Program-made: the position numbers and the translations under genes
The notes under the pieces: generated by a model
Told to the model about the DNA's origin: nothing
Database searches by the model: none
Seen by the model: the letters and a program-made list of their open reading frames with translations, nothing else
Shown: positions 1 through 64,000 of the stretch, in pieces
Layout: each line of letters starts with the position of its first letter
How positions within the stretch are numbered: position 1 is the first letter of the stretch
Source of the DNA: a virus
Reading direction: 5' to 3' (one strand)
Length of the DNA: 64,000 bases
Virus record (IMG/VR): IMGVR_UViG_3300033145_001096
Coordinates: 650 to 64,649 of that record

Positions 1-721
1 ATTTCGTTATTATTATTGGTTTATTTTTTGTTATCATTATAGTATGTTCAAAATGAGCAGTTAATCCTTTATCTTTTGATTTTACTGTCCATCCATCTTT
101 ATCTATTTCTATATCAGGTTTGTTCATAAATAACATTGGCTCAATTGCTAAAATCATACCTTCTTTCAATTTTTCTCCTTCCCCTCGATTCCCAAAACAA
201 GGTATTTTCGGAGGAAGATGTATGTCTTTTCCTATTCCATGCCCTGAATATTCTCTCATAACAGAAAATCCTTTTGATTCTGATATACTTTGTATAGCAT
301 AACTTATATCGCCTATAGTGTTACCAGGTTTTGTTTGTTTTATTGCATTGATAAGAGCGTTATAAGTAGTTTTAACTAATCTTCTTGTTGTTTTATTGGT
401 TTTCCCTATTATATAAGTTTTTGCTGTGTCTGCATACCATCCGTTATATTCTATAACAAGGTCAACCTTAATTACATCTCCTTCTTTTACAATTCTATCA
501 GATGGCACTCCATGAACAATTTCATCATTAACCGATACACATAAAAAAGAGGGAAAACTCTGATAACCCTTACACGCCAACTTGTAATCTGGGTAATTTT
601 GTAATATGAAATTTTCCGCAAAAAGAGCTATATCTTTTGTCTTAATTCCTATTGTAATTATTTTCTTCAATTTTCTCAAAATTAAACTTGCAACTTTACC
701 AGCTTTTAATATATTATTCAT
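1..721 (-). CDS. map: Methionine aminopeptidase type I (M24A); runs to the window edge
   Basis: Absent from the ORF track. Manual translation from ATG at 721: MNNILKAGKVAS...CVSVNDEIVHGVP...KVDLV...YADTAKT...GHGIG...AIEPM...HFEHTIMIT, with all five metal ligands (D,D,H,E,E). 240 codons; stop probably begins at base 1. Confidence 0.93.
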   Translation of the reverse strand, partial: MNNILKAGKVASLILRKLKKIITIGIKTKDIALFAENFILQNYPDYKLACKGYQSFPSFLCVSVNDEIVHGVPSDRIVKEGDVIKVDLVIEYNGWYADTAKTYIIGKTNKTTRRLVKTTYNALINAIKQTKPGNTIGDISYAIQSISESKGFSVMREYSGHGIGKDIHLPPKIPCFGNRGEGEKLKEGMILAIEPMLFMNKPDIEIDKDGWTVKSKDKGLTAHFEHTIMITKNKPIIITK

Positions 722-2147
722 TTATCGAATCCAATTCTATTTTTTTAACGGTATTGGGAATATCTTTAAAATGATGAAGCACCATAAATAACTGAAAAGG
801 GTAACATTCAAATATATTTACTACGTGCATAAGATTCTCACTGTCTAAACTTCCAAGCCCCTCATCGGCTATCACTATTCCAGTTTTGTTCATAGAAATT
901 AATAATGACAATTTAAAAGCAATTTGCATAATTGTAGCTTGTCCAGTTGATAAATCTTTTTGTCCATAAGTTATACCATCTTTATTGTAAAGTATTGTAA
1001 ACTTGCCTTTATCATCTATTGTAAACTTAACAACAAATCCTATCTTCTCTAAAACGCTATTTATAATTGGTTCTAAAACCTTAATACTTTCCTTTAAATA
1101 ATAGCTCGAAAGTCCATCTAACTCACTAAGAGCCCTTTTAACGATAAGAACATCCTGTGAGGTGTATATTAAGTTTTTTTGCTTCATACGGGCTTCTAAC
1201 TTGATTTTAAGGCTGTTTAGAGCCGATATACGGGCATTTAATGACTCTTTTTCGGCTTTATAGCCAGAAACTATCTCTTTCTGCATTTTTAATGTTTCAT
1301 CATGTTCTTTTATAGACTTATCTAATTTAACAATATTATTATCTATTTCTGTAAGCTGACATTTATGACTACTATCTGAAATGGGTTGTTTACAAGCATA
1401 ACAAGTTTTTGGTTGAGAAAGTATCTTTTTCTTTTGATAAAGGTGAGATAATCTTTTCCCTTCTGCCGTTCCCTTTTCTCTATTTTCCCAATTATAATCT
1501 CTATCAAATTCATTTACTTCTTTAACAATATCTCTATACTGCTTTGTAATATTATCTATACCTTTCTTTAAAATAGCCAATCTTTTTTCTGAAGGATAAT
1601 GAGAATAACAAGTCATACCATCTTTATTCAATCGTTCTCTTTCTTGTTTAATTGCTTGAAGTTTATCTTTTGCATTGTTAAATAATCCTTCTGTAAGTGA
1701 AAACAAAGTCTTTTTTATTGTAGTCTGTCCAGCACTTAAAATATCTGCATCTTTATCGTAAGCATTAATTAAGTTGAACTTTTGAAAGTGTTCACGTGTT
1801 CCAACAATATTTTCTATATATTTATTTGCTTCTAATGAAGTTTTAAATTCAACTTCTTTATCATTACGAAAAACACTTACTCTTGTAGGATAATTTCTTA
1901 TTATAACATAATTATCTTTTCCACAATCAAAATCAATAGCAACTTTACAAGATTGACTTCTATCTCTTGTAGGTAATGATGAAAGATTTGTATAAGAATA
2001 TCCCCAAAAACCAAAAAGAATACTATCCAAAATCAAAGTAGTTTTTCCTGACCCATTAGCTCCTTGAATAAAATTCATTTTAGAAAATTCCTGAGTTTTA
2101 TTTTCGAAGTTTTTAAAATTTTTAAGGGTTATTTTATTTATTTTCAT
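714..2147 (-). CDS. sbcC: SbcC/Rad50 (T4 gp46-like) recombination nuclease ATPase subunit
   Basis: Walker A GANGSGKTT, coiled coil with CYAC zinc hook, signature LSTGQ, Walker B/D-loop IADEGLGSLD. Confidence 0.9.
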   Translation of the reverse strand: MKINKITLKNFKNFENKTQEFSKMNFIQGANGSGKTTLILDSILFGFWGYSYTNLSSLPTRDRSQSCKVAIDFDCGKDNYVIIRNYPTRVSVFRNDKEVEFKTSLEANKYIENIVGTREHFQKFNLINAYDKDADILSAGQTTIKKTLFSLTEGLFNNAKDKLQAIKQERERLNKDGMTCYSHYPSEKRLAILKKGIDNITKQYRDIVKEVNEFDRDYNWENREKGTAEGKRLSHLYQKKKILSQPKTCYACKQPISDSSHKCQLTEIDNNIVKLDKSIKEHDETLKMQKEIVSGYKAEKESLNARISALNSLKIKLEARMKQKNLIYTSQDVLIVKRALSELDGLSSYYLKESIKVLEPIINSVLEKIGFVVKFTIDDKGKFTILYNKDGITYGQKDLSTGQATIMQIAFKLSLLISMNKTGIVIADEGLGSLDSENLMHVVNIFECYPFQLFMVLHHFKDIPNTVKKIELDSINE

Positions 2148-2553
2148 AATACTTCTCCAAAATAGTTCTATAAACTAATCTGTTTGGTATATACTTTTTA
2201 AAATAAATAGTATCATCATTATTAATAATTTTACTTAATGCCCCTGCAATAGCAGCACTTCTGCTTATACCAGCTTCGCATTGACAAATAATTAAATCAA
2301 CTTTATCCTTATATTCATTAAAAAATTGTATTACCTTTTCTGCCATATCATTATCAAATAATATATAAAAAGCACTACTTGGCAAATGAACACCATCTAA
2401 ATCAGAAAATTCTAAATCTAACACTTCTAAACGAGATTTTAATCTTGGTAACTTAGCAATCTCTGAATTAGGGTCTCTAACAGAAATAACAATATGCTTA
2501 TCATCTGTTATAAAATCTTTTATTTCACACCTGCTTAATACTTTAAAATTCAT
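2134..2553 (-). CDS. Cys-based (CX5R) protein-tyrosine/dual-specificity-type phosphatase
   Basis: P-loop motif CQCEAGISRSAAIA. Confidence 0.8.
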   Translation of the reverse strand: MNFKVLSRCEIKDFITDDKHIVISVRDPNSEIAKLPRLKSRLEVLDLEFSDLDGVHLPSSAFYILFDNDMAEKVIQFFNEYKDKVDLIICQCEAGISRSAAIAGALSKIINNDDTIYFKKYIPNRLVYRTILEKYYENK

Positions 2554-2941
2554 TGTAAACTCTTTCTAAATTTTTTATATATCTTTGAATATATTTTAAA
2601 GTTTTTGGAGCAAATTCTTCTAATCTTGCTAACCCAGTTCCTATTCCATCAGAAGGTATTACAATTACATTCGCCCATTCAATACATAATTTTACCCTTG
2701 CAAAATCTTCATTTATCTTTTTTATATTATCCTTATATTCTTTATCAGTATAGTAAGCGGTTATATCATTGCTTGGACGTTTTTTAACTCTTATTCCAAT
2801 TGAATTGGATTCTCCTCGCATCTCTTTGGCTTGTCCTCCATAGCCTTTTCGACAATCATTGTCCCCGAATACATATATAACCTTACGAAATTTAAGTAAA
2901 TCACTCCTTTGGATGAATTTTTGGTAAATAATTTGTTTCAT
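2543..2941 (-). CDS. Conserved phage protein (VFGDN...GGQA family), function unknown
   Basis: Motifs IYVFGDN, GYGGQAKEMRGESNSIGI, PSDGIGTGLA recur in phage proteins; no function assigned. Confidence 0.5.
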   Translation of the reverse strand: MKQIIYQKFIQRSDLLKFRKVIYVFGDNDCRKGYGGQAKEMRGESNSIGIRVKKRPSNDITAYYTDKEYKDNIKKINEDFARVKLCIEWANVIVIPSDGIGTGLARLEEFAPKTLKYIQRYIKNLERVYNEF

Positions 2942-2942
2942 T

Positions 2943-3599
2943 TTAAAAATCCCTATGTTTAATTTTCGTAATTATCCTTTGCCCCGACCTTGCTCTCAAG
3001 TCCACTTTAGGTTTAACAACTATTCCTTCTGCAAGAAAATCTTTATTTCCTAATTGAGAATTTAACGTTTTACTTTTAATTAATTCAACTCCGTCTTTTA
3101 ATGTCCCATATCCGACAATAGGAGCTACTCTTATACCTAATTGTTCAGCCAGTTCTTCTGTATCTTCTCGTTTAAGCCACCAACTACCTATTCTAATATC
3201 AAACAAAACAAAATCTATTCCCTTTCCTTCCTTAAAATATTTTCCTCCAGATTGTATTTTATGGCTTATTCCTTCTCCATATAAAGTTACATCTGGTTTA
3301 TCTTCGCTTAACTCAAAAACAGAAAATACTTTTTCTTTAGGAAATAATTCTTTTAATCTCTCTAATAAAATAAGAGGCATTTGCGCTTTATCGGTTCTTC
3401 CTTTAAACTCTACATCTTGAATAAGAGGACAAGTATAAATATTTACACGAACATTTGTTCCATCCAATTTTTCATCGAATCTCCACATGTTATCTTTTAA
3501 ATATTCGAACTCAGGAACAGAATATACCCCTTCTATTAATTTCTTACTGCCCTCCATATCTCTTTTGAAAATAGAATTAATCTTGTGATAAATGCTCAT
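2943..3599 (-). CDS. RNA ligase (Rnl2-like nucleotidyltransferase domain only)
   Basis: Motif I EKLDGTN, YGE, FVLFDI, EGIVVK, KIKHRDF. Confidence 0.8.
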   Translation of the reverse strand: MSIYHKINSIFKRDMEGSKKLIEGVYSVPEFEYLKDNMWRFDEKLDGTNVRVNIYTCPLIQDVEFKGRTDKAQMPLILLERLKELFPKEKVFSVFELSEDKPDVTLYGEGISHKIQSGGKYFKEGKGIDFVLFDIRIGSWWLKREDTEELAEQLGIRVAPIVGYGTLKDGVELIKSKTLNSQLGNKDFLAEGIVVKPKVDLRARSGQRIITKIKHRDF

Positions 3600-4441
3600 T
3601 ATATTTGCCCTTCCTCTAAAAATTTATCATACTTTTCTTTACTAACTTCTTTTCCACCAATATAATATTTTAAACTGTCTTTAAATCCTTTGCAAGTTGA
3701 ACATATAAATGTGTCAGTCTTAGATAAAAAGAACTCTTCACCTAATTGTCTTTTATCTTCTCCACAAATTGAACAAATCATTTTATACTCCTTATTATTT
3801 TGCTAATATCAACATTGATAATTCTTCTCGTGCATATATCATAAATTCTTTTTGCTAAACTTTTTCTTATTTTAATTAAATCACAAGGTTTATCACATTT
3901 ATCGCAAATATGATAACAAGTAATCTTGCCTTCTATTCTTACAGGATAACCGCAACATGAAGAGCCATAATTTCTTTTATGTAAATTTTTAAAATATTTT
4001 TTATAATAATCCATCTTAATTCTTTTCCTTTTCAGAATCAGTTATTTCTATTAGAGGCTCTTTAGAATAATGCAAAGGTTCGTGTGCTAATACTCTGGGA
4101 GTTTTCATATTTCTACTTCTAAAATTCTGTAACTTCTTAGATATTTCATATGCTATTTGAGCATTACCAATTTCCTTCATACCTACTCCATAAGATTCGT
4201 TTTGCTGCAATTCAGGGAAAAGTATAGGTTTTATTAAATCTTGTATATAAGACCCAAGCTTATATCCCATAAAAATTTCAATATGACCTTCTGATTCTTG
4301 ATTATATTCTAAAGGTTTCCCTCTCATATTACTAATACCTCGTTCTATTTCGCTTAATTGTCCAGAACACATTCTACTCATTGAGTCTAAAGCTTGTTCT
4401 ATAATTAAAGCTTGCTTTTCTGTGCATTTTATATTTATCAT
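3599..4441 (-). other. Three small hypothetical CDS (3599-3781, 3778-4014, 4016-4441), two Cys-rich
   Basis: ORF track; overlapping stop/start coupling and SD motifs. Confidence 0.65.
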
Positions 4442-4544
4442 TTTATTTCTCCTTTTTAAAAAACATTCTTACATATTATATATAAACAAATTAATATAAT
4501 TGTGCTTATTATTATTACAAAGTTAATGTCTTTTTCCCAATTTT

Positions 4545-5126
4545 TCATTTTTCTTCCTCTGTAAATTCATTGTTACAATTTAAACATTTAGCTTGTAAAT
4601 TAGTAGCACATCTTATTGTAGTGCATCCACAATTATATTTTTTCATTTTAGTAGGAGCAGTAACTGTAAAACGATTCTTACGATACAGCTTAAATACTTT
4701 ATAATTTATATTTGCTTGTTTAATGATATTGTCTAAATTATTTGATAAAGATGTTATTGCCCAACCATGTCTACCACTTTTTTCTACGTTTAAACCGTAA
4801 ATTTCGGCTTTTTCTTTAAATTTTTTATTATGATAATTTTGATTGTTACAGTCTTTTATTTTCTCACAATCATTTGTATAATGAACCATTTCATGAATTA
4901 GAGTTTCTATTGGATTTTTATTTAAGCTTTCAGCACAAATGTTAATCTCTCCAAATTCGACTTTATCCTTTTGCCATTTGTTATTCCAATACCAACCTAA
5001 TGTTTCTTTTTGTCTTCCTTTTGACTGTATAGTAATAAGAGGCTTAGATTTAAGTTTAAATCTTTTAGCTAAAAAACAATAAGTCTTTTCTAATTCTTGA
5101 ATGATAGGAACGATACTATTATCCAT
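4545..5126 (-). CDS. SprT-like zinc metalloprotease
   Basis: ETLIHEMVH, YHNKKF, C-terminal KKYNCGC...C..C zinc ribbon. Confidence 0.8.
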   Translation of the reverse strand: MDNSIVPIIQELEKTYCFLAKRFKLKSKPLITIQSKGRQKETLGWYWNNKWQKDKVEFGEINICAESLNKNPIETLIHEMVHYTNDCEKIKDCNNQNYHNKKFKEKAEIYGLNVEKSGRHGWAITSLSNNLDNIIKQANINYKVFKLYRKNRFTVTAPTKMKKYNCGCTTIRCATNLQAKCLNCNNEFTEEEK

Positions 5127-5269
5127 TTAAACTCTCCTTTAAAAGCTTTATATATTCCTCATAGGCATAAACTCTTAAAATCTTACCTTCAATTTTAGGT
5201 AATTCTCTGAATTCACCTGGCTGTGGATATTCTACACAATCCAATAGGAAATCTATTAATTCCCAAGTC

Positions 5270-6142
5270 TTATCCATTTAAAGCCTCCTTCAACATATCT
5301 CTTACATCTTTATCATTAATTTTGTTTATACCATCTGCAATTATTTCTTCAAGTTTCTTATTAGATGTAGATGCTTTTTCTACTGTTTCGACTTCCTTTT
5401 CAAAATCTAATTTTACTTTAAAAGTATGAAACTTATTCTTAAACTTATGTATTTCGTTTATACTTTTCTTAAAATCAGCAAAAGAGTTTATCACTAATCT
5501 TGCCTTAATATTTTTATTTGCTTTTTCTAATGCATCTAAAGAAAAAAAATCTTGCATTTTTATTGGGGATTCGAGTGTAACAAACTCTATCTTATTATTA
5601 TCAGTAAGAATAGCAACTCGTTTAAATTCGTCCGTAACTTCGTTAAAGTGCTGATAACGTATTGACCCAATATGAAATATGGTATCTGTAAATTTTTGTG
5701 GTTCATGCTGGTGGGCAAGGACGGCATAATTATACTTCTCTAAATCCTTAACTCCACACTTACCTGTTCCATATTCCAATTTTGACGAATAAAGCATATG
5801 ATGACCATAATAAACATTATCTTCTATAAAATGGTCTTTCGTTATTATTTTAATTTTGCCACTTAATTCTTTTAAATATTCTATAATAGCTACGTTATTT
5901 AAAAATTCGTGAGTGCCATTTCCTGCTAATAATATAACTTCTTTGTATAAAGTTGACATTTTATGTATTAATTTAGTAGCAAATTTTATTTCTTTTGGCG
6001 TAGGTCTATTCTTATCAAATAAATCTCCAAGCTGAATAACCCTATCTACCTTAATTTTAAAAATATCATTATCAAAAATAGAGTCTATTTCTTTAATACT
6101 TTCATCGGAAATATGAATATCCCCTATTAATAAAGTTCTCAT
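5270..6142 (-). CDS. sbcD: SbcD/Mre11 (gp47-like) metallophosphoesterase nuclease subunit
   Basis: GDIH, LGDL, GNGTHE, AHQH motifs; same strand and 3 kb from the SbcC-like gene. Confidence 0.85.
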   Translation of the reverse strand: MRTLLIGDIHISDESIKEIDSIFDNDIFKIKVDRVIQLGDLFDKNRPTPKEIKFATKLIHKMSTLYKEVILLAGNGTHEFLNNVAIIEYLKELSGKIKIITKDHFIEDNVYYGHHMLYSSKLEYGTGKCGVKDLEKYNYAVLAHQHEPQKFTDTIFHIGSIRYQHFNEVTDEFKRVAILTDNNKIEFVTLESPIKMQDFFSLDALEKANKNIKARLVINSFADFKKSINEIHKFKNKFHTFKVKLDFEKEVETVEKASTSNKKLEEIIADGINKINDKDVRDMLKEALNG

Positions 6143-7045
6143 TATCTTACATATCCTTTAGTTTTACTAATAATCATTACTTTATGACCGCATTTTGGAC
6201 ATTCTTCATAAGTTAAATTCAAACCTGCCAAAATTACTTCTGGAACATTAGAAATATTATAATCTCTTGAACAAGGTTGTAACATTGCTTTACTTTGAAA
6301 AGCTACATCTGCTCCACATTCAGGACAATTTACGTGAAATCTATCGTATAAACTCATTTTATTTTTCCTCTACTTTGACAAATTTGCTATCAGCATCTAT
6401 GAGTTTATCTTTACCTTTTACTAATCTAAGATTGGAAAGGGTAGTATTGACATCCATAACCTTTTTCCATCGCAAAAAATTTCGCATTTTTGGATACAAA
6501 CAAGAATAGTAAGATTTTTTATTATCTACACTTTTAAAAAATACATAAAAAAAGAAGCCCCCATATCTACTACGTTTCTTCTGAATTTTAATTATTGTAG
6601 CTATCATAATAATAAAACTCCTTTTTCACTGATAAATTTTTACATTCTTTGCAAGCCACAATATGAGGATGATAAGCATAATGCTTTAAAGTCTTATCAT
6701 AACACGCACATCTATGAGATTCTTTTTTGTTAGTTTGTGTAATTTCTTTTGGAAATAAAAAAGGACAATTATTATGACATAACTTGATATTTTGTAATGG
6801 CTCTATCCTTACTGTTGTATCTGCTACTTTTATAGCTGGCTTTTTAAACCATTCTACCAAAATATATGCTAATAAATTCTTATAAAAATATTTCCCTATC
6901 TTAATCATTCTACCTCTCCAATTTTAACTTTATCACAAGGTTTATCACATTTATCACATACATAATACATAGTAACCTTACCTTCTACTCTCATAGGATG
7001 TTTGCAACAAGATGAACCATAACGATTTATTTTTAGTTTCTTCAT
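6142..7045 (-). other. Four small hypothetical CDS (6142-6357 Zn ribbon, 6359-6607, 6588-6908, 6905-7045)
   Basis: ORF track plus manual translation of 6905-7045 (MKKLKINRYGSSCCKHP...). Confidence 0.6.
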
Positions 7046-7046
7046 T

Positions 7047-8075
7047 TTAATTATTCCCATCGTATAATTTACCATCATAAATAAATCTACCCTTGATAAT
7101 TCTTACATTCTGAACAAAGAAATTACCATTTGGCAAATAATAAACAATAACAAACCCATGACTCCATTTATTAGGCTTGTTACGAAGGTAATCTGGATTT
7201 TTGTTACATAAACATCCACCATTATAACCTATAAGGGCTATCTCTTTAGCAGGTGAACTTGAAGACCTTGAGCCAATTCTATGAGTATGAAAGAATAAAA
7301 CATTAGTCTTAAACTCATCTATATGCTTTTTTACTGCATGAACATTAGCATAAACTCCGTGAGTTGTAGAAAGTCTTCCTATTCTTTCAATATAATTCAA
7401 GTCTTCATAAATTTTATATCCTCTTTTCTCCAAATAAAGTTCTTCTGTAGGATTTAGCATACCTTCTAAAACAGGCATTTTTTCTATTAATTGATTATAC
7501 CAATCTTCATGATTACCCCAGAAAAAAGCTTTATCACAATTTTTAGGAAGTCTTACGTCATATTCATCCAAAAGAACATTTCCTGTTACATAATGCTCTT
7601 TTAATCTTTGAGTTTCGAGTGTTTTTCTTTTATGTTCATTCCAATGAGAAATAGGACCCATGTCCATAAAGTCGCCAACAATTCTAAACCCATCAAACTT
7701 AATATCTTCCATTAATTTAAGAATAGCCTTATTAGCAGGGATGTTTTGTTCTGGCACATGTTGGTCTGCTAAATAAAGATATTTCTTAAATTTTTCAGGA
7801 GGTGTATTAGCTTTAATTCCTTTAGGCAGTTTCCAAGTTCCTTGAGCAATCTTTCTACTTTTATCAACATCTACATCTGCAAGTTTATCCAAACCAAGTT
7901 TATCTTGGGTTTGTAGTTCTTTTCTTGATTTTATCTTGCCTTTTGCTCTCAGCCTTTGTCCATAGCGAGAAATAGTTCTCTCTCCTACGTTCATTAGTTG
8001 AGAAATTTCATAATCATTTTTACCTAAATTATACAATTCGATGAATAACTTCTCATTAATCTTTTTGTTTATCAT
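7047..8075 (-). CDS. Calcineurin-like metallophosphoesterase with N-terminal HTH
   Basis: LADQH, VGDFMD, WGNHE, THG, FHTH motifs; N-terminal EISQLMNVGERTISRY HTH. Confidence 0.8.
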   Translation of the reverse strand: MINKKINEKLFIELYNLGKNDYEISQLMNVGERTISRYGQRLRAKGKIKSRKELQTQDKLGLDKLADVDVDKSRKIAQGTWKLPKGIKANTPPEKFKKYLYLADQHVPEQNIPANKAILKLMEDIKFDGFRIVGDFMDMGPISHWNEHKRKTLETQRLKEHYVTGNVLLDEYDVRLPKNCDKAFFWGNHEDWYNQLIEKMPVLEGMLNPTEELYLEKRGYKIYEDLNYIERIGRLSTTHGVYANVHAVKKHIDEFKTNVLFFHTHRIGSRSSSSPAKEIALIGYNGGCLCNKNPDYLRNKPNKWSHGFVIVYYLPNGNFFVQNVRIIKGRFIYDGKLYDGNN

Positions 8076-8242
8076 TTTCTTTCTCCTTTATTCTTTTATT
8101 TTAACTACATTTGTTTTCTTGTGATAATCCCAATCAAGAACTACGTCAGAAATACTCATGTCAGTCATTTCACAATAACTCTCGTAAGAAACTTCTTTGT
8201 CTTGAGGAAACAGTTTTAACTTTTCTATTAATTCTTTAACTG

Positions 8243-8512
8243 TCATTTTGTCTCCTTTATTATATCAATCTTTAATAACCATCTTTCATTAAGTTGTTCT
8301 ATTATTACTCCAAATAAAGGTAATTTATTTTGGTCAAGAGCTTCGTTTCTTATTTTTTCAAGTAAATCTGTAGAAAGTCTAAATGATTTCTTTTCAGTAT
8401 ATTTAATTTCCAAACAATGTGTATCAGAAATGGCATCTCCCTTCTGATAAAAGGCTCCGCTATTAATAGTCTTGATAAATTTCTCTTCTGCTTTTCTTCC
8501 TTTATTCTTCAT
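8243..8512 (-). CDS. PD-(D/E)xK nuclease, Hjc-like resolvase
   Basis: GRKAEEKF...GDA...LEIK. Confidence 0.6.
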   Translation of the reverse strand: MKNKGRKAEEKFIKTINSGAFYQKGDAISDTHCLEIKYTEKKSFRLSTDLLEKIRNEALDQNKLPLFGVIIEQLNERWLLKIDIIKETK

Positions 8513-8851
8513 AAATTTTATAACTCCTTTATTGCTAATTTCTTATACCATTCGAGCCATTTTAAAATTTCTTCTTTGCTCTTACATCGATTTACTATCT
8601 TTATACTTTCATCTATAGCTTTTAAATAGAATTTTTTAAAATCTTTTCCTATATCCATCTTATGACCCCTTTATTCATTAACATTTTGTTTTATACATTT
8701 CTTACATCTGGCAGTGTGGAAGCAATCAACCAGTTTAAGATGCTCTTTGTAATATTGGCAATATTCTATTTCACAACTTAAACAAGGACAATCATCACAA
8801 TATTTAGAGTTTTGTAATTTAATATTTATTCTCATAGCAACTCTCCTTTTA

Positions 8852-8916
8852 TCTCACCTTTATTATAACATAAAACATATATCTCAAGCAAGTATATAAT
8901 CGATTTTAGTAAAATA
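8852..8916 (-). promoter_or_regulatory. Phage promoter, conserved family (TTGCTT-18-TATAAT with TG extension)
   Basis: -35 at 8886-8891, -10 at 8862-8867; near-identical ~64 bp copy at 23765-23829. Confidence 0.85.
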
Positions 8917-8930
8917 AATTATAAGTGCGG

Positions 8931-8971
8931 AAAAAGGAGCCATCAACCAGGATTACCTGATAAACAGCCCC
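8931..8971 (-). terminator. Intrinsic terminator
   Basis: GGGGCTGTTTATCAGG-TAAT-CCTGGTTGATGGCTCC stem (several G-U pairs, one mismatch) then TTTTT, just after the 8983-9195 ORF. Confidence 0.75.
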
Positions 8972-8982
8972 TCTTTGATTGT

Positions 8983-9195
8983 TTATGCTTTGGAGGATTT
9001 AGCATCTCCTTTTGGTTTTGTTCTTAAAACTATACCCGATTTTTCCATTATCGCTACTTGATTACTTCTAATATCCATCAAAAGTTTAACACCCAACGTT
9101 ATAGCTTTAACAACATTAGCAAGAGTAGCCTTATCTTCTTTAATAGCTTTATCAAGTATCTCCATGTCTTCTTTTATATGCTGTGACCTTATCAT
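8983..9195 (-). CDS. Hypothetical protein
   Basis: ORF with AGGAGG SD and downstream terminator. Confidence 0.7.
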   Translation of the reverse strand: MIRSQHIKEDMEILDKAIKEDKATLANVVKAITLGVKLLMDIRSNQVAIMEKSGIVLRTKPKGDAKSSKA

Positions 9196-9347
9196 AATCG
9201 TCCTCCTTTCTTTCTTCCTATTTCTAAATCTTTAGGAAGTTTAGGTTTTCTTTTTCTCGCTTTCAATTGTATAAAACCCTTCTTTATCGCTAATGCCATT
9301 AAAACTATTCCTACTATTACACCTAAAATAAATACAACTATCATGAT

Positions 9348-10202
9348 TTAATCCTCCATTTCTTTCTCTAAATTACGTTTAACTTTTGACCTATTATATT
9401 TCTTTTTAATAGGCTTTACCGAAGTTTTTTTGTGAAAGGTATTTCTTATTTTATAGATTAAGCAATGACAAATAGAACAAATTTCACAATTTCCTACGAT
9501 ACGTGGTTTCGGATTTTTGCATTTACAAGGTTTATTCATTGTATTCTGACCTTTTTTCATGTTATCTTTAGCCCATAAGGGCTGAAGATTCGAGTAATGA
9601 AAGCATTCACGTTGTTCTTCTGGTTTACTTAAATCAAAAGACGCACATGGTTTAATATGGTCGATGTGCCACTCTTTCTTCCCATGCCAACCATTGCCGT
9701 GATTATCCCAGGACATTCCTTTAGCAAATTTACATTGTAGATGATACATCAAATACTCAATATCACATCCTGTTAAGAACATAGTTGGTAAAGATTTAAA
9801 ATCGCCTTTTAATCCATGCCAAATACGAGTTCTTAAATTACAACGAATCTTAAAATTCATATCTGTTTTCTTGCGGTTTTTATTACATGTATTTATTTCT
9901 TTTTTATGAGATTGACTGTATTTTTTGCAGTAAAATAATTCCTCTTGTCTATGTTCTTTATAATATTGTTTACGATAAGTTTTCGTTTCCTCTTTGCGAG
10001 ATTGTCGGTATTTTCGGCTTTCTTTTCTGTGAGAGTTTCTATACTCCTCTATTTCTTTTTTATGAAGTTGGTCATATATCTTTTTCGCCTCTTTTTTACA
10101 ATCTTTACACCAATAAGATAACCCCTCTTTACGATTTTTCTTTTTACAAAATTCGGTAATCGGTTTTGTTATTTTGCATTTTGAGCAGGTTTTTGTTTTC
10201 AT
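9348..10202 (-). CDS. HNH homing endonuclease in frame with a downstream small Cys-rich ORF
   Basis: CSKC...C...C zinc finger, WHIDHIKPCASF...HYSNLQPLW; probable start MKTKT at 10202. Confidence 0.85.
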   Translation of the reverse strand: MKTKTCSKCKITKPITEFCKKKNRKEGLSYWCKDCKKEAKKIYDQLHKKEIEEYRNSHRKESRKYRQSRKEETKTYRKQYYKEHRQEELFYCKKYSQSHKKEINTCNKNRKKTDMNFKIRCNLRTRIWHGLKGDFKSLPTMFLTGCDIEYLMYHLQCKFAKGMSWDNHGNGWHGKKEWHIDHIKPCASFDLSKPEEQRECFHYSNLQPLWAKDNMKKGQNTMNKPCKCKNPKPRIVGNCEICSICHCLIYKIRNTFHKKTSVKPIKKKYNRSKVKRNLEKEMED

Positions 10203-10210
10203 CGATATAT

Positions 10211-12502
10211 TTATCCTAAATCCCATTTCATTGCCTCAAAAATTACTCTTATTTTGTTATGAATATTTCTTTCTTCCATCCTCGACCAATCTACATTTTT
10301 AATATGTCCTTTATTCTTTTTATCAAAAGCAATTACGTCTTTTAACTTACCTTTAACTTCTCTTTTTTCTCTTGTCATTCTTCCCGCTTTTTCTAAATGA
10401 GATAGGAGTTCTTCTTTTTTCCTCTGTTCCATATCTTTTGCTAATACTTTTTCACCAAAAAATTCTTTCCAAGGTTCTTTTAATTTAGAAGGTGTTAACT
10501 TTTCTCCATCAAGTAATTCTATTAGTTGCATTTTCGTATCATACTCTGTAGAATTTACATAAATATAGTAAAAATTATCACCCACCTTTTTACTAAAATT
10601 CTCAGTGTTGTTCATCGCACGAACGAAGATTGGGATGTTTTTATATTTTTCTAATGACATTCCTAATTTACATGGAACCGCTATATCTTCTAAAGGAGCA
10701 TTTTTTAAATCTGCTATTTGCGATTTTATCCAAGAAATAATTTCTTCTTTATCTACTTCGTCCATTATCTGCTTGATAAGTTCTTTTTGAAATTTCTTCA
10801 TAAATACTGTGCTATCTTTCCTTTTTATTTCTACTCCTTTTATTATTTTTTTAATCTCGCCATTTGGTTTGACTAATTCTCCTACGTATCTACACAAAGC
10901 AAGTATTAATATCTTCTTAAAATATCCTTCGAAGGTAAATTCAATTCCAATCTTTTCTTTCCCGAAAACTTCTTTTCCCCACTGTTGCACTAATTCGTTT
11001 AAAAATTTGTTTAAATTTTCTTTACTTTTAACCATTATTCCGTCTGTATCAAGATAAAGAAGTTCATAACCTTTCTCTTCGATTTTATCTTTAATATAAT
11101 GCAATAATGAACGCACAAGAAACGTAGTGGCAGATGCAACCTTTTTATTGTAAAGTCTGAAGAAACGATTTCCAAAAACACCATAACTCGAATTAACAAT
11201 TGATTTTATGGCATTATATTGCTGCTCCACATTTTTATAATCAAAGTCGTCAACTGACATTGTTGACAACTTTTGTTTAACGTTATTTTTTAAAGTCAAC
11301 AACTTATTAACAACTGTTGGTAGAATTGCATCCTCTTTTTGTTTAAAATAAGTTCCATTTATTTCGATGCAATTTTTTTGTTTTTGTAGTCTAATATTTA
11401 CAGGGTCAAGGCAAAAATCTTTTATGCTAAATGGGTAGGCTGAGATTAAATCGTATGCTCCAACGTCTTTAAGCAGACCTCTCTTAAACGCCTCTCTGTA
11501 AGCTCCTAAGTAGTCTTCTTTCTCAGATAAGGTTCCTCTGTCCTCACAAGGTTTCATAGGAAGAACTATATTTTGTTTTTTTGCTTCTGATAAAAGTAGA
11601 GAATCTATAATACGAGAAGGATAAGTTAAATCTTCCCACTCAACTTTAGAAAGTCTTCTTATTTCATCGAAGTAAGGTATAATTTGTTTTTGCTCTTCTA
11701 ATCTTACAAGCTGTTCCACATCAAGTTTATTTTTTTCTTTTATATCTTCAGATAATGTTCCAAAATCGAAATCTCCTTTTGGTTTATCTCCTAAATATTT
11801 TTGAGCAATATCATCTAATTTATAGGACTCTTCTCTATTTAAAGTTACATTTTTAAACCATGAATAATAATCGACTATAGCAACCCCTGCTGGATAATCT
11901 ACTTCACCACCATAACGAGTCTCGCTAATTGGACTAATTCTTTCAGCAAAGTCTGGGAATCTATTCGCTAAATACAGGTAATCGAAATTAACCATGTTCC
12001 ACGCCAATAACATATCAAACTTTTCTTTCTTTATATACTCAATAAAAGCGTCCATCATTTTATATTCTGATTCGTAATCTTTTAAATAATAAGTTTTATA
12101 TTCTTTACTAAAATTGTTATAAATTGTTATACAGGAAACAGGGTCTTTCGCTTCTGTTGCATCAGGCATTTCGGGTGATAAAGTTTCTATATCAAGCATA
12201 GCCCACTTTATAGGGCATTTCTCAAGATTATCAACCTTATCTATCATATACCTTTGAGTAAGAAACAAATCTGCCTCCCAAGCCTTATTTGTTCTATTTG
12301 CTCTTATATCTTTAGGATGAGAAACTATTATCTTCTTCACAGGAATACCAGTAACACTTTTAGTGCCAGTTATATCTTCATTCGAATTTTCATAATAATA
12401 AGGATAGAAGTCAGAAACTTTCTTTATAAACTGTCTACCTTCTTGGTCTCTTGTGAAAAGATATATTATACGTCCTTTATTAAATATATTTAAAAACTTC
12501 AT
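10211..12502 (-). CDS. DNA polymerase family B
   Basis: Exonuclease LDIET, AWNMVNFD; polymerase YDLISAYP, KSIVNSSYG, YLDTDG. Confidence 0.95.
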   Translation of the reverse strand: MKFLNIFNKGRIIYLFTRDQEGRQFIKKVSDFYPYYYENSNEDITGTKSVTGIPVKKIIVSHPKDIRANRTNKAWEADLFLTQRYMIDKVDNLEKCPIKWAMLDIETLSPEMPDATEAKDPVSCITIYNNFSKEYKTYYLKDYESEYKMMDAFIEYIKKEKFDMLLAWNMVNFDYLYLANRFPDFAERISPISETRYGGEVDYPAGVAIVDYYSWFKNVTLNREESYKLDDIAQKYLGDKPKGDFDFGTLSEDIKEKNKLDVEQLVRLEEQKQIIPYFDEIRRLSKVEWEDLTYPSRIIDSLLLSEAKKQNIVLPMKPCEDRGTLSEKEDYLGAYREAFKRGLLKDVGAYDLISAYPFSIKDFCLDPVNIRLQKQKNCIEINGTYFKQKEDAILPTVVNKLLTLKNNVKQKLSTMSVDDFDYKNVEQQYNAIKSIVNSSYGVFGNRFFRLYNKKVASATTFLVRSLLHYIKDKIEEKGYELLYLDTDGIMVKSKENLNKFLNELVQQWGKEVFGKEKIGIEFTFEGYFKKILILALCRYVGELVKPNGEIKKIIKGVEIKRKDSTVFMKKFQKELIKQIMDEVDKEEIISWIKSQIADLKNAPLEDIAVPCKLGMSLEKYKNIPIFVRAMNNTENFSKKVGDNFYYIYVNSTEYDTKMQLIELLDGEKLTPSKLKEPWKEFFGEKVLAKDMEQRKKEELLSHLEKAGRMTREKREVKGKLKDVIAFDKKNKGHIKNVDWSRMEERNIHNKIRVIFEAMKWDLG

Positions 12503-12816
12503 AAGAATTTCTCCAAATATTTTAAAGGTTCTTTTTCTATAATCATTTCTCTAAGATAAACTTCCCATGCGGGAAAACTATCTACCCATTCTCCACATTG
12601 TCCTTTTGAACCTTCTGGCAAATGGCATAGTGTGCAAATTATTTCACTACCCCAAAAATTTTTAGCAAATTCAATATCAAAAATTATAGAATAATATCTT
12701 TTATCTTCTAAAATAGATGGGTAAAGTATTATTCCATACGGATAACCTTTTACCTTACAAAGTGCTTTTTCCAATATTTCTTGATTAGTCATTTCTTTCT
12801 CCTGTTTATTTATCAA
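12499..12816 (-). CDS. Hypothetical protein
   Basis: ORF track, translationally coupled. Confidence 0.65.
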   Translation of the reverse strand: MINKQEKEMTNQEILEKALCKVKGYPYGIILYPSILEDKRYYSIIFDIEFAKNFWGSEIICTLCHLPEGSKGQCGEWVDSFPAWEVYLREMIIEKEPLKYLEKFL

Positions 12817-13933
12817 ATCTGATAGCTTTGCCCACAGGAAAGCGGGGCACGTTATCTTTAGATAATCCTTGAAATTGCACAGTAAGTTCTTTGCCCATAA
12901 ATTCTTTTGGATTTTTAAAATAATGTATCAGTAAATCTGTTACATCTTTTCCTTTTAATTTTGCTTTAAACGTTTCTCCATTTGAAAGTTCACATACAAA
13001 TGCTCCCACAGCTCCTGATAATTTACCTCTACCTTCTTCATATCCTACAATTTTAAATTCCTCTTCATCAAACTCTTTATATTTTAATAAATTGTAACTT
13101 CTTTTTTGTTCGTAAGGCGAACCTATATTTCGCACAATAATACCTTCGTAGCCTTGCTCAATATATTTGGAAAATAATTTTTTCATTTCATCTTCGTCTT
13201 CAACTACTTCTGTTTTCACTCTTACCAAAGAAGACGTTAATTTTCTACTATTAAATTCATCCAATCTATATTTATAAGGTATATTTTCTAATAACAAATT
13301 CTCTCCTGTCTTAATTCGAGGAAAGTCATAAATATAATATTGTATTTTTTCAGCAATAGATTTGTCCATATTCTTTTCTCTTCTAATACTTCCTCCTAAT
13401 TTATTAAAATCTGCATCATGAATATATAATTCCCCGTCAAAAATTTCTCCATTTTTCATAATAGCATTTAAATCTTTTTCTATATGTTGCATAGACTGAA
13501 TTCTTTTACCCGACCTAAAACATAATGTAACTTTATTATCATCTTTTCGACTGATACAGCGAATTCCGTCAAATTTGGCTTGACAATAACATGACCATTT
13601 AATTTTATGACCATGTTTTTTATAAGAATGGGCAAGCATTGGTAAATAACCACCAAACCCGCTTATTTTTTCCTTAGAAGATAACTCATCAATCGATTCT
13701 CTATAATCTTTCTCTTTCTTTCTTGTCCAGATTGCAAAAGCTTCTAATTCTGCTTGTTCTTCTGGCGAAGTTTCGTTGCTTCTTCCTATATTCTTTCCTT
13801 CTGTTATTTCTTCAGTTATATGTTGTTTCTTACCTTTTTGCAAACCGTATACCTTATGTATAACGTTTCCTTTTACAAAAATTTCCCATTCCTGAATACA
13901 TCCTTTTGATGTTATTTTAAATAACTTTTTCAT
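12806..13933 (-). CDS. lig: ATP-dependent DNA ligase
   Basis: PMLAH, QAKFDGIRC, DGELY, YDFP, EGIIVR, LLKYK, RFP motifs. Confidence 0.93.
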   Translation of the reverse strand: MKKLFKITSKGCIQEWEIFVKGNVIHKVYGLQKGKKQHITEEITEGKNIGRSNETSPEEQAELEAFAIWTRKKEKDYRESIDELSSKEKISGFGGYLPMLAHSYKKHGHKIKWSCYCQAKFDGIRCISRKDDNKVTLCFRSGKRIQSMQHIEKDLNAIMKNGEIFDGELYIHDADFNKLGGSIRREKNMDKSIAEKIQYYIYDFPRIKTGENLLLENIPYKYRLDEFNSRKLTSSLVRVKTEVVEDEDEMKKLFSKYIEQGYEGIIVRNIGSPYEQKRSYNLLKYKEFDEEEFKIVGYEEGRGKLSGAVGAFVCELSNGETFKAKLKGKDVTDLLIHYFKNPKEFMGKELTVQFQGLSKDNVPRFPVGKAIRFDK

Positions 13934-14172
13934 TATTTAACCCCTCTTTTTCTATACTTTCCATCGCCTTTTTTGACAAGTCTTTTCCGTATTCGTTTTA
14001 TTCTTTCTCTGCGTAATTTTCTCATTTTTTTAAGATGTCTCATAATAATCACCTTTTTTTGTAATATTTTTATAAGGAGTTTTTTTCCTACTTATAATCA
14101 TTCCAAGTTCAATGTCTATTTTCACCCACATTTTAGTTTTTGGATTCTGTAATTGAACATATCTATTGTTTT

Positions 14173-14544
14173 TCATAATTTCTCTCCAGAAGGTTTGTTA
14201 TTTTTATATTCACAAACAAATATCTTTAACTCTTTCTTTTTAGCAAGTTCTATCATCATTTTAGTTCCTTTAGATATACCATCCCAGATTGCAATTAAAG
14301 CATCTGCATATTCTGCCATTTGTATATTTCTTATATAACCTGCTCCTTTTCCATATTTATCCCAATTAGCTGGAAATAATTTTAACTTTATATTGTTCTC
14401 TTTTGCAAATCTTTCCCCCAATTTATCCACACCTCTCGCATTACCTGATACTATTTCACTAATATCAAAATTAGATTTTTTTATTGTATTGACTATAATG
14501 TTATAATTATTTATATTTCTACTCCCCGCTATTATAATCTTCAT
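14173..14544 (-). CDS. Stand-alone SLOG-superfamily (DUF2493/YspA-like) protein
   Basis: IIIAGSR, VSGNARGVD, AGYIRN.QMA, WDGISKGT. Confidence 0.8.
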   Translation of the reverse strand: MKIIIAGSRNINNYNIIVNTIKKSNFDISEIVSGNARGVDKLGERFAKENNIKLKLFPANWDKYGKGAGYIRNIQMAEYADALIAIWDGISKGTKMMIELAKKKELKIFVCEYKNNKPSGEKL

Positions 14545-14945
14545 AATTCCAACATACCTTTCTTTTTAAGTTCATCTAAAGTATAAGCTAATTTATTAAC
14601 TATTTTGCCACCCTGTCTAATTCTTTCTATATCATCAGCATTGATGTTTCCTTCTTCTACATATGCGGATTCAATCATTACAGAATTTTCTAAGGCAAAG
14701 AATCTATGTTTTAATTTAGGGCGGATTTCAAAGCTTTCATTTGCTTTGAGAATAACATCTCCATATTCGGATTGTATTTGAATTTTTCCAGAAATAACAG
14801 TAAATTTATTTATTTTTTTGTTATGTAAATGCAAAGAACAAAACGAATCCTTCTTAACATAAAGTAAATCTATCTCGGAAGTATCAGTAAGAAGTAACCT
14901 TCTTCTTGTCCCCCACACCTTAAATACATTTGAATAATCGCTCAT
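14541..14945 (-). CDS. Cupin-domain protein
   Basis: CSLHLHNKK...F.V.SG...HRF...E cupin pattern. Confidence 0.7.
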   Translation of the reverse strand: MSDYSNVFKVWGTRRRLLLTDTSEIDLLYVKKDSFCSLHLHNKKINKFTVISGKIQIQSEYGDVILKANESFEIRPKLKHRFFALENSVMIESAYVEEGNINADDIERIRQGGKIVNKLAYTLDELKKKGMLEL

Positions 14946-15186
14946 AACTTCTCCTTAAAGTATTAACGAAACAATTTCTAATTAATACACATATTATAAA
15001 TAGTATTTTCAATTTATCTCTACCTGTAATTTAATAGATTTGTTATCTCTTCCTAAATCCACTATTTTGTTAGACATGATTATTTCATTAACATTTGTAT
15101 CAGTTTTTCTTTCAAATTGATTTACTAATTCTTTAATCTTAAATTCAATTCTTATTTTTTCTTCTCTTACTTCTTTTATATCCATT

Positions 15187-15453
15187 TTATTTATCCTCTC
15201 TAATTAAATCCATTAAAATATCAAATTTACCTTGATAATAAGCTATAGCATAATCTTTACTTGGGAATTTATCAATATTTCTATCAGATGGTATTAGAGT
15301 TAATAAATAATTAAAATATTTTTCCCATTTATCAAAAGCTCTATTATAATCATAATCAGATTCGCTTCCTTTATAATATTCCCAAAACATGAAACCAGTT
15401 AAATTATCTTTAATATATTTTCTTTTAACTTCTTTTTTCATAGGTTTATTCAT
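15187..15453 (-). CDS. Hypothetical protein
   Basis: ORF track. Confidence 0.6.
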   Translation of the reverse strand: MNKPMKKEVKRKYIKDNLTGFMFWEYYKGSESDYDYNRAFDKWEKYFNYLLTLIPSDRNIDKFPSKDYAIAYYQGKFDILMDLIREDK

Positions 15454-15465
15454 AAATAAACGTCC

Positions 15466-15918
15466 TTATTCTGTAGATGGATTTGATTGCTGTTCAATTA
15501 ATGTAGTTTTAAGTATAGATTGTAATACTGTTATTCTTCTACTACATCCGCTTTCATAAGCTTGCACTATATTTCTTATTCTTCTATATTCTGCAACGTG
15601 AAGAGATGCCTCTCTATCTGTCTGAGCAGATACAAATTTCTTACTCTCTGCCTCTGCTTTAATCTTAGCTTCTGCGTAATAACGAACCTCACGATTCCTG
15701 TATTCAGTCTCAGCAATACCCAATACAACTCTTAAATGTCCATAAGCAACAGATAACTCGTTAATTGCTTTCTTCAACTCCTCTGCATTATCATTTATAT
15801 CAGATAAAGAATAATCTAACCATTTTTCTACTATTTCCATATCCTTTTCTAAATCTTGTAGAACAAGGTCAACGGTCTTTTCATCTTTAAATAATTCTTC
15901 AAGCTCTCTTATTCTCAT
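15466..15918 (-). CDS. Helical protein, possibly UvsY-like recombination mediator
   Basis: Coiled-coil pattern, size and position next to recA; function inferred only. Confidence 0.3.
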   Translation of the reverse strand: MRIRELEELFKDEKTVDLVLQDLEKDMEIVEKWLDYSLSDINDNAEELKKAINELSVAYGHLRVVLGIAETEYRNREVRYYAEAKIKAEAESKKFVSAQTDREASLHVAEYRRIRNIVQAYESGCSRRITVLQSILKTTLIEQQSNPSTE

Positions 15919-16254
15919 TTTATCTCTCCTTTTTTAAAGTTACATAAAATTCTTCCCAAGACAATAATTTATCATAAACTTCTTTTAATTCTACAGTAGC
16001 ACATAAACCTTCATATATTTCTTTTGTTATTTTTTTATTATTCCAATAATAGATGTATTTATCTTTTCTTGTTACCATCTTTTTTCGCCTCTTGGTCTTG
16101 TCATTTTTATTATATCGCCTTTAACAATAGCACCGCAATCAGCACATTTAGGTGGAGGTGGTGAATTCACCCCATACCAAGCACCTTCGTATCCTATAAC
16201 ATCTCCTCCGCATATTGAACAAGTTCCTATTCTTTTTTCCATCTTATTTCTCCT

Positions 16255-17229
16255 TTATTTGTTGAGTTTAAAAATCTCTTTTTCAATCTTATCCCAATCT
16301 TTATCAGTAAGTTCCTTTATCATGTTATCTTTGCCAACTACTTTTTTGTCTCCGAAAGTATAAGTTTTGCCATTAAGGTTAACAATATTATATTTAACAG
16401 CAGCAAAGAATAAACTTTTTTTATTATCTACATCTCCATTTGTATAAAAATCCAATACTGCTCTTCTAAATGCAGTGCCTTTCTTATTCTTCTTACCAAA
16501 TAAATTTATCTCCATGCCTATTCGTTCTTTCTTATCACCACTGCCTATATCAATAGGTTTACCAGCTCTAAACTGAACTCTACTATCATAAAGATGCCTT
16601 AACGCCCTACCCCCTGGAGTATGTTCAGGATTCCCATACATTACTCCTACTTTCTCTCTCATTTGATTTATAAAAATAATAGAAGTTTTATATTTTTTTC
16701 TTACCTTATTAATTTTCCTGCACATTGGCGAAAATACTTTAGATTGACTCGCCATGTTTTTATCGCTTAAAGTTTTATTTATCTCTTCTTCAGGAACTAA
16801 AGCAGCCACGCTGTCTATAATTATTAAATCAAACTCTGGAATAGAGTCTAATAACGCTTCCCCCGCATCTTCTAAGCTTTCTGGATGGATAATTAGAAGA
16901 TTATCATTGTCTACCCCGCATATCTCTGCCCATTTCGGGTCATAGCCTCCTTCTGCATTTATAAATGCACAAGTCTTATCTAAAGATTGATATTTCTTTA
17001 TTACATGTAAACAAAAGGTAGTCTTACCTGAAGATTCTCCACCATAAAATTCCATTATATGCCCACCTGCAAATTGAGAAATTCCTCCGTCAAGCACATA
17101 GTCAAGAGCGTATACCCCAGTTCTAATCTTAGGCTCAACAACAATATCAGATGCTTTATGAACAGTGTATTTTCTTTCCATTTCTTTGAGAAGTTTGTTT
17201 AATTTTTCGTTTTTTGGTTTTTTATCCAT
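16255..17229 (-). CDS. recA: RecA/UvsX recombinase
   Basis: GGESSGKTT, IIIDSVAAL, IFINQMREKVGVMYGNPE..PGGRAL. Confidence 0.95.
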   Translation of the reverse strand: MDKKPKNEKLNKLLKEMERKYTVHKASDIVVEPKIRTGVYALDYVLDGGISQFAGGHIMEFYGGESSGKTTFCLHVIKKYQSLDKTCAFINAEGGYDPKWAEICGVDNDNLLIIHPESLEDAGEALLDSIPEFDLIIIDSVAALVPEEEINKTLSDKNMASQSKVFSPMCRKINKVRKKYKTSIIFINQMREKVGVMYGNPEHTPGGRALRHLYDSRVQFRAGKPIDIGSGDKKERIGMEINLFGKKNKKGTAFRRAVLDFYTNGDVDNKKSLFFAAVKYNIVNLNGKTYTFGDKKVVGKDNMIKELTDKDWDKIEKEIFKLNK

Positions 17230-17235
17230 AATAAT

Positions 17236-17705
17236 TTACTCCTTTACATTTTCACAAATAAATTCTTCACATATATCCCAGGGATTCTTTTTCTTTTTAT
17301 GAAATCTACACCACCCATTGGCAGCATTTATCGCCCCTTTGAAAGTTTTATTATCTTCTATTAAATCTTTGCCATTGTAATCAAAGTATTTACAACAATC
17401 ACAAACATCACAATATTTCTCACATTCTTTAGAGCAATGTTTCTTTCTTTTTAAATAACGATTAAGTAAAATAAACTGCAAAATTTCATTAATGCTTTCC
17501 ATTATTTTTCTCCTGTAATGCTAATTAAGTTTGATTTCTTTATATTACATAATCTACAAACAGCATATATCCATCCTATTATCATTAAAGGAAGAGGTAT
17601 TAAATCTCCAAAATGAATACTTAGCATAATCATAATAGTTAATTGCGGACAAAATATAAACCCTAATCCATACCATATCCAATGAAAATCAGTAATATAA
17701 TTCAT
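17236..17705 (-). other. Two small hypothetical CDS (17236-17502 Cys-rich; 17502-17705 membrane)
   Basis: ORF track. Confidence 0.6.
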
Positions 17706-17706
17706 T

Positions 17707-18282
17707 TTAATTCTCCCTTGTTAATCCAGCTAAAGCAAGCACAACCGCATCTGCCTTATCATTATCAGTTAATTTCAATTCTATTCCTAATGCAGCATTT
17801 ACATAAGAAATAATTTCTTTTTTTAAATAAGGTCCTTTTACACTTTTATCTGATTTCTTAAATTTAATCTTTCTTCTTGCTGTTGTAGGTAATTCAAAAT
17901 GACATTCTTGAGAACATCCTCTTAAACGTTCGTATACCAAGATACCGAATCGAGCGAGCGATTTAAGTGTTTTAACATTTTTCCCAAAGAAACAATCTTC
18001 GATAACAACTTTATTTAAATTAATATATGATATAATTTCTCTTTTAATTTGGTCAATTTGTTCCAAAAACGAATCTGCACTTAACAAAAAGTTTTTATTA
18101 TTCTTAGGAACCTTAATAACATCTAATCTCTCTACAATTAAATAAGAATCGGTAGTTCTTATTAATGCTAATCCTGTAGAATGCATAGATACATCTACTC
18201 CTAATATAACTTTATTACGAGCTAAATTCACTTCTAAAAAAGCTTCTACAGTATTAATCTTTATTTTTTTAAGAGGTTTCAT
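17707..18282 (-). CDS. ruvC: RuvC-like Holliday junction resolvase
   Basis: LGVDVSMHSTG, VVIEDCF, DKADAVVLA; start taken at the ATG overlapping the upstream stop. Confidence 0.85.
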   Translation of the reverse strand: MKPLKKIKINTVEAFLEVNLARNKVILGVDVSMHSTGLALIRTTDSYLIVERLDVIKVPKNNKNFLLSADSFLEQIDQIKREIISYINLNKVVIEDCFFGKNVKTLKSLARFGILVYERLRGCSQECHFELPTTARRKIKFKKSDKSVKGPYLKKEIISYVNAALGIELKLTDNDKADAVVLALAGLTREN

Positions 18283-18866
18283 TTCCAATTCTCCATTATA
18301 TAAATATAATATGCATACCAATAGCCTCTATTTCCGTTAGTTTTCATATGGCATATCTGGCATAAACTTATTAAATTATTTAAGTTTAAATTCTCTTTAA
18401 CATAATCAACATGATGAACGTCTAATGCTTTTCCATTTTCTTTTTGAGTGCGATTGCATTCAGGATTTTGACAAGTATAATTATCCCTTTCTCTTATTTG
18501 TTCTTTTAATTTTTTTGTCCAAGTAGTTGGATATGGTTCGAAAGATTTACCATTTTCCCAACGAGGATGTTTTGTTCGGTCTTTAAATCGTTCTTTCCAA
18601 AACTTACTCATTTTTTGCTTAGTCGCAATTGAAAATATTTTACCTGTTAACGCTTTTGACACCGATTTACTAATTCGCTGCTTGTGTATTATTGTTAATT
18701 TTTTTCCAGTATGAGACTTACTCATTTTTTGTTTGGCTTTTTCTGTATGTCCAAATTTATCATGACAATATATCGAACAAAAGATTCTCTTAGCATGTTT
18801 ATAACTTTCAAAGCTCTTGCCACAATACAAACAATTTTTAATTATTAGCTTAACTTTTATTCTCAT
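18279..18866 (-). CDS. HNH homing endonuclease with NUMOD-type repeats
   Basis: RERDNYTCQ...DVHHVDY...NLISLCQICH. Confidence 0.85.
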   Translation of the reverse strand: MRIKVKLIIKNCLYCGKSFESYKHAKRIFCSIYCHDKFGHTEKAKQKMSKSHTGKKLTIIHKQRISKSVSKALTGKIFSIATKQKMSKFWKERFKDRTKHPRWENGKSFEPYPTTWTKKLKEQIRERDNYTCQNPECNRTQKENGKALDVHHVDYVKENLNLNNLISLCQICHMKTNGNRGYWYAYYIYIMENWK

Positions 18867-20742
18867 CTTCTTCCTTTTGTAATTCTTTTATAAGTTTCAA
18901 TTCTTTAGTATTCCAGTCATATCGACAAGGCAAAGGACATAACCCGCCTTTGTATTTGGCATCTCTGTTTTTATCTATTCTATATTCTCCAAACTCTCCT
19001 GTTTCATCATCGCTGTATACATATCTACAAGCGAATGCAGGGAATTGTTTAATTAAATCTTTTGCTAACCACTCGTTGTTGTCTCGCAACTGAACAAAAA
19101 CAATAGCAATTCCTTTTGTTTTTTGTAATTTTTCTGTAAAATATTTAAGAAGTTTATCTGTTTCTGCATAATTATTGGGGCATAACCAATCCACAATTGT
19201 AATAGCATTATTTTCCAATTCGATTTTGTTTGAATCTGCTATTTCGTCCCACTTGAAATCTCCTTCTTTCAATCCAAGTTGTAGAGCTATTTTACTCCAT
19301 CTACTGCCAGACTCAAGAGATACATAATAAGGGTTTTTATTTTGTTTTACAAGTTTTTTTACTATATTCATCGATATATGGGTTTTCCCAGCCGAGTTTT
19401 TACTACCAATTAAAATCAAATCTCCATAATTAAAATTCATAATATCATCAAAATAAGGCATTTTAAAATCTATTGGAATTCCTATATTTATTAAATTTGT
19501 TTTCCAATCTGCTTTAGTAACAGTAGAATAATTTGCTCTATTCTTAACAATAACCTCTTCCTTTACCAAATAACCTAATACTTTATCAACTCTCTTTTTA
19601 TCTTCTCCTCTATTTGTTCCTACTACTGCCATAGCAATTTCTGTTCTATTTGCTTCTTCAACATGCTTTAAATAATCAATTATTTCTTTCGCTAAAACAG
19701 ACTCATCCATAGTCACATATTTATTAAGCTGTCTAAGCATATCGTTGATTGTTTTAGGTGACATAGGTTTTTCTAATAAATGTTTATTTAAAATATGAAG
19801 AACTTGTCCTGTTTGTTTTATAGGTAAGATTTTACGGATTACTCCACCCAACTTAGTAAATTCAGTATTACAGCATCCCTCTAACCCATTATTTTTTAAT
19901 TGTAAGTCTTTTGGGTTAATTTTAAAATTTTCTTTTTCTATTGCTTCTCTAATACCTTCGCTGTAAGTTTTTTGTGGAATTGTAACTTTACTTTTTATCA
20001 GTTTCTTTAATTCATCTGGCATTTTTATTATAGAATTAAAAGTTAACTTTCTTTTTATTCCATTTATTAAACTCGGCGAAATAACCACCTGTCCCCCGTC
20101 ATTTTCCAAATCTATTTTGTATTCGTCTATTCTCGTTTTAGGTAAATCTTCTTCATATTTATAAAAAAGATGCCAACCATTTGTGCTCTCTTGTATAAGA
20201 GTTTTTCCCATAATTTTTTTAATTGCTTCTGGTATAGGCTTTTGGTCCACGTCTAAAATTGTAACTCCACTCATTTTCCCTGTTTTCACCCCAATATTTA
20301 ATCCATCAGCCAACCACCTACGCCACTCATCTATATCTTTATGATTCTTAGTCGTCCACGCTGTCTCAATAGGAATCTTCTGATTTTTTGCAATAGCAAC
20401 CAAATCAAAATTATTCTCTTCATAAAACTTTAACAACTTCTCAGTATTATCTTCATCTATCTTTGTCACCATTTCTATTTTCAATAATTCTTTCAAATAA
20501 TGTATTTGTTCTATTTCTTTTGAAGGAAATTTATTTTCTAATTTTTTAGCCAAATCAAAAATATCATAATTTTTCTTACAAGCGTGGCAATTGAATTTGT
20601 TGACGTTTGGTATCTTAATACATAATTGTTCAGCCTTACAAAAAACACAATCAATTAAAAGAGTAGGTCCTCTTTTTGTTATCTTTATTCCTTTTAATTT
20701 CAAATATTCTAATAGCTTGTTTTCGATAATTATTCTATTCAT
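18850..20742 (-). CDS. Primase (prim-pol) - helicase fusion
   Basis: N-terminal CxxC...CxxC, NIGVKTG...ILDVD...GWHLFY prim-pol motifs, C-terminal P-loop GSKNSAGKT; start at ATG 20742 coupled to the upstream HNH stop. Confidence 0.8.
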   Translation of the reverse strand: MNRIIIENKLLEYLKLKGIKITKRGPTLLIDCVFCKAEQLCIKIPNVNKFNCHACKKNYDIFDLAKKLENKFPSKEIEQIHYLKELLKIEMVTKIDEDNTEKLLKFYEENNFDLVAIAKNQKIPIETAWTTKNHKDIDEWRRWLADGLNIGVKTGKMSGVTILDVDQKPIPEAIKKIMGKTLIQESTNGWHLFYKYEEDLPKTRIDEYKIDLENDGGQVVISPSLINGIKRKLTFNSIIKMPDELKKLIKSKVTIPQKTYSEGIREAIEKENFKINPKDLQLKNNGLEGCCNTEFTKLGGVIRKILPIKQTGQVLHILNKHLLEKPMSPKTINDMLRQLNKYVTMDESVLAKEIIDYLKHVEEANRTEIAMAVVGTNRGEDKKRVDKVLGYLVKEEVIVKNRANYSTVTKADWKTNLINIGIPIDFKMPYFDDIMNFNYGDLILIGSKNSAGKTHISMNIVKKLVKQNKNPYYVSLESGSRWSKIALQLGLKEGDFKWDEIADSNKIELENNAITIVDWLCPNNYAETDKLLKYFTEKLQKTKGIAIVFVQLRDNNEWLAKDLIKQFPAFACRYVYSDDETGEFGEYRIDKNRDAKYKGGLCPLPCRYDWNTKELKLIKELQKEEDENKS

Positions 20743-21481
20743 TAATTTTCTCCATAGTATAAGTATAGTAAGCATACCAATAATCTCTTTGATTAGAAGC
20801 ATTTACGTTGCAGTTTTTGCAGAGAGTTATTAAGTTATATTCGTTACAGTTTTCTTTATCATAGTTGATATGATGAATTTCTAATACCTTGTTATATTTC
20901 TTTAAATGCTCTTCTTCTGTTAATTTGCATTCTGAATTTTGGCAAATGAAACTATCTCTTTTGCGGATTTTATTTTTTAATTTTTGTGTAAATTTTGTGG
21001 TATAAGGTAATCTTCCTAAGCCGTCTTTATATCTATAATGATTTTTACCCGTGTGATTTTTTCTATATTCTTCGTCTTTCCACATATTTTTATAACTACA
21101 AGAACGACATCTACCAGAACCATAAACTCCAGACCACATTGTTATTTCTGCCCCGCAATCTATACAATAATATTGTTTATTAGTTCTTCCGTCTATATAA
21201 GAAGGGTGTAATTTACCTTTTTTTGGGAATGTTTTTTTTCTTTCTATCTTTGTGCAAATATATTTTTGAGAACAAGAACGACATCTTTTATGTTGGTAAT
21301 TGCTAATTTTAACTCCGCAGTCGATGCAGTAATTCGCATTTTTACTTCTGCCATCTATATATCTGGGATGGTTTTTTGGATTTTTATAAAATTCTTTCAT
21401 AATACAACTTTTACATAGATTACTTTTGCTGTAACCTTTAGTTCTTCTTCCGCAGAGTTTACATTTAAATTTATTTTTCAT
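20735..21481 (-). CDS. HNH homing endonuclease with repeated CIDCG zinc fingers
   Basis: RKRDSFICQ...EIHHINY...NLITLCKNCN. Confidence 0.85.
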   Translation of the reverse strand: MKNKFKCKLCGRRTKGYSKSNLCKSCIMKEFYKNPKNHPRYIDGRSKNANYCIDCGVKISNYQHKRCRSCSQKYICTKIERKKTFPKKGKLHPSYIDGRTNKQYYCIDCGAEITMWSGVYGSGRCRSCSYKNMWKDEEYRKNHTGKNHYRYKDGLGRLPYTTKFTQKLKNKIRKRDSFICQNSECKLTEEEHLKKYNKVLEIHHINYDKENCNEYNLITLCKNCNVNASNQRDYWYAYYTYTMEKINE

Positions 21482-22129
21482 TTTAATACCATTATCCTCT
21501 TAATATTTAATTTATATGTCCATTTTTTAAACAATTCCATTCATATTCTAAATTTACCATAAACCATTGAAAAAAGCTATTATAATTTTCTTCAGGATAA
21601 TATTTTAAACTTTCATATATAATACTTGGTATAGCTGTAATAAATAACAAAACAAGGATATATCTTTCCCAATATTTCATTCTATCACTCCTCTTTTAGT
21701 TTCATTTGGGTTTATTGTTAAAGGATTAATATTCTTTATTTTTTGGTCTAAATAGGTAATTTCCTTCTTTTGTTCTATTTTAAATTTTTTCTTACAATGT
21801 GGGCATGTAATCTCTTTCATTTTAATTTATCCTCCTCTTTAGACCTTTTCATAGTATCTTTAAACACTATAACTCCAAATATAATACTTAGAGATAAGTT
21901 TATAATAACATTTTTTAAAAGTCTTAATAATCTCAAAAATCATCACACTCCTTTATGCCATATGGTCAGAGCTAAAACACATTCCATTTACTATAAAATG
22001 ATAGTGGTATTCCTTAAATATCCCTGTTCCACTACAAGCTCTACAACTTTTATCTTTTCCATTACATATATAACATTCTCTACTATCATCTACTTTAATT
22101 ATTTCCGCTTTATTTTTCATAAATCCTCC

Positions 22130-22486
22130 TTATAATCTTTTACGAATTCTATTAGGCATTAAGCTGTTTAAAGCGTATAAAAAGACATTTGGACGTTTAA
22201 ATCCATTTAGCCCTCTTCTTCTATAAGGATAATAAATATATGTAACATAAAATAAATAACTCATGCAAGCAGAAGCGAAAATCCCGATGCACAGTATATA
22301 AAAGTCTACAATCACAATTGCATATACTATTCTTACTAAAGTGTTTAATATAGAGATATTAACGAATTTTCTTGATTGTGTTTTGGCAGTTTTTGTTTTT
22401 ATTATTTTCCTGCCCTGCCAAACATATTTGTATGCATCAAAAAGCCCTGTGACTATTAGCAATATACCAATTATATTCTTTAACAT
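22130..22486 (-). CDS. Small 3-TM membrane protein, PQ-loop/SemiSWEET-like
   Basis: Three hydrophobic segments with a K.K...S loop; family assignment tentative. Confidence 0.45.
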   Translation of the reverse strand: MLKNIIGILLIVTGLFDAYKYVWQGRKIIKTKTAKTQSRKFVNISILNTLVRIVYAIVIVDFYILCIGIFASACMSYLFYVTYIYYPYRRRGLNGFKRPNVFLYALNSLMPNRIRKRL

Positions 22487-22675
22487 TTAAAGTTTATCCT
22501 TTATTTTTTAAATTTTTCTGCTATTGACTCTGAAATTTTATCTAAAACATATTCTTTAATAGGATAAAGTAATACTCTATTTTCTCCATGATAACAATAT
22601 TTATCTATTGTATTAACTATATCGTTAGCTAATTTTATTCTTTCTTTTATTAAATCTTTCATTTTATCTCTCCTT

Positions 22676-23746
22676 TTATTTTTCAATAACGCTATTTATT
22701 TTCTTACTTGTTAAAAATTCAGTTAAAAGTTTAACCCCATTATTCAAATCTTTCATGTTAATTATCTCAACGGAGGAATGCATGTTTCTTAGAGGTATCG
22801 CAAGGTCTACTATCTTAATCCCTCCACAAGTATTAGCCACAGATTTAGCATTGGTTCCCCCTGCATCAGCAGTGGCTAAATATTGTATCTTTATTTTGTT
22901 ATTATTTGCTATAGAATTTATTAAATTAACAGATGGTTGATGGATATTTACCCCTTTATAAATCACCATGCCTTGTCCAAGAATACATCTTCCTACTCGT
23001 CTTTCGTCTACGTCTGGTTGGTCTGTAGCAAAAGTTACATCTACACCAATGAACAAATCTGGTCGAATCTTATAAGCTAACTCTTTCGCTCCTTTACAGC
23101 CTATTTCTTCTTGAACGCTAAAGCAAAATTTTAATGTAGGAAGTGGTTTCTTTTTTTGCCGTATAATATTTTTAATTGTTTCAATAAGCATATAACAACC
23201 TGCTTTATCATCAAATCCCGACCCCATATAGAATCCATCAGTTAACTCGTCGAATTCAGGCTGTAATACAACTGGGTCTCCTATAGAAACAATTTTACAT
23301 ACATTTTTTTTACCTCTTATTCCAATGTCTACTGTAACATCACTCGTTCTATCAGGCACTTCGTCAACTTCTTCTTCAATTAGATGGATAGGTTTGCATC
23401 CAATAACTCCTTTGATAATTTCTTTTTTACTATTTAAAATTAAAACTTTTCTTCCCCTTAATAAAGAAACGTCATGTCCGCCTATTGGAACTAAAGAAAT
23501 ATAACCTCCTTTATCTATATTATTAATTAAAAAACCAAGTTGGTCAGAATGAGCGTCTATTGCTATAGTTTTGTCAGTCTTTCCTTTAATGGTAGCTACT
23601 ACATTGTTATGAAAATCAATACTGACTCTTGTTCTTGGCAAATAATTTAATAATTCTTTTTTAATATACTCAGCTAACTTTCTCTCATATCCAGATGGAG
23701 AAGCACACATAACCAGGTCTTTTAATAATTTAATATCTTTATTCAT
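22676..23746 (-). CDS. M42-family (TET-like) aminopeptidase
   Basis: ASPSGYE, DAHSDQLG, FDDKAG, VQEEIG, GVDVT, PLRNMHS. Confidence 0.92.
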   Translation of the reverse strand: MNKDIKLLKDLVMCASPSGYERKLAEYIKKELLNYLPRTRVSIDFHNNVVATIKGKTDKTIAIDAHSDQLGFLINNIDKGGYISLVPIGGHDVSLLRGRKVLILNSKKEIIKGVIGCKPIHLIEEEVDEVPDRTSDVTVDIGIRGKKNVCKIVSIGDPVVLQPEFDELTDGFYMGSGFDDKAGCYMLIETIKNIIRQKKKPLPTLKFCFSVQEEIGCKGAKELAYKIRPDLFIGVDVTFATDQPDVDERRVGRCILGQGMVIYKGVNIHQPSVNLINSIANNNKIKIQYLATADAGGTNAKSVANTCGGIKIVDLAIPLRNMHSSVEIINMKDLNNGVKLLTEFLTSKKINSVIEK

Positions 23747-23764
23747 TTAAATTTCTCCTTTTAT

Positions 23765-23829
23765 CCTCACCTTTATTATAGCATAAAACATATATCTCAA
23801 GCAAGTAAATAATCGATTTTAGTAAAATA
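23765..23829 (-). promoter_or_regulatory. Phage promoter, conserved family (duplicate of 8852-8916)
   Basis: -35 TTGCTT 23799-23804, 18 bp spacer, TGC-TATAAT with -10 at 23775-23780. Confidence 0.85.
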
Positions 23830-23832
23830 GCT

Positions 23833-24354
23833 CTAATCCCATAAATTCCAAAAATATTGTTTAAAGTTCTTCCATCCAAGGTCATAATCTCTTATCTCTT
23901 TAGTTGTCATATATCTATATATATTATCTTTATTAGTGAAGGTTTTATCAAATTTTTCTCTATCTTTTTTATCCCTCATTAAAATTAAATCTCCTTCTGA
24001 ACATTCTTTAGCAAGATAAAAGGTATAAGAAATAGAATTTAAAATATCCATCCATTGTCCTTCTGTTAATTCTACAGGATGTCCGTTTAAATTTTTCTTT
24101 AAACTCATGATAGAATGCTCAATTACATCTGCCAAATAACAATCTAAACCCCAAACATCACAATTAGCATATCCCCTCTTTCCTCTTTGAATAAATCTTT
24201 TTATATACATTAGAATATTTCCTACAAAAATTATTACTTCCTTATACGTATCTTTAAAAAAATATTTAACAGGATGAGATTTTCTATCTTTCCTTATATT
24301 TCGTGACATTTTTTTTATATTTAATCTTATTGGTTTTACTGTATGAAATTTCAT
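23833..24354 (-). CDS. Conserved phage hypothetical protein
   Basis: ORF; D.W.LD.YLA...W..IL..I...F pattern typical of phage hypotheticals. Confidence 0.65.
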   Translation of the reverse strand: MKFHTVKPIRLNIKKMSRNIRKDRKSHPVKYFFKDTYKEVIIFVGNILMYIKRFIQRGKRGYANCDVWGLDCYLADVIEHSIMSLKKNLNGHPVELTEGQWMDILNSISYTFYLAKECSEGDLILMRDKKDREKFDKTFTNKDNIYRYMTTKEIRDYDLGWKNFKQYFWNLWD

Positions 24355-24402
24355 TTTTTTTCCTTTTTATATTTATTATACTTGAGTCAACAAAATAATA
24401 GA

Positions 24403-24630
24403 TTATCTTTTATTTTTCCGCCAGTGAATAATTCCATATATATTCATTGCAAATAAATAAACAGAAATAGCTGATAAACTTGTAGTATTTAGCATTATAC
24501 CTATTACCATATATATAGCATTGGCTAATCCAAACCAATAAAATCCAGATATCTTCTTCCTTGCTATAAGAAAGGAGCCAACCACGAAGCCTATATTAGC
24601 TGACCAACCGAGCATATCAGTTAATTGCAT
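24403..24630 (-). CDS. Half-size PnuC-like (nicotinamide riboside transporter-like) membrane protein
   Basis: Three TM helices, GFYWFGLANAIY...NIYGIIHWRK; start at ATG 24630. Confidence 0.5.
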   Translation of the reverse strand: MQLTDMLGWSANIGFVVGSFLIARKKISGFYWFGLANAIYMVIGIMLNTTSLSAISVYLFAMNIYGIIHWRKNKR

Positions 24631-25811
24631 GAGTTTTCTCCTATTTTTAAATAAGGAATGAATCCAAGACAAATTAATGTAAATATTCCACTTACTATAA
24701 TAAGCCATTCTAATCCTATTTTAGGATATAACCATCCCCCTATAACTCTACTTCCCATAGCTCCTAAATTTAATACACTACAAATTCCAGCAAATGTAAA
24801 TGCTTCTGCTTCTTTAGGTGTTATTCTTGCAACATAATCTAATATAACCAAATGACTTATCATACCAAATATTCCAAATATTACAGCATAAATCAAAGCT
24901 ATTTGCCAATTAGGATAATATAAATAACAAAAAGTTGTAACACCCGCTAAGAAAGTAGTTATATATAATAACTTTTTAAGATTTATTTTTTTACATATCT
25001 TCCAATATATAACTGCTCCTAAAATCCCAAACGCACTTCCTGTTGTGCTTAATAGACCTATAAAAATTTTATCGAAATGAAGAGAATCTCTCATTTTAAA
25101 CATCAATGCTAATCCAAATGATGGACTGAACCATAAACAAAATAAAAAGGCGAGTGCCAACCACAATTGTTTACTTTTTATTGCTTTTTTAATTCCTTTA
25201 AAACTCTTTGTATTAACTTTTTCTTTTCTTTTTTCTTCATTGTATTGCGTTATCATATAAGTTAATATTCCACCTATAAACATGACAACAAGTAAATTAG
25301 CTATTCTATAATTTAAATACTTAGCAATTACTCCACCAACTACTCCTGTAATTAGACTTGCTACAGAAATAGCTCCCCATTGAATACTTTGAAATTTTCC
25401 CGTGAGATTGTATTTCTGCCCTTTAGCTACCATTATACCATCACAGGCTACATCATTCATGGCAAAACAGGTCGCACATAATATATTTATAATAATTAAA
25501 CTTTGAATATTTAACCCAAAAAAGAATATATACATCCCTAATAACATAATTAAGATATAATTGATAATTAAGTAAGATTTTCTCCTATAACCGAATAAAG
25601 GAAAGGTATCGCTTATTATCCCATAAATAGGCTTAATCGTCCAAGGAATGGTGGCTAAAGCCCCAATATAGGCTATTTTATCGACAGTTAGCCCCCAAGT
25701 CTCTTTCATTAGATAAAAGATACTTTGAGAAGGAAGTCCATAGATTCCTTGACCAAAATAGACCAAAGCAAAAAGAAAATAATATTTTAAATATTTATTT
25801 TTCTTCTTCAT
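24621..25811 (-). CDS. MFS transporter, BT1 (folate/biopterin) family
   Basis: ~12 TM; IPWTIKPIYGIISDTFPLFGYRRKSYL, DVACDGIMV, FQSIQWG. Confidence 0.85.
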   Translation of the reverse strand: MKKKNKYLKYYFLFALVYFGQGIYGLPSQSIFYLMKETWGLTVDKIAYIGALATIPWTIKPIYGIISDTFPLFGYRRKSYLIINYILIMLLGMYIFFFGLNIQSLIIINILCATCFAMNDVACDGIMVAKGQKYNLTGKFQSIQWGAISVASLITGVVGGVIAKYLNYRIANLLVVMFIGGILTYMITQYNEEKRKEKVNTKSFKGIKKAIKSKQLWLALAFLFCLWFSPSFGLALMFKMRDSLHFDKIFIGLLSTTGSAFGILGAVIYWKICKKINLKKLLYITTFLAGVTTFCYLYYPNWQIALIYAVIFGIFGMISHLVILDYVARITPKEAEAFTFAGICSVLNLGAMGSRVIGGWLYPKIGLEWLIIVSGIFTLICLGFIPYLKIGENSCN

Positions 25812-26452
25812 TATATCATAAACCTCTTTCTCCTACCATTATATTCTTTTTCTATAATATCAATAACTTCTTCTATACTATCTGTTACTTTAAATAAATT
25901 ATAATCTCTTTGATTAATTTTTTTGTCATCTTTCAAATATCTAAGCCACTCTATCAACCCTTTATAAAATTTAGTTCCAAATAATATAAACGGTCTTGAT
26001 GGAATTTTTTCGTTTTGCAACACGGCAAATTGGTCCATGATTTCATCAAGTGTGCCATATCCTCCAGGACAAGCAATAGAAGCGAAAGAGTATTTTGTGA
26101 ACATTACTTTTCTTGTGTAAAAATGTTTAAAAATAATATAGTGATTAATATAATCATTTTTATCTTGAAATTTAGGAAGTTCTATATTTAATCCAACCGA
26201 AATTCCACCTGCATCATAAGCTCCTTTATTTGCAGCTTCCATAAGCCCCTTACCTGCTCCAGTAATAATGGAATATTTCTTTTTCGCTAATTTATAAGCT
26301 AATTCATATGTAGATTTGTATTGAGAGTTATCAGGTTTTGTTCTCGCAGACCCAAAAATAGCTATACCTCTTTTAATCTGACCTAAATACTCAAAACCTC
26401 TACCAAATTCATCTCGAATCCTATTAAGCCTTTTTCTATCAGATTTCCTCAT
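25811..26452 (-). CDS. LOG-family nucleotide phosphoribohydrolase (TIGR00730-like)
   Basis: IFGSART, ITGAGKGLMEAANKGA, FYTRK, PGGYGTLDE. Confidence 0.9.
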   Translation of the reverse strand: MRKSDRKRLNRIRDEFGRGFEYLGQIKRGIAIFGSARTKPDNSQYKSTYELAYKLAKKKYSIITGAGKGLMEAANKGAYDAGGISVGLNIELPKFQDKNDYINHYIIFKHFYTRKVMFTKYSFASIACPGGYGTLDEIMDQFAVLQNEKIPSRPFILFGTKFYKGLIEWLRYLKDDKKINQRDYNLFKVTDSIEEVIDIIEKEYNGRRKRFMI

Positions 26453-26895
26453 TTAATCCCCATTCTTTCATCATATAATTTTTGAAAAGCATTAGCATAC
26501 AATTTATCAGCTCCATTTATATATTTAAGTAAATAATCGATTGCTCGTAAATAATATTCTGGATAAAGTTTTTTAATTGCATTTAATGCGAAATCTTCAG
26601 CTTCATATTCTTTTTCTTCTAAACTTAAATAATGGTTAATTGTAAAATGATTTTTCCGCACATGCCCCATCTCATGGAGAGCTCCTAACATGACTTCAAG
26701 TTTATTTTGTAATTTCTTAGCGTTATATTTTATAAGATAGCATTCTTTTTTATCTCCGTCAACATAGTTATATAAATTTATAGATAAACCTCTTACTCTA
26801 TTATCTCGTTTAATAGTAAAATGGTCTTTTGGAAAATGTAATCTCTTTTCCATTTCTTCTACAAAATTTATAAATAACTTTTCATTATTTGTCAT
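26449..26895 (-). CDS. HEXXH zinc metallopeptidase (ImmA/IrrE-like)
   Basis: ALHEMGH...EYEAEDFA. Confidence 0.6.
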   Translation of the reverse strand: MTNNEKLFINFVEEMEKRLHFPKDHFTIKRDNRVRGLSINLYNYVDGDKKECYLIKYNAKKLQNKLEVMLGALHEMGHVRKNHFTINHYLSLEEKEYEAEDFALNAIKKLYPEYYLRAIDYLLKYINGADKLYANAFQKLYDERMGIK

Positions 26896-27058
26896 TATTT
26901 TTTCCAGCCAATTCTATAAAATGCTTAATACGGTGGTTCTTGCAGCAATAATACTCCCCTTTATAATAATAAGCAATGTTTTTTTGAAAAGGGTCTTTAT
27001 TACATTTACTATAGGTGCATTTTGTTCTTCTTTTTGCTTTGGCTGTCTTTCTCATAAT

Positions 27059-27502
27059 TTATCTCCTTTTCCATTTTGAATCTAAAATCGTCCGTCCATT
27101 CATATGCTCTATCTCATGTTGAATTGCTATACAAATCACACCATCTTCTTCTAAAGTATATATAAATCTTTTTCCATTATTCTCTATTTCTACTTCTTTG
27201 TAACGAATTGTATCTACATAAATTCCAGGAAGAGAAAGGCATCCTTCGTTTTTCATCATAAATCTATCATACTTTTCTATAATTTTAGCATTAATTAAAT
27301 CTATTGAAATCTTTTGTTGGGGAATTCTTATTATTGCTACTTTTTCTGGAATTCCTATCTGAATTCCACTCAATCCGATTCCATTTTTATGTTTTGATAA
27401 CTCTTTTTCTAATAAATCTACAATTCCATTGATTCGATTCTTATTTGCTTCTTCTGATTTTGTTTTTAATTCTTCTATATTATAAATAATTGATTTTATC
27501 AT
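27059..27502 (-). CDS. def: Peptide deformylase, C-terminally short form
   Basis: GIGLSGIQIG, EGCLS, QHEIEH. Confidence 0.92.
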   Translation of the reverse strand: MIKSIIYNIEELKTKSEEANKNRINGIVDLLEKELSKHKNGIGLSGIQIGIPEKVAIIRIPQQKISIDLINAKIIEKYDRFMMKNEGCLSLPGIYVDTIRYKEVEIENNGKRFIYTLEEDGVICIAIQHEIEHMNGRTILDSKWKRR

Positions 27503-28089
27503 CCTTTATTCCTAATAAAATTATTAATTTTTCGATTTAATATAGTAATATTTTTAATTTCTTTCTCCCATATAATCAAAACTTTATAACCTAATTTATA
27601 ATAGATATTTATTTTTTCTTTATCTCTTTTTTTATTTTGAGGTATATTATGCCAATAATCACCAAAAACTTCTATAATTTTTTTATCTTTTTTATTAATG
27701 AAATCAGGATTATAACTTCCAATGGATAATTTATTGTTTCCGACATATTTGAATGATTTAGGCAATAAAGATGTAACTATAGATTCTGGTTTTGTAGGTC
27801 GTCTATGATAATCAAATATATTATCTTTATGCGATTTTTTTGTTGAACATGATTGACATCTTTTGCCTCTTATATCGCAATCAACATTACAATCTATACA
27901 TTTATGTTTTCCTCCATGTTTGTATTTTAATTGATGTAATAATTTTTTTATTTTGTTGGTGTGTGTTTTATTGCAAAAGGGGTTATTTATTCCCATCGAT
28001 GAACATCTTTTACATAATGTAGAACCTTGATACATCGGTTCATTGCATTGAGGACATTTTTCTGTTTTTTTATTTATTTTCCTTACCAT
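27499..28089 (-). CDS. Vsr/DUF559-like endonuclease with N-terminal zinc fingers
   Basis: PTKPE...YNPDF...IEVFGDYWH...IIWE. Confidence 0.8.
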   Translation of the reverse strand: MVRKINKKTEKCPQCNEPMYQGSTLCKRCSSMGINNPFCNKTHTNKIKKLLHQLKYKHGGKHKCIDCNVDCDIRGKRCQSCSTKKSHKDNIFDYHRRPTKPESIVTSLLPKSFKYVGNNKLSIGSYNPDFINKKDKKIIEVFGDYWHNIPQNKKRDKEKINIYYKLGYKVLIIWEKEIKNITILNRKINNFIRNKG

Positions 28090-28227
28090 TTATAAATTCC
28101 TTTCTGAATTCTTTTGGAACATAACAACTATACCTTATACATTTCTCACATTTCTTATCACGATTAATACAATCTTCTTTTAAACATAAATTAATTCTAT
28201 GATTTAATCTGGTTTTTTCACCCACAA

Positions 28228-28587
28228 TTAATCCTTTCGTATGAAGTCACAAATTGCTTTGACTAATCTTTTACAGCTACCCCATAAATCACAATATTGG
28301 GAAGAACAATCTTCTCCTCCTGTTTTACAACCATTAACAGTTTTTAAAATATCCCACACTACTTTCTCATCAACTCTATCCAATTTAGCTTTGAGTTTAT
28401 TTCTCTCAGTATGTGCCTTTACACTTGCATTTAGGATAGATGTTTTAACTTCTTCTAATTCTTTAACTTTTGTCTCAAGCTTATACTTTAAAATTAATAA
28501 TGCTCTGGCATAATCGCTTACACTTTCCTTCGTGCAATCGCAGAATACTAAATACTGTGAACAAATAAAACATCTATTACTCTTCAT
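28228..28587 (-). CDS. Hypothetical protein sharing a C-terminal module with 36994-37686
   Basis: AKLDRVD...AICDFIRKD. Confidence 0.6.
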   Translation of the reverse strand: MKSNRCFICSQYLVFCDCTKESVSDYARALLILKYKLETKVKELEEVKTSILNASVKAHTERNKLKAKLDRVDEKVVWDILKTVNGCKTGGEDCSSQYCDLWGSCKRLVKAICDFIRKD

Positions 28588-28818
28588 CTTAATTTATTCC
28601 TCTTTAATTAAACTCTCTCCATACTAACTTAATAGGCACTGAAAATGGTTTTTTATTTTTTATATTCTGTTTAGATTTAATCTTCTTCTTTTTCATAACG
28701 CTTCCTTTCCTCATTTTCTTTTAGCATATAATATTTAAGTTGCATAAAGCACTTTATTGCACCTCTTAAAGTTTTATCTAATCTTAGTTTTCTATAAAAT
28801 TGATTATTAACTCTTCCT

Positions 28819-29739
28819 CTACTCATAATTTGGCTCCTTTAAGAAAATTTTAATTTCTTTTAAACTAACACATCTTCCATAATTTTGAGCAATAATTCCA
28901 AAAGGACTTACTTTAGATAACCCCATAAACTGTATCAATACCCCTACCACTTTACCTTTATATAATAAAGAACCACCACTGTTACCAAACCAAATCTTAT
29001 TAGTAACAATATAATATCCCTTTTTATCCACCTGTGTAATTATACCATCAGTAATCATATCTACTATACCATTAGGGTTGCCTACTATAATAACTTCACT
29101 TCCTTCTTTAGGAGCTTCAGTAGCTATTTCAAGATAAGAAGTATTTTTTAATTGTGGAACTTTAAGCAATGCTAAATCCTTTTTCTTATTATACTTTACT
29201 ATTTCTGCTTTAGATTGTGTTCCAGAATCAGATTCAATGACTAATAAATTATCTTCTATTTTTTGTTCTATTAAATGGGCACAAGTAAGGACATAACTTT
29301 CTCCATTTATTTTTATATGTGTTCCAGAACCCATAAAGCCATATGCTAAATTCTTAATTAAAACGTTAGCCTCTTTTATCTTAGCAACTTTTTTTAAATC
29401 AATATCTTTTTTAGAATTTATTTTCTTTTCCAGTTTATCAAAATATTTATTAAATTCTTTTATAGCAGTTGTTGTAAGATTTAAAGCGTCAGAAATTACA
29501 GATTCTAAATAATCAATTTTGATTTTCGACAGTTGCTGTAATTTGATTGTAGTTAAAACAATTTTTTCTAATTCTTCTATTAATTCTTCTTGATATTGGG
29601 CTAATATATCTATCTTATTTTCAAGCATAGAAATAAAAGTTCTTTGCTCATAACAAGTATAAGATATACATCCTAATACTATAAGATTTAATGTTAATAA
29701 AGTTGTTAAAATAATTCTTCCAATGCTGAATTTATTCAT
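28819..29739 (-). CDS. Membrane-anchored trypsin-like serine protease (S1, no PDZ)
   Basis: N-terminal TM and coiled coil; TCAH, DLALL, GNSGG triad; start at ATG 29739. Confidence 0.88.
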   Translation of the reverse strand: MNKFSIGRIILTTLLTLNLIVLGCISYTCYEQRTFISMLENKIDILAQYQEELIEELEKIVLTTIKLQQLSKIKIDYLESVISDALNLTTTAIKEFNKYFDKLEKKINSKKDIDLKKVAKIKEANVLIKNLAYGFMGSGTHIKINGESYVLTCAHLIEQKIEDNLLVIESDSGTQSKAEIVKYNKKKDLALLKVPQLKNTSYLEIATEAPKEGSEVIIVGNPNGIVDMITDGIITQVDKKGYYIVTNKIWFGNSGGSLLYKGKVVGVLIQFMGLSKVSPFGIIAQNYGRCVSLKEIKIFLKEPNYE

Positions 29740-30397
29740 AATTTGCTCCTTTTTTATAATTTTCAGTTGCCCATAAGGGTTGTAAGTTAGTGTAATTAAA
29801 GCATTTACGTTGTTCGGAGGGTTTGGATAAATCGAACAATGAACAAGGTTTGATATGGCCAATGTGCCAACCATAAAACCCGTGATTTTTCCAAGTCATT
29901 CCTTTTGTAAACTGATTTTGTAAATGGTTCTTTAAGAATTCTATCGAACAACCAAGCAGCTTTTTCGTAGATGCTGCTTTGGAATTTCTTTTTATTGCAT
30001 GATGTAATCTATCTCTTAAAGTAACTAATATTTTATAATTTGAGTCTGTCTTCAATCTTTTTTTTCTTAAATTATTTCGCTCTATTTTATGAAATTTATG
30101 GTATTTTCTCATCCTTCTTAATATTTCTTTTTTATGAGTTTCTCTGTAATCTTTTGATTCTTGTTTGTGAGATTCATAATATATTTTACTGTATTCTCTT
30201 CGTTCTTGTTTATGAGCTTCTTTATATATTCTACCTTTAATAGCAATTTCCTCTTTGTTATCCAAGTAATATATTTTTCTATATATCTTAATGCAATCTT
30301 TACATGAAGAAGATAACCCATCTTTATGATTTCTATTTTTAGCGAATTCTATAATTGACTTAATTATTTTGCACTTTGAGCAAGTTTTAGTTTTCAT
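29732..30397 (-). CDS. HNH homing endonuclease (paralogue of 9348-10202)
   Basis: MKTKTCSKCK...WHIGHIKPCSLF...NYTNLQPLW. Confidence 0.85.
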   Translation of the reverse strand: MKTKTCSKCKIIKSIIEFAKNRNHKDGLSSSCKDCIKIYRKIYYLDNKEEIAIKGRIYKEAHKQERREYSKIYYESHKQESKDYRETHKKEILRRMRKYHKFHKIERNNLRKKRLKTDSNYKILVTLRDRLHHAIKRNSKAASTKKLLGCSIEFLKNHLQNQFTKGMTWKNHGFYGWHIGHIKPCSLFDLSKPSEQRKCFNYTNLQPLWATENYKKGANYE

Positions 30398-30423
30398 TAG
30401 AAACAAACCCTTTGTATTTTTAA

Positions 30424-31029
30424 TTAATTTAATATTTCGTCAATAATCCCATATTTTAAGCATTCTTCTGAATATAGCCATAGTTCTGCGTTTCTTGCTT
30501 TTGTTAATTGAGTTTCTGAAAGTTTTGTTTGTTTTTTTAGCATTTTAAATAGTTTAGATTGTAGCCTTTCCATATTTTCAAATCTATATTTCATTTTAGT
30601 TGCATAATCATAGCCCCCTCCACACATATCATGTGCCATCCAAACAGAATTTTTGCACATATATCTCTTATCTCCAAATATAGAAATAATTGCTGCCATA
30701 GAAGCAGCTTCTCCATTAATAACAGTAAATACAGGAGATGATAATCCCGCCATACAATCGATAATGGAAAGCCCATCATAAACACATCCCCCACGAGAAT
30801 TTATATAAAGAACTATAGGAGTTTTACGGCGATAAACATCTAATGCTATTAGTTGAGTAGTAATTTTATGAGCTTGTTCTGTATCTATTACACCAGAAAG
30901 AAAAATATGCCTATTATGCAATAATATTTGTTCTGGTTTAATTTCGTTCTTATAATTAAGTTTATTTGAACGTTTACGTTTTCTCTTTTTAACAGTGGAT
31001 TTCTTTCTTTTAATCGTTTTCTTAGCCAT
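30424..31029 (-). CDS. clpP: ClpP-like protease, free-standing
   Basis: YINSRGG.V..G, AASMAA (Ser), MAH (His), L..GIIDEI. Confidence 0.9.
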   Translation of the reverse strand: MAKKTIKRKKSTVKKRKRKRSNKLNYKNEIKPEQILLHNRHIFLSGVIDTEQAHKITTQLIALDVYRRKTPIVLYINSRGGCVYDGLSIIDCMAGLSSPVFTVINGEAASMAAIISIFGDKRYMCKNSVWMAHDMCGGGYDYATKMKYRFENMERLQSKLFKMLKKQTKLSETQLTKARNAELWLYSEECLKYGIIDEILN

Positions 31030-31039
31030 GATTCCTCCT

Positions 31040-31600
31040 TTAGAAATTTTTAACGATGTGATTAGCTAAATCATCAATCTGAGTCTTTAGCGTATCCAAG
31101 TCTGCAATTTGCCCAATAAAAACGGTTATTGCTTGGCAAGCTGCTTTATAGGCACACTGCATTTTAATAGATGCAACTGTTTCTGGACTTCTTTGATAAG
31201 ATGTATTTGTGCTTTTTGGTTTGACAGGATTTTTTTGATTACAAGTGTAACATTTTTGGTATTTTCCATCTTTAAGTTCTTTACCACAATCGGAACAATG
31301 ATACCCTTCTTCTATATTTGTATCTGATTGAGCTGTATCTGCATTATTTTCTTCAACAACAGCTCCCTTTTTTACCTCAGCATTTTTGCCTTCTTTATTA
31401 ATTCGAGTTACGTGGTAAAGTTTACCTTTCATTGTATACTCAATTCCTATCGTATCCCCGTCTTCGAAACTGGTTTTGGCATAGTTGTAGACTTCTTCTC
31501 CGCAGTTCATCCATTGAATAGGATTTTTTAAATTTTTATCTTTGGTATCTATTTTCAGTAAATGTTTATCGCCTTTTTTATACGCTACTTGAAATATCAT
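31040..31600 (-). CDS. Hypothetical protein, possible OB-fold plus zinc finger (SSB-like?)
   Basis: Beta-rich N-terminus, CSDC...CYTC; in the replication block; weak inference. Confidence 0.3.
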   Translation of the reverse strand: MIFQVAYKKGDKHLLKIDTKDKNLKNPIQWMNCGEEVYNYAKTSFEDGDTIGIEYTMKGKLYHVTRINKEGKNAEVKKGAVVEENNADTAQSDTNIEEGYHCSDCGKELKDGKYQKCYTCNQKNPVKPKSTNTSYQRSPETVASIKMQCAYKAACQAITVFIGQIADLDTLKTQIDDLANHIVKNF

Positions 31601-31848
31601 TTTAACTCCTCCTTTTTTAGTTCTTCTAAATTATTATAATAAGTCGCAAATCCCCATTCTGAATTCGAAAAACTTATTAAACTTCCGTCTTCCATTTCTA
31701 TTACAAATTTACCCGTATTAAATTCGAATTCCTTATCTGAGATTTTTTGTATTAATTCTTGTTTACTGTATTCATCAATTAAACAGGAAATTCGTTTAAT
31801 TTTCTTATTTTTTATTAATTTAGTCAACTCTATTTCTATTAAATTCAT
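31597..31848 (-). CDS. Hypothetical protein
   Basis: ORF track. Confidence 0.6.
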   Translation of the reverse strand: MNLIEIELTKLIKNKKIKRISCLIDEYSKQELIQKISDKEFEFNTGKFVIEMEDGSLISFSNSEWGFATYYNNLEELKKEELK

Positions 31849-32690
31849 TTCTTTACCTTTCTTTTTTTAGCAAGTCTCTTCTTTTTTCTTTCTTCAAATT
31901 GCTCAGTCCATTCATAAGTAACAATAGCATCTTTTTCATTATATAGATTTCCTATTTTTTCTCTTAGTCCTGCATAAGGCACACAGTTAATATTAATATT
32001 TTCTTTTTCTTCTATATTAGAAAATATATCTTCTATTTGTTTTTCTATAAAATCTGGAAGATTAATTAGGTCGACAAGCATTTTTCTAACCTCGTAGTCT
32101 TCCTCCGTTTTTATTTCAGAAATTAAATTATCCGCCCGTTCGCATTTTATTTTTTTAGCAAGTTCTAAAGCTGGATTATATTTTTTTGGTTTAATTTTAT
32201 ATCTTTTGGGTTTCATCTTAGGACTAAATATTTTAACCTTATTATTTACTGACCATAAAATTTCCCAATCAGAATCGATAGTGACAAGAACTATTTCTTT
32301 ATCTTTATTATGACGAACTATGTAACTGGCTATATCATCCGCCTCCAGGTGTTCGCCCTTTACGACTATAAATTCAGTTCCTTTATTCAGATTGTTAAGC
32401 AGCTCGTTGGCTGTGTTGAATGTTTTTTTCCAATCAATATCCTCATAAGATTCTCTTAATTCTTTTCTATTAGCTTTATATTCTTCTGCATATTGTTTTC
32501 TCCATGATTTTAAAAAATCAGTTGCAAGATAAACAGTATCCTGTGGCTCCAAACCTATTTTACGAATACATGTAATTATTGAATTAAGTAATAAATAAGA
32601 AAAAGGCATATTCTTATATTTTCTCCATGCAAATATCGAAGTAAACACAAATACATTCCAGTCAAGCACAATTAATTTACCTTGTTCCAT
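31845..32690 (-). CDS. 5'-3' exonuclease / T4 RNase H-like flap nuclease
   Basis: LIVLD, YKANR, EADDIA, TIDSDW. Confidence 0.88.
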   Translation of the reverse strand: MEQGKLIVLDWNVFVFTSIFAWRKYKNMPFSYLLLNSIITCIRKIGLEPQDTVYLATDFLKSWRKQYAEEYKANRKELRESYEDIDWKKTFNTANELLNNLNKGTEFIVVKGEHLEADDIASYIVRHNKDKEIVLVTIDSDWEILWSVNNKVKIFSPKMKPKRYKIKPKKYNPALELAKKIKCERADNLISEIKTEEDYEVRKMLVDLINLPDFIEKQIEDIFSNIEEKENININCVPYAGLREKIGNLYNEKDAIVTYEWTEQFEERKKKRLAKKRKVKK

Positions 32691-33057
32691 TTTATATCCT
32701 TATTTTAATAGACATAATTTATATCATCTTTGTTTTTGGTTTTATACTATCAATAAATTTTTTAAATCTTATCGGATGTTTAGCTTTTTCAATCTCCTTT
32801 AAACTTGATATTTCTCTACAATCTATCCAAAGGCATTGATAACCATCATAGAGTATTCTATCCATTCCAAATCTATGGCACTTAGGGCATCTAAACATTT
32901 ATTTTCCTTTTGTTAATAAAAGGGTTTTCTGCTTTTGGATTAACTCTACACTCCCCACCCATTACTGTATATCGTATATATTTAGTATAATACCACTTAT
33001 CAATTTTATGGGATAATACGACTAATAAAACTAAACTTATTGTTAAAATTATATAAA

Positions 33058-33267
33058 TCATTTCTTCCTCTTCCTATTACGCAAACTCGCTAATCGTTTC
33101 TTTCTTTTCTTTACAGAAGGTTTCTCAAAACTTCTTCTATCTTTAAACTCTTTAAGCACACCTATATTTCTAATCATCTTCTTAAATTTTCGAAGTGCTT
33201 TATCGAAAGATTCTGGAGAAGAATTATCTCGATTATCAAGTAAAATTTTCTTGCCTTTAATTTTCAT
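33058..33267 (-). CDS. rpsU: Ribosomal protein bS21
   Basis: ESFDKALRKFKK..GVLKEFKDRRSFEKPSVKKRKK. Confidence 0.92.
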   Translation of the reverse strand: MKIKGKKILLDNRDNSSPESFDKALRKFKKMIRNIGVLKEFKDRRSFEKPSVKKRKKRLASLRNRKRKK

Positions 33268-33449
33268 AAATTATCCGATTCTTTTTTGAATATAGCAATT
33301 TCTTTTAATAACCCTTGTTGCAATTGTTTTGCTGTAACTATGCGTTTTCTGACTAATAATTTATTTATAGAACTTAATATTAATTTTACAAATGTAATTT
33401 CTCCATATTTTTGGTCGAATTTAATACATTTTTCTCTATAAGAGCTCAT
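33264..33449 (-). CDS. Hypothetical protein
   Basis: ORF coupled to rpsU. Confidence 0.6.
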   Translation of the reverse strand: MSSYREKCIKFDQKYGEITFVKLILSSINKLLVRKRIVTAKQLQQGLLKEIAIFKKESDNL

Positions 33450-33634
33450 AATATATCCTTTCTATTCGCCATCTGTTTCAGTAAAATCATCTACATCTCT
33501 ACCAAAAGTATCAGTTTTTATTAAATCGAAACAAGCAATATGATATTTATTATTATAACGAATAACATAAGCATCATCTTCATATATTCTTCCCTTGCAA
33601 TAATTACAATATCCTAAAGCCTCTCTATTCTCCT

Positions 33635-34051
33635 TCATTTCTTTTTTCCTTTCTTCCCCTTTAACAATTGATGATAATATGCCATTGTATTAAATAAAAT
33701 TCCCATCATAGCATTTTCTATTCCTTCTCTGCTTTTAAATCCTCTATGCTCAAGCCACATATCAAAAAAGTGGCGATATAAACTTTTCATACACACATCA
33801 AAATGATTTTCCCCAAATCCTTTTTGCCAATTATCCCCATCTCTTAAACTACCATCAGGTAATTTTCTATTTCGATGCATATATTCAGCGTATTTTAAAA
33901 GAACTTCTGGAGATAAAAATGCTTCAAAATCTAATTTATCTTTCGTGGTGTCCCTGGATGCCCCCGTTGAAAACTTCCTTATAACTCCTGTATCAATTGT
34001 TTTTTTCTTTTTAGACATTTCCGCTTGCCCCTTCCATTGATTTTTTATCAA
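33635..34051 (-). CDS. DUF5664-like (dATP/dGTP diphosphohydrolase-related) protein
   Basis: RKFSTGASRD...K.D...LSP...Y...NWQKG...SLYRH. Confidence 0.65.
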   Translation of the reverse strand: MIKNQWKGQAEMSKKKKTIDTGVIRKFSTGASRDTTKDKLDFEAFLSPEVLLKYAEYMHRNRKLPDGSLRDGDNWQKGFGENHFDVCMKSLYRHFFDMWLEHRGFKSREGIENAMMGILFNTMAYYHQLLKGKKGKKK

Positions 34052-34337
34052 TATTTTTAATTATTTCATAAATTTTTCTCGCTCTCGAAACTCGAAGACT
34101 TATAAAGTGGTCAAGAATCCTTTTGCAATTCTTACAAATTTCAAAAACTTTAACTTCTTCTTTACGCTTTTTCACTTTACTCATTAAATTTTGTAAATAC
34201 TCAGCTTGGTTATTATAATATTGTTCTTCTTCTTTCGCTAAATTTTCTGTAATTGTTTCTAAAATAGAGAAAGTAAATTTTGAGTCTCCTTCTTTAATTA
34301 GATTGTTGCATAAATCACAATACAAAACGTATGACAT
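34011..34337 (-). CDS. Hypothetical zinc-binding protein
   Basis: CDLC...ICKNC. Confidence 0.6.
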   Translation of the reverse strand: MSYVLYCDLCNNLIKEGDSKFTFSILETITENLAKEEEQYYNNQAEYLQNLMSKVKKRKEEVKVFEICKNCKRILDHFISLRVSRARKIYEIIKNIDKKSMEGASGNV

Positions 34338-34352
34338 AATTTATCCCTTCTT

Positions 34353-34967
34353 TTATTCCTTTGGTTCTTCTTTTTCTTTTAAACTTACAGTTTTTTTACA
34401 TTTGCTTAATTTATACATATAAATCTTTTCTTCTATTAATCTAAAAATCCCTTTAATAAATTGAGTAATCAAAACCCTCAAACTTTGGATTTTTCTATCA
34501 TATCTAATGGCAATATAATCTGTTAACTGTTTTTTATTATCAAATAATCGTCCACCAGAATCTTCTACAAGAAACAATGCCCATTTAGAAAGTTTAATTT
34601 TTGATTCTGACCAAACAAGATATATAGGTTTATGTAATCTCCACGCTTCAGCCATCTCATGTATTGTGCCAGTAGTCTTTATATCTGGAAATAAATGCAC
34701 TATAATAAAATCACTTTTATGAACCATCCTTAAATCTTTTGCCACTATTCTTTTAAAATTGTCTTTAAATATTTTATAGTTTCCAGAACAAATCCATCCA
34801 TTGAATTTTTCTTGTGCCTCTACAACAGTCATGTTTGTTACTAATGGCTCAGTTTTGCATGGGTCTTGAATATATATGCCAGCTTCATCTAAAGCAGGAG
34901 TCATAGCATCTCTCCAAGCAACTCCACCATCTTTTTTAGCGAATTCAATTGCACCTGCTACCGTCAA
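34353..34967 (-). CDS. Nucleoside 2-deoxyribosyltransferase-like protein
   Basis: AGAI...WR...DP...DL..V..SD.IIV...GTIHE.AEA...KPIY; true start probably slightly upstream. Confidence 0.7.
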   Translation of the reverse strand: MTVAGAIEFAKKDGGVAWRDAMTPALDEAGIYIQDPCKTEPLVTNMTVVEAQEKFNGWICSGNYKIFKDNFKRIVAKDLRMVHKSDFIIVHLFPDIKTTGTIHEMAEAWRLHKPIYLVWSESKIKLSKWALFLVEDSGGRLFDNKKQLTDYIAIRYDRKIQSLRVLITQFIKGIFRLIEEKIYMYKLSKCKKTVSLKEKEEPKE

Positions 34968-35001
34968 AGGTAGGTATAGAATAATTTAAATTTCGCTATA
35001 C

Positions 35002-35514
35002 CTAACATTTGGCATCACCTCCTTCAATAATTTCAGGAACAGTTTTCCAAAGTTTTCCATATATATTTTTAAACCAATTCATATAATCTTCAACCAATCC
35101 TTTTTCGACAAGATAATTATAAGTTTTACTATGAAATTTTCTATGCCCGCCGTTAGAAAAAATCATAAAATTTTCTAATATATCATTTTGTTTGTTATTG
35201 TCTTTGTGGTGGATATGCTCTTCAGATTTTAATTTTTTTCCTATTAAACGTTCTATAATATATCTATATGCATATTGAACTTTTCCATTTAAAGATAACA
35301 CAAATCTTCCACAAGAACTTAAATGAATTCCTTTATAATTATGAGGTTTATTTCCTTTTTTAAATTCTGTTTTAGGAGAAAAGCGTTTACCTTTCATGGA
35401 AATGTTCATACATTTAACACTACAAAATTTTGCAGTGTTTTTTCGATATGAATAAATTTCCATTTTTGTCTTACAAATTTGACATTCTTTTATAATTTTC
35501 ATTCTATTTGACAC
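35002..35514 (-). CDS. HNH endonuclease
   Basis: EHIHHKDNNKQND..EN...H...H. Confidence 0.8.
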   Translation of the reverse strand: MSNRMKIIKECQICKTKMEIYSYRKNTAKFCSVKCMNISMKGKRFSPKTEFKKGNKPHNYKGIHLSSCGRFVLSLNGKVQYAYRYIIERLIGKKLKSEEHIHHKDNNKQNDILENFMIFSNGGHRKFHSKTYNYLVEKGLVEDYMNWFKNIYGKLWKTVPEIIEGGDAKC

Positions 35515-35544
35515 CTGAATTTACCTTTCTATTCATATTCTCCA

Positions 35545-35916
35545 TTATTCCACATCTCCATTGGCGATTATTTTAATATTTTCGTATTTTGCTATTTCAT
35601 CATCATAACTATCCATAAGTTCCTCTATCAAAAAATCCCCTATATCATTAATATACAATCTTCTTTTAATCTCTTTAGCACATCTAACCAAACATCCTGT
35701 CATATCATTGTAACGTTGATAATTCGGGTGCTCTCCAAGAAAATTTTCGACAAAAGTTTTTATACAATATTTATTAGTTGCTGCTTTACAAGCACTATTA
35801 ATACAATAATGTTTAACATAATAAAATATTTGGTAATTCAATTCCCCTGCTGTTAGTGCAGGTTCCCTATTTCTTAATTCTTCTCTACGACCATCGTCAG
35901 ATTTGATATAGGGCAT
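35545..35916 (-). CDS. Conserved phage protein (MPYI...GELNY family)
   Basis: MPYIK, AGELNYQI, YRRR-like EIKRR, YENIKI..NGDV. Confidence 0.6.
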   Translation of the reverse strand: MPYIKSDDGRREELRNREPALTAGELNYQIFYYVKHYCINSACKAATNKYCIKTFVENFLGEHPNYQRYNDMTGCLVRCAKEIKRRLYINDIGDFLIEELMDSYDDEIAKYENIKIIANGDVE

Positions 35917-35933
35917 AAAATTATCTCCTATTT

Positions 35934-36829
35934 TTATACTTTCTTTATTAATTCTATATTTGATTCTTTAAATTTAACTATTCTGTAATTACAAACACTT
36001 GATGAACATAATCTTAATCTAACTTCATATAAAACATATTCATTGCTACCATCTTCATAAAGAACAAAATCTTCTAATGTTCCTGTGCAATCTTCAAAAA
36101 AACCACCTTTAATTCTTACCTCATTTCCATATTTAAACATTATTCTTTCTCCTTTTTAATAACAGTATAATATTTTGTCCATTTAGTTCCATAACGATTA
36201 CTTTTATCAGGTATATTCTTCTTCTTTCCTTCAATTAACTCATCTCGTATCAACTTTCCCAAAGCACCAATATACTCTTCTCCTAATTCTGATTTTATTA
36301 ATGCAGCAGTAATATCTACTTTTCTTGTATCAATATAATCATATAATCTTAGTTCTTTTTCTGAATAAATTTCTCTATTCATTTTTTTCTCCTCTTTTTT
36401 CATATTTTCTTGCATAATCGTCTAAACTCTCTATAACTGCTCTTCTTATTAAAGAGTCAGTGCATCTCTTTCTTTTAAAGTGATTTTTTATTAAACTTTT
36501 TTCTTCTTTATTTAGGGTTACTTCTATTAAAACTTCTTCTGTCTTTTTATCTTCTTTAAGAAATTTAACTTTCATTTTTATATCCTTTTACTTTATTATA
36601 GCATAATTTCAATAGTTCAGTCAAGTAAATAAACGAATTTGTTAAATTAATTTTCGGTTGATGTTTTTGCGTCTTCGAGGTCTTCAAATAAACGGTCAAC
36701 TTCATTTAAAAGTAATTCAAGAATAAGGTCTCTCTTTTCTTTTTTGTTTTCTTCCCTAACTAATTTTATACACCTACTTACACGCTTCAAATCATGTAAC
36801 AAACGATTATAATCTTTACCTAATAACAT
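35934..36829 (-). other. Four small hypothetical CDS (35934-36140, 36140-36415, 36375-36575, 36647-36829)
   Basis: ORF track. Confidence 0.55.
36595..36640 (-). promoter_or_regulatory. Phage promoter, conserved family (TTGACT-18-TATAAT)
   Basis: -35 36619-36624, -10 36595-36600, upstream TTCGTTTATTTAC. Confidence 0.85.
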
Positions 36830-36993
36830 AATTTACCTCCCAGCTTGTTGAGCTATAATTATATTTCTGCAATTATTACAAACTAATACTCTCATTACTT
36901 TGCCAGAAGAGTTGCCTCTTGCTGTTATTATAGTAAGATATTGCCTCGGTAAAGTTAGATGGCATCTATGACAGGTTCCGAAATTTGGCATAA

Positions 36994-39812
36994 CTATTCC
37001 TTTCGTATAAAGTTACAGATTGCGGTAGCTATATGTAAAAATGTTATCCTTGTGTTTATATCCATTAAGCCTTTGTTCTCTTTTTTTATCAACGCTGCAA
37101 CTGAATCCTCTATTATATTTAATACTTTATTATTATCAACCCTATCCAACTTAGCTTGGAGTTGTTCTACTGCTTGACTACACCCTGCTACAATAGCTCT
37201 TTCAGAAGGAGAGGGGTAGGCATCTTTTTTATAATTCCATTTAGGGTGAGCTTTAATTTTTTCACAAGCCTTTTTCATTTCCCTATGAGACCAAGTATCA
37301 TATCTAACATCATCTTCGTATGCCTCTTTATATGTTATAGGAGAAGTTTTATTCCCATAACCATCATCTTCACCACCGAGATATAAATAAACAAGGTCTT
37401 TCAACTTATCCCGCTCTTGGATTGCTTTGGCGAGGATTGAAGTGCAAAGGTCTATTGACTTATTATATGTATAGATATGACATTCTTTAATATACGGGCA
37501 ATTTTTACATTTTTCTTTGTAGTAAGATTTGCCACAACATTCTTTCTCAGGCAACATATCCCCTGCTTTCTTCTGAGCTTCAAGAGCGTCTGCTCCTGCA
37601 ATACAAGCATTATATTGTTCTTCTGTTGCCCATTGTTTATCCATTAAAATACTACTTAATTCTTTCAACACTTCTATATTATCCATTATCTTGTTCTCCT
37701 TGAATTTAGGGTTGGTCTTTAATTTATGTTATTGTTATGGGCGTAAACAATCTTCTCTGCTTGTTCTTTTGAAAGTGGAGAAGCAGCACCAATAATAATA
37801 GCGTTTTTACCTGTAATGATACCCCAATGTCCATCATCTAATACATCTGAAACATACCATTTACTCATTCTATTTCTCCTTTAAGTGGGTAGTAATCTAT
37901 TTCCGCATACAGGGCAATACTTATATCTCTTATTCCATAAGTTTGCCATTCCTCTATTGACCTTATAATGATGAGAAGTAACATCCCATCTCCATATTTC
38001 ACAGCACTTCTTCTTTCGCTTCATCACTTACTCCTTATCAGTTCTGGTAGGTTGTCTGCGAGGGCTTGAGCTAAGTCCGTTAATGCTACCCCTAAATCAT
38101 TTAACATATATCCAGTCCCATCGCAACGGCTACAACCATCGACACAACATTGCGTTCTGTAAGTTTGTGATAGACCTTTTTTATGAAGAAAGCTAAATAT
38201 AGTATATTCTGTTTTTTTCACGTTTAACTTTATTAATAACTCCCCGATTTGTTTGATAATAGAATTACAAGCCTTTAACTCACTTGACATTGGTTTACCA
38301 CAACTTGCACATATATTAGAAAAGGAATGAAAATTTGTTAATAAGGCAGGTCTATTACCGTCATCATAACATTTACATCTTTCCTTCTCTTTTGGAAAAT
38401 TCTTAAGCTGGTTTAGTTTCATCACTTACTCCTTATCTTGCGGTTTGATTGCTTTACCCGAAAATATACTTTAGTAGAGCTATCGCTACTAACCCGTATA
38501 GAATAAATCCCGCTACTCCGAAAGTAACATTATATGTTGTCTTCATATCTCCCTCTCTTTGTCTTTGATAGCTTGGTAATACTCATAATGATTATTGCAT
38601 ACAGGTTCATGATTACAACACATTTCTGGTAAATCATCTACAAACATATATTTACAGGTAGAACAATTTCTTTCTTCTCTCCCTATCCTACCTCGCAAGG
38701 CTTGGAAACAGAGGTCTATTGCGTCATTAAAAACCCTATTTTGTCCGTAATGGTCAAACATACCAATAACTTTCTTTTCAGGCAACATCTCCCTAAGTTC
38801 CGCATCAGAGAGAATGTAGTATTCTTTGAGGGCGGAGAGGGCTTCTTTCTTCCCCTTTATTGCAAATCCTCCAGGTGCTCCATATATAGCGCTTATTGTT
38901 AAACTATCTAATATCTGTTCAGGTGTTTGTTTCATCATTCCCCCTTTATTAGTTTTCGGATTTCAGCTTTAGCCTTATTGTAACCTATGTCTAAACCTCT
39001 TTCTTCTTTGCCATGACTATCATTATCATATCTATTCTTCCCCACAACCCTCAAGAACAATTCATGAATAGCTGTGGTGGCTTGGTTAAACTCTTGACAG
39101 ACACAACCACTTTCAGTGCATTTCATACAAATCGTATCTCCTAATATCTTCTCAAGTTCTTTTTTCATTTTATCCCCATAAATTCTTTTAGTTTAGCTTT
39201 TAATATTTGACAGGGAATTAATCCTGTATTCTGTTCTATTGCCCACTTCGCAAACTTGAGAGAGGCGAGGGCATTTTTATCATAAAATAACAAAAATCCA
39301 TCTTCTATCTGTGCTTCCTTTTGTTCGAATATTTCTATTGCCTCATCTATCCGTTTAATTATTTGTTTCATATTTTTAGCTCCTTATTACAAATCCTTTT
39401 AATTAACAAAAGTGTTTATTAACTATCTTTACCATTTCTTCTATCTCTACGATACATTTCTATTTCTTCTAATAAAAAGTTTAATGTCTTATTTAAAGAT
39501 TTAATATGCATTATTATAATTATATCACAAGTCATTATTGCTCCGCAGATACCTATTACCGACACTATAAGCACAATTAATTGAGTCCAGGATAACATTT
39601 TAACTCCTTATTGGAAATTTATTATTTAGATTTGGATTTCCAATTATTTTTGCTATATTTTTATATTCATTAAACTCTCGTATATCTTTTATTCTTTGGT
39701 TTTTCTCTAATATAGGGAAAATAAGATACTCCAATATTAATAATATAAACCCTGCTCCTATAAAATATCCAATAACAAATGCAATAAGATTCATTCTTTT
39801 CTCCTTCTTCAA
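36994..39812 (-). other. Mosaic cluster of small/variable hypothetical CDS (36994-37686, 38024-38425, 38543-38938, 38935-39168, 39165-39371, 39600-39812 and smaller)
   Basis: ORF track; shared peptide modules and a duplicated junction sequence. Confidence 0.6.
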
Positions 39813-39814
39813 AT

Positions 39815-40489
39815 TTAAAATCTTAACGTAAAGTAGGCAATTACCCTTTTATCAACAAGAAAATTATTATATCCTGTGCCTACACCTATTCCAACGGCGG
39901 AATTTTTTAGACCTATATTATCAAGCTTATAAGACACACCTAAAGGATACAAACCTTTAGTAGTAATGAAACTATCAAGTCGTATCTTCCACGCTTTAAA
40001 CCACGAAATTCCTATTCCCCCTTCTCCAGCTATAGTTCCATCTGTTCCTATACTTCCTCCTACCACTGCAATCGGTTCCAAAATAAATCCGAAAGGTTTG
40101 AGCTGTTTACGAAGGGTATCTAAATCTTTTGCCTTTAATCTTTTTAAAATTTCTCCTTCTGGAGTTCGGATTGTAACGACCCCATTTTCATCAATATTTA
40201 AAAAATTGCCGTCGTGAAGCTTAATATTAGCTTCTTTATATTCTCCTAAATCAATTTTTAAACTCTGATTGATTTTGCCTTTCCAATATCCATACCCAAA
40301 TATCGCTCCTATAATTAAAGCAAATATAATTAACTTCCGCACGTTGAGAAGTGAGGAAATGTCTTTGCCCCAGTCTTTAGGAGAAAATAAGCTAAACATT
40401 CCTGATACAAATTTACTTATAGAGAAGGGTTCTCTTTCTTTTATTTCTGTTATTTTATATTTTTTTCCGATACTTGAATTAGTTTTCAT
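39815..40489 (-). CDS. Membrane protein with one TM and a C-terminal beta-strand region ending in Phe
   Basis: LIIFALIIGAIFGYGYW; alternating Gly/aromatic strands; ends AYFTLRF. Confidence 0.55.
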   Translation of the reverse strand: MKTNSSIGKKYKITEIKEREPFSISKFVSGMFSLFSPKDWGKDISSLLNVRKLIIFALIIGAIFGYGYWKGKINQSLKIDLGEYKEANIKLHDGNFLNIDENGVVTIRTPEGEILKRLKAKDLDTLRKQLKPFGFILEPIAVVGGSIGTDGTIAGEGGIGISWFKAWKIRLDSFITTKGLYPLGVSYKLDNIGLKNSAVGIGVGTGYNNFLVDKRVIAYFTLRF

Positions 40490-41709
40490 ATTTTTCTCTC
40501 CAGTATTGTTAAATTTTTGAGATATTTTTCTGTTCTTTTTAATCCTCGTGAAGTTAAAGTTAACATTTTATTTTTTAATTTATAATCATATTTTGGATTT
40601 AGTTTTAACCCTTCAACACAAAAAATTACAGTCCCTTCTTTTGGAGATTCTGTTAATGTCCAAGATTTATTTTTCATATTTTCATCTCTTTTTTATTATT
40701 AAATCAAATAATTTTGAATCTATATTATGTATCTTTAAATTATATTTTTCACGAATTGCTCTAAATTCACCTATCAAGTTTAATTTTCTTTTTCTCAACC
40801 TTATTATTTTATCTAACTTCTTCTTAGTCACTTCTTTTCTCCTTTTAAAAATCAGATTCATCCGCACATAATTCTATCATATCTGGGTTTGCTCTCACAG
40901 AAGGCTGTTCTTCTTTTTTAACATCCTTTGACTTATAATCTTCTATTAATTTAACAATTTCTTTTACTTTTTTTATAGATTCTCTTTTTGCATTACAACC
41001 TAAACATTCGTTTGTAAATTTAAAAACAATTACATTATCTATCATTACGTTGTAAATAGTATAAAAATTTTTTTGTATTTCTGGTTTTATATATATTTTA
41101 CTAATTAATTCAGGATTAACATATAAATCTTCTTTTATTTTAAGCATTGAAAATCTCCTTTATACATCTATTTCCACATTTTGGACAAATAAGTATAGTT
41201 TCTAAATCAACTATAAAGAGAGTTATTTCGCCTTTATATTTACAATTTACACAAATTACATTTGGAATTTTTCTCATAATTTTTCCCCTCTACTTTGAGA
41301 TTTCTCTAAAACACTCATTATAATATCTCCTCCATCGTATAACCCTAATTTATGTGCAATTTTGTTTAAAAATTGTAACTGTGTATAAGTATCATATTGT
41401 CTTTGAACAAGGTGAGGTAGTTTTTTTATTATCTTTTCGATAGTTTTATCTCTATTCATTTCCTACCACCTTTTTCAATGTTATTGTTTTAAGATATATT
41501 TCTAATTTTGGGAATTTCTTATGAAAAAAAGAAGAGCGAGCCTTTCCAGCTTTCTCAGCTTTCAAACTCGCTTTATATAATCGTTTATAAATTCTCTCTA
41601 ATTTTCTTAAAACATGTTGTCGTTCTACTATTCTATGAGATTTATAATGTTGTTCTTTCAAAGGAGAGCTTCCCCCATTCAATCTCTTACATTTCATTTT
41701 AAGTCCCAT
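40486..41709 (-). other. Five small hypothetical CDS (40486-40677, 40682-40867, 40845-41147, 41274-41459, 41452-41709)
   Basis: ORF track. Confidence 0.55.
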
Positions 41710-41748
41710 ATATCCCCCTATGTTTAGTATCTTTTATCTTTCTAATTC

Positions 41749-41790
41749 ATTATATCACATTTAACATACCTGAGTCAAGTAAATAATAGA
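41749..41790 (-). promoter_or_regulatory. Phage promoter, conserved family (TTGACT-18-TATAAT)
   Basis: -35 41773-41778, -10 41749-41754, TGA extension. Confidence 0.85.
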
Positions 41791-41880
41791 TTTATTTAAA
41801 ATAAGTTTTAAATCTCTTTTTTCAATTTGCCCCACCCTATATGGATACAGGCGAAGCCTAAACATAAATTAATGCAATTA

Positions 41881-42036
41881 AGAGGTTTATCCTCTTTTCT
41901 ATATACGTTATTGTTCTTTAATAACGTATATAATAATATAATATTACGAACGTTTACGTTCGTAATAATAAAGTAAAGTATACTCTTTATTTATATATAT
42001 AAAGATACTTAATAACTTTATTATGTCTTTAATAAA
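41881..42036. repeat. Cluster of perfect inverted repeats in an AT-rich intergenic region
   Basis: 13-7-13 at 41900-41932; 12-2-12 at 41942-41967; 7-6-7 at 42017-42036; 5-5-5 at 41881-41895. Confidence 0.9.
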
Positions 42037-42073
42037 ATTACTAAATAATGTTAATATATACTCTTTATATATT

Positions 42074-42559
42074 TTATAAGTATAAATCAAAATATTTATC
42101 TTTCATTTCCCTTTTAACATATTTTTCCAATTGTAGCTTATCAATATCTGGTTCTCCCATGAATCCAAAACCCATTAACATTCTTCCATAATCTTCTTTT
42201 GGAATTTTAACAACTCCTTCTAATTTCATTTTAGTAGCATTTAAAAACCAATGTTCTTTATTACAAATTCCATCGTCAAGCAGTTGAAAGTCATTACAAT
42301 TTTTTCTAATTTTTTTATCTTTTAAAAGTTTCTTTCTTGTTTCTATAGGATTTATAGGAGCTTCTGAAGTAGAGTAAACATATAAATCTTTACATCTTTT
42401 AATTAAAATTATAGACCTTAAAGAATGTCTCCAATTATCAGTTACACAAATCCTTGCATTACGTTTATCTTCTCCTTTTCTTAAATAATAAGGTATATTA
42501 GGATTAAATTCATTTTCTTCATTAAGATATTGAGTAGTTACATGATACCAAGTTTTCAT
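42074..42559 (-). CDS. Hypothetical protein
   Basis: ORF; WYHVT...RICVT...E.W pattern. Confidence 0.6.
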   Translation of the reverse strand: MKTWYHVTTQYLNEENEFNPNIPYYLRKGEDKRNARICVTDNWRHSLRSIILIKRCKDLYVYSTSEAPINPIETRKKLLKDKKIRKNCNDFQLLDDGICNKEHWFLNATKMKLEGVVKIPKEDYGRMLMGFGFMGEPDIDKLQLEKYVKREMKDKYFDLYL

Positions 42560-52768: not shown

Positions 52769-55700
52769 TTACTCCTTATCTTTAAGCATATTATCAATAG
52801 TTTTTAAAGTTTCGCAATATTTACATAAATTATCATCTACTCTTAACTTATAATACTCATCAAATTCTTCTCCACATCTAAAACATTTAAACTTTTTCAT
52901 TCTAAACCTCCTTTTTATTTTCAGGGATAATTCCCCCACTCTCAAAAAATATTTTACGATAAGATAATCTCGTTTTAGCATTAATTAAATCTTCAATAAT
53001 AGACCATACCTTATCATTGCCCATTTCAGATATATTCTTTTTCATTTGAGTAATATTATTTAATTTAACAATATGAAATATATCTCTTAAATTATCAGTA
53101 TTTTGTAAATCCATTTCATTTCCGCACATAGGGCAGAGGCAATCTTCTTTGTCTATATTATCTAAACTGTCTAATATTTCTTTACTCTGTCCGCACTCTA
53201 TACATCTAAACGTAAGTTTTTCTAACATTTTAAATTCCTTTCCACTCTTATTAACTTAAAATTTAAATTCTTTATTTAATATGTCGGCATTTCTTCGCCA
53301 GTATAAAACTCATCTCTCATATTATCAATTTTGTTAAATTCTTCTTGTGTTAAATCCTTATCATCTAACAACCTGCTTAAAGCAAAGTATATTATTTCTG
53401 TTTCTGTTTTAGTAAGCTTAATATCTCTATAATATTTTCTCATTTTAGTTACCTCCTTATACTTGTTCAAATTCAACTTCCCACATATCACAAATAAATT
53501 CTTTTGTAAATTCACTATACTTTAACGTTCTTACATCATCTAAGCCCCAAAACCTCTGCCTTAAAGCATTAGCAGTCATAGGCTCGTCGTGTGTGTATCG
53601 TCCATAAAATTACAACCTTGTAAATCATTTATTCTATATAGTTTCATAATATTTATCTCCTTATTTTTTAACTTCATCTAACGTAAACAAATGTTTTTGT
53701 TCATATATTTTGCCTTTGTTTCCTCTACATTTTAAATAAATATGTGTTAACTCTTTTCCCATTATCGTTTCTACTGCATCAGCTTCTATTGTATATCCGC
53801 TTATTTGTAATTTTTTTATTGCTTTCGCTATTGTTCTGATGTGTTTATCTCTTGTTCTTTCAAAATCGCTTCTCATTGCCTTTCCTCCTAAAATTTTATA
53901 TTCAATACTTTTCTAAGGGTTAAGTTATATTCTTCTTTTGTTAAATAAGAATAAGAACGCAAAAACTCTTCTTCTGAAAGTATACAGAAGTCATACATTT
54001 TTTCTTTATCATCAGTAAAATCGTTAAACTTCATCTTGCCCCCCTTTGTTTATCCCTCAATATAAGTATACCCTATTCTTTATCAAAAGTCAATGCCCTA
54101 TGTTAAAATTTATTTACTGTATTACTGTATGCCAAGCTATCTCAATTACTTGCCAAGCACTAATATTTTCTTGTCCGTATTTTATCGCTTCTTTTTCTGT
54201 ATCAAATATTTTCTTATATCCGTCATCATCTGTTAAAATTTCAAGAGTAATTTCATCTAATATAATATATTTCATTTTATCCTCTCTTTCTTTTAGCTTT
54301 TGCAATTGCTTTCCCTCTTTCTTGAAAATCTAAATGACTTCTTACCATACAAGCATATTCGATAACTTCTATTAAAGTAAAGTCTTTTCTTTGTCTACTT
54401 CTAACTTCCCAATTTAATTGACGTTCTGCCAGTTTAAATAGATTAGTCATAATTTTATTCCTCCGCATTTTTAATAGCTTGTTCTACTGTGTTAAGCGTT
54501 TATTCTTCATTTTATAGACTCCTCTGTTTATCCCTCAATTTAACTATACATCATATAACATTAAAAGTCAAGCCCTCGCATATAAATTTTTATTTAAAGT
54601 GATATGATTATCTTCTTTAGCATTAGCGTATATTGTTATGATAGTTTTATTATTATCTATTACAAGGATAATATCGCAAGTCTGATATGCTATCCTATAA
54701 CAAGCCTTAATAATATTATTATCAAATTCATATACTTCGAAAATATCTTTAACATCTAAACTTAATTTACTAATAAAATATAACATACTCTTTATATCAT
54801 AACATCTATTTTTAATATTACTTATGCTATGCGGAGTATATCGCCAATTTAGAGCGTTGAGCCTATCATTAAAAGGCTTTAACTTTTCTTTTATAGTATC
54901 GGGAATATATATTTTTTTATGGTATCTATTCATTGTATCGCCTTATCTTTTAAATAAATTTTTTATAATATCTTCTTGCGTATCTGTTTGCAGTATCTTC
55001 TCTATTTTCAGATATAGTGTAATCCGTATCGCCTTTTAACCATTTTTTCAAACTCATTTTACTTGACTGTTTATAATGTGCCACTTCGTGGAGTAATGCG
55101 ATTAAATATCTATTTTTCTTTTCTTGTTTCGTGATATAAAAGTCCTTACTTGAAAATATTTTATCAATATGTTTAAAATTTATATTGATATGCCTGTCAA
55201 TTAGTTTTAATGGTCTTTTATAATAGTCTGTTATAAGACAAGTAATATCTTTTTTATTGCTTTTTATTTTAAGCCCTGTTAAACTCCTGCCTATTGTCTT
55301 TAATTTTTTGATATTCATTATATATAATCCTCTTTTATATAATAAAACCCTCTACCCTCTTTTCCATATGACATATATACTTTTTTATACCCGTTTTTAT
55401 CTAACATACATCGCAAAAATTCTTGAATAAGTCTTGAGCTATTATCTTCTTTTTTACTTGATAATTTATACAATATAATATTATCCATTATATAACCTCC
55501 TATATATTACCATATAAAATCAATAATACTTCTTGCTCATAGTCTTTAATACAGATATAACAGTTGTATCGCCATTTGTTTTTGCTCGTTTTATTTCTGT
55601 ATTTATTATCGCCTTGACTTTATTATTTTTAATTTTGCGATAAAGTTTCATTTCAAACCTCCATTTTAACTTCTTAACTTTACGCTTTATGTTCTTACGC

Positions 55701-56229
55701 TTAAAATCATCTTTACTTCTTAATAACAGTGTATCAGTCCATTGTCTACTCATTGTATAGCCTCTTTTATTTTACCACAATAAATACATTTAACTTCTTT
55801 TTGATAAACAGGTATAAATACCTTATGCCCACAAGAACATAAATACTCTTTAGCCCCTCCATACTCTTGCCTCTTAAAGCGTGTTATTGCGTGTATCTTG
55901 ATAAGTTTCATTTTAATACCTTTTTTTTTAATTTCGTTATATTCCATATAGAGTATATAGTCGTTGTCTTGTATACCTTTGTATGCCTCAACCACTATCA
56001 AGTAGTATCAAGGTGTATCAACTACTATTAAATGTCTTTTGCGTTATTCCCAGTAGTTTAAACAGTCCTTTTTTTCTTTTTCATTTAAGCAATCGCCCAG
56101 ACAACCTTTGTAATCTTCTTTTATCTCATCAATCATCATCTCATCATAACCAAGACAATCCGATAAATACCCGATAATCATTTTGTTAGTTAGCTTAATC
56201 ATTTTAACACCTCCGTTTAAAAAGAACAT
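52769..56229 (-). other. Cluster of small early-type hypothetical CDS (including 54568-54933, 54950-55318 with LHEVAH)
   Basis: ORF track; preceded by sigma70-type promoters. Confidence 0.55.
54543..54576 (-). promoter_or_regulatory. Sigma70-type promoter, second class (AGGGCTTGACTTTT...TATAGT)
   Basis: -35 54566-54571, -10 54543-54548; 14 bp shared with 56269-56282. Confidence 0.7.
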
Positions 56230-56249
56230 TTAACCTCTTAACCATTACA

Positions 56250-56282
56250 AGTATACACTATCTAAACAAAAAGTCAAGCCCT
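56250..56282 (-). promoter_or_regulatory. Sigma70-type promoter, second class, first promoter of the leftward block
   Basis: TTGACT 56272-56277, TATACT 56250-56255. Confidence 0.7.
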
Positions 56283-57470
56283 CCAGTAAAAATAATTAAA
56301 CTATAATAAAAATAAATAATAATGCTTAAACAAATACATTAAGATAAGTAATAAGATAACGAATAAAGACGTAATCGAGGCAATTCGAGGTTATTATTGA
56401 CGTAAGCTTAATGAGAGTAATGAGTTATAACGATTAAACAAAAAACGAAAGTGGAGAGAAAGCCCAATATGTGGAGCAAGAGGGAGTATTCACACTACAT
56501 AATAAGTAAACGCAAACGTCAACCTATACAGCGTATAGACTTATGGCAATTAAGGGCAGGGGTCGCTTTTAGCAAAAGCCCGATTATACCCTATTTATAA
56601 CCCCACTATACCCATTTAAAACGGTTTATAATCGTTTATAACCGATTAAAACACGTTATAATCCGAAAAACCGTTCGAAAACCTCGTAAATCACGCTAAA
56701 ACGCACGAAATAACGAATAACCGCACCAACCCTAAATTAATGCCTAAAGGCATTGCCAGCGAGCTCTTAGGAGCTCCTGGCTACCGTTCCGCCTCACATA
56801 CCTATCGCTTTTCGGAGCTTCTAACGAAGTCCTCAAAGCTCGCTTACGTTCGTTCTTAGGATTTAATTATAATATTATAATCAAACCTAAATTACGTTTC
56901 GTTCGATTGTAAATATATAGAGTCCATATTGTAAACTTACGGACGTTCGAATGACCCCGAACGGGTATATTATAACAATATTCATTACGTTTAATAGCAT
57001 AATTAAGGTGTTTTCGTTGATATTATACCCTATGGGTCGTATTTAGCTATAAGTTGTTTTATATAAAGGGATTACGAAAATATATAGAAGCAATTAGATT
57101 AATAACTCAAGTTTTCTACAAAAAAACAGATAATATCTCACTTATTGTTAATTTATCAGAAAGTGTATAAATTCTTATAATAAGTAGAGATTAAGTGATA
57201 ATCCCACAAAAACAAAGGCTATTTACGTGGAAAATAACAATATTAGTTACCTAACAGATTATCCTTATTATTGAAAGAAAGGTAGGTTTACGTTTTTTCA
57301 TGGATACTAAAAAGTTACATAAAAGAACGATAGTTCGTAATTGTATTAAGAAAACGGAGTTACATAAGTAGAATTGGGGTGAGACGTGTGGTAAACCAGG
57401 ATTGGGACGTGTCGAATTGTAACAAAGGATGGTAAGTGTGGACAGTATCCATGTGGAATTTCTTTGCCTG
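56283..57470. other. Long non-coding strand-switch region (candidate origin, pac site or genome end)
   Basis: No ORF of 60 aa or more; multiple hairpins; repeated TTATAA(C/T)C; C-rich left part, G-rich right part. Confidence 0.6.
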
Positions 57471-57514
57471 AATCGTTTATTTACTTGACTGAGCCTATGA
57501 AGATATGATATAAT
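57471..57514 (+). promoter_or_regulatory. Phage promoter, conserved family
   Basis: AATCGTTTATTTAC-TTGACT(57485-57490)-18-TATAAT(57509-57514). Confidence 0.85.
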
Positions 57515-57536
57515 AAAAATAAAAAGGAAATAACTT

Positions 57537-58373
57537 ATGATAGAATCATCAAATAAACAACGTATAGATAATATGATGTTTGAAACTAACAGAGCTATTT
57601 GTTCTCATTGTGGGGACCAAGTATACCCTAAATTTGTAGATTATAGAACCTGTAATTATGCAAACAAGCAGAGTAATATGTTATGGTGCAATAATTGTTA
57701 TAAAGGAGAAACAAGAATATTTTGGAGATATATAGATTAAATAAAGGAGTAATAAAATGTTCCCTACATTAGAAAATCAAGTAGCAGATTTAAAGAGTAG
57801 TCAGGAGTTGAAGAAGTTTGGTTATCCTCAGATAGGGTTATTTTGGTGGTGGATAAATAAACTTAGCACAAAGAGTATACCAACAGTTGTTTCCTACGGT
57901 GATAGTAAAATAAAAGAAGATTGGATAGTTATTACTGCCCCAACCTCAAGTGAGATAGGGTATTGGTTGCCTGAAAATATAAGAACACAAAGATATAAAG
58001 ATGGGTGGTTATGTTGGTCAACAAAAGAAAGTTTAAGTAAAAAAGCTAACACCGAAGTCCAAGCAAAAACAAATATGCTCCTCTACGGACTAAAGAATAA
58101 ACTATGGAAGTTTGAGAAAGGTAAATTGGCGGTATTATGAAAAAAGAAATAATTAAACAGATAGATGAGGGAATTGAAAGTATCAAGTATTGGTCAAAGG
58201 GAAAAGAGGATAATAGTTGTATATTGCTTGAAATGAATACTATCAAAACCATCCTTGCCTCTCTCAAGTTTGTGAAAGACATTGCAGAACTAAAGCCAAG
58301 AGGAATGGGGTTAATACTATCTAAGAACATAATTGATTTACAGGACAAGCTAAAAGAACTTATTGAAGAGTAG
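57537..58373 (+). other. Three hypothetical CDS (57537-57740, 57757-58140, 58137-58373)
   Basis: ORF track with SD motifs. Confidence 0.65.
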
Positions 58374-58610
58374 TATTACAAAATTAACCGCAAAAATAAA
58401 TACAAACTATAGTTAACTTATTGCTATTAAAGAAGTTATATACCTCATTTTTTACTACAAAAATACCCATTTCCTATCTAATCGCTTCAAAATAAAATAC
58501 ATTTACCTTCTTTAATTGCCTCAACTACTAATGAATTACTAATATCTACTAATTTAGTAGTTAATTATTTTGTTAAGTTTATAAAGAGTTAATTAAAGTT
58601 TTTTAAAATA

Positions 58611-58654
58611 AATCGTTTATTTACTTGACTCACCCCCTATATATATGATATAAT
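58611..58654 (+). promoter_or_regulatory. Phage promoter, conserved family
   Basis: AATCGTTTATTTAC-TTGACT(58625-58630)-18-TATAAT(58649-58654). Confidence 0.85.
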
Positions 58655-58740
58655 AAGAGTAGAAGGGGAAATAGGGTCTATTCTTATGTCTAAAATTTTT
58701 AAAAATATAAATTTAACTTTTTCACCATATCATCCCCAAA

Positions 58741-58778
58741 GGGTAGGTTATCAATTCTGACGACCTACCCTATTTTTT
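58741..58778 (+). terminator. Terminator-like hairpin in the 5' leader of the packaging operon
   Basis: GGGTAGGT...ACCTACCC 8-bp stem followed by TATTTTTT. Confidence 0.65.
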
Positions 58779-59047
58779 ATATATTAGCAAAAATAAGGTT
58801 AAACTATGAACAAAAAAGATTTTAAAGATTTATTAAAAAGTATTGACCAAGCAAGAATAATATATCTAATTCGAAAACTTAAAAAATACGAAGTTAAAGC
58901 TGATAATAAAGAAATGCCTTCTGGTTGGTATGTTGAAATAGACGATTTGCTTGAAGCAATAGAAAAAAATAAAGCTTAAATCTTAAACAAAGATACTAAA
59001 AGTCATACCTAAAAGTGTATAAAACGAACATTAAGTAAGGGCATAAA

Positions 59048-59935
59048 ATGAGCAAAAAAGAAAACCTCGCAGGTTCAAATAACCCTAACTATATAGATGG
59101 AAGAACTTTAAAACAATATTACTGCCCTTTTTGTGGTAAAATTTTGTCTTCTTATCAGTCTAAAATGTGCAGCTCTTGTGCAAGTAAAAAACAATGGGAA
59201 AACTTTCGCAAAGAGAGACCTCATCCAAAATGCATAGACTGTGGTAAGAAATTAAAAAGCACAAGAGCTATTCGATGTGGGTCTTGTGCAGCAAAGAAGA
59301 GATTTGAAAATCCGAAAAATAATCCTAATTATGTAGATGGTAAATACAGTAAGAAAAATTACTGCATAGACTGTGGATTGGAGATTAGCAAAGGAAAATC
59401 AAAAAGATGTGTAACGTGTGCCCAGAGGAAGAGATTTGAAACAGAAAGTAGTCCTATGAAAGACAAACGTCATAGTAAACAATCTCTGATAAAAATGAGT
59501 AATTCACAAAAAGGAAGAACGAAGCCTCCCCGTTCAAAACAACATCGAAAAAAATTAAGTATTTCGACAAGCAGAGCTTTAAAAGGGAAATGTGGCAAAG
59601 ATGCACGTAGGTATATAGATGGCAGAAGTTCTATTCGTAGTCGAGTTCATAGTTCATCAGAATACCAACAGTGGAGAATGGACTCTTTTAAAAGAGATAA
59701 TTACACTTGTCAAGAATGTGGAGAACGTGGTGGTAAATTAGAAGTTCATCATCACAAAAAACCTTTTGCTAAAATATTAGCCGAATTCTTAAAAATATAC
59801 GACCAATTCTCGCCAATAGAAGATAAAGAAATTTTAATAAGATTAGCAATAAAATACAAGTCTTTCTGGGACTCAGATAATGGGCAAACTTTATGCAAAG
59901 ATTGTCATGAATTAACTGATAATTATAAAAAATAG
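59048..59935 (+). CDS. HNH homing endonuclease with zinc-finger/NUMOD repeats
   Basis: CIDCG repeats; KRDNYTCQECG...LEVHHH...NGQTLCKDCH. Confidence 0.87.
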   Translation: MSKKENLAGSNNPNYIDGRTLKQYYCPFCGKILSSYQSKMCSSCASKKQWENFRKERPHPKCIDCGKKLKSTRAIRCGSCAAKKRFENPKNNPNYVDGKYSKKNYCIDCGLEISKGKSKRCVTCAQRKRFETESSPMKDKRHSKQSLIKMSNSQKGRTKPPRSKQHRKKLSISTSRALKGKCGKDARRYIDGRSSIRSRVHSSSEYQQWRMDSFKRDNYTCQECGERGGKLEVHHHKKPFAKILAEFLKIYDQFSPIEDKEILIRLAIKYKSFWDSDNGQTLCKDCHELTDNYKK

Positions 59936-59947
59936 AAAGATACCCAA

Positions 59948-60580
59948 ATGCCAAAAAACAACGGCTTTGACAGTGTTGGATTATCGTCCAAAGGAGAAAA
60001 ACGCTGGGCTAATAATAGATTTAAGGATTATCGCCAAAAATATCATATTGATAGTCTTAGCGATTTACAGCTTTTATCTGAGTTGGTTTTTTTCGAGGCT
60101 CTTCAGTTAAGGTATCGTAAATCAATCGAACAATTTTCAAATAGCATAACCACTTCTGATAATCCAAAAATACCCCAATCCGCTCTTAAAGCATTGAATG
60201 ATAACCTAAATCAGATAATAGTTTTAAAGAAGGAATTAGGACTTATTCGAGAAGATAAAACAGGGGACGACCCTTTTACTTATATTCAGACATTAAAAAA
60301 GAAATTCGCCAAGTGGCGTGAAAATAATCAGGGTTCAAGGACTATAAAATGCAGCCACTGTTCAAAAATGATATTGTTAAAAATCAAAACAGATATTTGG
60401 GAAGCACAGAAGCACCCCTATTTTAAAGACCAAGTATTATATTCTGAGCATTTAGTAAAATTATTTCAAGAAAAGAAGATTACAGAAGATGATATTGCTA
60501 AAATTTTAGGTTGTAGTAAATTCTACACAAAATGGCTAATAGAAAAATGGCACTCTGTTCCTGATAAACCTACCGATTAA
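59948..60580 (+). CDS. Putative terminase small subunit
   Basis: Position directly before terL, helical content, C-terminal HTH-like DIAKILGCS; mostly synteny. Confidence 0.4.
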   Translation: MPKNNGFDSVGLSSKGEKRWANNRFKDYRQKYHIDSLSDLQLLSELVFFEALQLRYRKSIEQFSNSITTSDNPKIPQSALKALNDNLNQIIVLKKELGLIREDKTGDDPFTYIQTLKKKFAKWRENNQGSRTIKCSHCSKMILLKIKTDIWEAQKHPYFKDQVLYSEHLVKLFQEKKITEDDIAKILGCSKFYTKWLIEKWHSVPDKPTD

Positions 60581-60804
60581 GTTTCTGTTACAATCCTCCA
60601 AAAATTTATTAGAAAGACAATTAAATGCCAACTAAATTAGTAGGTTCTTATAATATAAGGCTTATAAAAAGGGATAAATTTATTAATAAAGTATTAAAAT
60701 CTTTTCGTAAACAATTAATTAAACTTCTCCCTGAAGAAAATTACGAACTTATGTATGAAGATATTTTAGAATCTGTAAAAGAATTATTAACGGGGAAATA
60801 AAGA

Positions 60805-62394
60805 ATGATTATAGAAAAAATTACGGAGTCCGAGCTTCAATTCATGGAGAATTTCCATACGCCCCGATGTCTCGTCGAGAGCCTTTTTTCGGATTTCGAT
60901 AATCTTTCGGAATTCGATGAAAATGTTTTTGGCTCGCTCCGATTATACCAAATCCCATTTCTTTCTCATGAACCAATTATAGACGAAAAAGTTCCAGGGC
61001 TATCTGTAAAAGAACAATTCGCTTTAAGGAAGAATGTCGGCGATGGTTATAATTTTGGAGCCAGGAAATTTGGGAAAAGTTTGTGTTCTGAGAAGCTTGA
61101 CATTCCAATCTCAATTTTACATGATGATGGGTGGATGGTTGCATTTTCTTCTTATGATAGCGGACACATAGATGATATTTTGGATGTTGTAAAAGAAGCA
61201 GTAGAAAATCACCCGATAATAAAATATTGGAAAAGAGAAGTAAAAAAATCTCCTAAATGGAAAATAATGTGTAAAAACGGATGGAGGTTGTTCGGGGTCA
61301 ATATGAATGTCCTATCAAAAAATCCAGGTCATCAATTTTATGGATTGCATGTAAAAAAACTTTGGATTGAAGAAGATTCTCTGGAAACCTTAAAAGTTAT
61401 GGACAAACGTCAAGACAGTCTTTCTGAGTTAGGAGCTGTTTTACGTTTCAGCGGAATGTGCAATTTTACACGTCATTCTCCAGCAGGACAAACTTTTTAC
61501 GACCCTGATAACAAAGTTAAAGTTATTAATCTTCCGCAATATGTAAACCCATTATTTGACGAGAAAGATAATAAAGATAGGCTTAAACATTTTTCTGGTT
61601 CGGATTCTATAGGATATAAAATTTACGTTCGTGGAGAAGTGGTGGAAGACGGCGTATCAGAGTTCGACATGGATAGAGTAAAAAAATGTTACAATGAAAA
61701 AAAAGAAATAAAATCTTTTGAAATAAATAAAAAATCTTTTAATCGTTTTAAAAATATTATTGTAATCGAAAGACCATCTAATGCCGAACGAATTTTTGTT
61801 TGTTCGGATATTGGAGAGTCAGCAGGAAGTGATGTTATTATATTATCTGAAGTAGGAAATAAATATAATTATTTATATAATATAACATTATATAATCTTT
61901 CTCATATAGAACAAACTGAAATTTTTAAATGGATTATTAGTAAAATGAATGCTAATATAGTCGCCATTGAATGTGGCGATGGGACGGGTAGGGCGATATA
62001 CAGAGAACTTGCGGAAATTTACCCAAAAGAAAATTTAGTTGAATATAGAGGAACTTTTAAGTTAGCGGTTGATTTTGATAAAGACGAAAAAGGTAATGTT
62101 ATTATGAAAAAAGGTCAGCCTCAGTATTTAGAAGAATTTATGAGTGAGTTTTCTGTTAGTAGATTAAAGTCTTTGTTATATGAAAATCGTATAAACATTC
62201 CTATGAGTTATAAGTTTGATTCTCAATTTAGTCAAGTAATTTCTATACAATCTGGCTCAAGAAGAATTTATAAATGCATTGCTGAAGCGGACCATTTATT
62301 TGACAGTTTTCGGGTTTTCGCAATAGCACAGTGGACATGTAAAGATTTTAACCAAACCAAACCAATGGCACAAGATTGGGGTCTGGGGTGCTAA
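60805..62394 (+). CDS. terL: Terminase large subunit
   Basis: Walker A GARKFGKS, Walker B-like LWIEE, RNase H-type nuclease CSDIG...DHLFDS; followed by a portal-like gene. Confidence 0.8.
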   Translation: MIIEKITESELQFMENFHTPRCLVESLFSDFDNLSEFDENVFGSLRLYQIPFLSHEPIIDEKVPGLSVKEQFALRKNVGDGYNFGARKFGKSLCSEKLDIPISILHDDGWMVAFSSYDSGHIDDILDVVKEAVENHPIIKYWKREVKKSPKWKIMCKNGWRLFGVNMNVLSKNPGHQFYGLHVKKLWIEEDSLETLKVMDKRQDSLSELGAVLRFSGMCNFTRHSPAGQTFYDPDNKVKVINLPQYVNPLFDEKDNKDRLKHFSGSDSIGYKIYVRGEVVEDGVSEFDMDRVKKCYNEKKEIKSFEINKKSFNRFKNIIVIERPSNAERIFVCSDIGESAGSDVIILSEVGNKYNYLYNITLYNLSHIEQTEIFKWIISKMNANIVAIECGDGTGRAIYRELAEIYPKENLVEYRGTFKLAVDFDKDEKGNVIMKKGQPQYLEEFMSEFSVSRLKSLLYENRINIPMSYKFDSQFSQVISIQSGSRRIYKCIAEADHLFDSFRVFAIAQWTCKDFNQTKPMAQDWGLGC

Positions 62395-62396
62395 TT

Positions 62397-62594
62397 ATGA
62401 AACGCAAACTTACAAATTTTAAAGCAAAGAAAAAGAAAAGAATTAACTTTTATAAAAAACCTGAAAATATAAAAGCTACTTCTATAAAAATTAAATGCAC
62501 AAAATGTAAACGAATACAAAAAATAACAGTTAACGACTTATCCGTATATACAGAAGAAATTATTAATACATTTGTTTGTTGGAGATGTAGTTAA
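62397..62594 (+). CDS. Small zinc-ribbon protein
   Basis: CTKC...CWRC. Confidence 0.6.
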   Translation: MKRKLTNFKAKKKKRINFYKKPENIKATSIKIKCTKCKRIQKITVNDLSVYTEEIINTFVCWRCS

Positions 62595-62625
62595 AAAGGG
62601 ATAAAACTTTTAAAGGAGATTTAAT

Positions 62626-64000
62626 ATGTCAATACAAGATAGTGGGCAGTGGTTAAATTATTTAATGGGTTCTTTATTAAAGAAAATAGTAGTTCCTTCT
62701 GACTTTCATGGACAATGTTCCGCAGTAGAAACTATGCTTCTTGACGATGTATCTGGTTTAGTTGATAGTTTAACAGATTTTTCCGTCGAGACTGCAAGTG
62801 TAAATTTTTCTATTGAATCGGAAAACAAATCATATGCTCGTGTCTTAAATAAGTGGCTTCAGGATATAAATAAAGAATTTAGAGGTAAAATTCCAACTGG
62901 AATAGACGCTTTGGCGAAAGAATATTATAAAGAAAGATGGAAAGGCTCTTCTTTTCCAGTTCTTAAAATGGGTGGTTTAAAACGTTATGATAATGGTCTA
63001 ATGTTGCCTACTAAAATGTTCTTTGTAGATGGTTCGAGTATTAATGCTAAAGAAAAGGACAACGGAGATGTAAGGCATTTATTGAACTATAATTATTATT
63101 TAGGAAATAAATGTGAGAAAAAATATTTATTAGATGGGGATAATGTTATTTTTGCAAGACCTTATGGAAGATGGTTTGATAAATATCCAGTGCCTTATTT
63201 GATTAAAAGAGGTATTTATCATAATTGGACGTTGATAGATTCTATTAAAAATAAACAGACTGAAATATTAGAACAAATTATCTCTTATTTGATGCTTGTA
63301 AAAAAAGGTTCTCCAGAATTAATAAAAGAAAATATTAAAGCTGGATATAGTGACCCAGAATTATCGAAAGTAAAAGAAAGTATTCAAACTTTAATGGATA
63401 AATTAAATGATGTTACTACAGCAGATGGAAAGATTGTAAAATCTCCTATTAGAGTAACGAATTTTGATGAAGAAATAAAACATTTGATTCCTGATTTAGA
63501 AAATATATTTAAAGCCGAGTTAACACAATCTTCAGAAAGAAATATACTCTCTGGAATGGGTTTCATTGATATAGTAGAAGCAACTTCTACTTCAAGAAAA
63601 GAATCCGTATTAAATCCAAAAGCATTCATAGAAGAAACGAAATCTGGTGTAAAAGGGTTTAGAGATATTATGAAACAAATAATGTATTATGTTGAAGATA
63701 CAAATAAAAAACGTAAAAAATATATAAATTCCGATACTTATATAATCAATAGTCCTGTTAAAGGATTTATGACTGATAATTTTAAGCGTCAGGTTAAACG
63801 GTTGTTTGATGCTGGTAAGGTATCTGCCCAAACTGCTGTAGAGCTTATTGCTGAGATAGATTTTACCACAGAAATCATGCGCAAAGAAAAAGAATCTAAA
63901 TCTGGTATCGATTATACTATGTATCCTCCTATTATACAGAACCAAGAGGATAAAGGATTAGATTTTCCTACAGAAAAGCCAGTTAAAAAGACTGATAAAA
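62626..64000 (+). CDS. Putative portal protein (3'-truncated by the window)
   Basis: Absent from the ORF track. Open frame from ATG 62626 (SD AAGGAG) to the end: MSIQDSGQWLNYL...; more than 450 codons; position after terL. Confidence 0.65.
   Translation, partial: MSIQDSGQWLNYLMGSLLKKIVVPSDFHGQCSAVETMLLDDVSGLVDSLTDFSVETASVNFSIESENKSYARVLNKWLQDINKEFRGKIPTGIDALAKEYYKERWKGSSFPVLKMGGLKRYDNGLMLPTKMFFVDGSSINAKEKDNGDVRHLLNYNYYLGNKCEKKYLLDGDNVIFARPYGRWFDKYPVPYLIKRGIYHNWTLIDSIKNKQTEILEQIISYLMLVKKGSPELIKENIKAGYSDPELSKVKESIQTLMDKLNDVTTADGKIVKSPIRVTNFDEEIKHLIPDLENIFKAELTQSSERNILSGMGFIDIVEATSTSRKESVLNPKAFIEETKSGVKGFRDIMKQIMYYVEDTNKKRKKYINSDTYIINSPVKGFMTDNFKRQVKRLFDAGKVSAQTAVELIAEIDFTTEIMRKEKESKSGIDYTMYPPIIQNQEDKGLDFPTEKPVKKTDK

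What the first reader, a model, noticed from the sequence alone, without database searches (positions are those of the whole stretch)
1..721. Phage carries both enzymes of N-terminal Met excision (Map here, PDF at 27059)
Seen: a Map with all five metal ligands (missed by the ORF track) and a peptide deformylase in the same genome segment. Established: PDF and then Map act co-translationally at the ribosome exit; phage PDFs are known. Inference: carrying the sequential pair, with bS21 and ClpP, suggests the phage rebuilds the nascent-chain maturation and N-degron route, either to boost throughput or to alter which host or phage proteins are matured or degraded.
Basis: partly seen in the sequence, partly recalled or inferred. 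Interest (0 to 1): 0.65.

Follow-up and report, generated by a model that had tools for sequence, protein, structure and literature searches.

The report
Phage methionine aminopeptidase plus peptide deformylase
An uncultured 70-kb phage really does encode both enzymes that trim the start of new proteins, but the aminopeptidase is a sporadic pick-up from Omnitrophota-like bacteria, and the same enzyme pair recurs in many other phages.

Summary
Window 2-721 (minus strand) encodes a complete 240-aa type I methionine aminopeptidase (MetAP, gene map). It scores 275.7 bits on TIGR00500 (cut-off 171). All five metal ligands and both catalytic histidines are present, and the AlphaFold model superposes on solved bacterial MetAPs at about 1 A. 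Window 27059-27502 encodes a short peptide deformylase (PDF, gene def) with its catalytic motifs but no C-terminal helix, like known phage PDFs.

- **Not one module.** The two genes lie 26 kb apart. PDF, bS21 and the ClpP-like gene are conserved in the phage's relatives. Map is missing from the same position in the only relative that covers it.
- **Origin.** Map sits in a well-supported clade of Omnitrophota MetAPs (57-62% identity), next to the Map of another 29%-GC phage.
- **Not unique.** Of 43 IMG/VR viral records with Map, 16 also have PDF. In nine of these the two genes are adjacent. Cultured Vibrio phage V6Aob also has both.
- **N-degron idea.** Not supported: there is no ClpS, and the ClpP-like protein falls below every curated cut-off.

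I found no paper describing a phage MetAP. This scan has already noted the pair on other DNA. Verdict: a new member of a known kind, of moderate interest.

The parts
1..721 (-). map: complete 240-aa type Ia methionine aminopeptidase. Coding bases are 2-721; the stop codon ends at base 1. The start codon overlaps the end of the upstream gene by 8 nt.
714..2147 (-). Upstream SbcC/SMC-like ATPase (477 aa). Its 3' end overlaps the map start. It is conserved in relatives G052 and G056 and anchors the synteny comparison.
27059..27502 (-). def: 147-aa peptide deformylase with all three motifs and no C-terminal helix (phage-type). Conserved in relatives of this phage.
33058..33267 (-). Ribosomal protein bS21 homologue (69 aa), conserved in the phage lineage.
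30424..31029 (-). Divergent ClpP-family (S14) protease, 201 aa. It falls below the curated cut-offs for both ClpP and head-maturation protease. Its role is unresolved and no link to Map or PDF is shown.

Best explanation
The phage encodes an active type Ia methionine aminopeptidase. It belongs to the MetAP clade of Omnitrophota bacteria; in the genomes with two copies its nearest relatives are the short (~237-242 aa) second paralogue. It has been resident long enough to take on phage base composition and is translationally coupled to an early or middle phage gene. I infer that it works with the lineage's older, C-terminally truncated phage-type PDF as auxiliary equipment for processing nascent chains. 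PDF would remove the formyl group and Map would then remove Met from phage proteins with a small second residue. This would keep N-terminal maturation going, or make it independent of the host, during heavy phage protein synthesis. Shown: gene integrity, family membership, fold, phylogenetic position, patchy distribution among relatives, and recurrence of the pair in other phages. Inferred: enzymatic activity, the substrates, and any benefit to the phage.
For: Family and active site: TIGR00500 275.7 bits against a 171 cut-off. The best solved match is T. maritima MetAP 1O0X at E=6e-59. All seven catalytic residues and the S1-pocket residues align to E. coli MetAP. The AF2 model has pLDDT 95.7 and TM 0.96-0.97 at rmsd 0.9-1.4 A to bacterial MetAPs. 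Origin: the nearest homologues, at 57-62% identity, are Omnitrophota MAGs or contigs syntenic with them. Three of five Omnitrophota genomes carry two type I MetAPs, and the phage enzyme matches the short one. In the tree the query lies in a 22-row clade with SH-aLRT 99, otherwise made of Omnitrophota rows and phage B (L051/L057). Residence in the phage: gene GC is 29.9% and GC3 is 18%, like the phage's SbcC-like gene (GC3 18%) and the 29.1% genome; Omnitrophota loci are mostly 32-39% GC (two at 46-48%). The start overlaps the upstream phage gene by 8 nt. Selection for function: 41 of 42 IMG/VR viral Maps keep all seven catalytic residues. Link to PDF: 16 of 43 Map-bearing viral records have PDF, and 9 of 13 among those at least 90% complete. 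In 9 records the two genes are adjacent on one strand. PDF is detectable in only 145 of 50,697 reference phage records with this query. Phages can depend on MetAP: a host metAP point mutation blocks cos-type S. thermophilus phages at a late step (PMC6761271). Phage PDFs without the C-terminal helix are active (PMC3660681).
Against: There is no biochemical or expression data. In this phage the two genes are 26 kb apart and have different histories: PDF is conserved in relatives, while Map is absent at the syntenic site of G052. Only 25% of predicted phage ORFs have a MetAP-permissive second residue, against a 28% background, so there is no enrichment, and my start-codon calls are crude. The enzyme lacks about 10 N-terminal residues found in E. 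coli MetAP, although its Omnitrophota relatives lack them too.
Confidence: 0.6

Rival explanations
1. Map is a passenger gene. It would be a neutral or near-neutral capture sitting in a variable cargo slot, with no dedicated role and no functional tie to PDF.
For: Map is absent at the syntenic position of the collinear relative G052, which carries a phosphoesterase, a kinase and small ORFs there. Viral Maps appear in at least 7 separate tree positions, as expected for repeated opportunistic capture. Map and PDF are 26 kb apart. Permissive second residues are not enriched in the phage proteome.
Against: At only about 60% identity to any sampled bacterial gene and with fully phage-like GC3, this is not a recent capture. 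All catalytic residues are intact here and in 41 of 42 other viral Maps. The start is coupled to the upstream gene. The adjacent map-def pair in a jumbo-phage clade and the high share of PDF among Map carriers argue for selection.
Confidence: 0.2
2. Map is a counter-resistance or independence device. The phage would bring its own MetAP because host MetAP activity can be lost, reduced or altered as a route to phage resistance, or falls after host shut-off. One or a few late phage proteins would strictly need Met removal.
For: A single host metAP mutation gives strong resistance to cos-type S. thermophilus phages and to an S. mutans phage, and blocks a late step (PMC6761271). Several large late-block ORFs here start with MS or MP: the putative portal orf145, plus orf140, orf141, orf147 and orf149.
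Against: Nothing is known about the host or its MetAP. The start codons are unverified. The phage's relatives manage without Map, at least G052.
Confidence: 0.12
3. Map, PDF, bS21 and ClpP together would rebuild an N-degron route that decides which proteins are degraded.
For: All four genes are present in one genome.
Against: No ClpS was found in the 69.9 kb. The ClpP-like protein scores 100 bits against a 308.6 cut-off for ClpP. From general knowledge, MetAP exposes G/A/S/T/P/V/C, which are not ClpS N-degrons. The four genes are scattered and Map has a different history from the other three.
Confidence: 0.04
4. Artefact. Map would belong to host DNA at the end of a chimeric or prophage contig, not to the phage.
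For: The gene lies 650 bp from the left contig end, and the record is an incomplete linear contig.
Against: Its start overlaps a phage gene conserved in G052 and G056. Its GC and GC3 match the phage and not the Omnitrophota loci. The next gene is an RtcB-type RNA ligase on the same strand. A 61%-identical Map sits inside another phage contig that has a tape-measure gene.
Confidence: 0.04

Closest known systems
Bacterial type Ia methionine aminopeptidase (MEROPS M24A; E. coli Map, T. maritima TM1478 / PDB 1O0X)
   Same: Same fold (TM 0.96-0.97, rmsd about 1 A), the same five metal ligands and two catalytic His, and a matching S1 pocket. There is no type II insert and no type Ib/Ic N-terminal extension.
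   Different: It is encoded by a phage and is about 10 residues shorter at the N-terminus than E. coli Map. It does not sit in a secY-adk-map ribosomal operon. F56 and I167 replace E. coli Y65 and F177.
Second, short MetAP paralogue of Omnitrophota (for example in chromosome OY759724.1 and Ca. Susulua stagnicola MAGs)
   Same: 57-62% identity, the same short N-terminus, and the same well-supported clade at SH-aLRT 99.
   Different: The bacterial copies sit among ferredoxin, HD and NUDIX genes at mostly 32-39% GC. The phage copy has 30% GC and shares C50 and I167 with the Map of phage contig L051/L057 rather than with the bacterial copies.
Phage peptide deformylases (cyanophage S-SSM7, PDB 3UWA; Vibrio phage Vp16, PDB 5MTC)
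   Same: The PDF of this phage has the three catalytic motifs and lacks the C-terminal ribosome-binding helix, as described for those enzymes (PMC3660681).
   Different: Those phages were described for PDF alone. Here a MetAP is also present. The PDF here is only weakly similar to them (E about 1e-10 to 1e-11).
Vibrio phage V6Aob (GenBank PV454620.1), a cultured 98.7-kb phage
   Same: It carries an annotated type I methionyl aminopeptidase and also a PDF, about 13 kb apart, that is non-adjacent as here.
   Different: It is an unrelated phage. Its Map is only 34% identical, and I found no publication discussing the pair.
Translation-related gene sets of huge phages (Al-Shayeb et al. 2020, PMC7162821)
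   Same: bS21 and PDF are reported there as phage tools for taking over translation.
   Different: The main text never mentions an aminopeptidase (0 occurrences). This phage is estimated at only about 95 kb, not above 200 kb.
Adjacent map-def gene pair of uncultured jumbo phages (IMG/VR records behind L028, L030, L035-L037, L039-L041, L045)
   Same: Both Met-excision enzymes are encoded by one phage, with catalytic residues kept.
   Different: There the two genes abut on one strand and the Maps form a long-branched, virus-only clade. Here the genes are 26 kb apart and Map is Omnitrophota-like.

Membership tests
Type I methionine aminopeptidase (TIGR00500 / MEROPS M24A) | Score above the curated family cut-off | tested here: met
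   TIGR00500 275.7 bits against a 171.35 cut-off; PF00557 163 bits
Type I methionine aminopeptidase (TIGR00500 / MEROPS M24A) | Five dinuclear-metal ligands (D, D, H, E, E) and the two catalytic His | tested here: met
   D87, D98, H161, E194 and E225, plus H70 and H168, aligned to E. coli D97/D108/H171/E204/E235 and H79/H178
Type I methionine aminopeptidase (TIGR00500 / MEROPS M24A) | Pita-bread fold without the type II helical insert | tested here: met
   AF2 pLDDT 95.7; Foldseek TM 0.96-0.97 and rmsd 0.9-1.4 A to bacterial type I MetAPs; 240 aa with no insert
Type I methionine aminopeptidase (TIGR00500 / MEROPS M24A) | Methionine-specific S1 pocket (E. coli C59, Y62, Y65, C70, F177, W221; the residue list is from memory, the alignment is from the tool) | tested here: met
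   C50, Y53, F56, C61, I167 and W211; two of these are conservative hydrophobic replacements
Type I methionine aminopeptidase (TIGR00500 / MEROPS M24A) | Removes the initiator Met from peptides with a small second residue | not testable with these tools
   Needs an enzyme assay or complementation
Peptide deformylase (PF01327; type 1, phage-type truncated) | Three catalytic motifs: GxGxAAxQ, EGCLS, HExxH | tested here: met
   GIGLSGIQ (AA replaced by SG), EGCLS and HEIEH, aligned to H. pylori PDF 2EW5 at E=4e-19
Peptide deformylase (PF01327; type 1, phage-type truncated) | Score above curated cut-offs | tested here: inconclusive
   PF01327 85.8 bits against 22.8 (met). TIGR00079 equivalog 89.9 bits against 103.95 (not met). 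This is a divergent short form
Peptide deformylase (PF01327; type 1, phage-type truncated) | C-terminal ribosome-binding helix of bacterial type 1 PDF | tested here: not met
   The protein ends 6 residues after the last aligned position (147 aa; aligned through residue 141 to bacterial chains of 168-181 aa). This matches published phage PDFs (PMC3660681)
Bacterial N-degron pathway (ClpS-ClpAP) | ClpS adaptor present | tested here: not met
   No PF02617 match in the 69,856-bp record, which is about 74% complete
Bacterial N-degron pathway (ClpS-ClpAP) | Canonical ClpP proteolytic subunit | tested here: not met
   TIGR00493 100 bits against 308.6. Also below the head-maturation model NF045542 at 96 against 120. 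Only the broad PF00574 family is met

The most novel reading that the evidence does not exclude
N-terminal methionine excision may be a step that phages repeatedly take under their own control. MetAP appears in at least seven separate places in the tree of viral genomes. It has become a fixed, adjacent map-def gene pair in one clade of 107-183-kb phages. Here it has been added to a lineage that already kept a helix-less PDF and bS21. If so, phage MetAP and PDF together would form an undescribed auxiliary pathway. That pathway would make virion protein maturation independent of the host and could defeat host resistance that works through MetAP. This phage would also be one of the first recognisable phages of Omnitrophota.
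Probability: 0.3. Interest if true: 0.6.

Novelty: new member of a known kind. Interest (0 to 1): 0.4.

Why it matters
Phage PDF is a textbook auxiliary gene, but I could not find the next enzyme of the pathway, MetAP, described for phages in the searchable literature. It is also absent as a family from PHROGs and from BFVD phage entries. Showing that phages recurrently carry both enzymes, sometimes as an adjacent pair, would extend the idea of phage takeover of translation to co-translational protein maturation. It would also connect to the finding that host MetAP can decide phage sensitivity. Separately, the Omnitrophota affinity of this Map gives a testable host lead for a poorly known phage group. 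This particular instance is a fairly ordinary host-gene capture.

Tried and rejected
- I could not read the contexts of the nearest unnamed homologues P0002 and P0006 (a 71.8-kb Logan contig). P0009 and P0012 were recovered through the other scans (L128, L051).
- **Single-sequence scan.** A scan of IMG/VR with Map alone found nothing. An alignment was needed.
- **Cluster look-up.** The listing of cluster members gave no names or accessions for the closest homologues.
- **bS21 as host marker.** The search returned only phage-lineage relatives, so it gave no host signal.
- **Relative G056 (70 kb, 77 shared ORFs).** It looked ideal for testing whether Map is conserved. Its contig ends inside the gene just upstream of the Map slot, so it says nothing either way.
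- **Second-residue analysis.** There is no enrichment of MetAP-permissive residues (25% against a 28% background). I do not use it as support.
- **Reference phage hits.** Most of the 42 'phage' hits to Map in the reference collection are multi-contig or unverified records from bacterial cultures (Listeria, Enterococcus, Staphylococcus, Acinetobacter MD-2021a). I read these as likely host contamination and did not count them.
- **Head-maturation protease reading of ClpP.** Considered and left open. The protein is below that model's cut-off and lies 30 kb from the portal region.
- **Literature.** Five searches for phage-encoded MetAP found no description. The library lacks most subscription journals.

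Full report
**What is there**

The window is bases 650-64649 of a 69,856-bp linear IMG/VR virus record. CheckV estimates it at about 74% complete, and it has 29% GC. The reported gene is a minus-strand ORF at window 2-721. It touches the window edge, so the default ORF list skips it. On the full contig it is a complete 240-aa protein at contig 648-1370.

It scores 163 bits on Pfam Peptidase_M24. It scores 275.7 bits on the NCBIfam equivalog for type I methionyl aminopeptidase, whose cut-off is 171.35. Its best solved relative is the Thermotoga maritima enzyme 1O0X at E=6e-59.

The alignment to E. coli MetAP places every catalytic residue:
- The metal ligands are D87, D98, H161, E194 and E225.
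- The two catalytic histidines are H70 and H168.
- The methionine pocket is C50, Y53, F56, C61, I167 and W211.

The same catalytic columns are invariant among 30 homologues. An AlphaFold2 model has mean pLDDT 95.7. It superposes on Rickettsia, Pseudomonas, E. coli and Thermotoga MetAPs at TM 0.96-0.97 and rmsd 0.9-1.4 A. The protein starts about ten residues later than E. coli Map, as do its nearest bacterial relatives.

The deformylase at window 27059-27502 (147 aa) scores 85.8 bits on PF01327 and matches the PHROG for peptide deformylase. It keeps the three motifs (GIGLSGIQ, EGCLS, HEIEH). It stops a few residues after the catalytic helix, so it lacks the C-terminal helix of bacterial type 1 enzymes. 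Frank et al. described exactly this for cyanophage and vibriophage PDFs (PMC3660681). It falls below the strict TIGR00079 cut-off, 89.9 against 103.95, so it is a divergent short form.

bS21 at 33058-33267 and a ClpP-family protein at 30424-31029 are also present.

**Where the Map came from**

The nearest proteins in a 5.8-billion-protein collection are 57-62% identical and mostly unnamed. The named ones are Omnitrophota MAGs. A scan of species-representative genomes returned these as the top loci:
- an Omnitrophota chromosome (OY759724.1);
- Ca. Susulua stagnicola;
- several MAGs that share synteny with them.

Most of the closest metagenome contigs share flanking genes with those MAGs, so they are bacterial. 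Three of five Omnitrophota genomes examined have two type I MetAPs: a canonical one of about 254 aa and a shorter one of about 237-242 aa. The phage enzyme resembles the shorter one. In the chromosome that copy lies among ferredoxin, HD and NUDIX genes rather than in a ribosomal operon.

In a maximum-likelihood tree of 84 Maps, the phage protein falls in a clade of 22 rows with SH-aLRT 99. The other rows are Omnitrophota sequences plus two contigs, L051 and L057. The phage Map joins L051 and L057, though only weakly (support 82). L051 is itself a phage: a 76-kb contig with 29% GC and a tape-measure gene. The three phage Maps share C50 and I167, against S and M in the two Omnitrophota short copies compared (L128, L129).

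The gene has 29.9% GC and 18% GC3. That matches the phage rather than the Omnitrophota loci, which are mostly 32-39% GC. Its ATG overlaps the stop region of the upstream SbcC-like gene by 8 nt. It is therefore an integrated phage gene of some age, not assembly contamination.

**Is the pair a module in this phage?**

No. The two genes are 26 kb apart. I found relatives of the phage through its family-B DNA polymerase and its PDF.
- **G052** (38 kb, 48 shared collinear ORFs), **G053** and **G056** (70 kb, 77 shared ORFs) all keep PDF and bS21. G052 and G056 also keep the ClpP-like gene.
- **Map slot.** G052 covers the position downstream of the SbcC-like gene and has no M24 protein anywhere. That slot holds a metallophosphoesterase, a P-loop kinase and small ORFs instead.
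- **Uninformative relatives.** G056 ends inside the SbcC-like gene, and G053 ends at the polymerase. Neither says anything about Map.

So PDF is old equipment of the lineage. Map is a later or patchy addition in a variable slot that here also holds an RtcB-type RNA ligase.

**Is the pair unusual among phages?**

Map is rare in curated phage data.
- PHROGs has no MetAP family. The best hit is a weak partial match to an unnamed M24 family.
- BFVD returns only giant-virus M24 proteins.
- Most of the 42 tblastn hits in 50,697 reference phage records look like bacterial contigs filed under phage names.

Uncultured phages tell a different story. A pattern-limited scan of IMG/VR found 43 viral records with Map. 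Of these, 16 also have PDF, and the figure is 9 of 13 among records at least 90% complete. For comparison, PDF is detectable in only 145 of 50,697 reference phage records with this query, which is a lower bound.

In nine of the 16 records, the Map and PDF matches lie within 750 bp on the same strand. These are phages of 76-183 kb, several with terminal repeats. Their Maps form a long-branched, virus-only clade.

The converse sample gives a similar picture. Of 50 viral records chosen for a PDF like this one, five have Map, and none of those five was in the first set. Cultured Vibrio phage V6Aob carries an annotated type I MetAP and a PDF 13 kb away. A 595-kb uncultured phage also has both.

Viral Maps occupy at least seven separate positions in the tree. 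Of 42 examined, 41 keep all seven catalytic residues. The pair is therefore recurrent, independently assembled and apparently under selection. That supports a functional link in general and removes any claim that this phage is special.

**Mechanism**

The most likely reading is auxiliary nascent-chain processing. The phage PDF would deformylate new phage proteins. The phage Map would then remove Met from those with a small second residue. This would keep maturation going when phage protein synthesis is heavy or host enzymes decline.

Two published results make this reasonable. Helix-less phage PDFs are highly active (PMC3660681). A single host metAP mutation blocks a late step of cos-type Streptococcus thermophilus phages (PMC6761271).

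I could not strengthen this from the phage proteome. Only 34 of 134 predicted ORFs (25%) have a permissive second residue, against 28% in bulk composition. Several large late-block ORFs do begin with MS or MP, but my start calls are crude.

The N-degron idea is not supported. There is no ClpS. The ClpP-like protein is far below the ClpP equivalog cut-offs and also below the head-maturation model. From general knowledge, the residues MetAP exposes are not bacterial ClpS degrons.

**Literature and earlier notes**

Five full-text searches found no description of a phage-encoded MetAP. The main text of the huge-phage survey of Al-Shayeb et al. lists PDF and bS21 but never an aminopeptidase. The library omits most subscription journals, so this is absence of evidence only.

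Earlier notes of this scan report the same theme on other DNA:
- MetAP with PDF in giant phages related to Bacillus phage G;
- an adjacent def-map pair;
- a MetAP in a 40-kb phage.

So the scan has found this before. My IMG/VR results agree with those notes.

**Verdict**

The specific interpretation (a rebuilt maturation and N-degron route) is only partly supported. This instance is a host-derived auxiliary gene added to a lineage that already had PDF and bS21. That makes it a new member of a known kind, of moderate interest. The more interesting lead is the general one: the recurrent and sometimes adjacent map-def pair in phages. It needs a controlled survey and a knockout in a tractable phage such as V6Aob.

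Noticed in passing
L207-L214 and L129 (Omnitrophota genomes G044-G046): Three of five Omnitrophota genomes carry two type I MetAPs: a canonical one of about 254 aa and a short paralogue of about 237-242 aa. The chromosome OY759724.1 has three PDFs, and one PDF lies 3.9 kb from the short Map.
   Followed up: partly
L028, L030, L035-L037, L039-L041, L045 (IMG/VR phages of 76-183 kb), around locus positions 9250-11900: Adjacent map-then-def gene pair (def-then-map in L028). The PDF ORFs are unusually long at 205-255 aa, and most have variant motif 1 and 2 sequences. The Maps form a long-branched, virus-only clade.
   Followed up: partly
Contig bases 3-638 (just left of the window) and window 2943-3599: An RtcB-type RNA ligase (truncated by the contig end) lies directly downstream of Map. 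A second, Rnl-type RNA ligase (PF09414) and a DUF7831 protein lie nearby. This suggests an RNA or tRNA repair set.
   Followed up: partly
Window 714-2147 compared with L226:3060-5605: In relative G052 the SbcC-like ATPase is followed by a metallophosphoesterase (a possible SbcD/Mre11-like partner) and a P-loop kinase. Neither has a homologue in this phage's 70 kb, where Map and RtcB occupy the slot.
   Followed up: partly
Window 30424-31029 and 28819-29874: The ClpP-family protein is below the curated cut-offs for both ClpP and head-maturation protease. It lies in the early/replication gene block, downstream of a FEN-like exonuclease and separated by one small ORF from a 351-aa trypsin-like protease. 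It is conserved in G052, G054 and G056.
   Followed up: partly
Window 59048-59935, contig 64943-65593 and window 42556-42954: Three ORFs (orf140, orf146, orf101) hit overlapping stretches of one region in relative G052 (about 10.5-11.2 kb), and orf140/orf146 overlap again in G056. They share a repeated domain, perhaps a mobile endonuclease. orf146 sits after the putative portal, where a protease might be expected.
   Followed up: no
L051 (Ga0255052_10000054, 76 kb), locus 730-10726: A second 29%-GC phage carries an Omnitrophota-like Map. It is preceded by a sulfotransferase, an APS kinase, a DUF3326 protein and a SprT-like protein, which looks like an auxiliary-gene island beside the tape-measure gene.
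   Followed up: partly
IMG/VR sample 3300035698 (L219, L220): Two relatives of this phage come from the same metagenome as the Ca. Susulua stagnicola (Omnitrophota) MAG, which holds one of the closest Maps. This is weak circumstantial support for an Omnitrophota host.
   Followed up: no
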